Position numbers and translations under genes: made by a program. A DNA stretch of 64,000 bases, taken from the NCBI GenBank assembly GCA_965232515.1, contig CBDDPY010000002.1, positions 4,992,001 through 5,056,000 of the forward strand, in the 5' to 3' direction. This DNA comes from Alphaproteobacteria bacterium. GTDB lineage: Bacteria > Pseudomonadota > Alphaproteobacteria > GCA-2731375. Positions 1-64,000 of this stretch are shown in pieces (the stretch's first letter is position 1; the number at the start of each line of letters is the position of its first letter). The notes under the pieces were generated by a model, which searched no databases, had not been told where the DNA came from, and saw only the letters and a program-made list of their open reading frames with translations.

Positions 1-117
1 GACCGCCGCTACCTCGTCATCGGCCGCGCCACGCACTCCATGCTGCTCGAAAACCAGCGCCACGCCCTCCACAACGCGGTCGAAGCCTTCCTGAAGGAAG
101 GCTGGGAGGGCGGCTGA
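1..117 (+). CDS. C-terminal end of a probable alpha/beta hydrolase (partial, runs off the window)
   Basis: Frame 1 is open from base 1: DRRYLVIGRATHSMLLENQRHALHNAVEAFLKEGWEGG*, resembling the His-loop and terminal helix of alpha/beta hydrolases. Confidence 0.5.
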   Translation, partial: DRRYLVIGRATHSMLLENQRHALHNAVEAFLKEGWEGG

Positions 118-135
118 GACGCGCTGCCGCCGGGG

Positions 136-1776
136 TCAATCGGTCTCGTCCGCCGCGAAGCCGTAATCGCGGCGGGCGCCCTCTGGCGTGATGAGGTTCT
201 CGGCCAGGTCACGCAACAGATGCTCGCGCCGCCTGTTTCGGGGCGGGCCGAAACCGCCACCGCCGGAGTCTTCGATCATCAGCACGTCGCCCGGCTGCAG
301 GTCATGACGGCCCTGGGCGTCGACGACCTCGCCGTTCTGGCGATAGACCCGCATGGCGCCGGCGCCACCACCATGCATGCCGAGCGGCGGGAACTGCGTG
401 CGCGGACCCATGGCGAACATCGTGAACGTGTGGCCGCTGTCGTTCACGAACTCGATGGTCTGGCCCAGGCCGCCGCGGAATTCGCCCGGACCGCCGGAAT
501 CGGGCCGCAACTCGCGGCGCAGGATCCGCGTGTTGGTTTCCTGCTCCCAAAGCTCGGTCGGCACGACGGTCATGTTCGACGGCGCCGGTGTCGCGTCGGT
601 GCCGTCGAGGCCGTCAAGCGCGCCGAAACCGCCGGCGGAGAAGAACAGCGTCGTAAACGGCTCGCCGTCGCGGCGTCGGCCCTGCACGTTGACGATGTTC
701 ATCATGCCGGGATCGCCCTGAACCCGCCCGGGCAGGGCCTCGGCCATGGCGCCGAAGATCAGCGGCGCGATGAAGTGGCCGACCATGAAGCGCGCGCCGG
801 TCGCCGCCGGCGGCTGACAGTTGAGGATCGAGCCTTCCGGCGCCGACAGCTCGACCGGGTTCACCGAACCCTCGTTGTTCGGCACGTTCGGCAGGATCAG
901 GCACTTGATCGCGAAACAGGTCATCGCCCGCGTGTAGCAGAGCGGCACGTTGATCGAGACCGGCAGACACGGGCCGGTGCCGTCGAAATCGACATGCAGC
1001 CGGTCGCCGGCGATCTCGACCGCGCAGGCCAGCGTTACCGGCTGGTCGAAAGCCTCGACCTGGATGCGGTTGCGATAGATCCCGTCGGGCACGGCCGCGA
1101 TCTGCCGGCGCATGGCGCGTTCGGACTGGGCGATAATGGCGGCCGACACGTCGCGCAGATCGTCGATATCGTATTCGTCCATGAAGCTGACGAGTTCGCG
1201 GCAGCCGACCTCGACGGCGCTGACATTGGCCATGATGTCGCCCAGCACCTGTTCGGGCACGCGGACGTTCTGCCGGATCAGATCGAGAAGCTCCGCGTTC
1301 GGCTCGCCCTCGCGGACCAGCTTCATGATCGGAATCTGCAGCCCTTCCTCGAAATGGTCGGCGTTCAGCGCCGATATGCCGCGGCCGCCAATGTCCGGCA
1401 GGTGCGAGATGCTCATGGCGAAGCCGACCAGCCGGCCGTTCTTGAAGGCCGGCCGCATGATGCAGATGTCCCAAAGATGGCCGGTGCCCATGTAGATGCT
1501 GTTGGTGACGACGACGTCGCCGGGGCGCAGAGTCTCGGCCGGGAACGCGGCCAACATGTGACGCATGGTCTGCGGCGCCGTGCCGATAAAGACCGGCACA
1601 CTGTAGGTGGCCTGGGCCAGCGACCGCCCGTCGCCGTCGAACAGAACGCAGGCGAGGTCGTAAGCGCGTACGATGGACGAGAACGAGGTGCGCACCAGCG
1701 TCAGCGCGATCTCGTTGGTGATCGAAATCAGCCGGTCCCAGAGAATGCCCAGGCCGACGGCGTCGAAATCGCTCAT
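136..1776 (-). CDS. Hydantoinase B/oxoprolinase family protein
   Basis: Motifs GTGHLWD, HLPDIGG, EEGLQIP, DSGGPGEFRGGLG, GGGGFG; overlaps the upstream hydantoinase A by 4 bp. Confidence 0.92.
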   Translation of the reverse strand: MSDFDAVGLGILWDRLISITNEIALTLVRTSFSSIVRAYDLACVLFDGDGRSLAQATYSVPVFIGTAPQTMRHMLAAFPAETLRPGDVVVTNSIYMGTGHLWDICIMRPAFKNGRLVGFAMSISHLPDIGGRGISALNADHFEEGLQIPIMKLVREGEPNAELLDLIRQNVRVPEQVLGDIMANVSAVEVGCRELVSFMDEYDIDDLRDVSAAIIAQSERAMRRQIAAVPDGIYRNRIQVEAFDQPVTLACAVEIAGDRLHVDFDGTGPCLPVSINVPLCYTRAMTCFAIKCLILPNVPNNEGSVNPVELSAPEGSILNCQPPAATGARFMVGHFIAPLIFGAMAEALPGRVQGDPGMMNIVNVQGRRRDGEPFTTLFFSAGGFGALDGLDGTDATPAPSNMTVVPTELWEQETNTRILRRELRPDSGGPGEFRGGLGQTIEFVNDSGHTFTMFAMGPRTQFPPLGMHGGGAGAMRVYRQNGEVVDAQGRHDLQPGDVLMIEDSGGGGFGPPRNRRREHLLRDLAENLITPEGARRDYGFAADETD

Positions 1777-3875
1777 GGCGCATCCCCCTCGATGGCGATT
1801 TCGGCGACCAGATTGCCGCCCTCGTCGACCCGGATGCTGTCGCCGGCGCCGACCAGGCAGGTCGACTCGTTCTCCTCGATCATCGCCGGCCCGGCGACCG
1901 TCATGCCCGGCGTCAGCGCGTAGCGGTCGTAGACGTCGGCGTCGACATAGCCGCCGGCCTCCGGAAAGTAGGCCCGGCGGCTGCCTTTGCGGGCCGGTCC
2001 GGCGCCTTTGCCGGCGACCAGGTGGAACCGCTCGCTCATCCGCGGCAGGGGGCCGTGCGCCTCCACCTTCCAGTTCACCACTTCGATCGCCTCCTCCAGA
2101 TGGCTGAGCGAAAAGATCCGCGCGTAGCGGTCGGCGAACAGCGCGGGCAGGCGCGCGAACAGACTGCCGACGTCGTCGGCGGCCGGCAGATCGACCTCGA
2201 TCTCGTAGCCCTGGCCCTGGTAGCGCATGTCCAGGCGGCGGACGACGCTGACGTCAGGCGGCGCGACGCCGGCGCGGTGCAGGAAGGTCGATGCTTCCGC
2301 CTCGATGGCCTCGAACGACGCCTTGAACTCGGCCGCCGTCAACGCCTCGAGCCGTCGCTGGTTCGAGCGCGCCAGCTCGAACGACAAGGGGCTGACCAGC
2401 ATGCCGAACGCGCTCATCACGCCCGCGCCCGCGGGCAGGATGACGCGCGGGACGCGCAGCTTGCGGGCGATGCGCAGCGCGTGCACCGGCCCCGATCCGC
2501 CGAACGCGACCATGCTGCAGTCGCGATAATCGAAACCGACTTCCGAGGCATGCACGCGGAAGGCGCGGGCGACGTCTTCGTTGATGACCTCGTGGATGCC
2601 CCAGGCGGCGCGCGTCGGATCGACACCCAGCGGCTCGGCGATGTGCCTGGCGACGACGGCCTCGGCGGCGTCCCGGTCGAGCGGCATCCGCCCGCCCAGG
2701 AAGAAGGCCGGGTCGAGGTAGCCCAGCACCAGGTCGGCGTCGGTCAGCGTCGCCGCCGTGCCGCCGCGGCCATAGCAGGCCGGGCCCGGGTCGGCGCCGG
2801 CGCTTTCCGGGCCGACGCGGATGACGCCGCGGTCGTCGACCGCGGCGATGCTGCCGCCGCCGGAACCGATCTCGATCATGTCGATGGCCGGGACCTTGAC
2901 CGGCAGGCCGCTGCCGTCCTTGAACTCGTGCACGCGGGCGACCTCGAGCTCGTAGGTCTTGCGCGGCGTCCCGGCGCGCACGATCGAGCCCTTGGCCGTG
3001 GTGCCGCCCATGTCGTAGGACAGGACGTTCGGCAGACCCAGGTTTCGGCCGTGGTGGGCGCTCATCAGCACGCCGGCGGCCGGTCCGGATTCCAGCATCC
3101 GCACGGGATAGCGCCGGGCCGTCTCCGTGGTCAGCGTGCCGCCGCTGGAGGTGACGACATGCAACGGCCCGCCGATGCCGAGCTCGCCCAGGCCCTGTTC
3201 GAGATTGCCGAGATACCGGTCGGCCATCGGTTGCACGAAGGCGTTGATCGCCGCCGTATTCCAGCGCTCGTACTCCCGCGCGAACGGCAGCACGTCGGCC
3301 GAAGTCGAGACATAGAGCTCAGGGAAGGCGTCCTCGACCACCGCGCGCGCCTGCGCTTCGTGCGCCGGATTGACGAAGGAATGCAGGAAACAGATGGCCA
3401 GCGCGTCGATGCCGTCACCCGCCATCAACGCGCCAACGGCGTCGCGCACCCGGTCGGGGTCGAGGGGCGACAGCGCCTCGCCGTCGAACCGCAAGCGCTC
3501 GTCGATCTCGACCCGCCGGCGGCGCGGAATGATCGGATCGGGAAACCGGATTGTCAGGTCGTAAAGGTCGTAGCGCCGCTCCATGGCGATGTCGAGCACG
3601 TCCTTGAAGCCCCGCGTGACCAGCATCCCGGTCCGTGCGCCCTTGCGCTCGATAACGGCATTGGTCACCAGCGTCGAGCCGTGAATGACAGCGGTCACGT
3701 CGGCCGGCGTTACGGCGCAACGACGCAACAGCGCGTCCGTCCCCTGCAGAACGGCCCGGGCCGGATCGGTCGGCGTCGTGAGATGTTTGTCGATCGCGAG
3801 CGTGCCGCTCTCATCGTCGATCAGGGCGAAGTCGGTGAACGTGCCGCCGATGTCGATGCCCAGACGATAGGTCAT
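1773..3875 (-). CDS. Hydantoinase A/oxoprolinase family protein (ATP-binding subunit)
   Basis: GIDIGGTFTD, ESGPAAG, DMGGTT, GPESAGADPGPACYG motifs; ATG at 3875 chosen. Confidence 0.93.
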   Translation of the reverse strand: MTYRLGIDIGGTFTDFALIDDESGTLAIDKHLTTPTDPARAVLQGTDALLRRCAVTPADVTAVIHGSTLVTNAVIERKGARTGMLVTRGFKDVLDIAMERRYDLYDLTIRFPDPIIPRRRRVEIDERLRFDGEALSPLDPDRVRDAVGALMAGDGIDALAICFLHSFVNPAHEAQARAVVEDAFPELYVSTSADVLPFAREYERWNTAAINAFVQPMADRYLGNLEQGLGELGIGGPLHVVTSSGGTLTTETARRYPVRMLESGPAAGVLMSAHHGRNLGLPNVLSYDMGGTTAKGSIVRAGTPRKTYELEVARVHEFKDGSGLPVKVPAIDMIEIGSGGGSIAAVDDRGVIRVGPESAGADPGPACYGRGGTAATLTDADLVLGYLDPAFFLGGRMPLDRDAAEAVVARHIAEPLGVDPTRAAWGIHEVINEDVARAFRVHASEVGFDYRDCSMVAFGGSGPVHALRIARKLRVPRVILPAGAGVMSAFGMLVSPLSFELARSNQRRLEALTAAEFKASFEAIEAEASTFLHRAGVAPPDVSVVRRLDMRYQGQGYEIEVDLPAADDVGSLFARLPALFADRYARIFSLSHLEEAIEVVNWKVEAHGPLPRMSERFHLVAGKGAGPARKGSRRAYFPEAGGYVDADVYDRYALTPGMTVAGPAMIEENESTCLVGAGDSIRVDEGGNLVAEIAIEGDAP

Positions 3876-3911
3876 GCGGGACAACTTATCGCGCTGTCGC
3901 CGCGCGGCCGT

Positions 3912-4601
3912 TTAGTCGACATATTCGACGCTGTCGGAAGCGAGATAGTCCGCCACCCAGCCGGGCTGTTTCAGGCCGTCGCGGATTTTCGCCTGCATCT
4001 CGCCTTCTTGCGCCCGCACCGTGTCCATGGCGGCCATCACGTCGGCCAGGCCCGCGCGCGGCACGTGCACGATGCCGGTGCTGTCGCCGACCAGCAGATC
4101 GCCGGCATCCACCGTCCGGCCGCCGATCGTCACCGGCAGGCCGACCGCGCCGGGTCCGGTGCGGTAGGGTGAATTGGGCGAGGCGCCCTGACAGAAAACC
4201 GGAATGCCGGCCGCCAGAATGCCGTCGATGTCGCGCACCAGGCCGTCCGTGACGATGGCCGCGATGCCGTTGTTGGCGGCCAGGCCCGCGGCGTTGTCGC
4301 CAATGCTGGCGGCGCCGTGAAAGGCGTTGGTGGCGACCACCAGCACGTCGCCCGGCCGCGCCAGCGCGATGGCCGGCATCAGCGCCAGGCTGTCGCGGGC
4401 GCCCAGCCGTGCCGTGATCGCCGGCCCGGCGAAGCGCATGGTGTCGCGCAACGGCCTGATGCGGTAGTCGAGCGCGCCGTCGCCGTTCTGGGCGTCGGCG
4501 ACGAAGCTGCTGGGCAAATCGGCGAAGGCGTCGATCTCGGCTTGCGCGGGCCGTTCGAATTGCTTGCGTACCTTCAGCGGCTTGTAGCTGTCGTAGATCA
4601 T
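3912..4601 (-). CDS. RraA family / HMG-CHA aldolase-like protein
   Basis: AGPAIT, PGDVLVV, DGLVRD, GDLLVGDSTG motifs. Confidence 0.85.
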   Translation of the reverse strand: MIYDSYKPLKVRKQFERPAQAEIDAFADLPSSFVADAQNGDGALDYRIRPLRDTMRFAGPAITARLGARDSLALMPAIALARPGDVLVVATNAFHGAASIGDNAAGLAANNGIAAIVTDGLVRDIDGILAAGIPVFCQGASPNSPYRTGPGAVGLPVTIGGRTVDAGDLLVGDSTGIVHVPRAGLADVMAAMDTVRAQEGEMQAKIRDGLKQPGWVADYLASDSVEYVD

Positions 4602-4652
4602 GCCGGTCGGTCCGTCGTGGTTGTTGGCGCTGACATCGCTATCGCCAGCCGG

Positions 4653-5405
4653 TCACAGCACCCGCTCGACGGCGACGCCGCGGACATCCGTTTCGTAGTC
4701 CAGGTTTTCGATTGGCGGGCGGGCATAGTGCCAGGTCAGGCCGGCCGGCGCCGCGCCGCGGGCGACGATCTCGTCGGCCAGGAACGTGTGCAGGTCGTAG
4801 ACGGTGTAGACCTGCGTGGCGCTGGCCTGGGCCCAGTTCAGGTTCAGCGCGCCCAGGCGCGTCTCCATCGCGGCGTGCACGTGGCGGGCCTTCTCCAACA
4901 TGGCCTCGGGCGAGCGGTCGAGGTGGCGGACGATGCGCGTCTCGGGGCCGCCGTCGCCCGGTTTCGACTCGCCGGCGCCGGCGATGACGAAGCTCGGCCG
5001 CGCGTCGGCCGGCGCCGGCACGGTATAGCTGAAGGCGTAGAAGCTGGGTTCCGACGGCGGTGCGATCTCGGGGCAGACGTTCGATCGGGCGACCGGGTTC
5101 TCCTCGTCCTTGAAGATGCCCCAGCGTTCCAGCGTGCCGACATAAATCCGGTTGAAGTCGACGAAGCCCTGCTCGGTGAACGGCGCCGGCGAGCGCAGTT
5201 CGCAGGCGCAGAAGGCGGTGAACGGCCGGCCGATCGCCGTCAGATGCGCTTCGATGGCGGCGAAGCCCGCCACCATGGGCTGCGGCGTCGCGAACCGCAC
5301 CCGCTCGATGGCAAAGCCCGGCGCGGCCGCGACCCCGCCGGAATACTGAAACGGCCCCCGCACATAGCGATAGCCGCCCGCCTCGAACAAAGCCGTTTCC
5401 GTCAT
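4653..5405 (-). CDS. CnbZ-like (2-amino-5-chloromuconate deaminase family) protein
   Basis: GYRYVRGPFQYSGGV, CACELRSPAPF, NPVARSNVCP, RPPIENLDYETDVRG match my recollection of the CnbZ family; GGAG RBS-like site upstream of ATG 5405. Confidence 0.7.
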   Translation of the reverse strand: MTETALFEAGGYRYVRGPFQYSGGVAAAPGFAIERVRFATPQPMVAGFAAIEAHLTAIGRPFTAFCACELRSPAPFTEQGFVDFNRIYVGTLERWGIFKDEENPVARSNVCPEIAPPSEPSFYAFSYTVPAPADARPSFVIAGAGESKPGDGGPETRIVRHLDRSPEAMLEKARHVHAAMETRLGALNLNWAQASATQVYTVYDLHTFLADEIVARGAAPAGLTWHYARPPIENLDYETDVRGVAVERVL

Positions 5406-5550
5406 TTCGCCCGCTCCCCTGTTGTTCCGATGCGCCAGCGTAGGGCAGGCGGCCCGCCCGCTCAATCGCCCGGTGTTGTCAGGGATTGGCCGTTCAGCTT
5501 TCCTTCACGCTATGGCGGTTATGCATGCGCCCGACGAAGGGGGACGTGCG

Positions 5551-6063
5551 ATGAGTCAGCCCGCCGTACGCGTCATGCCAATCAGCTTCAGGTTCAGCAT
5601 CGGCGTGCCGATCATGGCCGTCGTTCTCGGCCTTCCGTTCACCGCCCTGTTCCTCTGGCTGGTCTGGGATCCGTCGCTGCTGTCGAACAGCGATGATTGG
5701 GGCCTGCGCTGGCTCTACGCGCAGCCCGATATCTTGGTGCGCCTGTTCTTCCTCGCCGTCGCCTCTATCTTCTTCGACCAGATGCTGCTGGCCCATCTCG
5801 TGCCCTATCTGCGCTCGCGCACGGCGGTCGAGTTTTCGGATCGGCACCTGATCGTGAACGGCAAGTACGGCCGGTTCCGGCTGCCGCGCGAGGCCATCGT
5901 CCATGTCTACCGCCAGAGCCGTGGCAAGGTCGCGATCAAGGTCGCCGACGCCTACAAGCAGCGGTCCTGGTACGGCTGGCGGGTCGATCCCCGCATCCAG
6001 ACCGGCAACATATCCGGCCTGAACCAGGACACCTTCATGCAGAAATACGCCGACTGGCGGTAG
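5551..6063 (+). CDS. Hypothetical membrane protein (2 TM segments, basic C-terminal domain)
   Basis: Two hydrophobic segments; GC-rich third codon positions; purine-rich RBS before ATG 5551. Confidence 0.65.
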   Translation: MSQPAVRVMPISFRFSIGVPIMAVVLGLPFTALFLWLVWDPSLLSNSDDWGLRWLYAQPDILVRLFFLAVASIFFDQMLLAHLVPYLRSRTAVEFSDRHLIVNGKYGRFRLPREAIVHVYRQSRGKVAIKVADAYKQRSWYGWRVDPRIQTGNISGLNQDTFMQKYADWR

Positions 6064-6158
6064 TGCGCATTTACGCCTTGCCGGACGGCGTGCTGCCCGC
6101 TCAATCGCCCGCTGCGAGATCTCGTGCTAGGTTTGAGACGAGGCTGGGAGGCAGCGTC

Positions 6159-6644
6159 ATGGCAACCGAACGGCAAGGCGACGGTGCCGCCGTGCGCATC
6201 ATTCCGCCCACGGTACCCCTTATCACCGTGTTGGCCGGCGCAGGTCTCGGCTATCTCTGGCCGATCGACATCGGCGTCGCGCCCGGCGCGCTCTTCCGCT
6301 ACGGGCTGGGCGGCGGAATCGTGGCCGGCGCGGTTCTCGCGCTCGGTCTCTGGCCGATCCTCATGTTTCGCCGCACCGGCCAGAACCCGGAACCGTGGAA
6401 GCCAACGCCGGAAATCATCGCGCACGGCCCTTATCGTGTCACCCGCAATCCCATGTACCTGATGATGGTGCTGATCTGCCTCGGCCTAGCCATCATGTTC
6501 TGGAACCTCTGGATCCTCCTGCTGACCCCGGTCTGTGCCTGGATCCTGCAGCGCTTCGCGATCCTGCCCGAGGAGGCCTATCTCGAAGCCAAGTTCGGCG
6601 ACACCTACCGCGCCTACAAATCCAGCGTCCGCCGCTGGATTTGA
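6159..6644 (+). CDS. Isoprenylcysteine carboxyl methyltransferase/PEMT family membrane protein
   Basis: GPYRVTRNPMY and EEAYLEAKFGDTY..Y...VRRWI motifs; GGGAGG RBS. Confidence 0.88.
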   Translation: MATERQGDGAAVRIIPPTVPLITVLAGAGLGYLWPIDIGVAPGALFRYGLGGGIVAGAVLALGLWPILMFRRTGQNPEPWKPTPEIIAHGPYRVTRNPMYLMMVLICLGLAIMFWNLWILLLTPVCAWILQRFAILPEEAYLEAKFGDTYRAYKSSVRRWI

Positions 6645-6679
6645 GAACGAACGGCGTGCAGCCGATTGCGACGCGGATC

Positions 6680-8602
6680 TTATTTTGCCGTCACGGATTG
6701 CTCGGGAATGTCGAGTCCCGCTTTGAGCAGTGAGCTCCTCATGCGTTCAATAAAGTCGGGCTGCGGCCACCACCAGAACTCACCTTCAGCTTCTACAGTT
6801 GCCGCGAGGTCTGGTTTCAAAGCGACTGCCCTGTCGATAGCGGCCTCAGCTTCGTCGACCCGGTCTAGTTCGGCCAACACCATCGCTTCCATCATATGTG
6901 TTCCGTAATAGCCGGCCAGGTTCCGCTTCACCTTTAGGACTTGCTCCAGCGCCTGCTCGTACTCTCCACGCCAATAGTGCCATTGGATTGGGGTCCAAAA
7001 GTAGTTGGCCGAGGGATACGGATTGAGCTTCAAGGCTTTGTCGTTCAGGGCCTTGCCCCGGTCCCAATAACCGAGTCGGATCAATAGCGCACCCGCGATC
7101 CAAAGGTGATTGGCTTCGCTTGGTGCTAAAGCAATCGCTCTTTCCGCCGATAGACGCGCTTCCTCCCCATTTCTTAGGAAAAACTGAGCCCAGGCGATTG
7201 TCGAATGACCGAAGGGGAGATTGGGGTCTTCCTCGATTGCTCTCTGAGCGGCCTGCTTTGCTTTCTGAAGCGACTCAAGTGACATGCTTCCGAATTCGGC
7301 AGCTTCGGCGCGGTAGGTTCCAGACAAATAAGCCCAGGCCCGCGCATAGTGGGGTTCTTGGGTGACGACACTTTCGAGGCAATCCTGCGCTCTCTGGTGA
7401 ATGTCTGGCCTGTATGTCTCCCAAAAATACCACGCCAAGAGAACACATTCGTAGGATGCCAGGTCGCTCGGACGCTTGTCCTTGAGTTGTTGCAGAATTG
7501 GTTGTCTGACAGCACCGCCGAAACCGCCAATAGCTTGAGCAACACTTGAAGACAATTCGTCCTGCATATCGAAAACCCCGTCGACATCGAGGGCGCGATC
7601 GTAGGTCTCTGCCCAGACGTGGGTGCCGTCCTTGGCGTTAAGGAGCTGCGCGCTCATTCGGATGGTGCCACCAGACCGCCGCACGCTGCCCTCGAGGACG
7701 TAATCGACGCCGAGGTCGCGGCCAACCTCGCGCACGTCAACAGCCTTGCCTTTGTACTGGTAGGCTGAGTTGCGGGCGATGACGAACAGATAGAAGTACC
7801 GAGAAAGACGGGTCGTCACGTCCTCCGTTAACCCGTCGACAAAGTAGTCCTGCGCTGCGTCGCCGCTGAGGTTGTCAAACGGCAGCACCACGATCTTCGG
7901 CCCGGTCGGTAGCGCCAAGGCTGAATCGGGTCTTGCAGTGTCTTGCGCGGCTGGCAGCAGCCAGCCCGTGTACCAGAAGGCGACACCGACAAAGGCGATG
8001 ATAAGGACTGCAGCCGCCGCTGATACAGGGACCAGGAGGCGCGCACGCCCCGGCCGACCAGGCCGCGGCGCGCCCTTGGCCTCGTCCAACGCAACCCGGA
8101 AGGCCCGCACCGGCCGGGCGATGTTCTTGACCTCGACTTCGCCAAGGTCGTCGAACGCGACCTCCATCTTGTCGCGCACGTTGTCGCGGACCGTGCGGGA
8201 GACGCAGATGCCGCCCGGTTCGGCCAAGGCCTCGAGACGGGCGGCGACGTTGACGCCGTCGCCGTAGATGTCGTCGCCGTCGACCAGCACGTCGCCGAGG
8301 TTGATGCCGATGCGGTAGAGCATCTTGTCGTCGTCGGGCAGGTCGGCGTTCCGCGCGGTCATCACCGTCTGCACCTCGATGGCGGCGGTCACCGCCTCGA
8401 CGACGCTGGGGAACTCGATCAGCAGCCCGTCGCCAGCCGTGCCGACAATGCGTCCGCCATGTCTGTCGCCGATAGGGTCCGTGGCCGCGCGGTGGTCTTT
8501 CAGGCGCGCGAGCGTGCCCTGCTCATCCCGGCCCATGAGCCGGCTGTAGCCGACCACGTCGATTGCGACGATCGCGGCAAGTCTGCGTTGCGCGTCCGAC
8601 AT
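6680..8602 (-). CDS. Class III adenylate/guanylate cyclase with TM segment, TolB-like domain and TPR region
   Basis: DVVGYSRLM, GDG, RIGINLGDV, GDGVNVAARLE; IVVLPFDNLSGD...DYVLEGSVRR TolB-like motif. Confidence 0.9.
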   Translation of the reverse strand: MSDAQRRLAAIVAIDVVGYSRLMGRDEQGTLARLKDHRAATDPIGDRHGGRIVGTAGDGLLIEFPSVVEAVTAAIEVQTVMTARNADLPDDDKMLYRIGINLGDVLVDGDDIYGDGVNVAARLEALAEPGGICVSRTVRDNVRDKMEVAFDDLGEVEVKNIARPVRAFRVALDEAKGAPRPGRPGRARLLVPVSAAAAVLIIAFVGVAFWYTGWLLPAAQDTARPDSALALPTGPKIVVLPFDNLSGDAAQDYFVDGLTEDVTTRLSRYFYLFVIARNSAYQYKGKAVDVREVGRDLGVDYVLEGSVRRSGGTIRMSAQLLNAKDGTHVWAETYDRALDVDGVFDMQDELSSSVAQAIGGFGGAVRQPILQQLKDKRPSDLASYECVLLAWYFWETYRPDIHQRAQDCLESVVTQEPHYARAWAYLSGTYRAEAAEFGSMSLESLQKAKQAAQRAIEEDPNLPFGHSTIAWAQFFLRNGEEARLSAERAIALAPSEANHLWIAGALLIRLGYWDRGKALNDKALKLNPYPSANYFWTPIQWHYWRGEYEQALEQVLKVKRNLAGYYGTHMMEAMVLAELDRVDEAEAAIDRAVALKPDLAATVEAEGEFWWWPQPDFIERMRSSLLKAGLDIPEQSVTAK

Positions 8603-8771
8603 CCGGCGCTCGTCGTCAGTAGCGAAAAGGCTACGTCATCGGCGACAGTGCGGCAACGCCATGCAACCGCCGGTAGTTCCGCGCAGCTATGACGTGTCCA
8701 CTGCCGGATTCCAGAACGAACGGCGGGACGTTGTTCGCGCCCCGCCGTTGTTGTGGTGCTTCGCCGTCGGC

Positions 8772-9827
8772 TCAGGCGCTGCGGTAGGGTGGTCCGGCCT
8801 TGCGCATGAGGGCGTTGTACTGCTTGAAGATTTCGACCACGCGGGCGGTGCGCTCGCTCTCGCCGGCGATCTCGTCCCAGAACTTCAAGGCCTCGTCCTC
8901 GACCGTCTTCCATTCCTCGTCCGGGATCGAGGTCAGCTTCAGCTTGTCGCCCTGCACGCGCAGCTTGGCCTCGCCGGCCCAGTACCAGTGCTGGCGGTAA
9001 TAGTGCGACGAGTCCATGCACAGCCGGAACAGCGTCTGCAGATGCTCGGGCAGCTCGTTCCAGCGTTCTTCGTTGGCGAAGTAGGAGCCGCACCAGGCGC
9101 CGGAGATGTTGTTGGTCAGGAAGTAGTTGGTGACGTCGGCCCAGCCCACCGTGTAGTCCTCGGTGATGCCCGACCAGGCGATGCCGTCGAGCTCGCCGGT
9201 CTGCACCGCGACCTCGATGTCCTCCCACGGCAGCGTCACCGGCACCACGCCGAAGCGCGAGAGAAACCGGCCGGCCGTGGGGAAAGTGAACACCCGCTTG
9301 CCCCGGAGGTCGTCGAGGCTGCGGATCGGATCGACGGTGTTGAAGTGGCAGGGATCCCAGGCCCCGGCGCTCAGCCACTTGACGTTCTCGACCTCGCCAT
9401 AGGCCTCTTCCCAGATCTCCTTCAGGCCCCATTCGCTGAACAGCGCCGGCACGTCCAGCGAATAGCGCGTGGCGAACGGGAAGTAGCCGCCGAACACCGA
9501 GATGTCGACGGGCGCGGCGATGGAATCGTCGTCGCTCTGCACGGCGTCGATGGTGCCGCGCTGCATGGCCCGGAACAGCTCGCCCGTCGGCACCAGCTGG
9601 TCGGCGAAGTAGAGCTCGATCTCCATGTCGCCGTTCGCCACCTTGTTGAAGGCGTCGATCGACGGCTTGATCACGTGCTCGGCCAGCGTCGGGCCGGCAT
9701 AGGTCTGCAGGCGCCAGGTGATCTTCTGCTGCGCCTTCACGTAGGGCGCCGGAAACGCCGCCGCGCCGACGGCCGCCGTGGTCGCGACGCCGGCCTTGGT
9801 CAGGAACTGTCGTCTGCTCTTCGTCAT
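8772..9827 (-). CDS. dctP: TRAP transporter substrate-binding protein (DctP family) with Tat signal
   Basis: SRRQFL twin-arginine signal; ITWRLQT; adjacent to dctM/dctQ. Confidence 0.9.
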   Translation of the reverse strand: MTKSRRQFLTKAGVATTAAVGAAAFPAPYVKAQQKITWRLQTYAGPTLAEHVIKPSIDAFNKVANGDMEIELYFADQLVPTGELFRAMQRGTIDAVQSDDDSIAAPVDISVFGGYFPFATRYSLDVPALFSEWGLKEIWEEAYGEVENVKWLSAGAWDPCHFNTVDPIRSLDDLRGKRVFTFPTAGRFLSRFGVVPVTLPWEDIEVAVQTGELDGIAWSGITEDYTVGWADVTNYFLTNNISGAWCGSYFANEERWNELPEHLQTLFRLCMDSSHYYRQHWYWAGEAKLRVQGDKLKLTSIPDEEWKTVEDEALKFWDEIAGESERTARVVEIFKQYNALMRKAGPPYRSA

Positions 9828-9897
9828 CGTCAAAGCACTCCCTTGTTGTGCATGCGCCCCTCCGGGCGTTTCGGCGGTTCTTCTTTCGCCTCCGTCG

Positions 9898-11223
9898 TCA
9901 CCCCCTCAGACGATAGAGCTCCGGCAGCCACAGCGCGATCTGCGGGAACGCCATCACAATGGCGAGTCCGAAGATCATCACCGCGACGAACGGCACGATC
10001 GAGCGGTAGATATCCATCAGCGACACCTCCGGCGGCGCCATGGCGCGCATCAGGAACAGGTTGTAGCCGAACGGCGGTGTCATATAGGCGATCTGGCAGG
10101 TGATGGTGTAGAGCACGCCGTACCAGATCAGGTCGAAGCCGAGCGCGCCGACCAATGGCACGTAAAGCGGCGCCACGATCACCAGCATCGCCGTGTCGTC
10201 CAGGAACGTGCCCATGATCAGGTACGAGAGCTGCATCATGATCAGGATCTGCCAGGGGCTCAGGCCCATGCGGTCCACGAAGAAGCCCTCGATGGCCTTC
10301 ACCGCGCCCAGCCCGTCGAACACCGCGCCGAAGCAGAGCGCCGCCAGGATGATCCACATGAACATGCAGGAGATGCCGAGCGTCTTGCGCAGCGTCTCCT
10401 CCATCACCTTGCGCGTCAGCCGCCCCTTGGCGATCGCCGCCAGCGTCGCGGCCAGCGCGCCCACGGCCGAGCTCTCGGTCAGGTTGGTGACGCCCATCAG
10501 GAACAGGCCGGTCATCGAGAAGAAGATGAAGAGCGGCAGCAGGCCGGCGCGCAGCAACGAGAGCTTCTCGCGCATCGGCATGTCGCGTTCGTCGGCCGGC
10601 AGAGGCGGCCCCAGATGCGGCTGCAGCCGGCAGCGCACGACGATATAGACGATGAACAGCCCCGCCATCATCAGGCCGGGAAACACGCCGGCCAGCCAGA
10701 GCTGTCCCACCGGCTGCCGCGCGATCATGCCGTAGAGCACCAGCACCACGCTCGGCGGCACCAGAATGCCCAGCGACGAGCCGGCCTGGATCACGCCCGT
10801 CACCATGATCTTGTCGTAGCCGCGCCGCAGCAGCTCGGGCAGCGCGATGCTGGCGCCGATCGCCATGCCGGCGACGCTGAGCCCGTTCATGGCCGAGATC
10901 GCCACCATCAACCCGATCGTGCCGACCGCCAGCCCGCCCTTCAGCGGCCCGAACCAGACATGGAACATCTTGTAGAGGTCGTTAGCGATGCCCGACTCGG
11001 ACAGCATGTAGCCCATATAGATGAACAGCGGCAGCGTCAGCAGCGGATACCATTTCATCAGCTTCATGGCGGCGCTGAACGACAGCTCCGAGCCGCCTTC
11101 GCCCCACAGCAAGAGCGCCGCCACGACGGCGACGAAGCCGATGGCGCCGAACACCCGCTGCCCCGTCAGCAGCATCAGCATCATCGATGCGAACATCAGG
11201 ACGGCGATGAGCTCGTAGCTCAT
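9898..11223 (-). CDS. dctM: TRAP transporter large permease
   Basis: Very hydrophobic 441 aa; SSLGILVPPS, TPPFGYNLF motifs. Confidence 0.92.
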   Translation of the reverse strand: MSYELIAVLMFASMMLMLLTGQRVFGAIGFVAVVAALLLWGEGGSELSFSAAMKLMKWYPLLTLPLFIYMGYMLSESGIANDLYKMFHVWFGPLKGGLAVGTIGLMVAISAMNGLSVAGMAIGASIALPELLRRGYDKIMVTGVIQAGSSLGILVPPSVVLVLYGMIARQPVGQLWLAGVFPGLMMAGLFIVYIVVRCRLQPHLGPPLPADERDMPMREKLSLLRAGLLPLFIFFSMTGLFLMGVTNLTESSAVGALAATLAAIAKGRLTRKVMEETLRKTLGISCMFMWIILAALCFGAVFDGLGAVKAIEGFFVDRMGLSPWQILIMMQLSYLIMGTFLDDTAMLVIVAPLYVPLVGALGFDLIWYGVLYTITCQIAYMTPPFGYNLFLMRAMAPPEVSLMDIYRSIVPFVAVMIFGLAIVMAFPQIALWLPELYRLRG

Positions 11224-11759
11224 GCCAGGTCATCCCCGGCCGGCAGGTCGGCGCCCAGATCCAAACCGCGCAGCTTGGCTATGTCCTTGATCAGACTGGA
11301 AATCGCCTGCAGCAGCATCATGAAGATGCCGACGCACATGACGATCTTGATCGGCGCCATATAGGGCCGCCAGGCGGAATAGCTGCGCTCGCCGTACTCG
11401 ACCGCATAGACCGTGCTCGACAGCCCGCCGTAGAACAGCAGCGCCAGATAGAAGATCAGGAACAGCACGGTAAACGCGTCCACCCAGGTGCGCGTACGGT
11501 CCGACCAGGCGCCGTACAACAGGTCCATGCGCACATGGTCGCCCAGCTGCAGCGAATAGGCGCCGCCCAGCAGGAAATAGGCGACCATCAGGAACTGCGC
11601 CATTTCCAGCGTCCACAGGGGCGGGATGAAGAAGGTCTTCGTGAAGGACGAGTACAGCAGCACGCCCATCATGGCGAAAACCAGCAGCATGATCGCGCGG
11701 CCGATGACGCGGTTCACCGCGTCGACCGCGCGCACGTAGGCCGTCAGCGCCTTCGGCAT
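11220..11759 (-). CDS. dctQ: TRAP transporter small permease
   Basis: 4 TM segments, HVRMDLLY motif; 4-bp overlap with dctM. Confidence 0.9.
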   Translation of the reverse strand: MPKALTAYVRAVDAVNRVIGRAIMLLVFAMMGVLLYSSFTKTFFIPPLWTLEMAQFLMVAYFLLGGAYSLQLGDHVRMDLLYGAWSDRTRTWVDAFTVLFLIFYLALLFYGGLSSTVYAVEYGERSYSAWRPYMAPIKIVMCVGIFMMLLQAISSLIKDIAKLRGLDLGADLPAGDDLA

Positions 11760-11960
11760 GCGCCGCGTCCGCCGGCGCCACGAACGACGATGTCCGCGGG
11801 GCGTTGCTGACACATAGGACAAGCCCTCCCTGTCCGGCATGGCGTCTCCGCGCCAATACCGCCCGGACGGTAGCAAAGTTTATTGCAGGACGAAACGCTG
11901 GCTTGTCGGCGCGCGCGGTCCAACGGCCGCAAGGAAATCGTCGGCCATCCGCCACCAACC

Positions 11961-12046
11961 GTCATGCTGGCGCAGGCCAGCATCCAGCGGCTTTGCAGCA
12001 AGCTGAAGAATCAATAAACCTGGATCCTGGCCTGCGCCAGGATGAC
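11961..12046. repeat. Inverted pair of 27-bp REP-like palindromes
   Basis: GTCATGCTGGCGCAGGCCAGCATCCAG (11961-11987) and near reverse complement CTGGATCCTGGCCTGCGCCAGGATGAC (12020-12046); each unit is an internal hairpin. Confidence 0.8.
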
Positions 12047-12082
12047 CCGGATTCGCCGGGCGCGATACCGGTTCTCAGGCGG

Positions 12083-12217
12083 TCAGGACGACCCGATGCC
12101 GCCCGTCGGCGGTGGCAGGTTGCCCCGGCGTCCCTTGCGCAGGGAATCGGGCGAGACGCCGAAGATCCGGCAGATCCAGGCGACGAAACCGGACCACCAT
12201 TGCAAAACTGTACGCAT
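12083..12217 (-). CDS. Putative 44-aa small protein
   Basis: MRTVLQWWSGFVAWICRIFGVSPDSLRKGRRGNLPPPTGGIGSS*, preceded by GGGGAGG 7 nt upstream of ATG. Confidence 0.4.
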   Translation of the reverse strand: MRTVLQWWSGFVAWICRIFGVSPDSLRKGRRGNLPPPTGGIGSS

Positions 12218-12396
12218 ATCTCGACCTCCCCAAGCTGTTTCGCCCGCGCTGAAACGACGCGGACCCTCGATCGAGGTGCAACGCACATCCGCCTGGATAG
12301 TAGCACAAGATGCGATTGACCGCCGACGTTGTGCCGCGACGATGGTTTCGATAGAACCTGCTTCCCCCACGCGCATGCGGCAATGGAGACGACGAG

Positions 12397-12930
12397 ATGG
12401 TGCCGACGTTGGAAACGGACCGGCTGCGGCTGATGCCGCGCACGGCGGCCGATATCGACGCCTGCGTCGCCATGGACAGCGACCTCGAGGTTCGGCGCTA
12501 CATCACCCCCGACTTCCGCGACAACTTCGACGCCGCCGCCTATCGCGCAAGTCTTGGAGAACGCTTGGCGATCGATGCCGGGCCGGGCTTCGGCTGGTGG
12601 ATCATCCGCGATCGCGACACGCCCGGGCGCTTCCATGGTCTGGCCATGCTGATCCCGGTCGGTCTCGAGGGTCCGGAGATCGAGATCGGCTGGCGCCTGC
12701 CGCGCGCCTCTTGGGGGAATGGCTACGCGACCGAGGCCGCAATACGCATCCTCGCCCACGCCTTCGACGACGTCGGTCTGTCCGAGGTCATCGCCTGCAT
12801 CGATCCCGAGAACAGCCGCTCGATCGCCGTCGCCGCCCGCCTCGGCTTCGTCCGTGACGGCCGCAAGGCTGCCTACGGCACCGAGTTCGACCTCTATCGC
12901 CTGCGCCGCGACGCTACCGGTGCGGGCTGA
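12397..12930 (+). CDS. GNAT N-acetyltransferase (RimJ/RimL type)
   Basis: LETDRLRL, EIGWRL...WGNGYATEAA, NSRSIAVAARLGF. Confidence 0.9.
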   Translation: MVPTLETDRLRLMPRTAADIDACVAMDSDLEVRRYITPDFRDNFDAAAYRASLGERLAIDAGPGFGWWIIRDRDTPGRFHGLAMLIPVGLEGPEIEIGWRLPRASWGNGYATEAAIRILAHAFDDVGLSEVIACIDPENSRSIAVAARLGFVRDGRKAAYGTEFDLYRLRRDATGAG

Positions 12931-12942
12931 CCGCCGGCTGCG

Positions 12943-14256
12943 TCAGAAGCCGATCTCCAGTTCGATGCCGACGAAGAAGGCCGGGTCCGCGTCGTCCGCG
13001 AAGGCGTCGCCCGGCAGGAACGCGCCGGCGATCGCTTCGAGCTCGACCGTCTCGCTCACCTGATAGCCGATGATCAGGTCCACGCCGTTGCCGATTGTGC
13101 GGTCGTGGCCGTCGGGATCGGCGTCGATGGCGGCGTTGCGAAGTTCGTCCGACGCCTCGTGTTGCCGGTAATGGTGGTAGACGAGATCGATCGAGCTGTC
13201 GTCGGTCGGGCGCAGGCCGAGGCCGGCGGTCAGGATGATCAGGTTGCTGAGCTCCGGGTCCAGCACCTCGCCGTAATACTTGAAGCTGGTGATGCCGTTG
13301 AAGTCGTCGTTGTTGTCCTGCAGGCCAGTCTGCCGGAAAGCCCGGTTGGTGCCGTCGTCGGGATCGTCGTCGCCGCTGCCGAAGGCAAGGCCCAGCGTCA
13401 ATGACGGCTCCCATGGCGCGTCGGCCACGTAGCTCGCGCCGACATCGAAACCGTAGCCGCGGATGTCGTCGTCGCCGGCCGCGCCGCGCACATGCATGAG
13501 CTCGACCCAGTAATCGATATTGCCGGTCAGCGCGCCGATCGACTGCAGGCCGATAAAGACCGCGTCCTCGTCGCGGCGGTCGCGGCCGTCGCGATAAAAC
13601 AGATACGGGCTGATCTCACTGTCCTCGCCCACCGCGTAGCGCCCGAGCAGGAAATAGTTGTTGGGTTCGTCTTCCGAGCGGTCGCCCAACAGGTCTTTTT
13701 TGACCAGATCCTCGCGGCTGACCGATGCTTCCAGGCCGAAGGCCGCGCGGCGCAGATAGAGCCGGACGCCGTCCAGATCCTCGTCATAGAGCCATTCGCG
13801 CTTGTCCTCGAACGGCTGCCGGCCGAGCGTCAGCGACAGGCCGGGGAAGACCTCGCGGAAATTCGCATAGGCCTGCTTGACCACCAGCTCGGCGTCCGGC
13901 GAGCCCCGGCCGTCCGGCGCGTCGATGTTGATCTCCTTGTTTATCTCGACATTCAGGAACGCGCGGAACCACGGCGTCGGATCGTAGGAGAAGGCGAGCT
14001 CCAGTTCCGGCTTGACCGCCGTGACGTCGTCGCTCAGGCCGCGCTCCAGGTCGAGGTCGCGTTCATGGGTGAGTTCGAGCTTCAACTCGGCGCCGAAGGA
14101 CAGATTGGGCGTCAGCTGCAGCCGGGTGTCGGGCGGATCGTCGAAATCGAACTCGACGCCCGAATCGTTGATTTGCGCCGCCGCGATTGGCACCGTCGCC
14201 AACAGCACGCCGGCACACGCCAGGCAGACCTCAAGCCGACGGCGCCAGCCGGCCAT
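12943..14256 (-). CDS. Alginate-export (AlgE-like) outer-membrane beta-barrel
   Basis: Signal peptide; GRQPFEDKREWLYDEDLDG, GSGDDDP, FRQTGLQDN, YYGEVLDPELSNL; terminal Phe. Confidence 0.8.
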   Translation of the reverse strand: MAGWRRRLEVCLACAGVLLATVPIAAAQINDSGVEFDFDDPPDTRLQLTPNLSFGAELKLELTHERDLDLERGLSDDVTAVKPELELAFSYDPTPWFRAFLNVEINKEINIDAPDGRGSPDAELVVKQAYANFREVFPGLSLTLGRQPFEDKREWLYDEDLDGVRLYLRRAAFGLEASVSREDLVKKDLLGDRSEDEPNNYFLLGRYAVGEDSEISPYLFYRDGRDRRDEDAVFIGLQSIGALTGNIDYWVELMHVRGAAGDDDIRGYGFDVGASYVADAPWEPSLTLGLAFGSGDDDPDDGTNRAFRQTGLQDNNDDFNGITSFKYYGEVLDPELSNLIILTAGLGLRPTDDSSIDLVYHHYRQHEASDELRNAAIDADPDGHDRTIGNGVDLIIGYQVSETVELEAIAGAFLPGDAFADDADPAFFVGIELEIGF

Positions 14257-15523
14257 CTTCGTCGCGCCTCGGGGTCTGCGGCGCGTCCGATGTGTTCGTG
14301 TCGATGACGGGCATCGTCGTAACCGGGGCCGGTTTCACCGCCAGGAAGGCGTAGATCTCAGCCGCGATGGCGAGCGCGATGCGAACGCCCAGCATCGCCA
14401 TGACGCCCCAGGTGTTCCACAGGAAGCCCGCCAGGACCGGGCCGGCGACGCCGCCCGCCTCCTCGCCCAGGCTGAGCACCGCCATGGTGTGGGCGCGCTT
14501 GCGCCGGTCGAGGTCAGAATGCTGCGCCATCAGCGCGCCCCAGGCCGGCTTGAAGGCGGCCTTGCCGGCCTCGTCGATCAGACGACCGCCCATCATGCCG
14601 GCGAGGTTCGGCGCCACCATGAATACAATCGACGAGACCACGTTGGCGACGCCACGGACCCGCAGCACCAGGTTCCGGCTGACATTGTCGGACAACCAGC
14701 CAAAGCCGGGTCCCGCGACCAGCATGACCATCGCGGCCAGGAAATAGATCATGCCGGTCTCTGCCGCGCTCAGGCCGGCATACTCCACGGCCAGCACGGG
14801 GAACAGGCCGCCGATCATCTTGGCGCTGCTGCTCATCAAGAAGCCCAGCCCCATGATCGACACCAGCCGGCGCCGCAGGTCCGCCGGCCGGGCCTCGACG
14901 TCGGGCGTCTCGGCTGTCGCTTTCGCCGGCGCCGGCGTGCCGGATGCTTTCGCCGGCACGAAACGCCAGACCACGACGACCGGGATCAGCGACAGCAGGG
15001 CCGCGGCCACGAACACCAGTGAAAAATTCTGCGCCGTCGCCGTCAGCAGGATGCCGGCCAGCGCGTGGCCGAGCTTGCCCGAGACGCTCTTCACCGAGGC
15101 GTACCAGGCGAACGACGAGGCCACGGCCCGCTTGGCGCTGCGTTCGGCGATCAGGGCATAGGCCGCCGGGTCGCGCAGCGACCGCGATGCGCCATGCGCC
15201 ATGCGGATGGCGAAGAGATGCCAGGGCAGCCAGGCCAGCGCCAGCAGCAGGGACACCATCGAGCGTAAGGCCAAGGCCGCGACCAAACTGGGTTTCAGCC
15301 CGCAGCGGTCCGCCATCCGTCCCATCGCCGGCTTCAGGATCATGGCGACGGCGAAGTTCAGCGACAGCAGGATGCCGATCTCGGCGACCGACATGCCGAG
15401 ATGATGCGCGTAGAGCGGCAGGGCGAAGGCGATGATGCCGAAGCTGAGCCGGGACGCCAGCCCCTCGGCGACAATGGCCAGCAGAACCGTACGGTCGTGA
15501 CGCGGAGATTGTGCCATCGTCAT
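14231..15523 (-). CDS. MFS transporter
   Basis: About 12 TM segments; motif A GRMADRCGLK and second-half GWLSDNVSR; ATGA overlap with upstream ATP-grasp gene. Confidence 0.88.
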   Translation of the reverse strand: MTMAQSPRHDRTVLLAIVAEGLASRLSFGIIAFALPLYAHHLGMSVAEIGILLSLNFAVAMILKPAMGRMADRCGLKPSLVAALALRSMVSLLLALAWLPWHLFAIRMAHGASRSLRDPAAYALIAERSAKRAVASSFAWYASVKSVSGKLGHALAGILLTATAQNFSLVFVAAALLSLIPVVVVWRFVPAKASGTPAPAKATAETPDVEARPADLRRRLVSIMGLGFLMSSSAKMIGGLFPVLAVEYAGLSAAETGMIYFLAAMVMLVAGPGFGWLSDNVSRNLVLRVRGVANVVSSIVFMVAPNLAGMMGGRLIDEAGKAAFKPAWGALMAQHSDLDRRKRAHTMAVLSLGEEAGGVAGPVLAGFLWNTWGVMAMLGVRIALAIAAEIYAFLAVKPAPVTTMPVIDTNTSDAPQTPRRDEDGRLAPSA

Positions 15524-16515
15524 CCGGCCGCCGTCGCCGGGCTTGCCGGCAACGCCGGCCGATCGCCGGGCAGCGTGCACCGCCCGTCGGCATAGTCGGC
15601 GATATAGTCGGCGATCAGCGGCGCCGCACCCGGCACGCCCTTGTAGCCGGGGAAGTAGTTCACATCCACGACCACCGGACCTTCCGGCCCCTCGATAAAA
15701 TCAAGCCCATAGAGTCCGAGGCCGAAGACCTCGCCGCAACTGAGCGCGATCCGCCGCACCTCTTCGCTGATCTCACAGGCTTCGCCGGCCCGCGTGAAGC
15801 TCGTCGGCGAAAACCGCTTTCGCGTCCCGAATACTTCGCTGCCGACGACATAGACCTTCAGGTCTTCGCCCGGGCCGGGGACAAAGTCCTGCACGATGAC
15901 CGGAACCGGCGACGGCGGCACGGCCGCCAGCTCGACCGCGTTGCGCACGACATGGATGTCGGCGCCGCGATGCCCGCGGTGCGGCTTGATGATCAACGGG
16001 CCGTCCGCCAGTTGCGGCGCCAGCAGCGTCAGGTCGCCGGTCACCCACGAGCGTGGCGCCGGCAGGTCCGCGGCGCGCAGCCGTCGGCAGGCGGTGATCT
16101 TGTCCTGCGCCGCGAGGCACGCGGCATAGGGATTGAGCATGCGGGCGCCCTGGCCATGCAACGTCCCCGCGAGACTGAGCGTCAGCTCGGTATGCGACTT
16201 GATGACGTAAAGATCGTGTTCGACGTCCAGCAGGTCTGCCCGCACGACCATCTCTTCGGCGATGCCGGTTTCGACTCTGAAGCCCCGTCCGCGCAGGATG
16301 TCGAAGACCTCGCGCAGTACCGGGCTGTCCACCGGTGGGACGCGCCGGACCAGCAGGAAATACAAGCTTCCGTTGGCGACCCTTGAGGGTTTGGCAAAGC
16401 CTTTTCGCGCTGTCTTTCGCGCTTTTCCGGTGGCCTTCATCCCGCTGGCGGCTCGTCCGAGGTTGCCTTCATGGGTACCAAGACGAGGCTGGGGGCGCGT
16501 TGCGACGACCTTCAT
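15520..16515 (-). CDS. ATP-grasp protein #4 (RimK/ITPK1-like)
   Basis: QDK, LIIKPHRG, DLKVYVVG, YGLDFI...VVDVNYFPGYKGVP; start could be ATG 16440. Confidence 0.85.
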   Translation of the reverse strand: MKVVATRPQPRLGTHEGNLGRAASGMKATGKARKTARKGFAKPSRVANGSLYFLLVRRVPPVDSPVLREVFDILRGRGFRVETGIAEEMVVRADLLDVEHDLYVIKSHTELTLSLAGTLHGQGARMLNPYAACLAAQDKITACRRLRAADLPAPRSWVTGDLTLLAPQLADGPLIIKPHRGHRGADIHVVRNAVELAAVPPSPVPVIVQDFVPGPGEDLKVYVVGSEVFGTRKRFSPTSFTRAGEACEISEEVRRIALSCGEVFGLGLYGLDFIEGPEGPVVVDVNYFPGYKGVPGAAPLIADYIADYADGRCTLPGDRPALPASPATAAG

Positions 16516-17360
16516 GCTCGCTCCCCCCGGTCACGAGCGGCGTGCCCGTAGCCCTGGCCGGACTTGGCCTCCGCGCAGGCATCGTAAATATAGTCGGCCA
16601 GGTGCCGGCCGGCCTCCGGCACGCCTTTGAAGCCGGGAAAGGCGCTCGTGTCCACGACGTAGGGTCGGCCGTGGCTGATAACGACGTCGATTCCGAAGAC
16701 ATCGATACCGAAGGTTCGCCTGCAACGCATAACGATGTCGAGCAGGTCGTCGACGACTTCGAAAGGTTCACCCAGCTTTTGTTCATAGGTCTGCGCCGGC
16801 CACACGCGTTTGACGCCGAACACGCGTTCGCCGATGCAGTAGATCTTTCGATCCCGTCCTTCCGGCTCCTTGTAGCGTTGAGCTAAAACCGGCGACCTGT
16901 CGAGCGGGATCGTGCTCAGTTGATCTTGCATCCGAATGACATGTACGCCGCGCCCCCGTGAGCCCCGACAGGGCTTCACGATCAACGGCCCCTCATCCAG
17001 CAGGTCCACCAGTTGCTCCGGACGACTGGCGACATAGCTCTCCGGGGCCGGGATGTTGGCCGCCTCGAGCATCTGCGCGGCCACGATTTTGTCGCGCAGC
17101 ATCTCAGAGACCGGATAGGGATTGACGATCCGCGCGCCCAGAGCATGCAGCGCTCCGGCCAGGCTCAACGTCAAGTCGCTGCGATACTTCAAGATGTAGA
17201 GGTCATGTTCGACCCGTAATCGCGTCAGATCGGTCCGCCGTTCCTCCGGGGCGATGACCTCCACGGCAACGCCACGATCGGAAAGGCGCCGAATTATTTC
17301 GGCTGCGATGGAAACGCTATGTGTTTGACGCCCTGCGCGGAGGAACATGGCGATCCTCAT
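16512..17360 (-). CDS. ATP-grasp protein #3 (RimK/ITPK1-like)
   Basis: RDK, LIVKPCRGSRG, DRKIYCIG, FGIDVV...VVDTSAFPGFKGVP; GGAGGAG RBS before ATG 17360. Confidence 0.85.
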   Translation of the reverse strand: MRIAMFLRAGRQTHSVSIAAEIIRRLSDRGVAVEVIAPEERRTDLTRLRVEHDLYILKYRSDLTLSLAGALHALGARIVNPYPVSEMLRDKIVAAQMLEAANIPAPESYVASRPEQLVDLLDEGPLIVKPCRGSRGRGVHVIRMQDQLSTIPLDRSPVLAQRYKEPEGRDRKIYCIGERVFGVKRVWPAQTYEQKLGEPFEVVDDLLDIVMRCRRTFGIDVFGIDVVISHGRPYVVDTSAFPGFKGVPEAGRHLADYIYDACAEAKSGQGYGHAARDRGERA

Positions 17361-17520
17361 GTCGAACTCCTCCGGCTGGCTTTCCGCCCGCATGCTTCTC
17401 TTGTCGTCTGGTGAATGAAGGCAACATCGTCGGTCGCCGCCTGGTTCGAGCCCGGCCCCCGCAAATCGGGCCTTTCTTTGAGCAAGACGCTGCGTTGCAT
17501 TGCCATCGCCATCACCCATT

Positions 17521-18804
17521 TCATTCAGGTCGGGGTGCACGGGTAATCAGGCTGTATAGCGCTCGCCCGGTTAAGCGACCGCATTCGGACATCTCGTTAT
17601 GACGCGAGGGCCGCTGCCAGGCCCAGGTCATGGTCTTCAGGTCGATCAGCAGGTTCTCTCGTTGCCAGCCGCGGGCGAAACGGTCGTATCGGCTCATGAC
17701 CAGGTGGCCCAGGCGGCTGGCGCTGTCGATCGCGCAGATGCGTTCCATGGCGGCGCGGACGCCCTGGCTGCCCATGTCGCGGTCGAGCAGCACCGCCGCC
17801 GGATCGTCCGGGTTGCGGTAGTGCAGGGCCGCCGCGATACCGACCGCCAGGTTGGTCGGCCGCCGGCCGGCCTTCGCCGCCAGCCGGAGAGCGCCAACCA
17901 GCCGGTCGGCGGGCGCCAGCTTGCGAAAGGGATCGCGGGCAACGCGGGTCACGGGATCGTTCAGCACGGCATTGTCGAAGCGCCGGAGAACAGCCGTCAG
18001 GGTATCGCGGCCGCCGGCGATGGCGGCGCCGTAGCGGGCGGCGAGCCCGGCCTGTCCCTCGGCCATCGCCTTCCGGACGACGGCGCGAATCTCCGGATCG
18101 CGGACCGCCGCGTGAATGTAGCGATAGCCCTTCAGATAGCCGATATAGGCGCAGGTCGCGTGCCCGGCGCTGAACATGTAGAGCTTGCGGTGCACATGAG
18201 CGCCGTAATCGGCGGCGACTTTCATGCCGGCGATCACCGGTTTCGGATCGCGCAGCGCCCGGCCGTCGACGACGAACGTCTCGGCTTGGTCGCCGATCAG
18301 GGTCACCGGCTCGGCACAATCGCGCGCCATCTCGAGGTGCGATACCGCGCGCGAGACGAGGGCGCTGACGAAACCGTGCGCGCCGGCGCGGCGCGCGCCC
18401 AGTTCCCGCGCCACCAGTTGGCGTAGTCGGCGGCCCGGGTCTTCCAGGTTCTCGAAGGCGAGCACGTTGACCGGCGACTGTCGCCGCGCCAGTCCCGCCG
18501 AGATCAGCGGCGCCACGTCGGCCAGGTTGTCGGGCCCCACCGCGGTCGCCACCACATTGGCGTTGGCGATCTCGTCGACGGCGCGGGCCTGGTCGTGGAT
18601 CGACACCGCGTCGACTCCACCGACCTCGGTTTCCACACTGTCGGCGCCGTTCGACAACCGCACCCGATAACGCCCGGCCGTGTTCAGGTGCGACAGCAGA
18701 CGCTGGTTGCGCCCGATGAAGGTCAGGTCATAGCCGGACGCCCGCAGCAGATGGCCGGCGAAGCCGCAGCCGACCCGGCCGGGGCCGATGATGACGGCTT
18801 TCAT
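17521..18804 (-). CDS. Mannitol-1-phosphate 5-dehydrogenase-like (MtlD-like) polyol-phosphate dehydrogenase
   Basis: GPGRVGCGF Rossmann motif, ATAVGP, AFEN, HRKLYMFSAGHATCAYIG, RFDN..LNDPVTRVARDPFRKL...DRL. Confidence 0.82.
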   Translation of the reverse strand: MKAVIIGPGRVGCGFAGHLLRASGYDLTFIGRNQRLLSHLNTAGRYRVRLSNGADSVETEVGGVDAVSIHDQARAVDEIANANVVATAVGPDNLADVAPLISAGLARRQSPVNVLAFENLEDPGRRLRQLVARELGARRAGAHGFVSALVSRAVSHLEMARDCAEPVTLIGDQAETFVVDGRALRDPKPVIAGMKVAADYGAHVHRKLYMFSAGHATCAYIGYLKGYRYIHAAVRDPEIRAVVRKAMAEGQAGLAARYGAAIAGGRDTLTAVLRRFDNAVLNDPVTRVARDPFRKLAPADRLVGALRLAAKAGRRPTNLAVGIAAALHYRNPDDPAAVLLDRDMGSQGVRAAMERICAIDSASRLGHLVMSRYDRFARGWQRENLLIDLKTMTWAWQRPSRHNEMSECGRLTGRALYSLITRAPRPE

Positions 18805-19640
18805 TGCAGCACCCTCCGTGGGGCGGCGGGCGTCGAGGCCCAGTCGGCATCCTGGGCGCAGGTGTAGACATAGTCGGCCAGACGTAGCGCCGCGTCCGGC
18901 ACGCCCTTGAACCCGGGAAAGCTGTTAACATCGACGACATAGGCCTGACCGTTGCTGAAGATCACGTCGATCCCGAATACGTCGATGCCGAAGGCGCGGC
19001 CGCTCATCAAGGCGATATCCCGCAATTCCGCCGAGATCGTCAGCGGGCGGCCCAGCTTCTGCCGGTAGGTCCGGGCCGGCCATTCGCGCTCGACGCCGAA
19101 CACCTGTCCGTTGATGCAATAGATCTTGTGGTCGAAGCGGTCCGGCGCCTTGTAGCGCTGGGCGATGACGGGTCCGGTGCTGGCCGGCAGTTGTTCCAGC
19201 TCCGCGCGGTCGCGCACCACGCGGATACCCCGGCCCTTCGAACCGCGGGCCGGTTTGATGACCAGCGCGCCTTCTTCCAGGATCGACGCCAGATCGCTCG
19301 GCCTTTCGGCGGCATAGGCCGGCGGCGTCGGGATCCGCGCCCGCTGCAGAATGCGGTAGACGATCGCCTTGTCCCTCAGCATCGCGGCCACGGGAAAGGG
19401 ATTGATGATCCGCGCGCCGGTCGCGTGCAGCGCGCCGGCGAAGCTCAGCGCGCCTTCGCTGCTCGATTTCAGGACATAGAGGTCGTGATGGGGCCAGCGC
19501 TGGGTCAGACAGATCGGGCTTTCGTCCGGACAGATCAGGTCGATCTCCGCGCCCCACTCCGACAGCAGGTGGACCATCTCCCGCATGATCGGGCTGCTTT
19601 GTCCGTCCGGATGGGCGCGAACCAGAAAACCGATTTTCAC
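18801..19640 (-). CDS. ATP-grasp protein #2 (RimK/ITPK1-like)
   Basis: RDK, LVIKPARGSKG, DHKIYCING, FGIDVI...VVDVNSFPGFKGVP; GTG start overlaps the upstream stop. Confidence 0.85.
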   Translation of the reverse strand: MKIGFLVRAHPDGQSSPIMREMVHLLSEWGAEIDLICPDESPICLTQRWPHHDLYVLKSSSEGALSFAGALHATGARIINPFPVAAMLRDKAIVYRILQRARIPTPPAYAAERPSDLASILEEGALVIKPARGSKGRGIRVVRDRAELEQLPASTGPVIAQRYKAPDRFDHKIYCINGQVFGVEREWPARTYRQKLGRPLTISAELRDIALMSGRAFGIDVFGIDVIFSNGQAYVVDVNSFPGFKGVPDAALRLADYVYTCAQDADWASTPAAPRRVLQ

Positions 19641-20527
19641 GACACCCTCCCCTTATCCGATGCCGGCGCACCGTCCGCGCTCAGGCAATGGGCGGCGATG
19701 TAATCGGCCAAACGGTGATCGGCGTCCGGCACGGCGGAATAGTTCGGGAAGTCGTTCACCTCGATGACCACCAGGCCTCTCGAGCTTTCCAGGCAATCGA
19801 CGCCATAGAGATCGAGTTCGAAGGCCGCGCGGCAGGTCTGCGCCAGGCGCCGCATGGCTGGCGTCACCGTTACCAGCTCGGCATCGTCGTCCATGGCCGC
19901 GTGCGGCAGCGGCGACGGCTTGCGTACCGCCCAGAGGTCGGCGCCGATGCCGTAGAGTTTCAGGTCATAGCTGTCGCTCGGCAGGAAGTGCTGGGCCAGG
20001 ACCGTCGGATCCGGCCACGCGAGGTCCACCAGCTCGCGCGCGCTGTCGACGAGACGTATGCCGCGGGCATTGTCGCCGAAGACGGGCTTCAGGATCAGCG
20101 GGTAGTCCACGCCGGGGTTCAGTTTGCGCGGAAGCAGGGCGATCGGGCCGACGAACGTCCGCGGGATCGGCAACCCCTCCGCCGCCAGCACCATGGACAT
20201 GTGCGCCTTGTTCAGCACCGCTCTGATGCTGGCGCTGCGGTTGATGGTGGGCGTGCCCTGCCGTTCCGCATGGCTCAGCAGCAACAGAAGCATCAGGCTC
20301 CGGCCGCGGGCCACCACGGCGTCGAACGTGATGGTCGGTGAACGATTGTCGAAACGGCAAACGGCGGCGTCCGGGTCGACCAGCTCGACGTCATAGCCGC
20401 GCTCGGCGAGCGCCGTCATCACGCCGGCGGGCTGCGGCTGCGACATGTAGCGCCGCTCGGCCAGAATGCCGATCTTCGGTGCCGTCGACGACCGACGGCA
20501 CCCCTGTGGGGATAGTCCCATCGTCAT
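19637..20527 (-). CDS. ATP-grasp protein #1 (RimK/ITPK1-like)
   Basis: LNK, PLILKPVFG, DLKLYGIG, YGVDCL...VIEVNDFPNYSAVP; AGAGGG RBS. Confidence 0.85.
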   Translation of the reverse strand: MTMGLSPQGCRRSSTAPKIGILAERRYMSQPQPAGVMTALAERGYDVELVDPDAAVCRFDNRSPTITFDAVVARGRSLMLLLLLSHAERQGTPTINRSASIRAVLNKAHMSMVLAAEGLPIPRTFVGPIALLPRKLNPGVDYPLILKPVFGDNARGIRLVDSARELVDLAWPDPTVLAQHFLPSDSYDLKLYGIGADLWAVRKPSPLPHAAMDDDAELVTVTPAMRRLAQTCRAAFELDLYGVDCLESSRGLVVIEVNDFPNYSAVPDADHRLADYIAAHCLSADGAPASDKGRVS

Positions 20528-20610
20528 GCCCTCTTTATTTCTGCGTCGCGGATTTCGTTTTGCCGCCGCCCGACTGCGGCATCCGCTGTCAATTCGTGTT
20601 TAGTTTGTTC

Positions 20611-20650
20611 GTTTCAGTTTTATGACAAATTTACACGGCGCAGATGACAA
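20611..20650 (-). promoter_or_regulatory. PhoB-box-like (OmpR-family) direct repeats upstream of the ATP-grasp operon
   Basis: Minus strand TTGTCAT-N15-TTGTCAT-AAAA-CTGAAAC; the two TTGTCAT units are 22 bp apart (11-bp periodicity) in an AT-rich leader. Confidence 0.55.
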
Positions 20651-20810
20651 ACACCTGTCGCCAAGATTAAGACCAGATGAATAAGACATTAGTGTTGGAT
20701 GAACGGGCGCGACCGCGCGACCAAGCCGTCTTTCAGTCCGTTATTTGCGCAACCCGGAGTCAGAAAAGCGGCGCCTGCGATCCGGTTTGGCGCGTTAGCC
20801 GACCGCGATG

Positions 20811-21605
20811 TCACTCAGGCATGCTGCGCCAGGTCTCCGCGCATTCGGTGCAGGACGACCGGCGCGGATGCAGAAACGCGAACGGGTTTGCCGTCAACGT
20901 CGGCACGACGGTGTCGACCACATCGCGGGCGCGCATCAGCTTCGCTGGTGCGTATCCGACCGGGCCTTCGGCTTGCAGGCCGCGTTCCGTCAGCCAGGCG
21001 TTCGCCAGGCGGAACAGCGCGCAGCAATGATCGTTCTCCAGATAGTCGATCCGCGTCGGCCGGCCGTCCCGCGACACGGTGATGTGCTTCGGGCGCCGGT
21101 AGGGCACGTCCGCCAGCAATTCGGCCAGATGCAGCATGGTGCTGGCGTCGTGGTCGACGCCCAGCAGCAGCACCTTGCCGTCGGCCTCCAGCACGCGCCC
21201 GACCGGGCTCTCGTGCTGATGCGGTGGCAGCACCAGATCGTCGGCCAGGATCTCGGTGGCCTTCGGCCCGCGCGCCGAGAACGCGAAGGCATGCCGGCCG
21301 CGCTTGACGCCCGGCAGCAGCCGGAATGTTTCGGCGACGACACCCAGATCCTCCGCCACCGGCGTCGATACGGGATCGAACACGGCGTCGTCGTCGCCAG
21401 TCCACGACGGCATCGCGATCGTGCCCTCGGGCCCGACGGCTGCGCCCAGCGCCGCAATCAACCCGGCCGGCCCGCCCGCCACCGGCCGCACCGCGCGAAA
21501 CGACGTATGCACCAGCACGACATCGCCACGCGCGACGCCGAGCGCCTGGAGCTGGGCGACGAGCTCCGGCACAGAAATCTCGCAACGGGCATGCCATGCG
21601 GTCAT
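20811..21605 (-). CDS. AAC(3) family aminoglycoside N-acetyltransferase, AAC(3)-IV-like
   Basis: LVHTSFRAVRP, MPSWTGDDD, DLGVV, LLLGVDHDASTMLHLAE, DYLENDHCC, C-terminal FLHP...CTEC Cys cluster. Confidence 0.88.
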   Translation of the reverse strand: MTAWHARCEISVPELVAQLQALGVARGDVVLVHTSFRAVRPVAGGPAGLIAALGAAVGPEGTIAMPSWTGDDDAVFDPVSTPVAEDLGVVAETFRLLPGVKRGRHAFAFSARGPKATEILADDLVLPPHQHESPVGRVLEADGKVLLLGVDHDASTMLHLAELLADVPYRRPKHITVSRDGRPTRIDYLENDHCCALFRLANAWLTERGLQAEGPVGYAPAKLMRARDVVDTVVPTLTANPFAFLHPRRSSCTECAETWRSMPE

Positions 21606-21766
21606 GGATCAAGCGCTTTTCTATAGGGTTGGCAGGTAGGGTCCGAATACGTTGACCGGGCGATGGCGAAGCCGGGGCGAAAAGACAGAGTCGATTCCAT
21701 GTATCGAGGGATCATAGCTTGAAGACCGTTTCTGGAGCGCCGGATTTGTCTTCGTCGTAAAATACA

Positions 21767-21776
21767 GGTATATACC
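21767..21776. promoter_or_regulatory. Palindrome, candidate MarR autoregulatory operator
   Basis: GGTATATACC perfect palindrome 6 bp upstream of the marR ATG. Confidence 0.45.
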
Positions 21777-21782
21777 CATAAT

Positions 21783-22199
21783 ATGACCGACACCGCCTGC
21801 ATGTGTATCGGGCTGCGCCGGGCCGGCCGAGCGGTCACGCGTTTCTACGATGACGCCCTGGCGCCGGCCGGGGTGAACGCCACGCAGTTCTCCCAGTTGC
21901 GCGCGATCCTGCGGGCCGGATCCCCGACCATCGGCGCGCTGGCTGACGCCACCGATCTCGACCGCAGCACGCTTGGACGCAATATCCGCGTCCTCGCGCG
22001 CATGGGTCTCGTCCGGTTCGAGCCGGGCGCGGACGAGCGCACGCGCCTTGTGTCGGTTACCACGGATGGCAAGCGGGTGTTGAAGGCCGCCACGCCGCTT
22101 TGGCGGACGGCGCAGTCGGCGCTCGCCGAGAAGCTGGGCGCCGGTCGCCGCGCCGTCCTGTTCGATCTTCTGCATGAGTTGGAGACCGTCGACGTCTGA
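21783..22199 (+). CDS. MarR family regulator
   Basis: C.C..LRRA.R..TR.YD..L...G, DRSTLGRN, DERTR wing motif. Confidence 0.9.
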   Translation: MTDTACMCIGLRRAGRAVTRFYDDALAPAGVNATQFSQLRAILRAGSPTIGALADATDLDRSTLGRNIRVLARMGLVRFEPGADERTRLVSVTTDGKRVLKAATPLWRTAQSALAEKLGAGRRAVLFDLLHELETVDV

Positions 22200-22250
22200 G
22201 TTTGCAACCGGCCGCGACAGACGGCCGGGCGACAAGAAGGGAGGCCGAAA

Positions 22251-24593
22251 ATGATGCAGCCACGGACCGAGCCATCGGCGCTGAAGTCCGTCGTCTGTAC
22301 CAGTTGCGACGGCTTTTGCCCCGTCGCGGCGAAGGTCGAGGACGGCCGCGTCGTCAAGGTCACCACCCGCGAGCACCCGTTCTTCAAGGACGTGATCTGC
22401 ATGAAGGGCGCCTATGCGCCGAAGTCCTTCGCGCATCCCGACCGCCTTCTGCATCCGCTGAAGCGCACCGGCGCGCGGGGCGAGGGCGGCTGGCAGCAGG
22501 TCACCTGGGACGACGCGCTCGACGACATCGCCGAGCGCCTGCGAACGGTCGTCGCCCGGTACGGGCCCGAAGCTTTCGCCGTCGCCGCCAGCAACGCCAA
22601 TTTCGGCCTCGACAACGGCCTGACGCGGCGGTTCATGAACCTCATCGGCTCGCCCAACTTCATCAGCGGCGTGGCCTACTGCATGGGCAACACGGCCGCC
22701 GTCAACCGCATGGTCTACGGCTGGTACCCGCGCGGCGACATCCTCAATTCGAAATGCATCGTGCTGTTCGGCCACGATCCCCGCCGGCATAGCTGGACGC
22801 TGGAATACAAATCCATCCGCGTCGCCCAGGCCGGCGGCGCCAAGCTGATCGTGCTCGACCCTCGCAAAAGCGAGAACGCCGAGGCCGCCGATATCTGGCT
22901 GCCGCTGCGCGCCGGCACCGACGCCGCCATGACCCTGGGCTGGCTGAACGTGATCCTGGAAGAGAGCCTCTACGACAAGGATTTCGTGCGCGACTGGACC
23001 GTCGGCTTCGACGCCTTTGCCGAGCGCGTGCGCGAGTATCCGCTGGACCGGGTCGCCGAGATCACCGGCGTCGACGCCGAACTGATCGCCGGGGCGGCGC
23101 GCATGTACGCCATGTCGTCGCCTGCCGTGATCCCCTGGTCCCCGATCACCGACCAGCAGGCCTCCTCGACCTCGGCGATCCGGCTGCAATGCGCCCTGCG
23201 GGCGCTCACCGGCAATCTCGACGTCAAGGGCGGCGAGATGTTCGCCGGCTTTCATCCCGGCATCCGCTCGGACACCGAGATCGAGCTGCATGACGAACTG
23301 TCCGACGCGCAGAAGGCGAAGCAGCTCGGGGCCGAAGAATTCCCGGTCTTCACCTATCGCGGCATGCGGGCGCTGGGCGATGCGACCGAACGCGTCTGGG
23401 GCGCGCGCTGGGCCAACCTGATTTCGGGCTGCTACATGGCGAACCCCATGGCCGTGTTCAAGGCCATGGCCGACGGCGATCCTTATCCCGTGCGGGCGTT
23501 CTTCGCGCTCGCCAACAACACGCTGATGTCGTTCGCCAACACCCGGCGGATCTACGACGCGCTGATGCGGCAGGACCTGATCGTCGCCTACGAGCATATG
23601 CTGACGCCGACGGCCCAGCTCGCCGACTACGTGCTGCCGGGCGACGCCTGGCTCGAGCGGCCGAGCATGATGGCGGGGCTCAGCGAGCAGGCCATGGCGC
23701 CGCCCGGCGACTGCAAGTCGATCGTGTATTTCTGGTGCGAGTTGGCAAACCGGATGGGAATGGAAGCGTATTTCCCGTGGGCATCGGTGGAAGCGCTGCT
23801 GGATTTCCGTCTGGAGCCGGCGGAGACGACCTGGGAGGGAGTCGTCGCCGCCGGCCGCCTGCCGAAGGCCGGCTACGAGGAGAAGAAGTATCTCAAGACC
23901 GGTTTCGCCACGCCGTCGGGCAAGGTCGAGCTCGCGTCCTCGGTGCTGGGCGATCTCGGCTTCGACCCACTGCCCTACTACCGCGAGGCCGCGGCGCCGG
24001 ACACCGACTTTCCGATGACCATGTTCATCGGCCTGCCCGACGACGAGTATTACCGCACCGGCCACCGGCATATCCCGGAATTGCGTCAGCGGGCGCAGGA
24101 CCCGACGCTCTTCGTCAACCCGGACGACGCCGACCGGCTCTGTCTGGACGAAGGCGGCTGGGCCCGGGTCGAAACCGCGGCCGGCGCCATGGCCGGCCGC
24201 GTCTTCGTGCGCTCGGCCATGCCGGCCGGGCTCATCCGCGTGCCGCACGGCTGGTGGAAACCGGAATCGCGGCCCGGTCTCGAGAACATGTCCGGCATGT
24301 GGTCGTTCGCCGACGCGCAGCTCACGTCGGACGACGATCCCGACCTGATCGACCGCGAGCAGGGCGTGCCGCACCTGAAGGGCGTGCCCTGTCGCATTTC
24401 CGCGCTCGACCCGGCCGAGGTCGCCCGGCTCGAAGCCGAGTTCGGCCCCACCGACCGGCTGCCGCGCGGCCCCGAGGGAAAGGTGCTGCGCGCGAAAAGC
24501 CGGCCCGGCGACCTCACGTTTGACGACGAATTCGGCGACGGCGTCGAATTCGAAGCGGTTCAGCTTTCCCTTTACGGCCGCGGCTCTGTATAG
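22251..24593 (+). CDS. Mo/W-bisPGD oxidoreductase (DMSO reductase superfamily), acetylene-hydratase-like
   Basis: CTSCDGFC...CMK [4Fe-4S] motif, RRFMNLIGSPN, YCMGNTA, IPW..TDQQ.SS.SAIR.QC.LRA, GDAWLERP; GGGAGG RBS. Confidence 0.88.
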   Translation: MMQPRTEPSALKSVVCTSCDGFCPVAAKVEDGRVVKVTTREHPFFKDVICMKGAYAPKSFAHPDRLLHPLKRTGARGEGGWQQVTWDDALDDIAERLRTVVARYGPEAFAVAASNANFGLDNGLTRRFMNLIGSPNFISGVAYCMGNTAAVNRMVYGWYPRGDILNSKCIVLFGHDPRRHSWTLEYKSIRVAQAGGAKLIVLDPRKSENAEAADIWLPLRAGTDAAMTLGWLNVILEESLYDKDFVRDWTVGFDAFAERVREYPLDRVAEITGVDAELIAGAARMYAMSSPAVIPWSPITDQQASSTSAIRLQCALRALTGNLDVKGGEMFAGFHPGIRSDTEIELHDELSDAQKAKQLGAEEFPVFTYRGMRALGDATERVWGARWANLISGCYMANPMAVFKAMADGDPYPVRAFFALANNTLMSFANTRRIYDALMRQDLIVAYEHMLTPTAQLADYVLPGDAWLERPSMMAGLSEQAMAPPGDCKSIVYFWCELANRMGMEAYFPWASVEALLDFRLEPAETTWEGVVAAGRLPKAGYEEKKYLKTGFATPSGKVELASSVLGDLGFDPLPYYREAAAPDTDFPMTMFIGLPDDEYYRTGHRHIPELRQRAQDPTLFVNPDDADRLCLDEGGWARVETAAGAMAGRVFVRSAMPAGLIRVPHGWWKPESRPGLENMSGMWSFADAQLTSDDDPDLIDREQGVPHLKGVPCRISALDPAEVARLEAEFGPTDRLPRGPEGKVLRAKSRPGDLTFDDEFGDGVEFEAVQLSLYGRGSV

Positions 24594-24646
24594 CTAGGCG
24601 CGGGACAGGCGACGACGGATCGTCGCCGACATATCGAGAGGGAAGC

Positions 24647-25654
24647 ATGGCCCAGAACCGCCAGGTTATTGTCCGTGAGCTGCCGAAGGGCGCGCTGACG
24701 CAGGATCACTTCGAGTTGCGCGAGGCCGAGATGCCTGCGATCGGCGCGGGCGAGGCGCTGGTCCGCACCGTCCTCATGTCGATCGACGCCGCCAACCGGG
24801 CCTGGATGCAGGGCGCGACCTACCGCGAGGCCGTGAAGGCCGGCGACGTCATGCACACCTATTCGATCGGCGAGGTCGTGGAATCGAACGACGACAGCCT
24901 GACGCCGGGCGACATCGTCGCGGTCGAGGCGCGTTGGGCCGACTATGTGGCGGTCAAGGCGCGGCGCGCGCAGAAACTGCCCGACATTCGGCCGCTGTCG
25001 CACCTGCTGTCCGTCTACGGCATCGCCGGCAAGACCGCCTATCACGGTCTGGTCGGCGTCGGCCGGCCCAACGCCGGCGAGACCGTCGTGGTCTCGGCTG
25101 CGGCCGGCTCGGTCGGCATCTATGTCGGCCAGATCGCCAAGGCGCTCGGCTGCCGCGCCGTCGGCATCGCCGGCGGGCCCGAAAAGTGCGCCTGGGTGAC
25201 GGACGAATTGGGCTTCGATGCCTGCGTCGACTACCGCGCCGGCAACCTGTTCAAGGACCTGAAGGCCGCCTGCCCGGACGGCGTCGACATCTATTTCGAC
25301 AATGTCGGCGGCGCGGTGCTGGAAACCGTGCTGTTCCAGATGAACGAGAAGGGCCGCGTCGTCTGCTGCGGCGCCGTCAGCCAGTACGACGCCGACGCGC
25401 CGTCGGGTCCGCGCAACCTGCCCGGCCTGGTCGTGGTCAAGCGCCTGCGCATGGAGGGTTTCATCGTCATGGACTTCGCCGACCAGGACCAGAAGGCGAC
25501 CGACGACATCGGCAACTGGCTCCGCGACGGCAAGCTGAAGGTGGTCGACGACATCGTCGACGGCCTGGAGAACGCGCCCAGCGCCCTCATCGGCCTGCTC
25601 GCCGGCGACAACCGCGGCAAACGCATGGTCCGCGTCGCCCCCGACCCGGGGTGA
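24647..25654 (+). CDS. NADP-dependent oxidoreductase (PGR/LTB4DH/CurA-like alkenal reductase)
   Basis: VSAAAGSVG, GIAGGPEKC, DIYFDNVGG, CGAVSQY, GLENAP, NRGK. Confidence 0.9.
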   Translation: MAQNRQVIVRELPKGALTQDHFELREAEMPAIGAGEALVRTVLMSIDAANRAWMQGATYREAVKAGDVMHTYSIGEVVESNDDSLTPGDIVAVEARWADYVAVKARRAQKLPDIRPLSHLLSVYGIAGKTAYHGLVGVGRPNAGETVVVSAAAGSVGIYVGQIAKALGCRAVGIAGGPEKCAWVTDELGFDACVDYRAGNLFKDLKAACPDGVDIYFDNVGGAVLETVLFQMNEKGRVVCCGAVSQYDADAPSGPRNLPGLVVVKRLRMEGFIVMDFADQDQKATDDIGNWLRDGKLKVVDDIVDGLENAPSALIGLLAGDNRGKRMVRVAPDPG

Positions 25655-25696
25655 GCGAGCGGCGGGCGCATTCCGACGGACGGCGCGGACGTTTGT

Positions 25697-26116
25697 TCAC
25701 AGTTTTTCGCCGGGCAGCTGACTGGCCTGCATCACCCAATCGGAGAACTGGTCATCGAGCCGATCGCCTTCGTGAATGTTGAAGTAGCGCACGTCCTTTT
25801 GCTTCGACTCGCCGGGCGGCGTGGGGCTCAGCGACGCGCCACTGAAGAAGGTGACTTGGACGTAATTCGTGAAGCAGTAATAGCTGAGGAACCAGCCCTG
25901 GCCCTCGATGCCATATAAGGGCGCGTTCCATTTGACAGCCTTCTGCATGTCGGGGACGGTGCGTTTGACGATGTCGTCGATGCCGCGCCCGACATCGCGT
26001 TTCCAACCCGGCATGGCGGCGATATAGGCCTGAACCGGACCGTCCCCATCGCCCTTCGGAATCTGCGGGTTGCCGCCCGTGAGAAGTTTCGGTTTCGACG
26101 ATTTCTTGTCTGCCAT
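25697..26116 (-). CDS. DUF1801 (YdhG-like) protein
   Basis: GNPQIPKGDGDGPVQAYIAAMPGWK, KAVKWNAPLYG. Confidence 0.8.
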   Translation of the reverse strand: MADKKSSKPKLLTGGNPQIPKGDGDGPVQAYIAAMPGWKRDVGRGIDDIVKRTVPDMQKAVKWNAPLYGIEGQGWFLSYYCFTNYVQVTFFSGASLSPTPPGESKQKDVRYFNIHEGDRLDDQFSDWVMQASQLPGEKL

Positions 26117-26157
26117 TGCTTACGCTTCTCGGGAGCTCGTCTTGCCGTCACCCGCGG

Positions 26158-26310
26158 TCAGTCCGTCTCGAATTCCTTCAGAAAGGTTTTCAGCAGCGCA
26201 TCGAGCTGCTGCTGCTGCTCCTGCTTGGACAGGCTGGCCACGAGGCGGCATCGCAATTCCACATGGTCGGTCACCGCGGCGTCGGTGACGCAGAGGCCCT
26301 TGTCGGTCAT
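26158..26310 (-). pseudogene. 3' remnant of a PecS-like MarR gene, paralogous to 57018-57506
   Basis: Shares TCCTTCAGAAAGGTTTTCAGCAGCGCATCGAG and flanking similarity with 57018-57170; reads TDKGLCVTDAAVTDHVELRCRLVASLSKQEQQQQLDALLKTFLKEFETD*; HTH region absent. Confidence 0.8.
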
Positions 26311-26420
26311 TCGTCGCGAGTTGGCCGACGACGGCTGTCAGCCGACACTGCAGGCGGACACGGGCCGCACATCCCCTCAGGCTTTCTCGTGAAGACGTTC
26401 ATTGGAGATCCTGATTGGGA

Positions 26421-26873
26421 CTAAGCCTCCGCGAACGACAGCGCCAGCAGGTCGCCGCGCAGGGTGTCGGTGTCATCGCCTCCCAGCAACCGGTCGACCA
26501 CATCATGCGTACGGCGCCAGATTGGCACGGCTTGTTTCAGGAGATCCCGGCCGGCGTCGGTCAGCCCGAGGCGGCGGCTGCGTTTATCATTCGGGTCCGG
26601 AAACACGGTCAAGAGGCCGCGCCGTTCCAGCGGCTTGGCGTTCGCCGTCAGCGTCGTCCGATCCATGGCGAGCAACCGGGCGACGTCGCCGATGCGCGGC
26701 GGCTCGGGCCGGTTAAGCGAGATCAACAACGAATATTGTCCGTGCGTCAGCCCGACGGGCCTGAGCGCGTCGTCGAACCGCCGGCCGATGGCCCGCGCGG
26801 CACGCTGCAAATGCAGGCACAGACAGCGGTCGCGAACCTCGTGCGTGACGCTGAGTGGCAGATCGTTTCTCAT
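26421..26873 (-). CDS. MarR family regulator
   Basis: CLCLHLQRAAR, MDRTTLTAN.KPLERRG, DKRSR. Confidence 0.9.
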   Translation of the reverse strand: MRNDLPLSVTHEVRDRCLCLHLQRAARAIGRRFDDALRPVGLTHGQYSLLISLNRPEPPRIGDVARLLAMDRTTLTANAKPLERRGLLTVFPDPNDKRSRRLGLTDAGRDLLKQAVPIWRRTHDVVDRLLGGDDTDTLRGDLLALSFAEA

Positions 26874-26887
26874 GTAAGATATTATAT

Positions 26888-26899
26888 GTTGATATCAAC
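26888..26899. promoter_or_regulatory. Palindromic operator candidate between marR and the VOC operon
   Basis: GTTGATATCAAC perfect 12-bp palindrome in an AT-rich divergent spacer. Confidence 0.55.
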
Positions 26900-26984
26900 G
26901 TAAATTTCAAGCACACTCTGCCCATCGGGCCCGCGCACCGTTCCGGGTCCGGACAACGTGATGACATGTGAGCGGGGCCGATCC

Positions 26985-27230
26985 GTGCGCATCAACGTCT
27001 ATATCAATCTGCCGGTCGGCGATCTCGACCGCTCGCGCCGGTTCTTCCAGGCGCTCGGCTTTTCCTTCAATGACGCCTTCGGCGACGACACCGCGCTGGC
27101 GAACGGGGCCGGCGCCGTGCGCGAGCCTGAGGACCACGGTTTCATGTACGGCCACGCCTTCGCCGACCCCGACGGCCATATCTGGGAGCCGTTCTGGATG
27201 AACCCCGACGCCATGGACTGTGGACAATGA
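26985..27230 (+). pseudogene. VOC/glyoxalase-like gene with apparent internal in-frame deletion
   Basis: N-terminal INLPV.DLDRS..FF.ALGFSFN joined directly to C-terminal DHGFMYG.AFADPDGHIWE; only about 81 aa, central part typical of the family missing. Confidence 0.65.
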
Positions 27231-27697
27231 CCGAGAAACCCAAGGTCCGCACCTGCCTCTGGTTTAACGCCGGCGGCGAGGCGGCAGCCGAATTCTACGT
27301 CGCGCTGTTGCCCGACAGCCGCATTGAAACGGTTGTGCGGCCGGACCCCGACGGACCGCCGCTCGTGGTCGAGTTCACACTCGCGGGCGCCCCCTACATG
27401 ATTCTGAACGGCGGCCCGCACTACCAGCTCACGCCCGCCGCCTCGATCTCGGTCCTGACGACGGATCAGGCCGAGACCGACCGTCTCTGGGCGGCGCTCA
27501 CCGCCGACGGCGGCAGTGAAAGCCAATGCGGCTGGCTCACCGACAGATACGGCGTCTCCTGGCAGATCGTGCCGGAAGCCCTGCCGCGCCTGCTCGGCGC
27601 CGAGGATCGGACGGCCGCCGCCCGCGCCCAGGAAGCCATGCTGACCATGGGCAAGATCGACATCGCCGCCCTCGAGGCGGCCTTCAACCGCAGCTGA
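27227..27697 (+). CDS. VOC family PhnB-like protein
   Basis: CLWF, AAEFY, LNGGP, CGWLTDRYGVSWQI, MGKIDIA. Confidence 0.9.
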   Translation: MTEKPKVRTCLWFNAGGEAAAEFYVALLPDSRIETVVRPDPDGPPLVVEFTLAGAPYMILNGGPHYQLTPAASISVLTTDQAETDRLWAALTADGGSESQCGWLTDRYGVSWQIVPEALPRLLGAEDRTAAARAQEAMLTMGKIDIAALEAAFNRS

Positions 27698-27709
27698 TGG
27701 AGCTTCGCC

Positions 27710-28105
27710 ATGGCCAAAGCCGTCACGCCGTTCCTGATGTTCGAGGGCCGGGCCGAGGAGGCGATGACCTTCTATATCGGCCTGTTCCCGGACAGCCGCA
27801 TGGTCGCCATCGACCGCTACGGTCCCGACGGACCGGGCGCCGAGGGCACCGTCGTGGTAGCCATCTTCATGCTGGGCGGGCAGGCCATCATGTGCAGCGA
27901 CAGCCCGGTGCCGCACGCGTTCACCTTCACGCCGTCGAGCTCGCTGTTCGTCACCTGCGAGAGCGAGGCCGAACTCGACCGGCTGAGCGCGGCATTGACC
28001 GAAGACGGGGAGGTGCTGATGCCGCCCAACAACTACGGCTTCAGCCGCAAGTTCACCTGGGTGAACGATCGCTTCGGCGTCTCCTGGCAGCTCAATCTCG
28101 AATGA
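27710..28105 (+). CDS. VOC family PhnB-like protein
   Basis: TPFLMF.G.AEEA, FTFTPS, YGFS.KF.WV.DRFGVSWQL. Confidence 0.9.
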   Translation: MAKAVTPFLMFEGRAEEAMTFYIGLFPDSRMVAIDRYGPDGPGAEGTVVVAIFMLGGQAIMCSDSPVPHAFTFTPSSSLFVTCESEAELDRLSAALTEDGEVLMPPNNYGFSRKFTWVNDRFGVSWQLNLE

Positions 28106-28124
28106 CTGAACGAGGAATTCTCTG

Positions 28125-28478
28125 ATGGCCTACGTAGACGGATTTGTCGCCGCCGTGCCGACCGCCAACCGCGACGCCTTCATCGAACACGCGAAAATCA
28201 GCGCCGAGGTCATCAAGGAATGCGGCGCCTTGAAGGTCGTCGAATGCTGGGGCGACGACGTGCCCGACGGCGAGCTCACCTCGTTTCCGCTGGCGGTAAA
28301 GAAACGGGATGACGAAACCGTCATCTTTTCGTGGATCGTCTGGCCGTCAAAGGACTTACGTGACGCGGGCATGCAGAAGATGATGGCGGACCCGCGCATG
28401 CAGCCCGACACGAACCCGATGCCCTTCGACGGCAAGCGCATCATCTTCGGCGGCTTCGAGATGATCCTGGAAAGCTGA
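28125..28478 (+). CDS. DUF1428 (YbaA-like) protein
   Basis: YVDGFVAAVP, ECWGDDVPDG..TSFP, MPFDGKR.IFGGF. Confidence 0.9.
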   Translation: MAYVDGFVAAVPTANRDAFIEHAKISAEVIKECGALKVVECWGDDVPDGELTSFPLAVKKRDDETVIFSWIVWPSKDLRDAGMQKMMADPRMQPDTNPMPFDGKRIIFGGFEMILES

Positions 28479-28513
28479 CGGCGCTTGGCGCAAGCTGTTA
28501 GGGGAGGCCCGAC

Positions 28514-29596
28514 ATGGCCCGGAAAGTCCATGTGCTGATCGGCACCAAGAAGGGCGCCTTTGTGCTCGACGGCGACGCGGCGCGCAATTCGTGGTCGCTT
28601 CGCGGCCCGTTCTGCGAGACCTGGCCCATCAATCACGTCGTCGCCGACCCGGCGAGCGGCGTGATCTACGGCGCCGGCGGCAACGAGTGGTTCGGCCCGG
28701 CGGTGTGGAGGTCCGAAGACCTTGGTGAAAGCTGGACCCACTCGAGCGACGGCCTCGCCTATCCGGAAGGCCAGGACCCGGTCAAATCCGTCTGGAGCCT
28801 GGCGCCCGACGGCGACGGCCTCTACGCCGGCGTCGAGCCGGCCGGGCTGTTCCGCAGCGACGATGCCGGCCAGACCTGGCGGCACCTGCCCGGTTTGCAG
28901 GACCATCCCTCGCGCGCCGAATGGGAGCCGGGCGGCGCCGGCCTGATCCTGCATTCGATCGTCCGCCACCCGGCCGACCCGCAACAGCTCTGGATCGGCA
29001 TCTCGGCCGCGGGCGTGTTCCACACGTCGGACGGCGGCGTCACCTGGCAGCCGCGCAACCAGGGCACCCGCTGCGACTTTCTGCCGGAGGACCAGCGCTA
29101 TCCCGAATTCGGCCAGTGCGTGCATTCGCTGGCGATCGCGCCCGGCATGCCGGACCGCCTCTATCAGCAGAACCATTGCGGCATGTACCGCTCGGACGAC
29201 GGCGGCCGGTCCTGGGAAAGCATCGAGGCAGGCCTGCCGTCGACGTTCGGCTTTCCCGCGGCCGCGCATCCGCGCGACCCGGCGACGCTCTATCTGGTGC
29301 CGCTGAACGGCGACGTGCAGGGCCGTTACATGCCCGACGGCAGGGCCGCGGTCTGGCGCACGCGCGACGCCGGCGCCACCTGGCAGGACCTGCGCGCCGG
29401 CCTGCCGCAGCAGAACGCCTTCCTCGGCGTCCTTCGCCAGGCCATGGCGGCGGACTCGCTCGAGCCAGCCGGAATCTATTTCGGCACCTCGTCGGGCGCG
29501 CTGTTCGCCAGCGCCGACGAGGGCGAGAGCTGGACCTGCATCGCCCAGCACCTGCCGACCATCAGTTCGGTCGAAACCCTGGTCGTCGAGGCCTAG
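28514..29596 (+). CDS. BNR/Asp-box beta-propeller (sialidase-like/YCF48-like) protein
   Basis: Repeated S.D.G.[TS]W Asp-boxes; GTKKGAF, GQCVH, QQNHCG motifs. Confidence 0.88.
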   Translation: MARKVHVLIGTKKGAFVLDGDAARNSWSLRGPFCETWPINHVVADPASGVIYGAGGNEWFGPAVWRSEDLGESWTHSSDGLAYPEGQDPVKSVWSLAPDGDGLYAGVEPAGLFRSDDAGQTWRHLPGLQDHPSRAEWEPGGAGLILHSIVRHPADPQQLWIGISAAGVFHTSDGGVTWQPRNQGTRCDFLPEDQRYPEFGQCVHSLAIAPGMPDRLYQQNHCGMYRSDDGGRSWESIEAGLPSTFGFPAAAHPRDPATLYLVPLNGDVQGRYMPDGRAAVWRTRDAGATWQDLRAGLPQQNAFLGVLRQAMAADSLEPAGIYFGTSSGALFASADEGESWTCIAQHLPTISSVETLVVEA

Positions 29597-29616
29597 GCCG
29601 CGCGGGGAAGACGGCG

Positions 29617-29886
29617 ATGCCCACGGTCACGGTCGTGCTGCCCCGGCCGTTCAAGACGCTGTTTCCGGACGCGCCCGCGCGGCTCGACGTCACCGCCGCA
29701 ACGGTCGCCGACCTGCTCGACGCCCTCGACGACCGCTGGCCCGGAATGCGCGACCGGGTCCGCGACTCGACGCCGGCGATCCGCCGCCACATGAAGGTCT
29801 TCGTCGATGGCGAGCGGGCGACCCTGGACACCCGCCTCGCGCCCGGCGCCGAGGTCTTTATCCTGACGGCGATCAGCGGTGGCTGA
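29617..29886 (+). CDS. MoaD/ThiS family ubiquitin-like sulfur carrier
   Basis: 89 aa ending AISGG; beta-grasp pattern; RBS upstream of ATG 29617. Confidence 0.85.
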   Translation: MPTVTVVLPRPFKTLFPDAPARLDVTAATVADLLDALDDRWPGMRDRVRDSTPAIRRHMKVFVDGERATLDTRLAPGAEVFILTAISGG

Positions 29887-30316
29887 TCCGGGTCGCGATA
29901 AGGCCGCCGCCAACGGCCGCGAGCTGGCCGGCGCCTGCCTCTGCGGCGCCGTGCGCTACGCCGTGGCCGACGCATTCACCTATGCCATGAACTGCCATTG
30001 CTCGAAATGCCGGCGGACGACCGGCGCGGCCTTCAAGCCCTTCGCCGGCATCGCGCGCGACAAGCTGCGCATCACCGATGGCGCGAACGATGTCCAGATC
30101 TTCGGCGACCCCGACCTCCACGACGTTCACTGCCGGCCGTGCGGCTCGCTTCTCTACGCCGTCGTCCGCAACGGCGCCTTCGTCCATGTCGCGATGGGAA
30201 CGCTCATCGATACGCCCAGCATCCGCCCCACCTGCCACATCTTTGTGGGCTCCAAGGCGCCCTGGTTCACCATCACCGACGACCTGCCGCAATACGACGA
30301 ACTCCCCGATCCCTGA
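29879..30316 (+). CDS. GFA/CENP-V family Zn-binding protein
   Basis: GACLCGAV, CHCSKCRR, C..CGS, HIFVGSKAPW. Confidence 0.9.
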   Translation: MADPGRDKAAANGRELAGACLCGAVRYAVADAFTYAMNCHCSKCRRTTGAAFKPFAGIARDKLRITDGANDVQIFGDPDLHDVHCRPCGSLLYAVVRNGAFVHVAMGTLIDTPSIRPTCHIFVGSKAPWFTITDDLPQYDELPDP

Positions 30317-30430
30317 ACGGCTGCGCCGCCCGGACGTCGCCGCAAGCTATGCGCACCGGTGGCATGTGGCCCGGCCATTCGCTAGACTCCCGCCGAACGG
30401 GCGTTCGTATAGCAAAGGATGGGCGGAGCG

Positions 30431-31324
30431 ATGGCGGCGAAGAACTGGCAAGTCAGGCGTCTGACGACGGCGCTGGGGGCGGAGGTAACGGGGCGGCGCT
30501 TGGCCGAGACCGACGCGGCCGACATCCCCGAAATCACGCGCCTGCTGCACGAGCACATGGTGCTGTTCTTTCCCGATCAGCACATGGCCGCCGGCGATCA
30601 GGTCGCCTTCGGCCGCCATTTCGGCCCGCTCGAAGGCCATCCGAACCTGACGGACCGCAACCTCAAGGAGCATCCGGAGCTCTATCGCCTGGCCGCCAGC
30701 CAGGGCGGCATCGCCGACGAATGGCACACCGATCTCACCTTCCTGCCGCAACCGGCCTTGATGTCGATCCTGAACATGAAACAGTGCCCCGAGATCGGCG
30801 GCGACACCATGTGGAGCAGCATGTTCGCCGCCTATGAAGGCCTGTCGGCGCCCATGCAGGAACTCTGCGACGGCCTCAGCGCGCTACACGACGCGCATCC
30901 GCACGACCGCGCCGACCGCACGACCATCCATCCGCTGGTCCGCGTCGACCCCGGCAGCGGCCGCAAGGCGCTTTATGTGAACGAACATTTCACCCGGCGC
31001 ATCGTCGAGATGAATCCGACCGAGAGCGACGCCCTGCTGACCTACCTCACCAACTGGGTCAAGCAGCCGGCCTTCACCGTGCGCTACCACTGGCGGGCCG
31101 GCACCATCGGCATGTGGGACAACCGCTTCACGCAGCACTATGTGATCAACGACTTCGTCGGCGAGCGCGTGATCGAGCGCGTCACCGTGATGGGCGACCG
31201 GCCGAAGGGCGCCGCGCCGCGTTGGCGCCCCTGGACCGAACGCGCCGGCCGCTCCGCCATGACGCGCCACGACCGCCAGCTCATCCGCCACCTCAAATCC
31301 GCGACGGCCGACGCCGCGGAGTGA
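30431..31324 (+). CDS. TauD/TfdA family Fe(II)/2-oxoglutarate dioxygenase
   Basis: WHTD, GGDT.W, HPLVR, WDNR.TQH. Confidence 0.9.
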   Translation: MAAKNWQVRRLTTALGAEVTGRRLAETDAADIPEITRLLHEHMVLFFPDQHMAAGDQVAFGRHFGPLEGHPNLTDRNLKEHPELYRLAASQGGIADEWHTDLTFLPQPALMSILNMKQCPEIGGDTMWSSMFAAYEGLSAPMQELCDGLSALHDAHPHDRADRTTIHPLVRVDPGSGRKALYVNEHFTRRIVEMNPTESDALLTYLTNWVKQPAFTVRYHWRAGTIGMWDNRFTQHYVINDFVGERVIERVTVMGDRPKGAAPRWRPWTERAGRSAMTRHDRQLIRHLKSATADAAE

Positions 31325-31762
31325 CGCAGGCTTTGTACCGGTCTCCGGCCGCGCTTTTCCGGATCGGAATGAACATGCCCGCGACCTGAACGGCCCGTCC
31401 CGGCGAGGGTGGTTGATTCATGTCAACGACGCGGGCCCGCGAAACGCGTTTTTCGGTCTCGGGTTAGGCTGGGCCTTGTCTGCGGCCGATGCGCAGGAGT
31501 CCGGTGCGTGCCCGCGGATGCAATGAATGCCGTGCGCCCAGGCACGGCGAGAAAAGGGGGCGCCATCGCGCGTGTGGCGAACAGGCCGCAATAGGGCGAC
31601 CGAACGAAGGTCCGCTTCCCAAGATCTGCTGGCAATCGCTCTCAAGGACGGCGCTGGGCTCCGCCGCGGTTCCGCTGTGGCGAAAGCACCGGCAGGACCG
31701 CCGCCCGAACGCCGCTTCTTGCGGACCGGCGATCTGCTGCGATCGCCGCCGCCGCGCCAACC

Positions 31763-33136
31763 ATGTCGCCGGATTGGATGACCATGCTGTTTCTTGAGAT
31801 CCTCTTCGTGCTTCTGCTCATTCTCATAAACGGCCTGCTGGCGATGTCGGAGCTCGCCCTGGTGTCGGCGCGGAAAAGCCGGCTTCAGCAGATGGCCGGC
31901 GGCGGCGACAGCGGCGCGCGCGCGGCGCTCGTCCTGATCGACGACCCCAGCCGCTTCCTGTCGACGGTGCAGATCGGCATCACGCTCGTCGGAATTCTGG
32001 CCGGCGCCGTCAGCGGCGCGACATTCGCCGACAAGCTCGGCGACTGGTTCGAGACCTTCCCCGGCTTCGCGCCGCACGGCGATACCGTCGCCATCGGCCT
32101 GGTGGTGGTCGTGATCACCTACATTTCGCTCATCGCCGGCGAGCTGGTGCCGAAGCGCATCGCGCTCGCCGATCCCGAACGCGTCGCCTCGCTCGTCGCC
32201 AGACGGATGAAGCTATTGTCCCGCCTGGCCGCCCCCGCGGTCTGGCTGCTCAAGGTATCGACCGAAGCGGTCCTTCGCTGCATGAGGCTTTCCGAGGCAC
32301 GCAGAGAGACCGTGACCGAGGAGGAGGTGAAGTCGCTGATCGCCGAAGGCACCCAGGCCGGAATCTTCGCGCCGCAGGAGCGCGAGATGATCGATGGCGT
32401 GTTCCGCCTCGCCGACCGGCCCGTGCGGGTCATCATGACGCCGCGTTCGGACGTTGTCTGGGTCGATTCCGGCGCCGACCGGAAAACGCTCAAACGCGTG
32501 GTCGAGACCAGTCGCTTCTCGCGTCTGCTCGTGTGCGACGGTTCGATCGACCGCCCGGTCGGCGTGACGCACACCAAGGATTTATTGCCGCTGGCGCTGA
32601 AAAACGCGCCCATCGCCCTGCCGTCCCTGATGGTGCCGGCGCTGATCGTGCCGGATCGTATCTCCGTCCTGAAGCTCATCGACCGGTTTCGTCTCGAAGG
32701 CGTGCACATGGCCGTCGTCGTCGACCAGTATGGCCTGACCGAGGGTGTCGCGACGCTGACCGATCTCCTGGAGTCGATCGCGGGTGAGCTGCCGGAGTGG
32801 GGCGAAGATGTCAAACTGCTCATCGAGCAACGCGATGACGGCGCCTGGCTCGTCGACGGGACGCTGCCGATCGACGAGTTCGAGGATCGCGTCGGCTTGC
32901 GCGGCCTTCGAGAGCAGGATGACGTGCACACCATCGCCGGCTTCGTCCAGCGGCAATTCGACCGGTTGCCGACCGTCGGCGAGAGTTTCAGCTACCGGGA
33001 TGCCCGCTTCGAGGTCGTCGGCATGGACGGGCGCCGCATCGACAAGGTTCTGGTGCGGCTCGCGCCCGAACCCGCGCACGAGCCGGGATCAAGGCGCGGT
33101 GCGGGTGTGAGCGACCGCATGGCAGCGAAGGATTAG
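31763..33136 (+). CDS. Hemolysin/HlyC-CorC (CNNM + CBS + CorC) transporter
   Basis: MSELALVSARKSRL, FLSTVQIGIT, GELVPKRIAL, CBS pair, DGRRIDKV; exact start uncertain. Confidence 0.92.
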   Translation: MSPDWMTMLFLEILFVLLLILINGLLAMSELALVSARKSRLQQMAGGGDSGARAALVLIDDPSRFLSTVQIGITLVGILAGAVSGATFADKLGDWFETFPGFAPHGDTVAIGLVVVVITYISLIAGELVPKRIALADPERVASLVARRMKLLSRLAAPAVWLLKVSTEAVLRCMRLSEARRETVTEEEVKSLIAEGTQAGIFAPQEREMIDGVFRLADRPVRVIMTPRSDVVWVDSGADRKTLKRVVETSRFSRLLVCDGSIDRPVGVTHTKDLLPLALKNAPIALPSLMVPALIVPDRISVLKLIDRFRLEGVHMAVVVDQYGLTEGVATLTDLLESIAGELPEWGEDVKLLIEQRDDGAWLVDGTLPIDEFEDRVGLRGLREQDDVHTIAGFVQRQFDRLPTVGESFSYRDARFEVVGMDGRRIDKVLVRLAPEPAHEPGSRRGAGVSDRMAAKD

Positions 33137-34044
33137 CTTTTCGGGCCATGTCGCCCGGGCAGCGGCCCGCCACTGACGAAATAGACGCCGGCGGAGATCA
33201 GCACGATGGCCGCCCAGTCGATCGGCGTCGGCCATTCGCCGAGCACCGGGATGCCGAACAGCGCGGTCATCGCCGGGCAGAGCGAGGCGAAGGCGGCGCC
33301 GCTCGAGGCGCCGAGCAGGCTGACCGCGCGGCCGTAGAGCAGGAGCGAGACGATGGCGGTCAGAATCCCCTGAACGACGGCTTGCAGGGCGATGTCGGGC
33401 AGCGGCGCGTTGACCAGGCTTCCGCCCGTCGCCAGCACATAGATCGGCACATAGGTGACCAGCGCGCCGACGGCCGTGATCGCGGCGGCGTGCAGGCCGT
33501 CGAGGCGCGCCTTCCGCATGGCGACCGTATAGCAAGCCCACAGCAGGCCGGCGCATATGAACAGCAGGTGGCCGATGTTCTGCCGCGACCCCAATGTGCC
33601 TCCGGCGCTCCAGACAATGCCGATCACGCCGATCAATACGAGTGCGAAGCCAAGCCGCTTCTGAACGCCGAACGCCTCGCGCAAAACGACCGCCGCCAGC
33701 AGCGCCACCAGCAACGGCATCACGCCGGGAAACAGCGCGCCCGCATGGGCGGCCGGCGCAAAGACCAGGCCCGCATTGGCGACCAAAACCATCGGCGCGC
33801 CACCGCCCAGCAGAACGGCGGCAAAGCCCAGCCAGCCGAGCCGGTGGACGGCCAGGCCATGCTTCAGCAGGTAGGGCAGCACGATCAATCCAGCGACGCC
33901 GAAGCGGATGGCGGTGATGTCCCAGGGCGTCAGACTCGTTTGCAGACTGAGGCGCGCGGCCACGATCCAGCCCGACCAGATGCTGACGGCGCCCAGGCCG
34001 TAGAGCGCGCCGCGCAGATATTCCGAAGCCGTCGGAATCGACAT
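33133..34044 (-). CDS. DMT/EamA family transporter
   Basis: About 10 TM segments with two EamA-like halves; ATG 34044. Confidence 0.85.
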   Translation of the reverse strand: MSIPTASEYLRGALYGLGAVSIWSGWIVAARLSLQTSLTPWDITAIRFGVAGLIVLPYLLKHGLAVHRLGWLGFAAVLLGGGAPMVLVANAGLVFAPAAHAGALFPGVMPLLVALLAAVVLREAFGVQKRLGFALVLIGVIGIVWSAGGTLGSRQNIGHLLFICAGLLWACYTVAMRKARLDGLHAAAITAVGALVTYVPIYVLATGGSLVNAPLPDIALQAVVQGILTAIVSLLLYGRAVSLLGASSGAAFASLCPAMTALFGIPVLGEWPTPIDWAAIVLISAGVYFVSGGPLPGRHGPKS

Positions 34045-34176
34045 GACGCAGAGGTCCGTTGGATGGGCAATCGCGGAAACGATCGACGGGATGACAGGTT
34101 CGCGAATTACCACCGATCCAGGGCCGGACACTGGCAACAATCGGACTCCGACGTTCGGGTGTAAACTCCGACGGCC

Positions 34177-34779
34177 ATGCCGGATGAAATGAGCGCTGTC
34201 GACGTCATCGATGCGGAACGCGCCAACCGGGCGCGCATTGCCCGCGATACCCGGTTCGACGGCCTGTTCTTCACTTGTGTGCGGACGACGAGGATCTATT
34301 GCCGGCCGATCTGCCCGAGCGTCCATGCCCGCGCGGCGAATATTTTCTTCGCGCCCAGCGCTGCGGCGGCGGAGAGATTGGGCTACCGTCCCTGTCTGCG
34401 CTGCCGGCCGGAATCGGCGCCCGGAAGCCCGGCCTGGCGCGGTACTGCGACCACGGTCGCGCGCGCCATGCGGCTGATCGACGAGGGCTATCTGGATCAG
34501 CATTCGGTCGCGGCGCTCGCCGCGACGCTCGGCATTGGCACGCGGCATCTCCTGCGCCTGTTCCGCCGCCATGCCGGCGCCTCGCCCACGCAAGCCGCCG
34601 CTACGCGCCGCGTGCAGGCGGCGAAACGCCTGATCTCGGACACCGACATGCCGCTTTCCGAGGTCGCCTTCGCCGCCGGCTTCAACAGCATCCGCCGCTT
34701 CAACGACGCCTTCCGCAAGACCTACAACCGCGCGCCCACGAGCCTGCGTCGCGGACCGCGGGCCGGCGGCAACAGCTAG
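34177..34779 (+). CDS. Ada metal-binding domain plus AraC HTH regulator (AdaA-like)
   Basis: RD.RFDG.FF..V.TT.IYCRPICP, RPCLRCRPE, AGF.SIRRFNDAF. Confidence 0.9.
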   Translation: MPDEMSAVDVIDAERANRARIARDTRFDGLFFTCVRTTRIYCRPICPSVHARAANIFFAPSAAAAERLGYRPCLRCRPESAPGSPAWRGTATTVARAMRLIDEGYLDQHSVAALAATLGIGTRHLLRLFRRHAGASPTQAAATRRVQAAKRLISDTDMPLSEVAFAAGFNSIRRFNDAFRKTYNRAPTSLRRGPRAGGNS

Positions 34780-34858
34780 CGACGAGATCGTCGAACAAGG
34801 TGCCTGCGGCTCGAATAGCGTTATCCGGCATGGACAGTTCTCTGCGACATGCGGCCGT

Positions 34859-35488
34859 TCATCCCGCGGATGGCGCTGCGGCCGCGAGCGCCGCCGCCGC
34901 GGCGAGCTTGTGTTTCGCCTGCCAGGGCGGCCCGATCGAGCGACCCATCGCGACAAGCGCGGCGTTGATGTCCGCGCCACCCAGCACCGTTGCCGCCTCG
35001 CGAAACACGCGTTCGCGGTCGTACCAGTACACGGACCAGCCGCGCGCTTCGGCCGCCGCCGCAAGGGCCTCGCGATACATCACGGAATCGGCGAAGGTCT
35101 GCGCGCGATTGTCGGCGATGCGCTCCTCGGTCGTCGGCGGAAGCTCGGGGCAGGCGCGGATCGCGATGCGCGCTATCGGCACGGCCACCGCCGCGGCCAG
35201 CGTTTCAAGGCTCGCGCGCGCGCCGTGCGCCGCGGACTCCCGCACCCGCTCGACAAGCTCGATGGCCTCGGCAAGCGAAATCTCCCGCGCCCAGGGGCTG
35301 TCCAGGTAGCGACCCACCGCCCAGGAGCCCTCGTGGTGATGCGGGTGCGTCGGCAGGCCACTATCGGTCAGGTCGACGCGGCGGCGGTCGAGCAGCGCAC
35401 CGTCGGGCCCGACCGTGACCAGCACCGCCGAGTTGCCGTGCTCGGTGACGCCGACGGTCGCGGCGTGGCGCGTTGGTTCGCCTGACAT
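34859..35488 (-). CDS. Hypothetical protein
   Basis: Coding-like codon usage; PTHPHHHEG motif; no family recognised; start uncertain. Confidence 0.6.
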   Translation of the reverse strand: MSGEPTRHAATVGVTEHGNSAVLVTVGPDGALLDRRRVDLTDSGLPTHPHHHEGSWAVGRYLDSPWAREISLAEAIELVERVRESAAHGARASLETLAAAVAVPIARIAIRACPELPPTTEERIADNRAQTFADSVMYREALAAAAEARGWSVYWYDRERVFREAATVLGGADINAALVAMGRSIGPPWQAKHKLAAAAALAAAAPSAG

Positions 35489-35653
35489 GCCGTTCGTGAC
35501 CGGAAACACCTTAAAAATAGGCCTTGCCCGCTCGGTCGCGTGCGTTTGTTTACCTTTGATTTACCATTTTTAACGCATCTTCGCGGCGCCGGACATCGTC
35601 GGCCATGTCCGAATCGATTCGGCGATCTTCAGTGGTCACACAAAGGAAAAGCC

Positions 35654-36022
35654 ATGACCGTAACGAAGACTCAGCTTGCCGATGCCTATGCTGCGGCGCT
35701 GAACAAAAATCTCGGCGACGCCTGGGACACCGACTTCAGCCGCAAGGACGCGAACACGCTCCTCGATCTGCTGTGGCCGGTCGTTTCCGACCTCGCGCTG
35801 AAAGACACCAAGAAGACGAAGCCGGGCAGCGTGCCGCTCGGCCATCTCGGCCGCTTCAAAATGGCCTTCAAGAAGGCGACCAAGTCCCGCAAGGGCACCA
35901 ACCCGTTCACCGGCGAGCCGATGACCTTCAAGGCCAAGCCGGCGACGCTGCAGCCGCGCTTCACCGCCGCCAAGGCGCTGAAGGAAGAGGCGAGCAAGTA
36001 CGCCAAGCGGAAGCTGAAGTAA
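35654..36022 (+). CDS. Divergent HU/IHF-family DNA-binding protein
   Basis: TKTQL N-terminus, LGRF, RKGTNPFTGE arm, PRFTAAKALKE; AAGGA RBS. Confidence 0.85.
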   Translation: MTVTKTQLADAYAAALNKNLGDAWDTDFSRKDANTLLDLLWPVVSDLALKDTKKTKPGSVPLGHLGRFKMAFKKATKSRKGTNPFTGEPMTFKAKPATLQPRFTAAKALKEEASKYAKRKLK

Positions 36023-36075
36023 GGCGTTTGCCGCCAACAGCGGCAACACGACATAGCGGCCACGGCCGCCGACAT

Positions 36076-36100
36076 AACCCCGGCTCCGGCCGGGGTTTTT
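36076..36100 (+). terminator. Rho-independent terminator after the HU-like gene
   Basis: AACCCCGGC-TCCG-GCCGGGGTT hairpin followed by a T run. Confidence 0.85.
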
Positions 36101-36141
36101 CGTTGCAGTAATTCAATCCCGGGGGCGTTAGGCTGGCGCCC

Positions 36142-36660
36142 ATGCTGCCGACGTTCGAGACCGAGAGACTGCTTGTTCGTCCGCGCACGATCGCGGACCT
36201 CGAGGATTGCCTCGCCATGGATCGCGATCCGGCGGTGACGCGCTACGTGCCGGGGCCGTGGGCCGATCCTCCACGCCATCGCGCCTTCGTGCTCGAGCGT
36301 ATGCAGGCCGTCTATCCCGACGGCCTCGGTTATTGGTCCGTCGTCGAGCGTGCGGACTCGACGGCGTTCCTCGGCTGGATCCTGCTGCTGCCCTACGACG
36401 CGGTGAAGGACGAGGTGGAGATCGGTTGGCGTTTCGTGCAGGCGAGCTGGGGCCACGGCTACGCGACCGAGGCCGCGGCGCCGGTCCTGGACCACGCCTT
36501 CCGCACGGTCGGCCTGGACACGGTCGTCGCCGACATCGATCCCGCCAACACCGCCTCGATCCGGGTCGCCGAGAAGCTCGGCCTCGAATGGGTCGAGGAC
36601 CGCGAGATCGGCGGCGAGCGGGTCAAGTCCTACCAGATGCATTTTGAGGAACGGCGATGA
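36142..36660 (+). CDS. GNAT N-acetyltransferase (RimJ/RimL type)
   Basis: FETERL, EIGWRF...WGHGYATEAA, NTASIRVAEKLG. Confidence 0.9.
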   Translation: MLPTFETERLLVRPRTIADLEDCLAMDRDPAVTRYVPGPWADPPRHRAFVLERMQAVYPDGLGYWSVVERADSTAFLGWILLLPYDAVKDEVEIGWRFVQASWGHGYATEAAAPVLDHAFRTVGLDTVVADIDPANTASIRVAEKLGLEWVEDREIGGERVKSYQMHFEERR

Positions 36661-37283
36661 TCGATCAAACGACGCTGATAACCTATCTCGCCATCCTGCT
36701 GGGTTTCGTCTTCATACCCGGCCCGGCCGTGCTGCTGACGCTGGCGCGCGCGTCGGGGTCCGGCACCCGCGCCGGCCTGGCGACGGCGCTCGGCATCGCC
36801 GCGGGCGACATCATCCATACCGTCCTGGCCGTGATCGGCATCTCGGCGGTGGTGCTGGCCTCGGCCTTCCTGTTCAGCCTGATCAAGTATCTCGGCGCCG
36901 CCTATCTCGTCTATCTCGGCCTCAAGGCGATCTTCGAGAAAGCGCCGGGCAACCATCTCGCGCCCACCGGTGGCCTGACATCCAAGGCGGCGTTCCGCCA
37001 GGCGATCCTGGCGGAAGTCCTCAACCCGAAATCCGCCCTGTTCTTCCTGGCCTTCCTGCCGCAATTCGTGCGGCCGGAAAACGGCCTTGTCTCGCTGCAG
37101 CTCATGACACTCGGCGTGCTGTTCGTGCTGATGGGGTTGCTCAGCACCGTGGTTGTGGCCATCGCCGCCGGCCGGGTCGGCACGTTCCTGCGCCGCAATC
37201 CCGTCGTCCTGCGCTGGCAGGGCAAGGTCGTCGGCAGTATCTATTGCGCCCTCGGCGTCCGCTTGGCACTGCAGGAGAAATGA
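36657..37283 (+). CDS. LysE/RhtB family exporter
   Basis: PGP, G.AYL.YLG, LNPK..LFFLAFLPQF. Confidence 0.9.
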   Translation: MIDQTTLITYLAILLGFVFIPGPAVLLTLARASGSGTRAGLATALGIAAGDIIHTVLAVIGISAVVLASAFLFSLIKYLGAAYLVYLGLKAIFEKAPGNHLAPTGGLTSKAAFRQAILAEVLNPKSALFFLAFLPQFVRPENGLVSLQLMTLGVLFVLMGLLSTVVVAIAAGRVGTFLRRNPVVLRWQGKVVGSIYCALGVRLALQEK

Positions 37284-37294
37284 GGCTGACCCGC

Positions 37295-37927
37295 TTACTG
37301 CCGTGACGCCGCGAGATTGATGCCGAGCGCCACCAGGATGCCGCCGCCGATCCGCCCCGCCAAACGGTTGGCCCATGGCGATGTCGTCAGCCGCTGCACG
37401 ATCGTTCCGGACAGCAGGATGCAAACCGCATCCGTGATCGAGAACATCACGTTCACGATGGCGCCCAGGATCAGGATCTGTCCCCAGACCGGCAGCGACG
37501 CGGCGACATCGGTGAATTGCGGCAGAAACGACAGGTAGAAGATCGCCGTCTTCGGGTTCAGCAGCTCGACGACGACGCTGTCGCGGATCGCCCGGCCATC
37601 CGGCTTCGCGCGGGCCGTCGCACACGGCGGCGCGGACAGATTGGCGGACCTGAAAAAGTCGATACCGAGCCAGATCAGATAGGCGGCGCCGCAAAGTTTC
37701 ACCACCCCATAAAGGACGGGCACGGTCTGCAACAACATCGCCAGCCCGAACGCCGCGGCGGCGATATGAACGTAACCGGCCAAATGAAATCCCAGTGCCG
37801 ACAGCCAACCGGCCCGGTGTCCCCGCGCCATGGTCTGCGCCGCCGCGTAGAGCATGCCCGGGCCGGGCACGCAGGCAAACACGGCGGTTGCCAGAAAGAA
37901 CGGCAGCAGCAGCTCGAATGACGCCAT
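37295..37927 (-). CDS. LysE/RhtB family exporter
   Basis: VPGPG, GAAYLIWLG, LNPKTAIFYLSFLPQF. Confidence 0.9.
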   Translation of the reverse strand: MASFELLLPFFLATAVFACVPGPGMLYAAAQTMARGHRAGWLSALGFHLAGYVHIAAAAFGLAMLLQTVPVLYGVVKLCGAAYLIWLGIDFFRSANLSAPPCATARAKPDGRAIRDSVVVELLNPKTAIFYLSFLPQFTDVAASLPVWGQILILGAIVNVMFSITDAVCILLSGTIVQRLTTSPWANRLAGRIGGGILVALGINLAASRQ

Positions 37928-38507
37928 TGGCCCCTCGCTCCCCATCGATCGCCGATGTTCTAGCACGGGGGATACATGGGCCGAGCGAACGGGGCGGGCG
38001 GCAAATTGCCACCCTTACGGCCTCTCTTGTCGCTCTCGTCGTCGCCAAATTCGGAGATTGCGGCGTTTGGGGGTGGCCGCCGGCGGTGGGACGAGGGTGC
38101 CCCGGTGCCGGCGGCCGCGCCGCGCTAGGCTGGCCTGTAGCGCCGCCGCGCCCAACCAAGCTCTACCAGCCCGACGCCAAGAAGGTTGCGCATTGCAAGG
38201 TCGATCACGTCTGCCGCCCCGCCAATCCTGCGGTGTTTGTCGAGGCGACAAACGTCAAGCCCTCAACCGTTCCGCAATGTCGCAACCAACATGTACATAC
38301 GCTCGTCTTCAAAACCATGCTGCCAGGGCGCAGATGGGGCTGCTTGACAGCAATGTTCGATAAACTTGGCATTTTCGTTCAATTTTTTGCCGGTTTGTTG
38401 AACCTTCGGCTTTGCCGGCCGCCGCCGTTCGGCGCACAATTGGCGCTGGAGGGCGTGCGGGCGGTAGTCATCTCGACGATCCGCCTTGCGGGACGGGCGA
38501 CGTTGAC

Positions 38508-40109
38508 ATGCAGTTGGCGTTCGGTGATTGCGAGTTGGATCTGGCGCGTCGGGAGCTGCGCCGGGACGGCGCGGTCGTCCATATCAGAGCCAAGGTGTTC
38601 GAGGTCCTGAGCTACCTGATCGCCAACCGGGACCGGGTCGTGAACCGCGACGATCTCATGGCGCATGCCTGGCCCGGCCTGACCGTCAGCGACACCACGC
38701 TCAGCACCTGCATCCTGGCCGTGCGCCGCGCCATCGGCGACGACGTCAACGAGCCACGCTTCGTCAAGACCCTGCGCGGACAGGGCTTTCGCTTCATCGC
38801 CGATGTCACCGTCCTCGATGACGCCGAAACCGTGGCCAACCCGGCGCCGACGAGCGGCGACGCCGTCCATGCGCGCGAGGACAGCCTGTCGATCGCCGTC
38901 CTGCCGTTCGCCAACCTCAACAACGATCCCGACCTCGACCACCTGGCCGACGGGCTGGCCGAGGACATCATCACCGCGCTGTCGCGCTTCAAGGCCTTCA
39001 CGGTGATCGCCCGGAACTCCAGCTTCCTCTATCGCGGCCTCGCCAACGACATCCAGCGGATCGGCGCCGAGCTGCGGGTCGATTACGTGCTTGAAGGCAG
39101 CGTGCGGCAGGCCGGCGGCGTCCTGCGCGTGGCGGCGCAGCTGATCCACGCGGCCACGGCCAAGCACCTCTGGGCCGAACGTTTCGACGGCCGGATCGAC
39201 GATCTGTTGAGCTTGCAGGACGATATCTCGCGCCGGATCGTCACCAACATCGGGCCGGAAATCGATCAGGAAGAGATCCGCCGCGCGGCCGGCTTGCCCG
39301 CCGGCGATCTCCGGGCTCAGGAGATGGCCTGGCGGGCCCGGGCGCTGATCGACCGGGCCCGCGCCGAGGGCAATGCCGCGCTCGCTTTAGAGGGCATGGA
39401 GCTGGCCGAGGCCGCCGCCGAGCGCGATCCGCAATGCCGCCAGGCCTGGTGGACGATCACGTTCGTCAACTACACCCGCGCCTTCGCCGGTCACGGGCCC
39501 GATCAGTCGGCGTTGCTGAAGCGCGCGCGCGAGGCGGCCGAAAAACTCCGGGCGCTCGATCGCAACGATCACAGCGCCTACATGTCGCTCGGCTGGATCA
39601 GTTACATCGAGCAGGACTTCGAGCGCGCCATGTCCTATCTCGATCAGGCGCTGACGCTCAATCCCAACTGCACCATGACTTTGATGCTGACCGGCGTCAT
39701 CGCCATGCGGAACGGCTCGCCTGAAGCCGGCTACGACTATCTCGCCCAGGCGATGCGGTTGAGCCCGCGCGACACCTTTCTGGGCTTCATGCTCGCGGCC
39801 CAGGCCGTCATCTGTTACGCGCTCGGCCGGTTTGATGAGGGCGTCGACCTGGCGCGGCGGGCGATCCAGCGCGAGCCGCACGCGCCGGCCAACCACGCCA
39901 TCCTGGCCGCCTGTCTCATGGAGACCGGCGATATCGCGCAGGCCGGCGCCGCGATCCGGGCCCAGCGCCGGATCAACGAGACGCTCCTGCAGCTCTATCT
40001 CGAGGGCAAACGCCTGCCGTTCAAGGACGCGCATCTGAACGAACGTTATCTCGCCGCCCTGCGCCGCGCCACCGATGCCGCCCACGACCCATCCGACGAA
40101 GTGGGATAG
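38508..40109 (+). CDS. OmpR-type winged-helix + TolB-like + TPR regulator
   Basis: FGDCELD...VRRAIGD...TLRGQGFRF wHTH; SIAVLPFANL...DYVLEGSVR; TPR-like C-terminus. Confidence 0.88.
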   Translation: MQLAFGDCELDLARRELRRDGAVVHIRAKVFEVLSYLIANRDRVVNRDDLMAHAWPGLTVSDTTLSTCILAVRRAIGDDVNEPRFVKTLRGQGFRFIADVTVLDDAETVANPAPTSGDAVHAREDSLSIAVLPFANLNNDPDLDHLADGLAEDIITALSRFKAFTVIARNSSFLYRGLANDIQRIGAELRVDYVLEGSVRQAGGVLRVAAQLIHAATAKHLWAERFDGRIDDLLSLQDDISRRIVTNIGPEIDQEEIRRAAGLPAGDLRAQEMAWRARALIDRARAEGNAALALEGMELAEAAAERDPQCRQAWWTITFVNYTRAFAGHGPDQSALLKRAREAAEKLRALDRNDHSAYMSLGWISYIEQDFERAMSYLDQALTLNPNCTMTLMLTGVIAMRNGSPEAGYDYLAQAMRLSPRDTFLGFMLAAQAVICYALGRFDEGVDLARRAIQREPHAPANHAILAACLMETGDIAQAGAAIRAQRRINETLLQLYLEGKRLPFKDAHLNERYLAALRRATDAAHDPSDEVG

Positions 40110-40188
40110 GTCACCGTTCTGCCCGGCGCCTCACGGTAGGTTCGTCGAACGGCGCCAATGGCCGTGGTTGCACAAGGGCGGATGGACC

Positions 40189-40590
40189 ATGCCTTCGACA
40201 TCGCTTGCCGATTATCAGGTGCTGAGCGACACCGACTCCACGCTCGACGCGAACGGACCGGGCGATGACAGCCAATCCTTTACATTCGACGTGCCGGACG
40301 ACCTGACCACGTCGACAAGCGGCGCGCGCAAGGCCATCGTCACCTTCAAGTTCCGCCCCATCGAGGACAGTCAGATCCGCATGCAGTTTCACGGCGCCGA
40401 GCTGTTCGACATCAACTTCGACCGCAGTATCACGCGCATGCACTGCGAGACCTTCGACATCGGCGAGATCCTGCTGCAGGACTTCGGCCAGGGCTCGAGC
40501 CTGCCGACGTCGACGCAGTTCGTCGTCGAGGTCGTGTCCGGCCGCGTCAAGTTCGGCGATATCGTCGTTTGGTACCAGATCAACCGCTGA
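40189..40590 (+). CDS. Hypothetical acidic, beta-rich protein
   Basis: 133 aa, strong GC3 bias, ends GDIVVWYQINR. Confidence 0.65.
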   Translation: MPSTSLADYQVLSDTDSTLDANGPGDDSQSFTFDVPDDLTTSTSGARKAIVTFKFRPIEDSQIRMQFHGAELFDINFDRSITRMHCETFDIGEILLQDFGQGSSLPTSTQFVVEVVSGRVKFGDIVVWYQINR

Positions 40591-40595
40591 TCGGA

Positions 40596-41012
40596 CTACG
40601 CCCAGCCGAGCGCGCGGGTGGCCCAGCCGGCGTTCCAGATCTTGGTCATGTGCTTGATCCGGTCGCCGTCGAAGTCCATCACGTAGACATAGTCCGAGGC
40701 CACGCGCTTGCCGGTGGCCGGCACCGGCCCGCCGTCGCCCGTGTGCGTGCCGGAAAACACCGCATAGCCCGAGACATTGCCGCGGGCCTCGTCGACGGCG
40801 AACGATTTCACCTCGTAGCTGCCGTCCGGCATCAGGACCAGCAGGCCCTGCATCCAATCAGCATATTCCGACAGCGTGCGCATCTCGGCCAGCGGCTCCG
40901 CCTGCGAGGAGAACGTGGCGTCGGGCGCGCAATATTGGCGGCAGCCCTCCCATCCCCTTCCGGTCTCACACGCATCGAAAAAGTCCTTCGCGATCTCTTC
41001 CATCGAGGCCAT
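40596..41012 (-). CDS. SnoaL-like/ester cyclase (NTF2 fold) protein
   Basis: GTHTG.GGPVPATGK motif; GAGGGAG RBS. Confidence 0.85.
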   Translation of the reverse strand: MASMEEIAKDFFDACETGRGWEGCRQYCAPDATFSSQAEPLAEMRTLSEYADWMQGLLVLMPDGSYEVKSFAVDEARGNVSGYAVFSGTHTGDGGPVPATGKRVASDYVYVMDFDGDRIKHMTKIWNAGWATRALGWA

Positions 41013-41172
41013 TTCGGCTCCCTCCGTCATGCGATGGTCGTCAGCCGGCCGCGCGCCGACCGGCATCTGCTAAACTGCGTACGCGATATCATCTCGATCG
41101 TCCCTCCGGGCAGCGAGGATAGCGCGGCCGCCGTTTCCGGAGAAGCGGTGCGCGGTTTAGCGGGGGTCAGGC

Positions 41173-43140
41173 ATGGATCGCAGTTGGATTTGCGGGATCG
41201 CCGCTCTGTGCGCCGCGCTCATCTGCGGCGACGCCTTGGCGCAGCCGGGGCCGATGCAGGCGGTGCTGAACGACGCCGGCCGTTCGACCGACTGGCTGCA
41301 CGTCAACCACGACTATGCCGGACAGCGCTTCGTCGACATCGACCTGATCGACCGCGAGAACGTCGCCGGTCTCGCGCCCGTCTGCCATTTCGAGATCGAA
41401 TTCAAAAAGGCTTTCTATGCGGCCCCGGTCGTCCATGGTGGCGTCCTCTACGTGACGACAACCCTTGAGACGATCGCCCTCGACGCGGCGAGCTGCGAAC
41501 TGCGCTGGCGTCATGTCTGGACGCTGAAGGCCAAGCGCGGCTGGTCGCCGAACCGCGGCGTCGCGCTCAAGGCCGGCCTCGTCGTGCGCGGCACCACTGA
41601 CGGCTATCTGCTGGCGCTCAACGCCGCAAACGGCAAACCGGTCTGGGATCGCCGGATCGCCGACTCGGAAGCCGGCGAAACGCTGACCATGCCGCCGCTG
41701 ATCTTCGAAGATCTGATCCTCATCGCGCCCGCCGGCAGTGAGCACGCCATCAAAGGCTGGGTCGGCGCGTTTCGCTTGGACGACGGCGAACCGGTCTGGC
41801 GCGCCAACGTCGTGCCGGCGGCCGGCGAGCCCGGCGCCGAGACCTGGCGCAACGACCCCGACCGCGTGGTCGGCGGCGGCGGCATCTGGACGCCGCTGTC
41901 GCTCGACATCGAGACCGGCACCGTCTTCGTACCCGTCGGCAATCCGGCGCCCGATTTCTTCGGCGAGGCCCGGCCCGGCGACAATCTTTATACCAACGCT
42001 GTCGTCGCGCTCGACGTCCATACCGGCGAGCGGCGCTGGCACTACCAGACCGTGCCGCACGACATCCATGACTGGGATCTGACCCAATCGAGCCCGATAT
42101 TCTCGGCCACGGTCGATGGCAAGCCGCGCGATCTCGTCGTCAGCGTCGGTAAGGAAGGCGTGCTGCGCGCGCTCGACCGGGACACCGGCGTCCTTGTCTA
42201 CGAGTTGCCGGTGACAACGCAGAAGAACGTTGACAAGCCACTGACCCACGAAGGCGTGCACGCCTGTCCGGGCGTGCTCGGTGGCGTGCAGTGGAACGGA
42301 CCCGCCTACCATCCCGGCCTCGACCTGCTCGTCGTGCCGTCGGTCGATTGGTGCGGGACCTACAACAAGCACATCGACGCCAACTACCGGCCGGGCCAGG
42401 AATATATGGGCGGCGGCTTTCGCTACGATCCGCTCGAAGAGGCGCATGGCTGGCTCACCGCCATCGATGCCGGCACCGGCGCCGTCCGCTGGCGCTACCG
42501 CTCCGACCGTCCCATGCTGGCGGGCGTCACCGCCACGTCGGCCGGCCTGATTTTCACCGGCGAGCTCACCGGCCACGTCCTGGCGCTCGACGCCCGCGAC
42601 GGCACGATGCTCTATCGCCACGACCTCCGCGCGCCGCTCGCCGGCGGCGTCGTCACCTACACGACCGGCGGCCGGCAATACCTGGCCGTCGTCTCCGGCA
42701 CCGCGACAGGCTTCTGGCGCGTTCCCCTCCGGCCGGCGCGAGTCACGGTCTTCGCGCTGGCGGCGCCGGCCTGGCGAGCGGAGCTGATCGCCGACGGCTG
42801 GGTCGAAATCAAACGCAAGCTCACCGACTTCACCGACCACACCTGGTATGGCAGTCGTCATAAGCTCCGCAACACCGAGGGCTGGATCTACTACCTGCGA
42901 CCCGATGGCCGCACCAGCGTGCTCAGATCGCCGGACGGCAAGACCTACATCGACCACCGGCGGGAAGGCGAGGGCGGCCGCATTTGCAGCCGCATCGCCG
43001 GCCTGCGCGGCGGCCGCGAAGTCTGCGGCAACACGCTCTGGCACCGCGGCGACCTCTACATCTTCACCGACCCCACCGGCCAGGTCATCCACGCCTGGAC
43101 CTGGCAGAAAGGCAACCCCGAAGGTTTCGCCCCGGAATAG
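41173..43140 (+). CDS. Periplasmic PQQ-dependent dehydrogenase family protein with an extra C-terminal domain
   Basis: Signal peptide, NRGVAL, ALNA..G..VW repeats, GNPAPD, PGDNLYTN, PHDIHDWD, CPG.LGG.QW. Confidence 0.85.
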   Translation: MDRSWICGIAALCAALICGDALAQPGPMQAVLNDAGRSTDWLHVNHDYAGQRFVDIDLIDRENVAGLAPVCHFEIEFKKAFYAAPVVHGGVLYVTTTLETIALDAASCELRWRHVWTLKAKRGWSPNRGVALKAGLVVRGTTDGYLLALNAANGKPVWDRRIADSEAGETLTMPPLIFEDLILIAPAGSEHAIKGWVGAFRLDDGEPVWRANVVPAAGEPGAETWRNDPDRVVGGGGIWTPLSLDIETGTVFVPVGNPAPDFFGEARPGDNLYTNAVVALDVHTGERRWHYQTVPHDIHDWDLTQSSPIFSATVDGKPRDLVVSVGKEGVLRALDRDTGVLVYELPVTTQKNVDKPLTHEGVHACPGVLGGVQWNGPAYHPGLDLLVVPSVDWCGTYNKHIDANYRPGQEYMGGGFRYDPLEEAHGWLTAIDAGTGAVRWRYRSDRPMLAGVTATSAGLIFTGELTGHVLALDARDGTMLYRHDLRAPLAGGVVTYTTGGRQYLAVVSGTATGFWRVPLRPARVTVFALAAPAWRAELIADGWVEIKRKLTDFTDHTWYGSRHKLRNTEGWIYYLRPDGRTSVLRSPDGKTYIDHRREGEGGRICSRIAGLRGGREVCGNTLWHRGDLYIFTDPTGQVIHAWTWQKGNPEGFAPE

Positions 43141-43155
43141 CCCGGCGCAACCGGC

Positions 43156-43281
43156 CGCGATCGCCTGCCCTTCGAGACACGCCCTTGCGGGCGTTCCTCA
43201 GGGTGAGGTCAGAACTCGATATCGAGTGCCGCCCTCATCCTGAGGAGGGCTGAAAGCCCGTCTCGAAGGATGCGATATCGG
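43156..43281. repeat. REP/RIME-like inverted doublet, copy 1
   Basis: CCTTCGAGAC...CCTCAGGGTGAGG and CCTCATCCTGAGGAG...GTCTCGAAGG inverted arms around a central palindrome ACTCGATATCGAGT. Confidence 0.8.
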
Positions 43282-43305
43282 TCCGCGGCCGCGCCGCCCG
43301 GCCGC

Positions 43306-46284
43306 TCACTCGAGTTCGCGCACCACCCGCAGGCCGGCATGGCGGTCGGTTGCGCCGCCGCTCAGGCCGGCGTTGAGGTGCCGGCCGCGATAGCCGGACT
43401 GGATTGCCGCCGGGCCGTCCGCGGCCGAACCGCCGCGCAGTAGACGCTGTGCGCATTTGCCGCCGCGGTGCGGCGCACCGTAGCGCGGCATGGCCGCGAG
43501 GGTCTCGTTCCAGCAGTCGTCCACCCATTCAGACGCGTTGCCGAGCATGTCGTGAAGGCCGAAGGCGTTGGCCGCGAAGCTGCCGACTGGCGCCGTCTCG
43601 GCGAAGCCGTCGTCGCAGGCATGGATGCCTGCGTCATCGCCACCCCGGCTGCGGTCGGCGACGTTGGCGAAGCGGCAGGCCGTGGCCGGATCGTCGCCCC
43701 AATAGCGCGTCGTGTCGGTGCCGGCGCGCGCGGCGTATTCCCACTCCGCCTCGCTCGGCAGGCGATAGCGCTGGCCGGTCTTTTCCGAGAGCCAGCGCGC
43801 GTAATTCAGTCCCTCCCGCCAATGCACCACGACGACCGGCCGCTTGCCCCGGCCCCAGCCGTTGTCCCGGCCGTCGCGACAGGCGCCGTCTTCGACGCAA
43901 GCCGCCCATTCGTCGAAGGTGACCTCATACTTGCCGATGGCGAACGCGCGCGGGATCGTTACCTCGACGGCCGCCGCGTCCATACCCATGGCAATCCGGC
44001 CCGGCGGCAGCACCACCATCTCCGGGCAATCCGCGCAGTCCCGGATGGTCTGACCGGCTGCGAAACCCGGCGCGGTATGGCCCGTCGCGGCAGCGGCCAG
44101 ATGCGCGCTCGGCACGAAACCGAGCGCCACATCGTCTTGCGCGACCGCCGTCCACTCGCCGTCGGCCGTGCGCAGCGTCGCCGTGACGATGTCGCCGGCC
44201 CGCAGCCGGCCCAGCTTCGGCGCCGCGTCGGTCGGCGCCAGCCGGCGTTCGGTATCGGCGGTCACCACGTGCGCGGCGCCGGAGAGTGCCGTCAACGCCG
44301 CCGGCGTCGCCACATAGGGCGAGGGCGGCGTCGGCAGGCTGCCCGCGGCCGCGACCCGCGCGCCGGCCGGCAGCCGTGCGCCGTCCAGCACGCGCACGAG
44401 CCGAAAACCGATTCCGGCCTGCGGCCGGTCGGCGGCCTGGCCGCGCCGCGCCGTCAGCCGGAGCGCCAACGGACCGTCGGCCCAGCCGCCGCCGCGAACC
44501 GTGCGGCCGCGGCAGTCGGTCGCGTCTCGGGCCGCACCGCTTGACCCGGCGTCGAGATAGTCGTCGTGCCAGCAGTCCGCCACCCATTCCGCCGCGTTGC
44601 CCAGCATGTCGTGCAGGCCAAAGCCGTTCGGCTCGAAGCTGCCGGTCGGTGCCGTGCGGCGAAAGTCGTCCCGGCAGCCGTGCAGTTGCCGTCCCTCGAA
44701 CCAATAGTCGTTCGCGTGCGACAGGTCGGCGCCGTTCGCATGCGCGCAGGCCCGATCGGCGTCATAGCCCCAGGGCCGGGGCGTGACCGCGCCGGCGCGT
44801 GCGGCATACTCCCATTCCGCCTCGCTCGGCAGGCGGTAGCGCTGGCGGGTCTCGCGGCTCAGCCATTGGGCGTATTGTCGGGCCGTGCGCCAGCTCACGC
44901 AGACCACGGGGTCGGCGTTCGACTGGTCGAAGCCGGGAAATTGCCGGCCGAAGGCCCGTTCGCGCCAGCCGCCGTCGGCCCAGACCGAACACCAGGGATC
45001 GCGGACGCCGCCCTGCGCTTCGGCGAAGCGCTCGAACTCGGCCCGGCTGACTTCGTATTTCGCCATCGCGAAGGCCGCGCCGACGACCACGTCGTGCTGC
45101 GGCCGCTCCTCGGGGCCGGCCTCCGGCAGGTCCGGGGCGGCGCCCATGGCGAACCGGCCGGGCGGGATCACCACCATCTCCGGACAATCGTCGCAATCTC
45201 GGAAGCCGGTCCCGGCGGTGAGCCCGCTGTCGTCGCGCGCCGTCACGCCGGCCGATGGCGTCGTCGGCCGGTTCAGCGCGGCGAGCCGAATGCGCGCCAG
45301 TGCCGCGAAGGTGCCGTCGGGAAACTGCGTCAGGTAGGCCTCGAAATCGGCCGGCCGGTCGCTGTTCTGGATCGTCTGCCAGAACGCCGTCTCCAGCGCC
45401 GCGCGCCCGGCCGGGTCCGTGGGCGTCGCCGGAACCGCCGCTGTCTCCGTCTCGTCCGCAGCGCCCGGCAGGCGCTGGCCCTGCGGCACGAACAGGAACT
45501 CGCCGCCCTCGTGCCCGGCCTTGCGGATGTCGGAATAGGCGGGCGTCTGATCGGCGTTGACGACGACGCCGCGGCTGATCCGGCCGAAGAGGGCGCTGCC
45601 CTCGATGATCTCGGCGTTCGCCCTGAGCGCTTTCAGCAGCGCGCCCGCGAACACCGAATGGCCGCCGCCGCCCGCGTCCACCACCGGCTCCAGCCCGCCC
45701 GATGTGATCGCCGTGCGCGAGCGGATCTCGGCCATGCGCGTCAGCCAGGCGTTGCGCTCGCGGCCCGTCGCGGGCGCTGCCTGCGCGTCGCGCACCAGCG
45801 TCCCGGAATAGCAGGAATCGGCGATCACCATCACGTGCCGCGCCGTCATGCCGCGCAGATGCCGGCTGATAGCCTCGTTCGGCACCCAGTTCAGGTCGCT
45901 GTCCGGCTCGGCGTCGACCGGCAGCCAGTAGCCGGTGTCGGTCGCGCGGTCGAGCGTGCCGTGACCGGCGTAATAAACCAGCAGGTTGTCGTTCTCGGTC
46001 AGCTCGGCCCGGAAACGGTTGAAGGCGCGCAGGATGTCGGCCCGCGTCGCGTCCTTCAGCAACGTGACGGTATAGCCGTACTTCTCCCGCAACAGCTCGG
46101 CCATGGCCGTCGCGTCATTGACCGCCGTTTCCAGCTTCGGCAGGTGCTGGTAGTCGTTGTTGCCGATGACCAGCGCATGGTAGCGCCCGAAGTCGTTCGC
46201 CGCGGACGCGCCCGCCGACAGCAGCGCGACGGCCACAGCCAGACACCGCACCGCCCGCAACCACCGTCGGTTTCCGCAATACAT
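43306..46284 (-). CDS. Secreted caspase-like (peptidase C14) protein with two FGE-sulfatase (SUMF1) domains
   Basis: Signal peptide; ALVIGN..Y, YYAGHG and ADSCYSG dyad; two copies of C.DCPEMV, RLPSEAEWEYAARAG and GLHDMLGN. Confidence 0.9.
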   Translation of the reverse strand: MYCGNRRWLRAVRCLAVAVALLSAGASAANDFGRYHALVIGNNDYQHLPKLETAVNDATAMAELLREKYGYTVTLLKDATRADILRAFNRFRAELTENDNLLVYYAGHGTLDRATDTGYWLPVDAEPDSDLNWVPNEAISRHLRGMTARHVMVIADSCYSGTLVRDAQAAPATGRERNAWLTRMAEIRSRTAITSGGLEPVVDAGGGGHSVFAGALLKALRANAEIIEGSALFGRISRGVVVNADQTPAYSDIRKAGHEGGEFLFVPQGQRLPGAADETETAAVPATPTDPAGRAALETAFWQTIQNSDRPADFEAYLTQFPDGTFAALARIRLAALNRPTTPSAGVTARDDSGLTAGTGFRDCDDCPEMVVIPPGRFAMGAAPDLPEAGPEERPQHDVVVGAAFAMAKYEVSRAEFERFAEAQGGVRDPWCSVWADGGWRERAFGRQFPGFDQSNADPVVCVSWRTARQYAQWLSRETRQRYRLPSEAEWEYAARAGAVTPRPWGYDADRACAHANGADLSHANDYWFEGRQLHGCRDDFRRTAPTGSFEPNGFGLHDMLGNAAEWVADCWHDDYLDAGSSGAARDATDCRGRTVRGGGWADGPLALRLTARRGQAADRPQAGIGFRLVRVLDGARLPAGARVAAAGSLPTPPSPYVATPAALTALSGAAHVVTADTERRLAPTDAAPKLGRLRAGDIVTATLRTADGEWTAVAQDDVALGFVPSAHLAAAATGHTAPGFAAGQTIRDCADCPEMVVLPPGRIAMGMDAAAVEVTIPRAFAIGKYEVTFDEWAACVEDGACRDGRDNGWGRGKRPVVVVHWREGLNYARWLSEKTGQRYRLPSEAEWEYAARAGTDTTRYWGDDPATACRFANVADRSRGGDDAGIHACDDGFAETAPVGSFAANAFGLHDMLGNASEWVDDCWNETLAAMPRYGAPHRGGKCAQRLLRGGSAADGPAAIQSGYRGRHLNAGLSGGATDRHAGLRVVRELE

Positions 46285-46355
46285 GCCGGAAGTGTAGCTG
46301 TTTCGTCTCCACGCTCAATGGCACGAATACGACTGCGAAGCGGTTCTAGTCGGCG

Positions 46356-46480
46356 CGCGATCGCCAGCCTTCGAGACGCGGCTTCGCCGCTCCTCAGGCT
46401 GAGGCATGCTTTGGTATCAACTCACGGCCTCATGCTGAGGAGCGGTCCGCTGGACCGCGTCTCGACGCATGCGATATCGG
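46356..46480. repeat. REP/RIME-like inverted doublet, copy 2
   Basis: Same arms and the same outer flanks (CGCGATCGCC...ATGCGATATCGG) as copy 1, with a different spacer. Confidence 0.8.
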
Positions 46481-46634
46481 GCGCGGGCTGTGCCATCCGG
46501 CCGCCCCAGGCCGCGACTGCGGCCCGCCGGTCGTCCGGCCCGTCCTCCGCAGCAGCGGCGCTGCCGCTGCGGAGGGTGGACGCGCCCGCGCAGGCGCGGA
46601 CCGTCAGGTCCGCTGTCGTGAGCGCAAAAAGACG

Positions 46635-48161
46635 CTATTCGTAGACGAGCGTCCCATCTTCCAGGTCGGCGGCGGGGATCTCGGTCTTTTCGGTCTCGTA
46701 GTCCTGGCTGAAGATCCAGGGCTCGCGGTCGCCCTGCTTCGGCATCAGGTGCATCTTGCGCACGAGGTAACCGGCGTTGAAGTTCTCGTCCTCGATGAAC
46801 GGCTTCGCCGGCATGTCTTTGTCTTCCTCGCGCAATTGCGGCACCACCATCCGGGCGCCCTTGGCGTCCATGTGGTTCAGCAGCCGGCAGACGAATTCCG
46901 AGACCATGTCGGCCCGCATGGTCCAGCTCGCGCGCAGATAGCCGAACACCCAGGCCATGTTCGGGATGCCCGTGAACATGATGCCGCGATGGCCCCAGCA
47001 GTCGGCGAAGTTCAGCCGCTCGCCGTCGATGACGAAGTCGATATCGCCCAGTGCCGACATGTTGAAGCCGGTGGCCGTGACGATGATGTCGGCATCCAGG
47101 TGCTGGCCCGAGGCGAGCTGGATGCCCGTCTCGGTGAAGCTCTCGATCTGGTCCGTCACCACCGAGGCCTTGCCGGCCCGCATGGCTTTGAACAGGTCGC
47201 CGTCCGGCACCACGGCCAGACGCTGCCGCCAGGGCCGGTAGCTCGGCGTGAAATGCGTCTCGATGTCGAAGTCGTCGCCCAGATAGGCGCGCGCGCCGGC
47301 GATCAGTTCCTGGCGCAGCGCGTCAGGCTCCTCGAACGACCGGCGAATAACGGTGTTCTGATCGAACAGGATCTTGCGCCGGACGATCTCGTGCGTCCAT
47401 TCGTCGGGCACGTCCAGCTCGCGCAGCATGTCCGCGACCTCGTTGCTGTTCGGCCGCGGGTAAAAATACGTCGGCGAGCGCTGCAGCATGGTGACATGCG
47501 CGCAATCGCCGGCCATGGCCGGGATCATCGTCGCCGCCGTCGCGCCCGAGCCGATGACGACGACGTTCTTGTCCTTGTAGTCCAGATCCTCGGGCCAGGT
47601 CTGCGGGTGCACCACCGGTCCCTTGAACCGGTCCCTGCCTGGGAAGTCCGGCGTATAGCCCTCCGAATGCCGGTAATAGCCCTGGCACATCCACAGGAAG
47701 TCGCCGGTGAAGCGCTGGACCTCGTCGCCGCCGCCGTTTTCGCCCGTGCGTCGCACCTCCAGCGTCCAGCGTTTGTCTTCGCCCGACCAGTTCGCGGTCA
47801 TTACCTGGTGGCTGTAGCGGATGTGCCGGCGGATATCCTGCTCGTCCAGCGCCTCGTCGAGGTATTTCAGGATCTCTTCGGCCGTGGCGATCGGCACGCC
47901 CTTCCAGGGCTTCCACTTGTAGCCGAAGGTGAACAGGTCGCTGTCCGAGCGGATGCCCGGAAACTTGTGCGTGCGCCAGGTCCCGCCGAAGCCGTCTTGC
48001 GTCTCCAGCAGCACGAAGCGCCGCTCCGGGCACTGCTGCTGCAGGTGATAGGCCGCATCGATCCCGGAAATCCCGGCCCCGACGATCAGCACATCGAAAT
48101 GCTCGGCCGCCTGGTCCACCGCTTGCGCCGCACCCGGCTGCGTCTCCACGCCAATATTCAT
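46635..48161 (-). CDS. Flavin-containing (Baeyer-Villiger, EthA-like) monooxygenase
   Basis: GAGISG, GGTW...PGIRSDSD, F.G.VVHPQTWP, GSGATA, LQRSPTY, TATG. Confidence 0.92.
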   Translation of the reverse strand: MNIGVETQPGAAQAVDQAAEHFDVLIVGAGISGIDAAYHLQQQCPERRFVLLETQDGFGGTWRTHKFPGIRSDSDLFTFGYKWKPWKGVPIATAEEILKYLDEALDEQDIRRHIRYSHQVMTANWSGEDKRWTLEVRRTGENGGGDEVQRFTGDFLWMCQGYYRHSEGYTPDFPGRDRFKGPVVHPQTWPEDLDYKDKNVVVIGSGATAATMIPAMAGDCAHVTMLQRSPTYFYPRPNSNEVADMLRELDVPDEWTHEIVRRKILFDQNTVIRRSFEEPDALRQELIAGARAYLGDDFDIETHFTPSYRPWRQRLAVVPDGDLFKAMRAGKASVVTDQIESFTETGIQLASGQHLDADIIVTATGFNMSALGDIDFVIDGERLNFADCWGHRGIMFTGIPNMAWVFGYLRASWTMRADMVSEFVCRLLNHMDAKGARMVVPQLREEDKDMPAKPFIEDENFNAGYLVRKMHLMPKQGDREPWIFSQDYETEKTEIPAADLEDGTLVYE

Positions 48162-48424
48162 CGACCCCTCAGCCCTCTCTCGCCGTCACACCGACCGCCG
48201 CCCCGCGTCAGGGCAGCGGTGATGACGGAGTATACCGGAGAATCCGTCAGGCAGGCCTGCGACAAAGACGACCGGCGGCGGTCACACGGCAGACTCTCTG
48301 TGATCCCGTTCATAGAACGCGCCACCGCCCAGGGCTTTGCTGTTAACCACGAATATGTTGGCCGCCGGCGCGGCGATCCGAACCGCGACGCAGGCGGCCG
48401 CCGGTTATCGGGAAGGAGTAAGCC

Positions 48425-50440
48425 ATGGACACTACGCGCGCGACCGCGGCATCCGCATCGAAATGTTTACGCCGGCCGGTCCGGATCCTCGCAGCGGTGC
48501 TGGCGGCCGGCCTCGCGATCCCGGCCATGGCGCAGCAGGGCGCGACCCGCACGAAAGATATCAACGCCATCGTTTTCCAGGAGCGGGTCAAGGCGGCGGT
48601 CGACGGCCGCGTCAAGGGCTATGCCTTCGTCATCGCCGATCGCAGCGGCGTCGAGGTCAAGGTCTCCGGCGGCATGGCGCAGGCGCGCGGCGACGGCGAT
48701 ATCGCCATGAAGACCTTCGTCCCCAGCGGCACCGGTTCGGTCGCCAAGGTGATCTCCGGCGTCGCGCTCCTGCACCTGCTCGAACAGCGCAAGGTGATGA
48801 ACGCCTCGGTGCAGCGACAGCTCGACGTGCCGATCTGGGCGCATCTGCCCGACGGCTGGCGCCGCGCCTATAGGGGGCGGAATCTGGAAAGGATCACCTT
48901 CCGCCAGCTGCTGCAGCACAAGTCCGGCATCCGCATCGGCGACGGCGGGGTGCCGGATGACTGGCCAGGCATCAAGATCAGCTATGTGCTCGATCAAGGC
49001 GTGAATGCCGGCAATGTCGGTGGCCGGTCCTACAACAACTTCAACTTCACCCTGCTGCTCTACCTGATCCCGGCGCTCGCCTATCCGAACCAGGTCGGCG
49101 AGATCGAGGCGGAAAACGCCGACCTGTCCGAGCATGACTATGCCAAGGCGATCACGCCGGCCTACGGCGCGCTCTATGAGAAATATCTGCGCGAGGTGAT
49201 CTTCCCGAAGACCGGCGCGCCGATCCAGCCGACCTGCCGGCCGCTCGACGAGATCGCGTCCGGCCGCTACGCCAAACATTACGCCAACCGCAATGCGACG
49301 CGGGGCGACACCATCAACTCGAACTTCTGCCGCTCGCAGGGTGCCTGGTACTACTCGGCGCAGGATCTCGCCCAGTTCGCCCGCAGCTTTGCGCTGACGA
49401 ACAACCTGTTGAGCGCCGCCACCCGCAACGCGCTCTACGATCCCGCCGACGGCGACGCGCGGATGGTCTATTCGCGGGTTATCTCCAATGCCGGTTTCCA
49501 GCGCGATATCGGCCAGGGGAACGTCGCCTATCACGGCGGCACCCAGAGCGGCTATCGCGCCGCCCTCGTGCGCCTGCCGTTCGGTTATGTCGGCACCGGC
49601 ATGACCAACAGCGGCGAATTGTCGTCGCAGCGGCTGGCCCAGATCATCCTCGACGCGTTCTACGACGCCACCAGCGACGTGGCGCTGTCCCGCGCCCATC
49701 ACGGCCTGACGCCGGCCCGTTACCAGCAGATGGTCAGCGAGTTCGAGGAAAGCGGCAGCATGGTCGACTAGGTCGACTTCTACAATGTCCGCGGCAAGAC
49801 CTTCGTCAATCTGATCCTGCGGCCCCGGCGGTCGGACTGGCTGCTGCGCCACGGCCTCACCGGCGCGCAGTATCAGCGCCTCTACGACCGCCACGTCAAG
49901 AACGGGCGCTTCAAGCTGCGCCAGGTCGACAGCTATCTGCGGGACGGCCGGGTCGCCTACGCCGCGCTGCTGGTCGCCGGCGCAAGCGCCAACATGCCGG
50001 CCTACCACGGCGTCGACGCCGCCACTCACAACAGGAGATTCCGGGACCTGACGTCGCGCGGTTTCGTGCCGGTCAACATCTCGGTCGTGTCGGTCAACGG
50101 CGGGCCGCGCTATACGGCCTTCTATGAAAAGCGCAACACGCGGGGCCTGTGGGTGAAGTCGCTGCTCGACGGCCGCGGCTATCAGGACGCGGTCGACGCG
50201 CGCCGCCGCGACAAGATGGAGCTCGCCTATGTCAACACCTACCGGCACGAGGGCAAGCTGCGCTACTCGGTGATCTTCTACGGCAACATCAACAAGTCGC
50301 AGGTCCTGCGCCACGGCATGGGCCCGCGCAAGTATCAAAACGAGTTCGACACCCATGTCGGCAACGGCTTCGGCCTGAAAATGATCACCGGCGGCGGCCA
50401 TGCCGGTAAACACCGCTACGCCGCCGTCTGGCAGCGCTAG
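48425..50440 (+). pseudogene. Secreted serine hydrolase (beta-lactamase fold) with C-terminal tandem repeats, interrupted by one in-frame TAG at 49769-49771
   Basis: SVAK (SxxK), YNN, HGG motifs; frame stays open from 49772 to 50440 with HG[LVM]...YQ repeats; ORF 49994-50440 is in the same frame. Confidence 0.8.
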
Positions 50441-50817
50441 GCAGTGCGGCGGGCCAAAATCCACAGCAGCAGATAGCCGGCGCCGAACAGCCCGGCGCCG
50501 GCGATCAGCGCATTCGAGACCGCGCCCTCGAAACCGTAGAGCGGCGCGTCCGCCAGCCGCACGTGCAGCCCGGCATGCACGACCAGAAAGCCGCAGACCA
50601 GCAGTCGGAAGCCGTCGCGCAGCCGCGTATTGCCGTGATGGCTCAGCCATAGGAACAAAAAGAACATCGGCAGGTGCAACAGCAGGAACGCCGTGTAGGC
50701 CGTCGCCTCCGGCAGCGTCCGCAACACGTAGAGCAGCCGCCACTCCGCCGCCATCACCGCATCCATCTCGTGCACGAACAAAGCCGTCAGCCCGAGGTAA
50801 TAGACGATGTTCCGCAT
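50437..50817 (-). CDS. Small membrane protein (DUF6713-like)
   Basis: HEMDAV...EWRL, LLHLP, HAGLH; 4 TM segments; GGAGG RBS. Confidence 0.7.
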   Translation of the reverse strand: MRNIVYYLGLTALFVHEMDAVMAAEWRLLYVLRTLPEATAYTAFLLLHLPMFFLFLWLSHHGNTRLRDGFRLLVCGFLVVHAGLHVRLADAPLYGFEGAVSNALIAGAGLFGAGYLLLWILARRTA

Positions 50818-51231
50818 GGCCGACCTCCACGCTCACCTGGTCGATGGACGGGGATATTCGGCCACCTACGCCGGAAGACAATTACCTCGCGCGTAAGCGG
50901 ATCTTGGAAGCGACGACCCGAGTTCGGCCACCGGCCGCGATCCGGCGAAACCGCATAAAGGTCATGCGGTCCTGCATGACGTGGGGATGTCGGCGCGAAA
51001 ACGGCGAAAGACCGCGGTTTCGGACTTGGAACCGGCGCATCGGACGGCGGCCGCCGCCCGCCCGGCCACGGCGTCCCGTGAACCGGATCACAACCGCCGC
51101 CGCGCCGCGTCCATAGGTTCTCGTCCGTTGATGGCGGGCGTTGCGGTCCGGGTTTCCGGGCAATCTCAGCGGCCGTGTCAGCAAGACGGAGTGGGGATCA
51201 ACCTTTGGCTCTGACAGTAGAGGAGGGCATC

Positions 51232-51588
51232 GTGGCCCGATCCGATTTCAACATGGTTCACATCAACCACAAGTTCACTTCCGGCGCGCCGGTGAAGAGC
51301 GCCAACTTCCCCATCGAAGGCAACAAGGCGCCGGTCGACGACGCCTACCTGATCCTGCAGGTGCAGGGCGTGGCGTCGATCCATTCGATCTTCATCAACG
51401 ACGAGCATATCGGCGGCGTGGCGCTCGCGGCGGCGCCCGGCAATTCGCAGGCCTGGCGCATGGGCATGGCGCATATCCGGCCCGGCCTCCTGCATTCCGG
51501 CACCAACTCGATCCGCATCAACCGCCACCCCACCACCGACGACGACTTCCGCGTCAACTGGGTCGTCGTCAACTGGCGCGAGAACTGA
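51232..51588 (+). CDS. Beta-sandwich hypothetical protein (DUF7383-like by recollection)
   Basis: GTG start after GAGGAGGG; DAYL.LQ, H.I.IN, G.N.IRI.R...DDF.V..VVV.WRE. Confidence 0.7.
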   Translation: MARSDFNMVHINHKFTSGAPVKSANFPIEGNKAPVDDAYLILQVQGVASIHSIFINDEHIGGVALAAAPGNSQAWRMGMAHIRPGLLHSGTNSIRINRHPTTDDDFRVNWVVVNWREN

Positions 51589-51678
51589 TCGTCAAACAAC
51601 GAGCAATGTGTTGACAGCCGCGACCGGGTAGCCACTCGGTCGCGGTTTTGCTTTCCGCGCCTCGCGGAGTCGGCGGCC

Positions 51679-51837
51679 TCACCTCCGGTTCGCCAGCTCG
51701 TCTTCCAGGTTGGAGACGCGTTCTTCGATGGCAACGAGGCGGCGTTCGAACGCCTTGAGCGCTTGCGTGAGGGAGCGGGCGACGTAGCCGACGCAGAGGA
51801 TGATGGCGATCAGCGCGACGAGGATCGTGGGGTCCAT
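51679..51837 (-). CDS. 52-aa single-TM coiled-coil small protein (not in ORF track)
   Basis: MDPTILVALIAIILCVGYVARSLTQALKAFERRLVAIEERVSNLEDELANRR*; host-like codon usage. Confidence 0.7.
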   Translation of the reverse strand: MDPTILVALIAIILCVGYVARSLTQALKAFERRLVAIEERVSNLEDELANRR

Positions 51838-51883
51838 GTCCGCTATGCTGCCCCGAAACGCGCCGGCGGCGAATTGCGTCGGA

Positions 51884-52588
51884 TCAAGCGGCCTTGGCGG
51901 CGCCGACTGCGCGGCGCAGCGCGGCGCGGGCGAGGAGGCGGGTGGAGTCGAGGGTCGGCAGCGGCGAATTGTCGTCGCTGATGATCAGCGGCAGTTCGGT
52001 GCAGCCGAGCACGACCGCGTCGCAGCCCGCGTCCCGCATGCGGCCGATCACCTGTTGCAGATAGGCGGTCGCTTCGGGCTTGAAGTCCCCGTAGACCAGT
52101 TCGTCCATGATGATGCGGTTGATCTCGTCGCGCTCGGCCGGTTCCGGCCGCAGGTAGGCGAGGCCGCGGGCCGTCAGGGCCTCCGGATAGACCTCGCTGT
52201 CGACCAGCCAGCCGGTGCCCGTCACCGCCAGGCGTTCATGGCCGCGCGCCACCGCCTCGTCCGCCACCACCTCGGCGATATGCAGCCACGGCAGCGGCGA
52301 GCGCGGCATGACGTGGGGCAGGGCGGCGTGGATGGTGTTGTCGGGGCAGATCAGGAAATCGGCGCCGATGGCGGCGAGCTTCTCCGCCGACGCCAGCATC
52401 AGGTCCGCGATGCCCGCGAGGTCGCCCCGATCCAGGCAGGCGACGTAACGGCTGAGCGGCGGCGTATGCATGGACACCTCGGGATGCCCGTGCGGCCCCA
52501 GCAAGTCCGCGCCCTCGGTGCAGATCGTCCGATAGCACAAGCTCGCCCCCTCGGCCGAGCAGGCGACGATCCCGATATGCTGCGTCAT
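51884..52588 (-). CDS. Aspartate/glutamate racemase family protein
   Basis: CPDNTIH and LGCTELP two-Cys motifs; GGGGAGG RBS. Confidence 0.9.
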   Translation of the reverse strand: MTQHIGIVACSAEGASLCYRTICTEGADLLGPHGHPEVSMHTPPLSRYVACLDRGDLAGIADLMLASAEKLAAIGADFLICPDNTIHAALPHVMPRSPLPWLHIAEVVADEAVARGHERLAVTGTGWLVDSEVYPEALTARGLAYLRPEPAERDEINRIIMDELVYGDFKPEATAYLQQVIGRMRDAGCDAVVLGCTELPLIISDDNSPLPTLDSTRLLARAALRRAVGAAKAA

Positions 52589-52723
52589 GGCCTTTGCCTC
52601 CCCGGATGCGCCGCACCGCAGCTTACAGAACCGTCGGCATGGCTCAAGAGCGGGCCGGCGCATGAAGCGTTTATCGGCGCGGCAACGGCCTGCTATGTTG
52701 CCGCCTCCATTCTCCGCTTCCCG

Positions 52724-53353
52724 ATGGCCGATATGAGCGACGAGCTTGCAAGTCTTTTCCTGGCGCTGGGCATTTTCTCGGTCGGATTCGTCAGCATCGG
52801 TCCGAATATCCTGGCGATCATCGGCACGTCGATGGACAGAGGCCGGCGCCACGGCGTCGCGCTGGCGCTGGGTGTCGGCACCGGCTCGGGCATCTGGGCG
52901 ACCATGACCGTCACCGGGCTGACGGCGCTGGTCGCGGCCTATGCGCAGGCCGTGTTCGTGTCGAAAGTCTTTGGCGCCGTCTACCTGCTGTGGCTGGCCT
53001 ATAAGGCGTTCCGCTCGGCGGCGACGCCGGACGGCCATGTCGTCGCGACGTCGGCGCGCGGCGGCAACCTCTACTGGCGCGGCCTTACGATCCAGATGAC
53101 CAATCCCAAGGCCGCGCTGCACTGGATCGCCATCGTCGGCATCGGGCTCGGCGCCAATGCGCCGCTCTGGGTCGGCATCACGCTGGTCGTCAGCGCGACC
53201 GTGATGTCGTTGCTGGGGCATCTGGCCTACGCGGTCACGTTCTCGACCAGACCCGTCGTGGCCTTCTACCGGCGCGCGCGCCGTTGGATCGAAGCGGCGC
53301 TCGGACTGTTTTTCGCCTTCGCGGCCTTCAAGATCGCCACCTACCGCGCTTGA
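52724..53353 (+). CDS. LysE/RhtB family exporter
   Basis: GPN, GAVYLLWLA, TNPKA; start 52724 or 52733. Confidence 0.85.
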   Translation: MADMSDELASLFLALGIFSVGFVSIGPNILAIIGTSMDRGRRHGVALALGVGTGSGIWATMTVTGLTALVAAYAQAVFVSKVFGAVYLLWLAYKAFRSAATPDGHVVATSARGGNLYWRGLTIQMTNPKAALHWIAIVGIGLGANAPLWVGITLVVSATVMSLLGHLAYAVTFSTRPVVAFYRRARRWIEAALGLFFAFAAFKIATYRA

Positions 53354-53406
53354 ACGACCGCCTTTAGTCGGGGCGCCGCGCCGCCGAGCATCGAATCGTG
53401 CGGCGG

Positions 53407-53694
53407 TCAGCCCTGCAGAAACGCCAGCCGCTCATCGGTTCTGGCCGGGGCGATCTCGTGGATCTCCGGGCTGACCACGTCTTCGGCGACGAACGGATCG
53501 TCGTTCACCCGGCTTTCGAGGGCCGCGCGCGAGGTGTTGTGCGCGACGATGCCGCCGCCCGCGCCTGGTTGCAGGCTGCCGGCCAGCACGAAGACGCCGT
53601 CGTCGAACCCCCGTTTGAGCCAGGCCTTGTGGCCGTCCATGAACTGGCTCGCCTGGCTTTTGTTGCCGGAAAACTTCAGCAGCACGATAAACAT
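53407..53694 (-). CDS. YciI family protein
   Basis: H..WL, GG...A, DPFV motif. Confidence 0.85.
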   Translation of the reverse strand: MFIVLLKFSGNKSQASQFMDGHKAWLKRGFDDGVFVLAGSLQPGAGGGIVAHNTSRAALESRVNDDPFVAEDVVSPEIHEIAPARTDERLAFLQG

Positions 53695-53709
53695 CCGACT
53701 TGCTCTCCT

Positions 53710-54315
53710 TCAGGTGTCCTTGTCCGTGAAAGCGGCCGGCGCGCCGTCTGGCGTGCACGACGCCAGCCAGTCGCACATCGCCGCGACTTCGCGTTTGATG
53801 AACTTCTCGTCGCGATAGGCGTTCGCCAGCGTGGCCACGCCCTGGCTGCGCGCCAGCAGGTGCAGCGCCAGCGCGTCGGCGTCGGCCGCGCGGCCGGCTG
53901 CCGTGAACTGCCGGCGCAACCAGGTCCGGAACAGCGTGAACAGCTTGTTCGCTTCGCCGCGGGCCGCGTGGTTCAGCTTCGCCAGCTCTGACGACAACGT
54001 GCCGACCGGGCAGCCGTAGCGCTTAATGTCCGCTCGGTTCGCGATCAGAATGTGGATGAAGCGCCGGATGCGGCCGGCGGGCGTTTCCTCGTCGCGTTCC
54101 CACGCGTCCAGCATCGCCCTTGTCTCGGCCAGGCGCGCCTCGATCACGGCGTCCAGGATCTCGTCCTTGGTCTTGAAGTGGTAGTAGAAGTTGCCGCGCG
54201 AGATCCGCACGACCTCGGCGATGTCCGAGAACGAGGTGTGATCGAAGCCCTGCCGATAGAACAGATCGTCGGCCGCCTCGACGATGTCATCGCGGGTCGT
54301 CCTGTTGTCGCCCAT
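53710..54315 (-). CDS. TetR/AcrR family regulator
   Basis: LFYRQGF..TS..DIA...SRGNFYYHFKTKDE; GCPVG. Confidence 0.92.
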   Translation of the reverse strand: MGDNRTTRDDIVEAADDLFYRQGFDHTSFSDIAEVVRISRGNFYYHFKTKDEILDAVIEARLAETRAMLDAWERDEETPAGRIRRFIHILIANRADIKRYGCPVGTLSSELAKLNHAARGEANKLFTLFRTWLRRQFTAAGRAADADALALHLLARSQGVATLANAYRDEKFIKREVAAMCDWLASCTPDGAPAAFTDKDT

Positions 54316-54371
54316 GAAAGCACCTCCTCGCGCCGCCGCGCCCCTGGCGTTGGCCCGACTCCATCGCTGTG

Positions 54372-54410
54372 GGACGCTCGTCCTAGAATTAAAACTTAGG
54401 ACAAGCGTCC
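54372..54410. promoter_or_regulatory. Inverted-repeat operator candidate for the TetR
   Basis: GGACGCTCGTCCTA-N11-TAGGACAAGCGTCC (13/14 inverted match); each arm is itself GGAC-N4-GTCC. Confidence 0.6.
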
Positions 54411-54439
54411 GACATGGTCAAGGGCCAGATGCGATGCCC

Positions 54440-55372
54440 TCAGGTCCGCCGCAGCCAGACCTCGCCGACGGCGTGGTCCGCGCGCTTGCGCAGCACCAGG
54501 TCGGCGCGCTGCCGGGTCGGCAGGATGTTTTCCCGGAGGTTCTTGAGGTTGATCGTGCGCCAGATGTCGCGGGCAACGGCGCGCGCCTCGTCCGGCGGCA
54601 GGTCCTTCTGATGGTGGAAATGCGATGACGGCTGCTGAAAGGCGGTGCGTTGCAGGATCAGACGGCGCGCGATGAACCAGTCTTCGAGATCGCCCTCGTC
54701 GGCGTCGATGTAGATCGAGAAATCGAAGAAATCGGACGCCACCACGGCGGCGCCGTCCGCCGGCTGCAGCACGTTCAGCCCCTCGAAGATCAGCACATCC
54801 GGCTGACCGACAGGCTGGAACTCGTCCGGCACGATGTCGTAGAGCAGATGCGAGTAGACCGGCGCCTTGACGTCCCTCTTGCCGGCCTTGACGTCGGCCA
54901 GGAACCGGATCATCCGCCGCAGGTCGTAGCTCTCGGGAAAGCCCTTGCGCGGCATCAGGCCGCGTTCCTCCAGCACGCGCGTCGGATGCAGGAAGCCGTC
55001 CGTCGTCACCAGCTCGACCCGGGGGTGGTCCGGCCAGCGGGCTAGCAGCGCCCGCAACACCCGCGCCAGCGTGCTCTTGCCGACGGCGACGCTGCCCGCC
55101 AGCGCGACGATATAGGGCGGCCGTCCGGTGGGCCGCCCCAGAAACGCATCCTTGACGCGGCTCAAATTCCGCGCCGCGGCGATATGCAGGTTCAACAGAC
55201 GCGACAGCGGCAGCAGGACCGCTTCCACCTCGTCGAGCCCGATCGGCTCGTTCAGGCCCCGAAGCCGCGCGAGATCGTCCTCGGACAACGTCAACGGCGT
55301 GTTCGACCGCAGCGCCGCCCACTCCCGCCGTGTCAGCACCATATGCCCCGGCCGGCTGCCGCCTTCGCTCAT
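54440..55372 (-). CDS. coaA: Type I pantothenate kinase
   Basis: AGSVAVGKST, TTDGFL, KGFPESYD, APVYSH..YD, EGLNVLQ, NILPTR. Confidence 0.96.
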   Translation of the reverse strand: MSEGGSRPGHMVLTRREWAALRSNTPLTLSEDDLARLRGLNEPIGLDEVEAVLLPLSRLLNLHIAAARNLSRVKDAFLGRPTGRPPYIVALAGSVAVGKSTLARVLRALLARWPDHPRVELVTTDGFLHPTRVLEERGLMPRKGFPESYDLRRMIRFLADVKAGKRDVKAPVYSHLLYDIVPDEFQPVGQPDVLIFEGLNVLQPADGAAVVASDFFDFSIYIDADEGDLEDWFIARRLILQRTAFQQPSSHFHHQKDLPPDEARAVARDIWRTINLKNLRENILPTRQRADLVLRKRADHAVGEVWLRRT

Positions 55373-55399
55373 CCTCGGCCGATCCCCGTTTTCCGCCGC

Positions 55400-55870
55400 T
55401 CAGCTGTCGGCGGCGATGCAATCGACCTCGACGCGGGCGCCGAGCGCCAGACCGTTGGACCCGAACGCGGCGCGGGCGGGAAACTTCCCGGCTTCGAAAT
55501 AGCCCTTGTAGACCTCGTTGAACACGGCCCACTCCGAGATGTCCGCCAGCATGACCGTGCATTTGACCAGATTGTCCATGCCGAGGCCGTGCGCCTCGAG
55601 CGATGTCTTGATGTTGTCCATCACCTGCCTGGTTTCGCCGGCGATGCCGCCGTCGGCCAGCTTCAGCTTGCCCGGCAGATTGCCGATCTGGCCCGAAAGA
55701 TAGATCGTGTTGCCGACCCGCACGGCTTCCGAGAACGGCAGATGCGTCGGCAGCACCTTGCCCGAGTTCAGATGGACGGGTTTGTCGCCGGCCGCCGCCG
55801 GCATGGTTCCGGCTGCCGTCAGCGCCAACGCGGCCATGCCCGCGAACCACATCGCTTTGATGGTACCCAT
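55400..55870 (-). CDS. RidA/YjgF family protein with N-terminal signal peptide
   Basis: PFSEAV..G..IYLSGQIG, FNEVY, PARAA, VEVDCIA. Confidence 0.9.
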   Translation of the reverse strand: MGTIKAMWFAGMAALALTAAGTMPAAAGDKPVHLNSGKVLPTHLPFSEAVRVGNTIYLSGQIGNLPGKLKLADGGIAGETRQVMDNIKTSLEAHGLGMDNLVKCTVMLADISEWAVFNEVYKGYFEAGKFPARAAFGSNGLALGARVEVDCIAADS

Positions 55871-55987
55871 GACTCGCGACCCCTTTCTTGGTCCTGGATC
55901 TCAACGACGATATCGAAACGCCGTGCGCGGAAAAAGATCTGGCGGGGCGTCAGCGGACTGAACGCCGCGTGTTGACGCTCGACGGGC

Positions 55988-56809
55988 TCAAGGCATCAGC
56001 TCGATGACGATGTGTTCGCGCGGCGCCAGTGGCGCGTAGAGCACCCGCACGGGCGCCTCGCGCTCGGAGATCGCGCGGGCCCGCCGATAGACATCCTCTT
56101 CCACCATCTTGTCCAGCTGCACGGGACCGTCCGGCGCCGCGTAGCGCAGCGCGATCCAGCCGCGGGTCTCGTCGTCCGGGTCGTCGCGCCAGGCCCGCGC
56201 GATAACGCCTGGCGTCGGCAGGCCGTGGACCAACAACGCCAGCCGGCGCCGGCGCCATCGGCGATAGTTCCAGAGACCGAAGAGCGGCGGCGCCACGAAC
56301 ACGAAGCTCCACAAGACCTCCCACAGGCCGCCGGCGACGAAGAACCCGTCCCGCACCCGCGCCACGGCGGGATTCGACGGCAAGAATTCAATATCGACCG
56401 CCGTGCCGGACGCGAGGTGGCGAAGGAATAGGCTCGTGGCCTCGTACTCCTGCGCCCGGCCGTCCTCGAAGCGGAAGCGGACCTGAAAAACCAGCCGCTT
56501 CCGCATAACGACATTGTCGCCCAGCGTCCGGTTGGCGTAGACCGACTCGATGACGACGCCGCGCGCGGCGGTCCCGCCGAGGTCGAGGCGGATGTCGTCG
56601 ACGATCGCCCACGGAAAAAACGCCGCCGCAAGTAGCGCGCAGACAACAGCGGTGACGACAAGGCTCACCTGCCATCCGCGCTCGCCAAGCAGCGCCCGGG
56701 CGCGGAGGCCGTGCGGCACCGTCCGTGGGGGCGCTTGGCGCAGCAGCGCGCCCCAGTCCCGCGTCCCCGCCGCGTCCTGTCGATCCGAGGCCGTCGTGCC
56801 GGCAACCAT
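55988..56809 (-). CDS. Hypothetical membrane protein (DUF3592-like)
   Basis: TM / OB-like beta domain / TM / second beta domain; start uncertain. Confidence 0.6.
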   Translation of the reverse strand: MVAGTTASDRQDAAGTRDWGALLRQAPPRTVPHGLRARALLGERGWQVSLVVTAVVCALLAAAFFPWAIVDDIRLDLGGTAARGVVIESVYANRTLGDNVVMRKRLVFQVRFRFEDGRAQEYEATSLFLRHLASGTAVDIEFLPSNPAVARVRDGFFVAGGLWEVLWSFVFVAPPLFGLWNYRRWRRRRLALLVHGLPTPGVIARAWRDDPDDETRGWIALRYAAPDGPVQLDKMVEEDVYRRARAISEREAPVRVLYAPLAPREHIVIELMP

Positions 56810-57017
56810 CGATAGCCCTCCACGCATGCCGTGAGCGGGTGTCGATCCAATGCGAGCGTCAGCATAGCACCCGGGCGGGCCGTTTTCATTTGCCGACCCG
56901 CCATCCAACGGTCGGAGCGGCGGCGTATGGACGCCTCTGCGCCGGATTTCCACGCCGGTGGTCACCGAACCGAGCATTATCGGGATGATGCATCCGGGCC
57001 AGACGCCATTCCCGCGA

Positions 57018-57506
57018 TCAGCCCGTTTCGACGTCCTTCAGAAAGGTTTTCAGCAGCGCATCGAGTTGCCGCCGCTCCGGCTTGGACAGGCCGGCCACCA
57101 GTCGGCACTGTGTTTCCACATGATCGGTGACCGCCGCGTCGATGACGCGGAAGCCCTTGTCCGTCAGCGAAATCAAAAAGCTGCGGCGGTCGTCCTGGCT
57201 TTGGCTTCGTTCGACGAGCCCCGCTTTCTCGAGCTGATCGATCCGGTTCGTCATGGTGCCCGACGTCACCATCGTCGTCGCCATCAGGTCGCCCGGCGAC
57301 AGGGCGAACGGCGGCCCGGACCGGCGCAGCGTCGCCAATACGTCGAAGCTGGCGGCGTTGAGGCCATGCACCGCCCAGGTCTTCTCCATTTCGTGCGAGA
57401 GGCGGAGCGTGAGCCGCTTGAGGCGCCCCAGCAGCCCCATGGGCGCGACCTCGAGGTCGGGGCGTTCCTGCCGCCACTGCGCCAGAATCCTGTCGACGTG
57501 ATCCAT
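57018..57506 (-). CDS. pecS: PecS-like (UrtR-type) MarR regulator
   Basis: DHVDRILAQW..ERPDL N-terminal helix, FDVLATLRRSG, SGTMTNRID; divergent from a pecM-like gene. Confidence 0.85.
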   Translation of the reverse strand: MDHVDRILAQWRQERPDLEVAPMGLLGRLKRLTLRLSHEMEKTWAVHGLNAASFDVLATLRRSGPPFALSPGDLMATTMVTSGTMTNRIDQLEKAGLVERSQSQDDRRSFLISLTDKGFRVIDAAVTDHVETQCRLVAGLSKPERRQLDALLKTFLKDVETG

Positions 57507-57527
57507 CGTGTGATTCTTCGGCTAAAA

Positions 57528-57571
57528 TATCTTGATATCAAGATAAAGATGATTATCTTGATATCAAGATA
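57528..57571. promoter_or_regulatory. Two perfect 18-bp palindromic PecS-type operators
   Basis: TATCTTGATATCAAGATA at 57528-57545 and 57554-57571. Confidence 0.88.
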
Positions 57572-57589
57572 AATTCTGCGGAGGGCATC

Positions 57590-58462
57590 ATGGCTCGTGG
57601 CACCGACGTGTTCCTGACGGCGCTCGCGCCCGCGATCTGGGGCAGCACCTATCTCGTCACGACCGAATTCCTGCCCGACGGTTATCCGGTGACGGTCGCG
57701 ATGCTCAGAGCCCTGCCGGCGGGACTGCTCCTGTTGCTGATCGTCAGGCGGCTTCCGGGTCGCGACTGGTGGGGGCGGGTCTTTCTGCTGGGCGCGCTGA
57801 ACTTCTCGATCTTCTGGGCGCTGCTGTTCGTCGCCGCCTATCGGTTGCCGGGCGGCGTCGCCGCGACGGTCGGCGCGGTCCAGCCGTTGATCGTTGTCTT
57901 CCTTGCGCACGCGGTCTTGCGGACGCCCGTCCTGGCGCTGTCCGTCGTGGCCGCCATGATCGGAATGAGCGGAGTCGCGCTGATGGTCCTGACGCCGGCG
58001 GCGACGCTCGATCCGATCGGCGTGGCCGCCGGCCTTGGCGGTGCGCTCTCCATGGCGGCCGGCACCGTGTTCAGCCGCAAGTGGCAGCCGCCGGTGTCCC
58101 TGCTGACATTCACGGCCTGGCAGCTCACGGCGGGCGGACTGCTGCTGCTTCCGCTCGCGCTCATGATCGAGCCGCCGCTGCCGACGCTGACGCCGGAGAA
58201 CGTTCTCGGCCTCGCCTATCTCGGCCTGATCGGTGCCGCTGTCACCTACGTCCTCTGGTTCCGGGGCATTGGCCGGATCGAGCCGTCCGCCGTCTCCGCC
58301 CTGGGCTTTCTCAGCCCGGCGACGGCGGTGGTTCTCGGCTGGTCGGTGCTCGATCAACAGCTCAGCGCGTTTCAGATCGCCGGCTTCGTCGCCGTTCTGG
58401 CGGGTGTCTGGCTCAGCCAGATGGCCGGCCGCCGGCCGCGCCTCGCCGCCGCGAAGGTCTGA
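57590..58462 (+). CDS. pecM: PecM-like EamA/DMT exporter
   Basis: TALAPAIWGSTYLVTTE.LP, RALPAG, AYRLPGGVAAT. Confidence 0.85.
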   Translation: MARGTDVFLTALAPAIWGSTYLVTTEFLPDGYPVTVAMLRALPAGLLLLLIVRRLPGRDWWGRVFLLGALNFSIFWALLFVAAYRLPGGVAATVGAVQPLIVVFLAHAVLRTPVLALSVVAAMIGMSGVALMVLTPAATLDPIGVAAGLGGALSMAAGTVFSRKWQPPVSLLTFTAWQLTAGGLLLLPLALMIEPPLPTLTPENVLGLAYLGLIGAAVTYVLWFRGIGRIEPSAVSALGFLSPATAVVLGWSVLDQQLSAFQIAGFVAVLAGVWLSQMAGRRPRLAAAKV

Positions 58463-58489
58463 CGGCTGTATCGTCAAAGGAGACTGAAA

Positions 58490-59131
58490 ATGAACATCAT
58501 CGTATTTGGCGCAAGCGGCGACGTCGGATGCCGCATCGTGGCCGAAGCCCTGGTGCGGGAACACGACGTCACGGCCGTTGTCCGACGGGAAACGCAGGTG
58601 CAAACGCTGCCGACGTCGGCGACCGTGCGTATTGCCGATGCGGCGCGTACCGAACGGGTTGCTGAATTGATGGCGGGCCATGATCTCGCGATCAGCGCGC
58701 TCAGGCCGCCTGACGGCCAGGAAGAAACGCTCGTCGCGTTGACCCGATCCGTGCTGCGGGCCGCCGCGCTGTCCGGTCTGCGCATCATCGTCGTTGGCGG
58801 CGCGGCCAGCCTGACAATGCCGGACCGAAAAGGCCACACCGTTCTGACCGCGCCCGGGTTCCTGCCCCAGGCCGTGGTGCCGATCGCGACGGCGTGTCAG
58901 GCGCAATACGACCTGATCGCGGCCGAGCGCCATGCCGACTGGTCCTATCTCTGTCCGCCCGCTTTGCTGACCCCCGGCATGCGCACGGGCCGCTATCGCC
59001 TCGGTTCGGACGTCCTGGTGGTCGACGCCGACGGCGGCTCGGCGATCTCGATGGAGGATTTCGCCGTCGCGCTGATCGACGAGGCCGAGGCGCCGCGACA
59101 CCGGCAGGCGCGGTTCACCGTCGCCCATTGA
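58490..59131 (+). CDS. NAD(P)-binding oxidoreductase (YwnB/flavin reductase-like atypical SDR)
   Basis: GASGDVG, VGGAASL, W.Y.CP, G.RTG.YR, IS.EDFA.A. Confidence 0.85.
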   Translation: MNIIVFGASGDVGCRIVAEALVREHDVTAVVRRETQVQTLPTSATVRIADAARTERVAELMAGHDLAISALRPPDGQEETLVALTRSVLRAAALSGLRIIVVGGAASLTMPDRKGHTVLTAPGFLPQAVVPIATACQAQYDLIAAERHADWSYLCPPALLTPGMRTGRYRLGSDVLVVDADGGSAISMEDFAVALIDEAEAPRHRQARFTVAH

Positions 59132-59160
59132 CGCATTGCCCGTAAGAACAGGAGACAACC

Positions 59161-59838
59161 ATGTCCACGCACAACGGCCAAGACACCGTCGAGATCGTTC
59201 CGACGCACCGCGCGCCACGGGACGCCGGCGACAGGATTGCGTTCGCGTTCGTCAAGGCGTTGCGCTTTGCCGCGGATCGCTTTTTCGCTCAGCGCTACGG
59301 GCATCGCGCGGTCGTGCTGGAAACGGTCGCCGCCGTGCCGGGCATGGTCGGCGGCCTGCTCCAGCATCTGTCGGCGCTGCGGCATATCCGCGACGATCGC
59401 GGCTGGATTCGCGAGCTTCTGGCCGAGGCCGAGAACGAGCGGATGCATCTGATGACCTTCGTGCAGATTGCCCAGCCGACGGTGCTCGAGCGGCTGGTCA
59501 TCATGGCCACCCAGGCCGTGTTCTATAATTTCTATTTCTTCCTCTATCTGTTCGCGCCCAAGACCGCGCACCGGGTCGTGGGTTATTTCGAGGAGGAAGC
59601 CGTCGCCAGCTATACCCACTTCCTCGCCCAGATCGACGCCGGCGCGCAGGCCAACGTGCCAGCCCCGCCGATCGCCATCGACTACTGGGGCTTGGCTCCC
59701 GACGCGACGTTGCGCGATGTCGTGCTGGCAGTGCGCGCGGACGAAGCCGGCCATCGCGACCGCAATCACGGCTTTGCCGACAGCCTGAAACGGGGTGATC
59801 GCCCCATTGGCGCCGGCCAAACCGCCGCCATGCGATAG
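59161..59838 (+). CDS. aox: Alternative (ubiquinol) oxidase
   Basis: Di-iron motifs LETVAAVPGMV, EAENERMHL, GYFEEEA..SY, RADEAGH; AGGAG RBS. Confidence 0.95.
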   Translation: MSTHNGQDTVEIVPTHRAPRDAGDRIAFAFVKALRFAADRFFAQRYGHRAVVLETVAAVPGMVGGLLQHLSALRHIRDDRGWIRELLAEAENERMHLMTFVQIAQPTVLERLVIMATQAVFYNFYFFLYLFAPKTAHRVVGYFEEEAVASYTHFLAQIDAGAQANVPAPPIAIDYWGLAPDATLRDVVLAVRADEAGHRDRNHGFADSLKRGDRPIGAGQTAAMR

Positions 59839-59947
59839 GGGCGGACGCCGCCAATCCCGCCGTCGGCCATTCGTCGCTTTTGCCGGCGCGATTACGCACC
59901 GATTCCCGCCGATCGCCGCGCCGACCGGACGCAGGGGCGCGGTTGGC

Positions 59948-61342
59948 CTAAAGGAACAGACCGGTACTGGTCGGTGGAGTCGCGAGCAGCGTTGCAATGG
60001 TCTCCAAGCCGAGCCGGAGCCGGCTCTCGTCGGGCTCGTGGCTGAGACAGAGCCGGACGGCATTCGGCGCGGCGGCCGGGTTCGCCGCAAACGCCGCGCC
60101 CTCGGTGATCATAACGTTGCGGCGCTTTGCCTCGGCGCGAAACGCGTCCGCTTTCCAGCGTTTGGGCAACGCCAGCCAGAGGTGAAGTCCGTAGGCGTCG
60201 GCGGCGAACGTATGGTCGCCGAGTATGGATCGAGCAAGCCTTTGCCGGCGTGACGCCGTTTGACGTTGCTGCTCGGTCAGGACGTCGGCGCTGCCGTCCA
60301 GGATCCACCGCGTCGCGATCTCCGTCATCAGCGGCGCGGTCATCCAGCAGGTCAGGTTGACGGCGTCGCGCACCGCCGCCGCGATTCCGGCCGGTGCGCG
60401 CACGAATCCCACCCTCAGCCCCGGCGCGATGCACTTGGACGTGCTGGTGATGAAGATCGCCCTGTCCGGGGCGAAGGTCGTGATGGGCGGCGGGGCGGCC
60501 GGCTTCAACAGACCAAACACATCGTCCTCGATCAGCACGATGTCGTGCCGTCGCGCGATCCCGGCGATATCGCGGCGCCGGTCTTCCGTCATGGTGACGG
60601 TGGTTGGCGATTGCAGCGTCGGGGTGACGTAGAGCGCGTTCGCGCCGCTCGATTTGCAGAGATCCGAGAGGGCGTCGGGACGGAGGCCGCCTTCGTCCAT
60701 CGCCACCGTCGCGAGCTTCAGACCCAACCGTTCGGCCATCACCCGGACCGGCGCATACGAGAGCGCTTCGACAAGCAGCAGATCGCCGGGCTGCGAGATC
60801 GCCATCAGTGCGCAGAAGATGCCGTGCTGCGCGCCGTTGGTGATTACGACCTCGTCCTCGCCCGTCACGATGCCGGCGCGGCCGAGCCAGGACAGGGCGG
60901 CCTGCGTGTGGCGCGACGGATCGCCATCTGTCTGATAGTCCAGCAACGTCCGCAGATCTCCGCCCCGCCGCAGTTCGGCAAGCGCGCGATCGAGGTGCCG
61001 TGCCGCCGGTCCGGGCGCCGGAAGATTGCGCGACAGGTCGATCGGGCCGGACGTGGCGCGTCGCAGGTCGGCGCTCTGTCCGAGCGGCGACGGCGCGCCG
61101 GGTGCGCGAACGAAGGTCCCCCGCCCGACCTCGCCGACCAGCAGGGACCGGTTCACGCCTTCCGCGTAGGCCCGGCTGGTGGTGTTGGGCGACATGCCGA
61201 GCGCGTAGGCGAGCTCGCGGTGCGGCGGCAGCCGTGCGCCCGCCGCGAGGACCCCCGACGCGATGTCGTCCGACAGCGCGTCGACGATCTGCAGGTATTT
61301 CGGGCCGCGCCGGCCCGCGAGGTCGGGGGTCCAAATTGCCAT
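59948..61342 (-). CDS. MocR/GabR-type regulator (GntR HTH + PLP aminotransferase domain)
   Basis: RLPPHRELA..LG...T..RAY, VGRGTFV, GAQHG, EDDV, SK.IAPGLRVG. Confidence 0.92.
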   Translation of the reverse strand: MAIWTPDLAGRRGPKYLQIVDALSDDIASGVLAAGARLPPHRELAYALGMSPNTTSRAYAEGVNRSLLVGEVGRGTFVRAPGAPSPLGQSADLRRATSGPIDLSRNLPAPGPAARHLDRALAELRRGGDLRTLLDYQTDGDPSRHTQAALSWLGRAGIVTGEDEVVITNGAQHGIFCALMAISQPGDLLLVEALSYAPVRVMAERLGLKLATVAMDEGGLRPDALSDLCKSSGANALYVTPTLQSPTTVTMTEDRRRDIAGIARRHDIVLIEDDVFGLLKPAAPPPITTFAPDRAIFITSTSKCIAPGLRVGFVRAPAGIAAAVRDAVNLTCWMTAPLMTEIATRWILDGSADVLTEQQRQTASRRQRLARSILGDHTFAADAYGLHLWLALPKRWKADAFRAEAKRRNVMITEGAAFAANPAAAPNAVRLCLSHEPDESRLRLGLETIATLLATPPTSTGLFL

Positions 61343-61406
61343 CAGTGCAATGTTTCGCTTTTTGCCCTCATTTTAAGGATGCAAAATCGAGAAATAACAG
61401 TGCAAT
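61343..61406. promoter_or_regulatory. CAGTGCAAT direct repeat, candidate MocR binding sites
   Basis: Exact 9-mer at 61343 and 61398 in the AT-rich divergent spacer. Confidence 0.45.
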
Positions 61407-61428
61407 TTCTGAGCGCAGAGTCAATGCG

Positions 61429-62397
61429 ATGGCGGGCACCAGGACAGGAACCGGGATCTCCCTCGCCGTCGTGTGCCTCATTATTCTGGGCCTTATGCCG
61501 GTGATATCGAACAGCCGGCCCGACGATTTCGGCGCGCTCGGTTTCGCGTTCTTCCTGTCCGTCTGGCAAGTCGTCTTCGCCCTGCCGCTCTTCGTCCGCG
61601 AGCTTCGATCGGACGACAAGGGCATCTTCCAGGCCGCGTTCGCGCCGGCGGAGAAGCGGCGCGTCATTCTGGTCGCGCTCCTCACCGGGTCCATGTTCGC
61701 GCTGTCGACCTATCTCTATGTCGTCGGCGTCGAGCGAGCGGGGGCGGTAAGCGCCGCGATCGCAATCCAGGCCTATCCGCTCTTCGCCATCCTCGTGGAA
61801 ACGCTGTATCTCAAGCGGCGCAAGACCGCCGTCGAGCTGACGTTGACGGCGGTCTTGATCGGCGCGCTCTACTACCTGGGCACCGGCGGAACCGGCGTGA
61901 TCGAGGGCCTGTCGCCATGGTTCTTCGCCGCCCTCGGGGTGCCGTTCCTGTGGAGCATCGCCCATGTCATGATCAAGGAAGAGCTGGGCCGCACGCCTAT
62001 AACGCCGGCACAGGTGACCTTCTTCCGGGTCGCGGTCTCGGCGGGCCTGCTGGGGCTCGTTCTCGCCGCGACCGAACCGGCGGCCTTCGTCACAGCAGTC
62101 CGGCGCGCGGATTTCCAGACCTTCGCGATGATCATGGGGCTGGTCTACTATCTCGAGCTCATCGTCTGGTTTTACGCGGTCCGTCATATCGACGTGTCGC
62201 TTGCCAGTTCGATCACCACGCCCTGGCCCGCCCTGACCATGCTGCTCGCCGTGGTCTTTCTCGGCGACCGGATCGAAGCCTATCAAATCGGCGCCTTTAT
62301 CGCCGTGGTGGCCTGCATCTACGGCTTGATGATCGCCAGCATTCGGAAGGAGCGGGCCCGAGCGGCGGATTCCGCCGGTCTCTCCGGCCGGCCGTAA
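61429..62397 (+). CDS. DMT/EamA family transporter
   Basis: About 10 TM segments; divergent from the MocR regulator. Confidence 0.85.
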   Translation: MAGTRTGTGISLAVVCLIILGLMPVISNSRPDDFGALGFAFFLSVWQVVFALPLFVRELRSDDKGIFQAAFAPAEKRRVILVALLTGSMFALSTYLYVVGVERAGAVSAAIAIQAYPLFAILVETLYLKRRKTAVELTLTAVLIGALYYLGTGGTGVIEGLSPWFFAALGVPFLWSIAHVMIKEELGRTPITPAQVTFFRVAVSAGLLGLVLAATEPAAFVTAVRRADFQTFAMIMGLVYYLELIVWFYAVRHIDVSLASSITTPWPALTMLLAVVFLGDRIEAYQIGAFIAVVACIYGLMIASIRKERARAADSAGLSGRP

Positions 62398-62599
62398 AGG
62401 CCGTCAAGCCAGACGTTCGAGCGGCCGGCATCCTACTGACAGGCCGTTGGCAGTTGGGTTGGTGTAAGGGTTCCGACGCACCCAGGCCGCGGCTTGCGTT
62501 CGACGGTGACCGCCAAGCGGGCAACCGCCGCCGCCGCGCGAATGGCCGACATCGCGTTACCGTCGCCGGGAACGTTTTATGACAAGGAAAGGACCTGTT

Positions 62600-63229
62600 G
62601 TGAGAGTACTGCATATCGACGCGAGCGTCCGCGCGGACGGCTCGGCGTCGCGGCGTCTGTCGGCGCATTTCGTTCGGGAACTGGCGGGCAATGGCGTGGA
62701 GCTTGAGATCGATCGGCTCGATCTCGTCGAGTCGCCGCCGCGCCACTTCGGTCCGGCACAGACGGACGCCACCTATGTGCCGATCGAGGCGCATTCGGCC
62801 GAGATGACGGCGGCGCTGGCGGAGTCGGATCTGCTCTGCGACCGCGTGCTCGCGGCGGACGCCATCGTCTGCGGCGTGCCGATCTACAATTTCGGCATGC
62901 CATCGGCCTTCAAGGCGTTCATCGACCATATCGTCCGGCGCGGGCGCACGTTCGACTACACCGACCGGGGCCTCGTCGGTCATCTCGCGGGCAGGAAGGC
63001 GGCGTTCCTGATCGTGTCCGGCGGCGATTATCGGCCGGGCGCCATGTTCGAGGGCATGGACGGCCTGACGCCGCATCTGAAGGCCATCTTCGCGTTCCTG
63101 GGCCTGACCGATCCCGACATCATCAACGCCCAGCCGATGCAGTTCGAAGGTCCGGCCGCGAAGGAAAAGGCGCTCAACGACGCCGAAGCCGCCGCGACTG
63201 CGCTCGCCAAGGCCTGGTCGGCGCCCTGA
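62600..63229 (+). CDS. azoR: FMN-dependent NADH-azoreductase
   Basis: LHIDAS.R...S.SRRL, P.YNFG.PS..KA.ID...R.G.TF.Y. Confidence 0.88.
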   Translation: MRVLHIDASVRADGSASRRLSAHFVRELAGNGVELEIDRLDLVESPPRHFGPAQTDATYVPIEAHSAEMTAALAESDLLCDRVLAADAIVCGVPIYNFGMPSAFKAFIDHIVRRGRTFDYTDRGLVGHLAGRKAAFLIVSGGDYRPGAMFEGMDGLTPHLKAIFAFLGLTDPDIINAQPMQFEGPAAKEKALNDAEAAATALAKAWSAP

Positions 63230-63576
63230 CGGCCTGGATCTCGTGGATGGTCCCGAAGCCGGCGCGTTCGTGGCGGGAACTGTTGAGCGGGTCCGCAGAC
63301 GCGAGACAGGCGATCGGGCCGTCGGCGCTCCCGCCTGACCGGCGGCGTGCATCCGCCGAACGGCATCGGGACGGTCGCGGTTGTTCTCGATCGTGGCGAC
63401 GATGTTCCGCGACGGTCGTTCGGCGGGCTTCGGGCGCTTGACGAGTACCGGGTGGGTTGCACGAGCGCGCGCATCCGACATATAAGCCTCCTGTCCTCCT
63501 GGGGGATACGGAACGCGGCAGGACGACGGATTCAGCCGCCCGGTCGCTGTTGTCAGGAATGCGCGTACGGTCGTTG

Positions 63577-63957
63577 ATGTTGACGCGTTGCCGCCGCAGT
63601 CGGATTTTTCACCTCGCGCTCGCCCTTGCGATGACGCTCTCCATGCTGTTGGCGCCTGCCGCCCACGCCGCCTCGCACAACCCGGTCGCTCTCGCCCATG
63701 CCGAGATCGAGCGTCATGCCGTGCTGACGCACGCGGATACCGACCACGGGCACGGCCATGAAGACGGCTGGCCCGCCGAACGGCACGCCGGCCATGCGCA
63801 TGGGCACAACCCGGCCGATCACTCGCACGATGTCCCGGCGCCGGTCGCATTCGCGGGCTGCGCCTTTCCGATCTTCGCCGGCGCGTGGCTGCCGGTGGCG
63901 CCGCGCTCGCATGACTGCGGCCCGTCCTTTGGCATAGAACGTCCGCCGCGCATCTGA
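63577..63957 (+). CDS. His-rich small secreted protein (DUF2946/CzcI-like)
   Basis: Signal-like segment, HGHGHE...HAGHAHGHNPADHSHD, terminal ERPPR. Confidence 0.7.
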   Translation: MLTRCRRSRIFHLALALAMTLSMLLAPAAHAASHNPVALAHAEIERHAVLTHADTDHGHGHEDGWPAERHAGHAHGHNPADHSHDVPAPVAFAGCAFPIFAGAWLPVAPRSHDCGPSFGIERPPRI

Positions 63958-64000
63958 GGTAACGCCACCGGCGTCGCCCCTGCGCGGGCACTTTCTGCAA

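Follow-up and report, generated by a model that had tools for sequence, protein, structure and literature searches.

An operon of seven minus-strand genes (12943-20527) was found in the window, a 64,000-nucleotide stretch of DNA from an Alphaproteobacteria bacterium. Five of its gene types form a core cassette that recurs in many phyla; phosphate starvation is the probable signal for this cassette, with phosphorylated sugar alcohols or inositols as its probable substrates. The operon opens with two ATP-grasp genes: G1 (19637-20527), which carries E-x-N and RGRS motifs and belongs to the G1-type orthogroup, and G2 (18801-19640), of the G2/G4-type orthogroup. These are followed by G3 (17521-18804), a divergent MtlD-like hexitol-phosphate dehydrogenase with Mannitol_dh and Mannitol_dh_C domains, by G4 (16512-17357), a second, divergent ATP-grasp of the G2 type with 50% identity to G2, and by G5 (15520-16515), a G5-type ATP-grasp whose conserved domain begins at about residue 50. 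The last two genes encode the MFS transporter of the core, G6 (14231-15523; MFS_1, 5.8e-43), and an accessory AlgE-family outer-membrane barrel, G7 (12943-14256; Alginate_exp PF13372, 1.6e-43). Direct reading of the junctions revealed a GTGA overlap between G1 and G2 at 19637-19640, ATGA overlaps at 18801-18804, 16512-16515 and 15520-15523, a 26-bp overlap between G6 and G7 (G7 ATG at 14256, G6 stop at 14231) and a single gap of ~160 bp, from the G3 stop at 17521 to the G4 ATG at 17357. Because of the ATGA junction with G5, the start of G6 was placed at the ATG at 15523 (430 aa) and not at that of a longer GTG ORF. The co-oriented, overlapping seven-gene layout with one gap is thus as the original prediction had described it, and Pfam calls agree with its account of the operon as four ATP-grasp paralogues with an MtlD-like enzyme, an MFS transporter and an AlgE-family barrel.

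To place the operon among related loci, 193 relatives were collected from GTDB species genomes, and the 80 retained gave 77 distinct loci. The five-gene core that recurs in many phyla consists of G1-, G2- and G5-type ATP-grasps, the MtlD-like dehydrogenase and the MFS transporter. The exact order G1-G2-MtlD-G5-MFS was present in 36 of the 77 loci, and G1, a G2-type gene, G5 and the MFS gene occurred together in 52. Since the core keeps its order in other phyla, the gene arrangement is not attributable to chance. At least three ATP-grasps were found in 60 loci and at least four in 22, and the AlgE-like barrel adjoined the cassette in only one other locus (L011, gene order MFS, phytase, HAD, AlgE). 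The fourth ATP-grasp is therefore optional and the barrel accessory. The idea that the seven-gene set is conserved elsewhere did not hold for all seven genes but did hold for the five-gene core. The three ATP-grasp orthogroups are kept together across phyla at about 1:1:1 with one dehydrogenase. The G1-type orthogroup was present in 66 loci with a clade support of 100, G2 has 826 homologues that are 52-60% identical across phyla, and G4 lies on a long branch of the tree (0.66).

Over the whole domain, the ATP-grasp proteins are closest to the RimK/LysX/ArgX ligases by score and by fold. All four matched RimK PF08443 (31.3-58.4 bits; gathering cut-off 21) and Ins134_P3_kin PF05770 (29.8-42.5 bits; gathering cut-off 23), the latter only at profile positions ~140-200 of 201, corresponding to the C-terminal ~55 residues. 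The RimK and PF05770 scores were 31.3 and 29.8 bits for G1, 58.4 and 30.3 bits for G2, and 45.3 and 42.5 bits for G5. No further ITPK-specific family was present among their profile matches at E up to 0.1. The best NCBIfam models were rimK_fam and LysX, all under cut-off, with rimK_fam (TIGR00768) at 73.2-89.2 bits against 143.4 (89.2 for G1) and LysX_arch at 64-74 bits against 275.6. RimK (7qys) scored 92.8 bits over profile positions 76-261; the match of family profile A2 to ITPK1 (2q7d) was confined to positions 202-268, and ITPK1 scored 54.6 bits with the G5 family profile over only 67 positions. AF2 models of G2 (pLDDT 80.9) and G5 (pLDDT 89.6) gave the same picture. The top Foldseek matches of G2 were ArgX/LysX (TMq 0.76-0.79), with ZmITPK1 at 0.73 (rank 18) and PPIP5K2 at 0.69-0.71. 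In VIA, G5 matched ArgX/LysX/RimK with Z 22-24 and PPIP5K2/Asp1/Vip1 with Z 20-21.4; ZmITPK1 came at rank 45-48 in the fold ranking of G5, and ITPK1 was not found among its top 50 VIA entries. For both models ArgX/LysX/RimK came first, and ITPK is not the closest ATP-grasp fold. The cassette proteins share with these ligases the three-domain ATP-grasp fold including the pre-ATP-grasp domain (TMq 0.73-0.79).

At the level of motifs, the C-terminal catalytic segment and the central Lys strand fit ITPK kinases better than RimK/LysX. The last 84 residues of G2 found human ITPK1 (2q7d) as their best solved match (36 bits; RimK 27.8 bits), and the central strand of G5 matched AtITPK4 best, albeit weakly (E 0.011). 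This match has a Lys in F-K-x-Y-V-x-G where RimK/LysX carry D-I-R, and ITPKs have Lys at the place of the Arg in that RimK/LysX strand. In alignments to 2q7d, 7pup and 7tn6, the ITPK motifs D-x-N-x-F-P-G-[YF] and K-x-[YF]-V-x-G (the strand Lys) were present in the cassette ATP-grasps, with the exceptions of E-x-N in G1, D-T-S in G4 (Asn to Ser) and a variable Asn in the G2-type proteins. The amino-acid loops of RimK (FRSNLHRGG) and LysX (ITNTARGG) are not conserved in the cassette ATP-grasps; D-L-K and F-S-x-x-S-F-x-x-P-G stand in place of D-I-R and the S/T-N-x-x-R-G-G loop. The motifs quoted at the outset (EVNDFPNY, DVNSFPGFKGVP, DTSAFPGFKGVP and DVNYFPGYKGVP) were all present, and D.K.Y was found in all four proteins. 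The closer likeness to ITPK1 than to RimK/LysX that had been proposed from them therefore stands for the motifs but not for the whole domain, where the proteins cluster with the RimK/LysX ligases by score and fold, a result that the original prediction had itself named as part of what would count against it.

G3 matched Shigella MtlD (3h2z) over its full length (3.5e-55), but its best NCBIfam equivalog, NF002652, scored 247.7 bits against a cut-off of 356, and G3 is below every equivalog cut-off. It shares both Pfam domains, the catalytic Lys and His (Lys207 and His215, invariant in the G3 family) and the RVGRDPxRKL segment with MtlD. Unlike MtlD, the G3 family mostly has Ser for the canonical Asn of K-x4-N-x2-H and carries an additional conserved C-terminal segment (GW..GN.LLSL....WAW), and G3-type genes are never beside a mannitol PTS in these loci. 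The best solved relatives of G6 are the exporters NorA (4.9e-8) and EfpA, and the metallophore exporters CntE and FslB were among its weak NCBIfam matches. Across 54 orthologues and the window protein, Arg25, Arg87, Arg107, Arg325, Glu20, Asp317 and Asp318 of G6 are conserved. G7 resembles AlgE in matching Alginate_exp over nearly the whole profile (149.4 bits against 25.2; positions 3-385 of 395, residues 52-423) and in having a signal-peptide-like N-terminus. It differs in its translational coupling to the MFS gene and its very acidic composition (pI 4.19; 87 D+E against 37 K+R), and its neighbours are MFS, GNAT and TRAP transporter genes, with no adjoining alginate genes.

The genes that join or neighbour the cassette elsewhere offered further indications of its substrate. 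An IMPase was present in 12 of the 77 loci, in five of them as an in-frame ATP-grasp-IMPase ORF (two confirmed by Pfam), and the fusion partners in 76 longer G2 homologues were IMPase (13), NUDIX (2) and APH (1). Beta-propeller phytase PF02333 adjoins the cassette in eight loci and was the joint commonest Pfam family among the downstream or inserted ORFs (6 of 125), tied with FHA, Yop-YscD_cpl and Response_reg. In a single case (L067), GmhA-like and HddA-like genes occupy the MtlD slot. Fusions of G5 with the MFS and of MtlD with G5 also occur. The genome of the window had neither a PF01658 myo-inositol-phosphate synthase nor a PF02333 phytase, and PF02333 was without a match in 41 of the 50 cassette genomes searched, many of which are incomplete MAGs. 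No carrier protein, LysW-like or peptide gene was conserved in the cassette loci, and no recurring gene that would provide a carboxylate partner was seen among the surveyed neighbours. An ORF of ~80 aa was present in five Chloroflexi loci only. This context suggests that the cassette deals with sugar or inositol phosphates, and the IMPase fusions, neighbouring phytases and GmhA/HddA swap lend independent support to the link with inositol or polyol phosphates drawn in the original prediction. The phytase adjacency may be mere clustering of Pho-regulon genes, and the IMPase fusions also fit terminal dephosphorylation after a ligase.

A pstS-like putative Pho box 84 nt upstream of G1 is new here. 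It belongs to a Pho-box-like array of TGTCA-type units phased by 11 bp (20611-20650, minus strand). The array is intergenic, lies 84-123 nt ahead of the G1 start and has the same orientation as the one that precedes pstS in this genome, with which its 18-mer at 20611-20628 shares 15 of 18 positions. A search with the pstS 18-mer at up to three mismatches gave five sites genome-wide, where composition predicts about 1.0; the G1 site is among them, as is a site upstream of a CYTH-CHAD gene. Of 20 upstream regions from actinobacteria, 5 contained GTTCACC repeat pairs with at least 11 of 14 matches, compared to 16 of 800 control windows. Since a putative Pho box of this kind precedes the operon, its induction by phosphate starvation in this genome is probable, though by no means assured.

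The reading that we tentatively favour, while giving it somewhat less than an even chance, is that the ATP-grasps are serial phosphotransferases acting on a polyol or cyclitol phosphate, encoded in a Pho-linked operon with transport. A phosphotransferase role is proposed on the basis of ITPK-like catalytic motifs, and of the missing RimK/LysX amino-acid loop, on a RimK/LysX-like fold. The MtlD-like dehydrogenase would convert a ketose phosphate (for example fructose-6-P) to a hexitol phosphate (for example mannitol-1-P) and back, and the ATP-grasps, each specific for a position, would successively transfer phosphate between ATP/ADP and the hydroxyls of that polyol or cyclitol phosphate. Passage of the anionic compound through the inner membrane may fall to the MFS transporter and, in this diderm, passage through the outer membrane to the AlgE-like barrel. 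In loci where IMPase, HAD or phytase genes accompany the cassette, these could trim the compound or recover its phosphate. Against this explanation, the MFS is closest to the drug exporters NorA and EfpA, and a phosphate-starved cell would have little reason to export a product rich in phosphorus. A more specific and unlikely version is that many bacteria of soil and groundwater possess ITPK-like kinases and that the cassette serves to make or remodel a polyphosphorylated polyol. With mannitol, C2 symmetry would allow three position-specific kinases (1/6, 2/5 and 3/4) to phosphorylate mannitol-1-P fully, giving an acyclic phytate analogue; alternatively, imported inositol phosphates would be remodelled by the cassette.

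It is possible, but on balance doubtful, that the ATP-grasps are instead carboxylate ligases that add acyl or aminoacyl groups serially to a sugar or polyol phosphate, yielding an exported anionic metabolite. The scaffold would come from central metabolism via the dehydrogenase, or via GmhA/HddA in L067. Where present, IMPase or HAD would strip the scaffold phosphate, the MFS transporter, with the AlgE-like barrel in diderms, would export the product, and when phosphate is scarce the product would help to mobilise phytate or phosphate bound to minerals. The whole-domain HMM and fold relationship to RimK/LysX/ArgX, the E-x-N retained in G1, the NorA/EfpA-like MFS with its weak CntE and FslB matches, and the anabolic GmhA/HddA pair that stands in for MtlD all suit such ligases, and a Pho box suits a phosphorus-sparing secreted product. 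Compatible-solute pathways have synthase/phosphatase pairs, which the terminal phosphatase fused to an ATP-grasp resembles. Yet the RimK/LysX substrate loop is lost and the D-I-R Arg is replaced by Lys, and the cassette lacks a conserved carrier protein or precursor peptide. Nor does a carboxylate-supplying gene recur among the neighbours; the NUDIX and APH fusions are better suited to phosphate chemistry, and the IMPase gene is absent from the fetched locus in 65 of 77 cases.

Ordinary polyol catabolism, with uptake of free hexitols or inositols by the MFS, ATP-grasps that serve as unusual polyol kinases of differing substrate specificity and an MtlD-like enzyme that turns the polyol phosphate into fructose-6-P by oxidation, would account for a full-length MtlD homologue, and the MtlD-G5-MFS order and the G5-MFS and MtlD-G5 fusions match uptake, phosphorylation and oxidation. 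It is improbable nonetheless: three orthogroups accompany one dehydrogenase at ~1:1:1 across phyla, the upstream element is a Pho box and not a sugar regulator site, the MFS is exporter-like, and the association with phytase, IMPase and GmhA/HddA genes is left unexplained. We consider it very improbable that the proteins modify protein or peptide C-termini in the manner of RimK/LysX, by poly-glutamylation or by chemistry on a carrier protein, in a role that has nothing to do with the dehydrogenase and the transporter. The top structural matches are indeed ArgX/LysX with LysW, and RimK, and JGI labels many homologues S6--L-glutamate ligase, but every model is under its family cut-off, the substrate loop is missing, the loci share no conserved LysW-like or peptide gene (the ~80-aa ORF is limited to five Chloroflexi loci), and the ATP-grasps are tightly operon-linked to and fused with MtlD, MFS and IMPase.

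A full-text literature search found no description of the cassette, consistent with the initial statement that no described bacterial pathway has such an architecture. In contrast to RimK/LysX/ArgX systems, the cassette has no S6 or LysW-type partner, its ATP-grasps sit with a sugar-phosphate dehydrogenase and a transporter, and they carry D-x-K instead of D-I-R. With the ITPK1 family it shares the C-terminal segment FGxD...V[VI]D[VI]NxFPG[YF]xGV, the Lys of the K-x-Y-V-x-G strand with a basic-Ser-Pro loop after it, and the occurrence of several paralogues per genome, of which Lokiarchaeum has four (PMC6900528). The ATP-grasp-phosphatase fusions follow the kinase-phosphatase logic of dual-domain PPIP5K, as outlined in PMC8024741. 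It differs from the ITPK1 family of eukaryotes and Asgard archaea in that significant alignment is limited to ~55-65 C-terminal residues, its hosts are bacteria, and its fixed partner is a dehydrogenase for acyclic hexitol phosphates.

These two sources describe inositol-phosphate kinase chemistry as a hallmark of eukaryotes that is also present in Asgard archaea (PMC6900528; PMC8024741). Should the ATP-grasps be phosphotransferases for polyol or inositol phosphates, such chemistry would extend to bacteria of at least eight named phyla and would be tied to the bacterial phosphate-starvation response and to soil phytate turnover. The origin of the non-plant inositol phosphates of soil is presented as an open question in PMC5984642, and if the cassette remodels imported inositol phosphates it would be a microbial route into that pool. 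If the ATP-grasps are ligases, the cassette would make a secreted metabolite induced by phosphate limitation, with a bearing on soil phosphorus mobilisation. On either reading, the cassette is a compact unit of five genes that has hundreds of homologues and lacks an assigned function.

The seven genes, all on the minus strand, form a co-oriented, overlapping operon as the original prediction had claimed, and ORFs, junctions and Pfam assignments all agreed on this arrangement. The four ATP-grasp paralogues were identified by ORF and Pfam at 19637-20527 (G1), 18801-19640 (G2), 16512-17357 (G4) and 15520-16515 (G5). G3 (17521-18804), an MtlD-like protein, has both mannitol dehydrogenase domains, G6 (14231-15523) matches MFS_1, and G7 (12943-14256), the AlgE-like barrel, matches Alginate_exp. 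Direct reading of the junctions gave GTGA at 19637-19640 between G1 and G2 and ATGA overlaps at 18801-18804, 16512-16515 and 15520-15523. G6 and G7 overlap by 26 bp, and about 160 bp separate the stop of G3 (17521) from the ATG of G4 (17357). A convergent GNAT gene (12397-12930, plus strand) marks the downstream boundary of the operon, and an AT-rich 283-bp spacer followed by an AAC(3)-like gene marks its upstream boundary.

The surroundings hold several further genes. The AAC(3)-like gene (20811-21605, minus strand), on the same strand as the operon and directly upstream of its Pho-box-like array, encodes an AAC(3)-IV-like aminoglycoside N-acetyltransferase homologue, scoring 380 bits with NF033081 against a cut-off of 420 and 1.3e-50 with Pfam Antibiotic_NAT. 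Beyond it, the molybdopterin oxidoreductase at 22251-24593 (plus strand) is a real gene, and the 917-aa ORF lying over it at 21621-24374 (minus strand), which has no Pfam match, is probably an antisense shadow. Downstream of the operon lie TRAP transporter DctM and DctQ genes (9898-11876, minus strand); ORFs at 11962-12857, examined as candidates for the TRAP binding protein, had no Pfam match. Two small contigs of the same assembly, C3 (5516 bp, 46% G+C) and C4 (10862 bp, 42%), differ from the main contig (65.5%) and may be foreign DNA, mobile DNA or contamination.

The distribution of the genes is patchy. G2 had 826 homologues at E up to 0.001, named in their sources as hypothetical or S6-glutamate ligase, and identity among the matches listed was 53-60%, save two nearer ones at 92% and 67%. 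No orthologues were found in 60 relatives of the same family or class, where only weak matches above E 1e-13, to other ATP-grasps, were obtained. A genome scan with a single-protein query returned no relative, and an Atlas search returned nothing beyond the ATP-grasp family's own unnamed clusters. Scanning one genome per GTDB species with an alignment of the family (A1) as profile gave 193 relatives; 80 were kept, representing 77 distinct loci in Pseudomonadota, Acidobacteriota, Chloroflexota, Actinomycetota, Myxococcota, Elusimicrobiota, Eisenbacteria and one Bacillota-labelled MAG. One locus, L012 (genome G062, flagged unpublished), is included in every count as 1 of the 77, as one row of alignment A5 and as one of nine phytase genomes.

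Gene content of the 77 loci was scored by tblastn with the window proteins as queries. G1, G2-type, MtlD, G5 and MFS genes occurred in exactly this order in 36 loci, with contig ends cutting many of the others, and G1, G2-type, G5 and MFS genes occurred together in 52. The MtlD-like gene was on the same strand in 54/77 and on the opposite strand in 7/77. At least three ATP-grasp matches were present in 60 loci and at least four in 22. A FastTree phylogeny of 232 ATP-grasp ORFs resolved three orthogroups, G1-type, G2/G4-type and G5-type, in which G4 is an additional G2-type copy on a long branch. Together, the locus counts and orthogroups define a conserved unit of five genes, hereafter the cassette. 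Conservation of the full seven-gene set was not borne out: the AlgE-like gene recurred in a single locus (L011, from a betaproteobacterium), and the fourth ATP-grasp paralogue and the barrel are accessories. The D-x-N metal motif of G4 reads D-T-S, with Ser for Asn, and its catalysis may be altered or lost. No AAC(3)-IV-like gene adjoined the cassette in any of the 77 other loci.

Upstream of G1, a Pho-box-like array of 11-bp-phased TGTCA-type units was found at 20611-20650, judged against Pho-box consensus sequences from the literature. Its 18-mer is identical at 15/18 positions to the array before the genome's own pstS, which was located via PhoU. Searching the 7.39-Mb genome with the pstS 18-mer at up to three mismatches gave five sites, compared to about 1.0 expected from composition: pstS itself, the G1 promoter, one upstream of a CYTH-CHAD gene (4410685 on contig C2) and two others. 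A looser pattern revealed further sites before a Na/Pi cotransporter gene with a PhoU domain (C2:5542374) and before an IMPase-family gene (C2:5823939); the latter gene adjoins one for a solute-binding protein. In Actinomycetota, GTTCACC repeat pairs matching at least 11/14 positions were present in 5/20 upstream regions versus 16/800 control windows, a result that is only suggestive, given the relatedness of the loci and the largely coding content of the control windows. A sigma-70 promoter scan of the region found nothing.

The ATP-grasps resemble ligases as a whole and kinases in their motifs. All four matched RimK (PF08443, 31-58 bits) and Ins134_P3_kin (PF05770, 30-42 bits) in Pfam, and their top NCBIfam models were rimK_fam (73-89 bits) and LysX, with every score below cut-off. 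The G5 family profile scored 92.8 bits against RimK 7qys over positions 76-261, compared to 54.6 bits against human ITPK1 over positions 202-268 only. For AF2 models of G5 (pLDDT 89.6) and G2 (pLDDT 80.9), the nearest folds were ArgX, LysX and RimK (Foldseek TMq 0.73-0.79; VIA Z 22-24), followed by the kinase domains of PPIP5K2, Asp1 and Vip1 (Z 20-21.4). ZmITPK1 gave a Foldseek TMq of 0.63-0.73, and ITPK1 was absent from the top 50 VIA entries for G5. Fold ranking as a discriminator failed to separate kinase from ligase. At the motif level, the best solved match to the last 84 residues of G2 was ITPK1 (36 bits, versus 27.8 for RimK), with FG-D, V-D-N-FPG and GV in common, and the top match to the central 81 residues of G5 was AtITPK4, although weak (E 0.011). 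The cassette ATP-grasps share with ITPKs the Lys of F-K-x-Y-V-x-G and a basic-Ser-Pro loop following it. RimK and LysX, in contrast, have D-I-R in place of this Lys, and their loops FRSNLHRGG and ITNTARGG are not kept in the cassette family. On one membership test each, the family falls short of the RimK/LysX ligases and of the ITPK kinases. The proposed ITPK1 likeness is supported for the C-terminal segment and the Lys strand and is not supported over the whole domain and fold. Whole-domain ligase likeness combined with ITPK-like motifs suggests that these proteins are a separate clade between the two groups.

G3 aligned over its full length with MtlD of Shigella (3.5e-55). Its catalytic Lys and His are retained, as is the RVGRxPxRKL segment, and all its equivalog scores in NCBIfam were under cut-off. 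Its family differs from canonical MtlD in that the Asn of L-N-T-G-H is Ser in most members and in having an additional conserved C-terminal segment. The nearest solved structures to G6 were the exporters NorA and EfpA, and four membrane Arg and three acidic residues are conserved among its orthologues.

Recurrent metabolic neighbours of the cassette all concern phosphate esters. No neighbour family outside the core exceeded 9/77 loci by strict clustering; more sensitive HMMs placed IMPase-family genes in 12 loci and beta-propeller phytase (PF02333) confidently in 8, leaving out a 22.5-bit phytase match in L050. Five of the IMPase-family genes are single ORFs fused to a G2-type ATP-grasp, two of them Pfam-confirmed. 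MFS, phytase (650 aa), HAD hydrolase and AlgE-like genes follow one another in L011, and in L067 GmhA-like and HddA-like genes occupy the MtlD slot. Phytase accounted for 6 of 125 ORFs lying downstream or inserted, making it joint commonest with FHA, Yop-YscD_cpl and Response_reg. Genome-wide, PF02333 was present in 9/50 cassette genomes, inside the fetched cassette locus in five of the nine, indicating that phytase is an accessory rather than a fixed partner. The window's genome (96% complete) has neither the PF01658 synthase nor a PF02333 phytase which, together with the low PF02333 count, weakens an inositol reading. Seven Acidobacteriota loci carry a ~1050-aa protein in which FHA, a Ser/Thr protein kinase and a G6-related MFS are fused (L087:16870-20016 in one of them), adjoining phytase and cassette; a DUF3616 protein recurs in eight loci. 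A conserved small carrier or precursor gene within the cassette was ruled out, the only recurring small ORF being one of ~80 aa in the interval between MtlD-like and G5 genes of five Chloroflexota loci (L016:3217, L022:12061, L033:11136, L037:12164 and L050:8770).

In a large protein collection, 76 longer G2 homologues included fusions to IMPase (13), NUDIX (2), APH (1) and a GT28 domain (about 50). MFS domains are listed for 14 of 29 longer G5 homologues, mannitol dehydrogenase domains for 12 and ATP-grasp families only for 3. The partners in the MFS and MtlD fusions are neighbours in the operon, which is evidence of coupling, not of pathway order. The GT28 fusions, traced in 78 metagenome loci, do not belong to the cassette, since the ATP-grasp part was found in 45 loci (L106-L145, L150, L154, L166, L174 and L177) and other cassette genes in none of these. 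They constitute a sister system of soil metagenomes, with a ~715-aa fusion of a G2-like ATP-grasp (41-51% identical) and a GT28-type glycosyltransferase domain, accompanied by an APH-family phosphotransferase in 24/45 loci and an ABC exporter in 13/45.

We tentatively rank phosphoryl transfer first as the putative reaction of the ATP-grasps, in view of their ITPK-like motifs, the loss of the ligase loop and fusion partners that include phosphohydrolases and a kinase. The alternative, a ligase pathway whose product is an exported metabolite, ranks closely behind and is somewhat doubtful; it better fits the global similarity of the ATP-grasps, the resemblance of the MFS to exporters, the anabolic replacement by GmhA/HddA and the predicted Pho induction. 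Neither direction of transport is easy to explain: a phosphate-starved cell would have little reason to export a phosphorus-rich product, and import would have to run through an MFS that resembles exporters. The original interpretation, serial action of ITPK1-like enzymes on a polyol phosphate with transport across both membranes, is supported in part, by the operon and the motif-level resemblance and not by whole-domain similarity or by conservation of the seven genes.

Our full-text literature search found no paper on the cassette, in agreement with the earlier statement that no bacterial pathway of this architecture is known to have been described. According to passages in PMC6900528 and PMC8024741, ITPKs are present in both eukaryotes and Asgard archaea, and inositol phosphates had been regarded as a eukaryotic hallmark. 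A passage in PMC5984642 describes the origin of soil scyllo-, neo- and D-chiro-inositol phosphates as unclear, and parts of PMC9306846 give general background on bacterial phytases. Collectively, the cassette is an ATP-grasp-based small-molecule operon, and its sequence suggests a phosphate-starvation-linked unit that would act on a sugar or polyol phosphate.

Follow-up and report, generated by a model that had tools for sequence, protein, structure and literature searches.

Acetylene hydratase (AH) is described in the 2025 review PMC12096430 as the only Mo/W enzyme to catalyse a non-redox reaction; one enzyme and one substrate of this type have so far been characterised, and its relatives are called biochemically uncharacterised there. 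The window analysed here, a stretch of 64,000 nucleotides of an alphaproteobacterial genome (GenBank accession number CBDDPY010000002.1), carries a gene for an AH-like protein, P0001, and the question arises which reaction this protein catalyses and on which substrate. The features of the gene are as follows.

22237..22244, + strand: Shine-Dalgarno-like AAGGGAGG, 6 nt ahead of the ATG at 22251 (sequence reading)
22251..24593, + strand: P0001, 780 aa, predicted acetylene-hydratase-clade Mo/W-bis-MGD [4Fe-4S] enzyme (2e7z match, Pfam, tree)
22296..22319, + strand: P0001 residues 16-23, CTSCDGFC, with three of the four [4Fe-4S] cysteines, Asp20, and Gly21/Phe22 replacing AH Ile14/Asn15 (AH alignment)
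22677..22697, + strand: P0001 residues 143-149, YCMGNTA, with Tyr143 (AH Met140), the metal ligand Cys144 (AH Cys141) and Met145 (AH Ile142) (AH alignment)
24393..24590, + strand: P0001 residues 715-780, subfamily-specific C-terminal tail without counterpart in AH (alignment)

The open reading frames and motifs listed in the initial annotation of this DNA were all found in place. Further motifs are ICMK (residues 49-52), RHSW (179-182), IPW (294-296) and GDAWLERP (464-471), and RRFMNLIGSPN also occurs in the translation. A bis-MGD fold with Fe4S4, molybdopterin and MGD-binding domains is present, as seen from the Pfam domains PF04879 (23.4 bits, cut-off 22.7), PF00384 (139.6 bits) and PF01568 (48.4 bits) and from an end-to-end alignment with AH of Pelobacter (Syntrophotalea) acetylenicus (PDB 2e7z). 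None of the NCBIfam equivalog cut-offs was reached by P0001, the top sub-threshold matches being the oxidoreductases PhsA (268 bits) and Fdh-alpha (259 bits). The N-terminus of the translation shows no Tat signal, and there is no room for a signal peptide, the first cluster cysteine coming after as few as 15 residues.

P0001 matched chain A of 2e7z with 643.2 bits (E 5.1e-192; residues 12-711 on chain 2-718), which at the sequence level is far beyond chance, and the second-ranking solved structure, PsrA/thiosulfate reductase 2vpw, scored 220 bits. AH numbering corresponds to the 2e7z chain position plus 3, checked on Cys12/Asp13, Ala137/Met138 and Cys141 as given in PMC7970554. In AH, Asp13 is hydrogen-bonded to the metal-bound water and to Trp179 (PMC7970554), and its catalytic role is also given in PMC12096430. 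Asp20 of P0001 aligns with this residue and Lys52 with Lys48, while the [4Fe-4S] cysteines 16, 19, 23 and 50 correspond to Cys9, Cys12, Cys16 and Cys46, the metal-ligand column pairs Cys144 with Cys141, and Trp182, Trp296 and Trp467 align with Trp179, Trp293 and Trp472. The residue assignments of the initial annotation, including those of the replaced pocket positions, thus all proved correct, and the match of Asp20 to Asp13 holds in the sequence alignment. The two enzymes have in common the core fold and its length, the catalytic set, a single subunit and a cytoplasmic location.

The pocket is a different matter. Ile14, Ile113 and Ile142 of AH reportedly belong to a six-residue hydrophobic ring sized for acetylene, and an I142A variant of AH is said to be without most of its activity. 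In P0001 all three are replaced, by Gly21, Ala116 and Met145, respectively; this ring of AH in the strict sense (EC 4.2.1.112), a W-dependent enzyme which requires a strong reductant to hydrate acetylene to acetaldehyde, is absent, and the substitutes are conserved in the subfamily to which P0001 belongs. Ile113 and Ile142 are described as close to the active site of AH (PMC7970554), and propyne and ethylene are not hydrated by AH, steric repulsion being one suggested reason (PMC6308299). Changes in the second shell are Asn15 to Phe, Met140 to Tyr, Phe611 to Tyr, Arg606 to Pro and Gln612 to Arg. Arg606 is near-universal elsewhere and is shifted in P0001, where its loss is accompanied by the gain of arginine at 612; this may be a mere relocation of one cofactor-binding guanidinium. 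P0001 has also lost an 8-residue loop after the Trp472 motif and gained a tail of about 65 residues. The replaced Asn15 and Met140, the moved arginine, the deletion and the tail are additions to the initial annotation, which had spoken of a remodelled pocket, possibly for a larger alkyne or other unsaturated substrate. The remodelling is borne out by the three replaced isoleucines; the pocket is rebuilt and not demonstrably larger, since Gly21 and Ala116 free some space but Phe22 and Tyr143 bring in bulkier side chains, which may refill it. A larger alkyne is conceivable as the substrate.

In a FastTree phylogeny of 186 representatives, AH's own sequence not among them, the Asp-bearing sequences form one monophyletic clade (59/186, support 1.0) which includes P0001 and whose members score 607-789 bits against 2e7z. 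Cys9, Cys12, Cys16, Cys46, Asp13, Cys141, Trp179 and Trp293 are invariant in 59/59 clade representatives, Lys48 occurs in 57/59 and Trp472 in 53/59. Outside the clade the Asp is absent in 125/127 sequences and present in 2/127, and 106/127 have a gap at the Trp179 position. AH shares the residue signature of the clade. The tree is compatible with the name acetylene-hydratase-like given at the outset, and P0001 is supported, on alignment and phylogeny, as an enzyme of the acetylene hydratase clade, more than a generic member of the DMSO reductase family. The deepest split of the clade separates P0305 from P0330, which with 789 bits against 2e7z is one of the relatives nearest to AH. The clade as a whole varies at its pocket positions, the Ile14 column (n=59) holding I in 25, G in 15, L in 5, A in 5 and M in 4 sequences, and such variation alone is no proof of a new substrate.

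Inside this clade P0001 falls into a terminal subfamily whose members are well conserved and about 780 aa long. Conservation was counted over the 120 nearest homologues, 114 of which have the N-terminus. The catalytic set is complete, with Asp in 114/114 and Cys144, Lys52 and each Trp in 120/120. The pocket signature includes Gly21 (89/114), Phe22 (109/114), Ala116 (86/120) and Tyr143 (118/120), position 145 being Met in 88/120 and Ala in 28/120. In P0001 numbering, Pro596 is found in 97/120 and Arg602 in 104/120, and the signature strings show two combinations, Trp116/Arg596/Gln602 and Ala116/Pro596/Arg602. The loop deletion is shared by 119/120 and the tail by 117/120, with the conserved pattern DFMxDxxxGxxVEFxAxxLSxYGRxS. 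No Pfam domain was found in the P0001 tail, and an Atlas search with it returned nothing but the C-terminal parts of molybdopterin proteins (scores 0.85-0.86). Members of the subfamily are known mostly from MAGs, from open-ocean and sponge samples as indicated by record titles, and some single MAGs carry two copies with an identical pocket.

Two groups of relatives help to place these features. P0305, named 'molybdopterin-dependent oxidoreductase [Bradyrhizobium sp. I71]' at NCBI, shares 42% identity with P0001 across 730 residues and scores 625.5 bits against 2e7z, below P0001. It has the same Asp/Cys/Lys/Trp3 signature and likewise comes from an aerobic proteobacterium, but it lies in a basal subclade across the deepest split, keeps Arg606 and has neither the conserved tail nor the loop deletion. 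Strain I71 is an aerobic acetylenotroph, and P0305 may be its hydratase. Its pocket reads Met/Thr/Leu, and this absence of the isoleucine triad speaks against a new-substrate reading of such changes. After P0351 and P0355, the next-nearest neighbours of the 780-aa subfamily in the tree are proteobacterial and Bacteroidota proteins of about 720 aa, among them P0404 of Bradyrhizobium australafricanum, P0372 of Paraburkholderia sp. C35 and P0341 (JGI name 'acetylene hydratase'). These are 53-58% identical and have the same catalytic set as P0001, but they lack the tail and the loop deletion, and their pocket retains Ile14, Arg606 and Gln612 with Trp at 113, Leu at 140 and Ala at 142.

More distant members of the same wider bis-MGD branch are redox or sulfur-transfer enzymes: the catechol dehydroxylases of Eggerthella/Gordonibacter (Dadh, Cldh and others), whose closest characterised relative is AH (PMC7028382), and the metallopterin ergothioneine synthase MES, the N-terminal module of which is 27% identical to AH (PMC9516567). 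Sequences at this distance lack the Asp13 and Trp179 residues, and P0001 stands much nearer to AH.

The host is an aerobe that uses Mo. An AOX gene (59161-59838), TauD and an FMO-like gene lie near P0001, and the genome encodes MobA, ModA and three COX1 (haem-copper oxidase) proteins, so that the apparently aerobic organism supposed earlier is indeed one. AH in contrast is W-dependent and comes from a strict anaerobe (PMC12096430). No partner electron-transfer subunit is encoded beside P0001, the neighbours being a MarR regulator and an MDR reductase, nor was a gene for such a subunit found to recur beside the family. Acyl-CoA-family genes (crotonase, family III CoA-transferase, acyl-CoA ligase, ACAD, thiolase) flank 28 of 74 homologue loci, compared with 11.5% of 5000 stretches of matching size taken at random from this genome, a weak signal given that the loci are phylogenetically dependent and the background is a single genome. 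The flank genes are not orthologous between loci (the CoA-transferases are 30-35% identical), and none of these families occurs beside P0001 in this window.

From the above, P0001 is tentatively regarded as a non-redox Mo hydratase of the AH clade acting on a substrate other than plain acetylene, a reading to which we give slightly less than an even chance. P0001 would be a cytoplasmic, single-subunit Mo (bis-MGD) and [4Fe-4S] enzyme, working most likely like AH, where Mo rather than W is what we infer for the metal. The reduced metal, held by Cys144 and two pterins, would carry water or hydroxide, to be activated by Asp20, the neighbour of the cluster ligand Cys19. The activated water would then be added over a C-C triple bond, or over some other unsaturated bond that is strongly activated, without net electron transfer, and the enol product would tautomerise to a carbonyl. 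Because the ring residues and those of the second shell have been remodelled throughout the 780-aa subfamily, the substrate is probably not plain acetylene; a substituted or functionalised alkyne is the probable class, and the recurrent acyl-CoA-metabolism neighbours at other loci make an acetylenic acid one possibility. It is also possible, if rather doubtful, that the whole subfamily constitutes an oxygen-compatible, Mo-dependent, non-redox hydratase for functionalised alkynes, such as acetylenic carboxylic acids and natural enyne/polyyne metabolites, with the tail and the relocated arginine shaping the pocket.

A large and tightly conserved sister lineage in aerobes, in which the machinery is kept and the pocket systematically rebuilt, is in any case a target for exploring the scope of this chemistry. 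If true, a functionalised-alkyne hydratase would be a second substrate class for the only known type of non-redox Mo/W enzyme, and its spread among aerobic Alpha- and Gammaproteobacteria of the sea and of sponges would suggest that a sink for natural acetylenic compounds has been overlooked. A regioselective Mo alkyne hydratase from an aerobic host would also be of interest to biocatalysis. The wide variation of pocket positions in the clade calls for caution where AH homologues serve as genomic and metagenomic markers of acetylenotrophy, as in PMC10100899.

It appears unlikely that P0001 is a plain aerobic AH of the Mo type, the whole Asp-bearing clade converting acetylene to acetaldehyde and the pocket changes tuning affinity or oxygen tolerance. 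Such an enzyme would account for the full catalytic set and for the fact that P0001 outscores P0305 against AH, and aerobic Mo-dependent acetylene hydration has been reported in Rhodococcus (PMC7858054). Should P0305 and the AH-nearest P0330, on the two sides of the deepest split, both hydrate acetylene, the activity would be ancestral in the clade. The three isoleucine and five second-shell changes, the loop deletion and the tail are, however, all conserved across the subfamily, single MAGs hold two same-pocket copies, and the I142A change in AH reportedly costs activity. Acetylene, moreover, is scarce in the open-ocean and sponge settings in which the subfamily is mostly found by record titles. 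A redox enzyme of AH descent, for instance a reductase or dehydroxylase fed by ferredoxin or NAD(P)H, seems quite improbable. P0001 retains the [4Fe-4S] cluster and Lys52, by which electrons usually reach the pterin, and the best sub-threshold NCBIfam matches are all oxidoreductases. Outside the clade, the nearest relatives that have been characterised are the reductive catechol dehydroxylases (PMC7028382), which also speaks against the hydratase reading. Nevertheless, AH itself has the cluster and Lys48 and yet shows no redox turnover, in line with its non-redox status in PMC12096430, Asp13 and Trp179 are synapomorphies of the clade absent from the redox relatives (Asp missing in 125/127), and neither a recurring electron-transfer subunit gene nor a Tat signal is found.

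The remaining explanation, which concerns the neighbours of the non-redox hydratase favoured here, requires the following features.

21783..22199, + strand: P0003, MarR-family regulator, 138 aa, 51 nt upstream of the P0001 gene (Pfam MarR_2 4e-10, MarR 3.5e-7)
24608..24627, + strand: 8-bp GC-rich hairpin not followed by a U-run, within the 53 nt that separate the P0001 and P0002 genes (RNA fold)
24647..25654, + strand: P0002, predicted NADPH-dependent MDR double-bond reductase of PTGR1/CurA/YncB type, 335 aa (Pfam ADH_N_2 1.2e-26, ADH_zinc_N)
25675..25697, + strand: terminator-like stem-loop with T-run, 21 nt past the P0002 stop codon (consensus scan)

P0003 is below every NCBIfam equivalog cut-off, and 40 relatives lack a close orthologue of it, the best match being 45% identical. 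P0002 is below the cut-offs of both the CurA (354.7, cut-off 440) and LTB4-12HD (239.8, cut-off 579.85) models and is, by its domains, a family member with no named equivalog. The initial annotation had paired hydratase and alkenal reductase under MarR control; as one inducible unit they would convert an enyne or propargylic substrate to an α,β-unsaturated carbonyl, to be saturated by the NADPH reductase, which strikes us as distinctly unlikely. Markovnikov hydration of a conjugated enyne to an enone would be plausible chemistry. The three genes lie on one strand with gaps of 51 and 53 nt and good ribosome-binding sites, and the terminator-like site occurs only past the third gene, a site weak on its own since three were found where shuffles gave 3.4. 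An RNA-seq contig from a relative about 97% identical runs through MarR into the first part of the hydratase gene (21700-22669), and other contigs of that library cover parts of both enzyme genes, with DNA carry-over possible. Two raw-read RNA runs placed no reads and weigh on neither side. On the other side, no contig bridges the gap between hydratase and reductase genes (23978-24781 is without coverage), and the gap contains the hairpin, itself marginal (-18.2 kcal/mol, z -1.96, equalled by 8/200 shuffles). The pairing as a functional unit also fails to recur: a P0002-like reductase adjoins the homologue in 0/74 public loci, some of them short-flanked so that this n overstates those that could be tested, and in 0/6 same-family genome loci. 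MarR is directly upstream in 1/74 (L037), with a second MarR about 4 kb away, and one of the 74 has an MDR gene of 29% identity roughly 3 kb off on the opposite strand. The link of P0001 to the reductase gene is therefore peculiar to this genome, where the three genes may form one transcript, as a local gene order and no conserved system. The pathway and the non-redox hydratase of altered substrate are compatible, and both can hold.

The gene for the acetylene-hydratase-like enzyme, P0001, lies between genes for a MarR regulator (P0003) and an MDR reductase (P0002), all on the same strand.

21783-22199 (+): MarR regulator P0003, 138 aa
22251-24593 (+): molybdopterin enzyme P0001, 780 aa
24647-25654 (+): MDR reductase P0002, 335 aa

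Comparison of P0001 with all solved structures gave the acetylene hydratase (AH) of Pelobacter (Syntrophotalea) acetylenicus, PDB 2e7z, as the top match (643 bits, E 5e-192), with an alignment covering residues 12-711 without large gaps; the second-best structure was PsrA/thiosulfate reductase with 220 bits. AH residues are numbered here as the 2e7z chain position plus 3, which agrees with Cys12/Asp13, Ala137/Met138 and Cys141 as named in PMC7970554. Cys16, Cys19, Cys23 and Cys50 of P0001 correspond to the four cluster cysteines of AH, Asp20 to Asp13, Lys52 to Lys48, Cys144 to the metal ligand Cys141, and Trp182, Trp296 and Trp467 to Trp179, Trp293 and Trp472, whereas Gly21, Ala116 and Met145 replace Ile14, Ile113 and Ile142. 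Every motif listed in the initial annotation was located where it had been placed, as seen in the translation and the alignment, and the residue calls made there (a kept catalytic set and replaced isoleucines) were all correct against 2e7z. No NCBIfam equivalog was reached by P0001, the best being PhsA (268 bits; cut-off 694). P0001 has no room for a Tat or Sec signal, since only 15 residues precede the first cysteine.

For phylogenetic analysis, the proteins found by three homologue searches and by an exhaustive search for representatives were pooled (411), and the 375 of 650-900 aa were kept, fragments and fusions being left out. Greedy thinning at 72% identity gave 186 representatives, which were aligned with MAFFT (703 columns at at least 60% occupancy) and placed in an LG+gamma FastTree tree. 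Proteins with Asp after the second cluster Cys formed one clade (59/186, support 1.0) that includes P0001; the sequence of AH was itself not among the 186, though AH carries the full signature of the clade. The four cluster Cys, Cys141, Trp179 and Trp293 are present in 59/59 clade members, Lys48 in 57/59 and Trp472 in 53/59 (Phe in 5, Met in 1). Asp13 is found in 59/59 members and in 2 of the 127 proteins outside (125 lack it), and the Trp179 column, Trp in all 59, is a gap in 106/127 outside, which makes these two residues joint hallmarks of the Asp-bearing clade; in AH they hydrogen-bond each other (PMC7970554). Clade members scored against 2e7z as follows: P0330, 789 bits; P0404, 709; P0341, 706; P0001, 643; P0305, from Bradyrhizobium sp. 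I71, 625.5; and P0126, 607. A position outside the AH clade, named in the initial annotation as the outcome contrary to its reading, was not obtained for P0001, which lies with the Asp-bearing proteins in this tree. Judged by its sequence signature, P0001 counts as a genuine AH-clade protein, but its pocket fails the test for AH in the strict sense.

Within the clade, P0001 falls in a terminal group of 16 representatives (support 1.0), 11 of which form its core (0.999); the members are about 780 aa long and 63-83% identical to P0001. Conservation was counted in the 120 nearest homologues of P0001, 114 of which include the N-terminus. The catalytic set is invariant (Asp20 in 114/114; Cys144, Lys52 and each Trp in 120/120), and the replaced positions of the pocket are distributed as follows.

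Gly21: 89/114, otherwise Cys, Asn, Ser or Gln
Phe22: 109/114
Ala116: 86/120, with Trp in 17
Tyr143: 118/120
Met145: 88/120, with Ala in 28

Side-chain volume is lost at Gly21 and Ala116 and gained at Phe22 and Tyr143. The rebuilding of the P0001 pocket is regarded as established. The initial annotation had proposed a remodelled pocket, possibly for a larger alkyne; remodelling is upheld, whereas enlargement is inferred. The three Ile positions vary freely over the 59-member clade, which fits putative specificity-determining sites, and for the same reason acetylene cannot be dismissed as a substrate on these replacements alone. The active site of AH is said to have been described by Seiffert in 2007 as bearing a six-residue hydrophobic ring, and an I142A variant of AH reportedly lost most of its activity in the hands of ten Brink in 2011.

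Three features of the subfamily go beyond those in the initial annotation. The position of AH Arg606 is Arg or Lys in 45/59 clade representatives and in 115/127 outside; in the 120 nearest homologues it is Pro in 97 (P0001 position 596), while Gln612, six residues on (P0001 position 602), is Arg in 104. Signature strings showed that Ala116 co-occurs with Pro596 and Arg602, and Trp116 with Arg596 and Gln602. This swap looks like the relocation of a guanidinium group; no mention of Arg606 of AH was found in the literature searched. Next, an 8-residue deletion directly follows the GDxWLERP (Trp472) motif in 119/120 nearest homologues. Finally, 117/120 have a C-terminal tail, some 65 residues long and of a conserved acidic/aromatic pattern, for which no Pfam family was found and for which Atlas returned as look-alikes only fragments of the same family (scores 0.85-0.86). 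The alignment suggests a stepwise history, in which a type of about 720 aa with Ile14, Trp113, Leu140, Ala142 and Arg606 would have been followed by forms that had acquired Tyr140, Met142, the deletion and the tail but had not yet lost Trp113 and Arg606, and these by the core type, where residues 113, 606 and 612 are Ala, Pro and Arg. P0001 is best seen as one of an uncharacterised subfamily, conserved and aerobic, in which the active-site shell has been rebuilt and the tail is new. No publication on this subfamily was found in a search that was thin on subscription papers, and a SAR116 polyphenol preprint mentioned no molybdoenzyme.

The source genome (7.39 Mb, 4 contigs) contains one clade member, the next-best paralogue of P0001 being 37% identical over 326 residues. 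It encodes ModA, a MobA that scores above its cut-off, and three copies of haem-copper oxidase subunit I, and AOX, TauD and an FMO-like gene are present in the window; these genes indicate that the host is aerobic and that molybdenum is the likelier metal. Distribution of the gene is patchy: of 24 further genomes from its family, 5 carry it, and it was not found in the single genome of the same genus (81% complete). Clade members were present in 12 of 400 species sampled evenly across the class; 2 of these were of the 780-aa type and the other 10 were 53-58% identical. Judging by record titles, most homologue loci belong to Alpha- and Gammaproteobacteria MAGs of marine or sponge origin. Of 201 sampled Bradyrhizobium genomes, which did not include that of strain I71, reportedly an acetylenotroph, only 2 had any clade member. 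Two subfamily copies per MAG or genome were seen in three pairs of public loci (L005/L009, L004/L010 and L044/L074) and in two sampled genomes (G016 and G385). The paired copies are 69-77% identical to P0001 and share its pocket signature, and so give no sign of substrate divergence between copies. One in-frame stop was present in each of two clade-member matches, TAG in genome G004 (locus L085) and TAA in G041 (L100), and TGA in four matches of about 58% extending past residue 720 (G598, G526, G535 and G275); these may be broken genes or alignments running through a natural stop.

As to function, we tentatively favour a non-redox hydratase acting on a substrate other than plain acetylene, a reading suggested by the invariant catalytic set in a rebuilt pocket. 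AH itself is described as the only Mo/W enzyme without redox catalysis, and relatives in its subfamily as 'not biochemically characterized so far', in a 2025 review (PMC12096430); neither ethylene nor propyne, which inhibits competitively, is hydrated by AH (PMC6308299). That P0001 is a plain Mo-type acetylene hydratase would agree with the freedom of the Ile positions, and is considered rather unlikely given the replaced pocket. According to PMC7858054, an aerobic acetylene hydratase is yet to be characterised. A redox function appears improbable; in its favour, the nearest characterised relatives of AH are catechol dehydroxylases (PMC7028382). The N-terminal module of MES is 27% identical to AH (PMC9516567).

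The initial annotation had also paired P0001 with an alkenal reductase under MarR. Conservation of the neighbours was assessed in 74 public loci with a homologue, fewer of which could reveal a neighbour because some flanks are short. A reductase relative adjoined the homologue in 0/74, and a MarR gene was directly upstream in 1/74 (L037, 48% identical); L037 also carries, on the opposite strand and about 3 kb upstream, an MDR gene of 29% identity, and in L055 a MarR gene is about 4 kb away. Neither gene was found within the 1.5-kb flanks of six loci from same-family genomes, and no close orthologue of P0003 in 40 relatives (best 45% identity). As a conserved unit the pairing was therefore abandoned, and the conserved-operon reading rejected, since the partner genes do not recur beside homologues. 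A local pathway formed by the three genes, which would be compatible with the favoured non-acetylene hydratase, is quite doubtful.

No constant partner gene was found beside the homologues in the 74 loci. The neighbour clusters seen most often were Family III CoA-transferase and PhyH dioxygenase (11 loci each), SDR (9), and acyl-CoA ligase, flavin monooxygenase and GST (7 each). Genes of acyl-CoA metabolism (crotonase 16, CoA-transferase 10, ligase 8, ACAD 5, thiolase 3) flank the homologue in 28/74 loci, which are related to each other, against 11.5% of 5000 size-matched random windows drawn from the source chromosome alone, one genome. Family III CoA-transferase was rejected as a partner; these proteins are 30-35% identical to one another and non-orthologous, and were therefore counted as a theme. 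The acyl-CoA neighbours point to acid or thioester substrates, as a lead and no more.

The three genes may share one transcript in the source genome. They are separated by 51 nt (MarR/P0001) and 53 nt (P0001/reductase), AAGGGAGG, a Shine-Dalgarno-like sequence, lies 6 nt upstream of the P0001 ATG (22251), and a consensus scan found no terminator-like site between them. The scan, whose total was no higher than in shuffles, placed one such site at 25675-25697 after the reductase gene, and the P0001-reductase gap holds an 8-bp hairpin without a U-run (z -1.96). An RNA-seq library labelled as another organism (run X1) contained contigs 95-99% like 21700-25563 (25 differences in 970 bases), which indicates that a close relative of the source bacterium was present in that sample. 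One contig, from a relative about 97% identical, joins MarR to the start of the P0001 gene (21700-22669), and others cover parts of both enzyme genes; none bridges the hydratase-reductase gap. DNA carry-over may be their source. A further RNA run, X2, gave 17-22-nt scraps and one 197-nt piece, and no raw reads of runs X14 and X10 mapped, which speaks neither for nor against transcription. No Rfam family was found across the window.

Several other genes were recorded in the window. A run on the reverse strand at 12943-21605 encodes an alginate-export-type porin, an MFS transporter, three RimK-like ATP-grasp enzymes, and mannitol-dehydrogenase-like and aminoglycoside 3-N-acetyltransferase-like proteins, and resembles a small-molecule pathway of the peptide-ligase type, uncharacterised and including export. 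In the region 26421-30316, a second MarR gene (26421-26873, -) faces several small genes of 'detox' type; these encode a glyoxalase/bleomycin-resistance fragment, two PhnB-like (3-dmu-9_3-mt) proteins, DUF1428, a BNR-repeat protein and GFA, and TauD (30419-31324) comes next. GC content in the window is highest (0.734) in the stretch that holds the gene at 43306-46284 (-), whose 992-aa product combines an N-terminal caspase domain (Peptidase_C14) with two FGE-sulfatase-type stretches. At 57018-59838, a third MarR gene (57018-57506, -) diverges from genes for an EamA transporter, an NAD(P)H-binding protein and the alternative oxidase AOX (PF01786, 1e-82), an enzyme uncommon in bacteria. The lowest-GC stretch (0.596) coincides with a gene at 6680-8602 (-) for a 640-aa adenylate/guanylate-cyclase and TPR protein.
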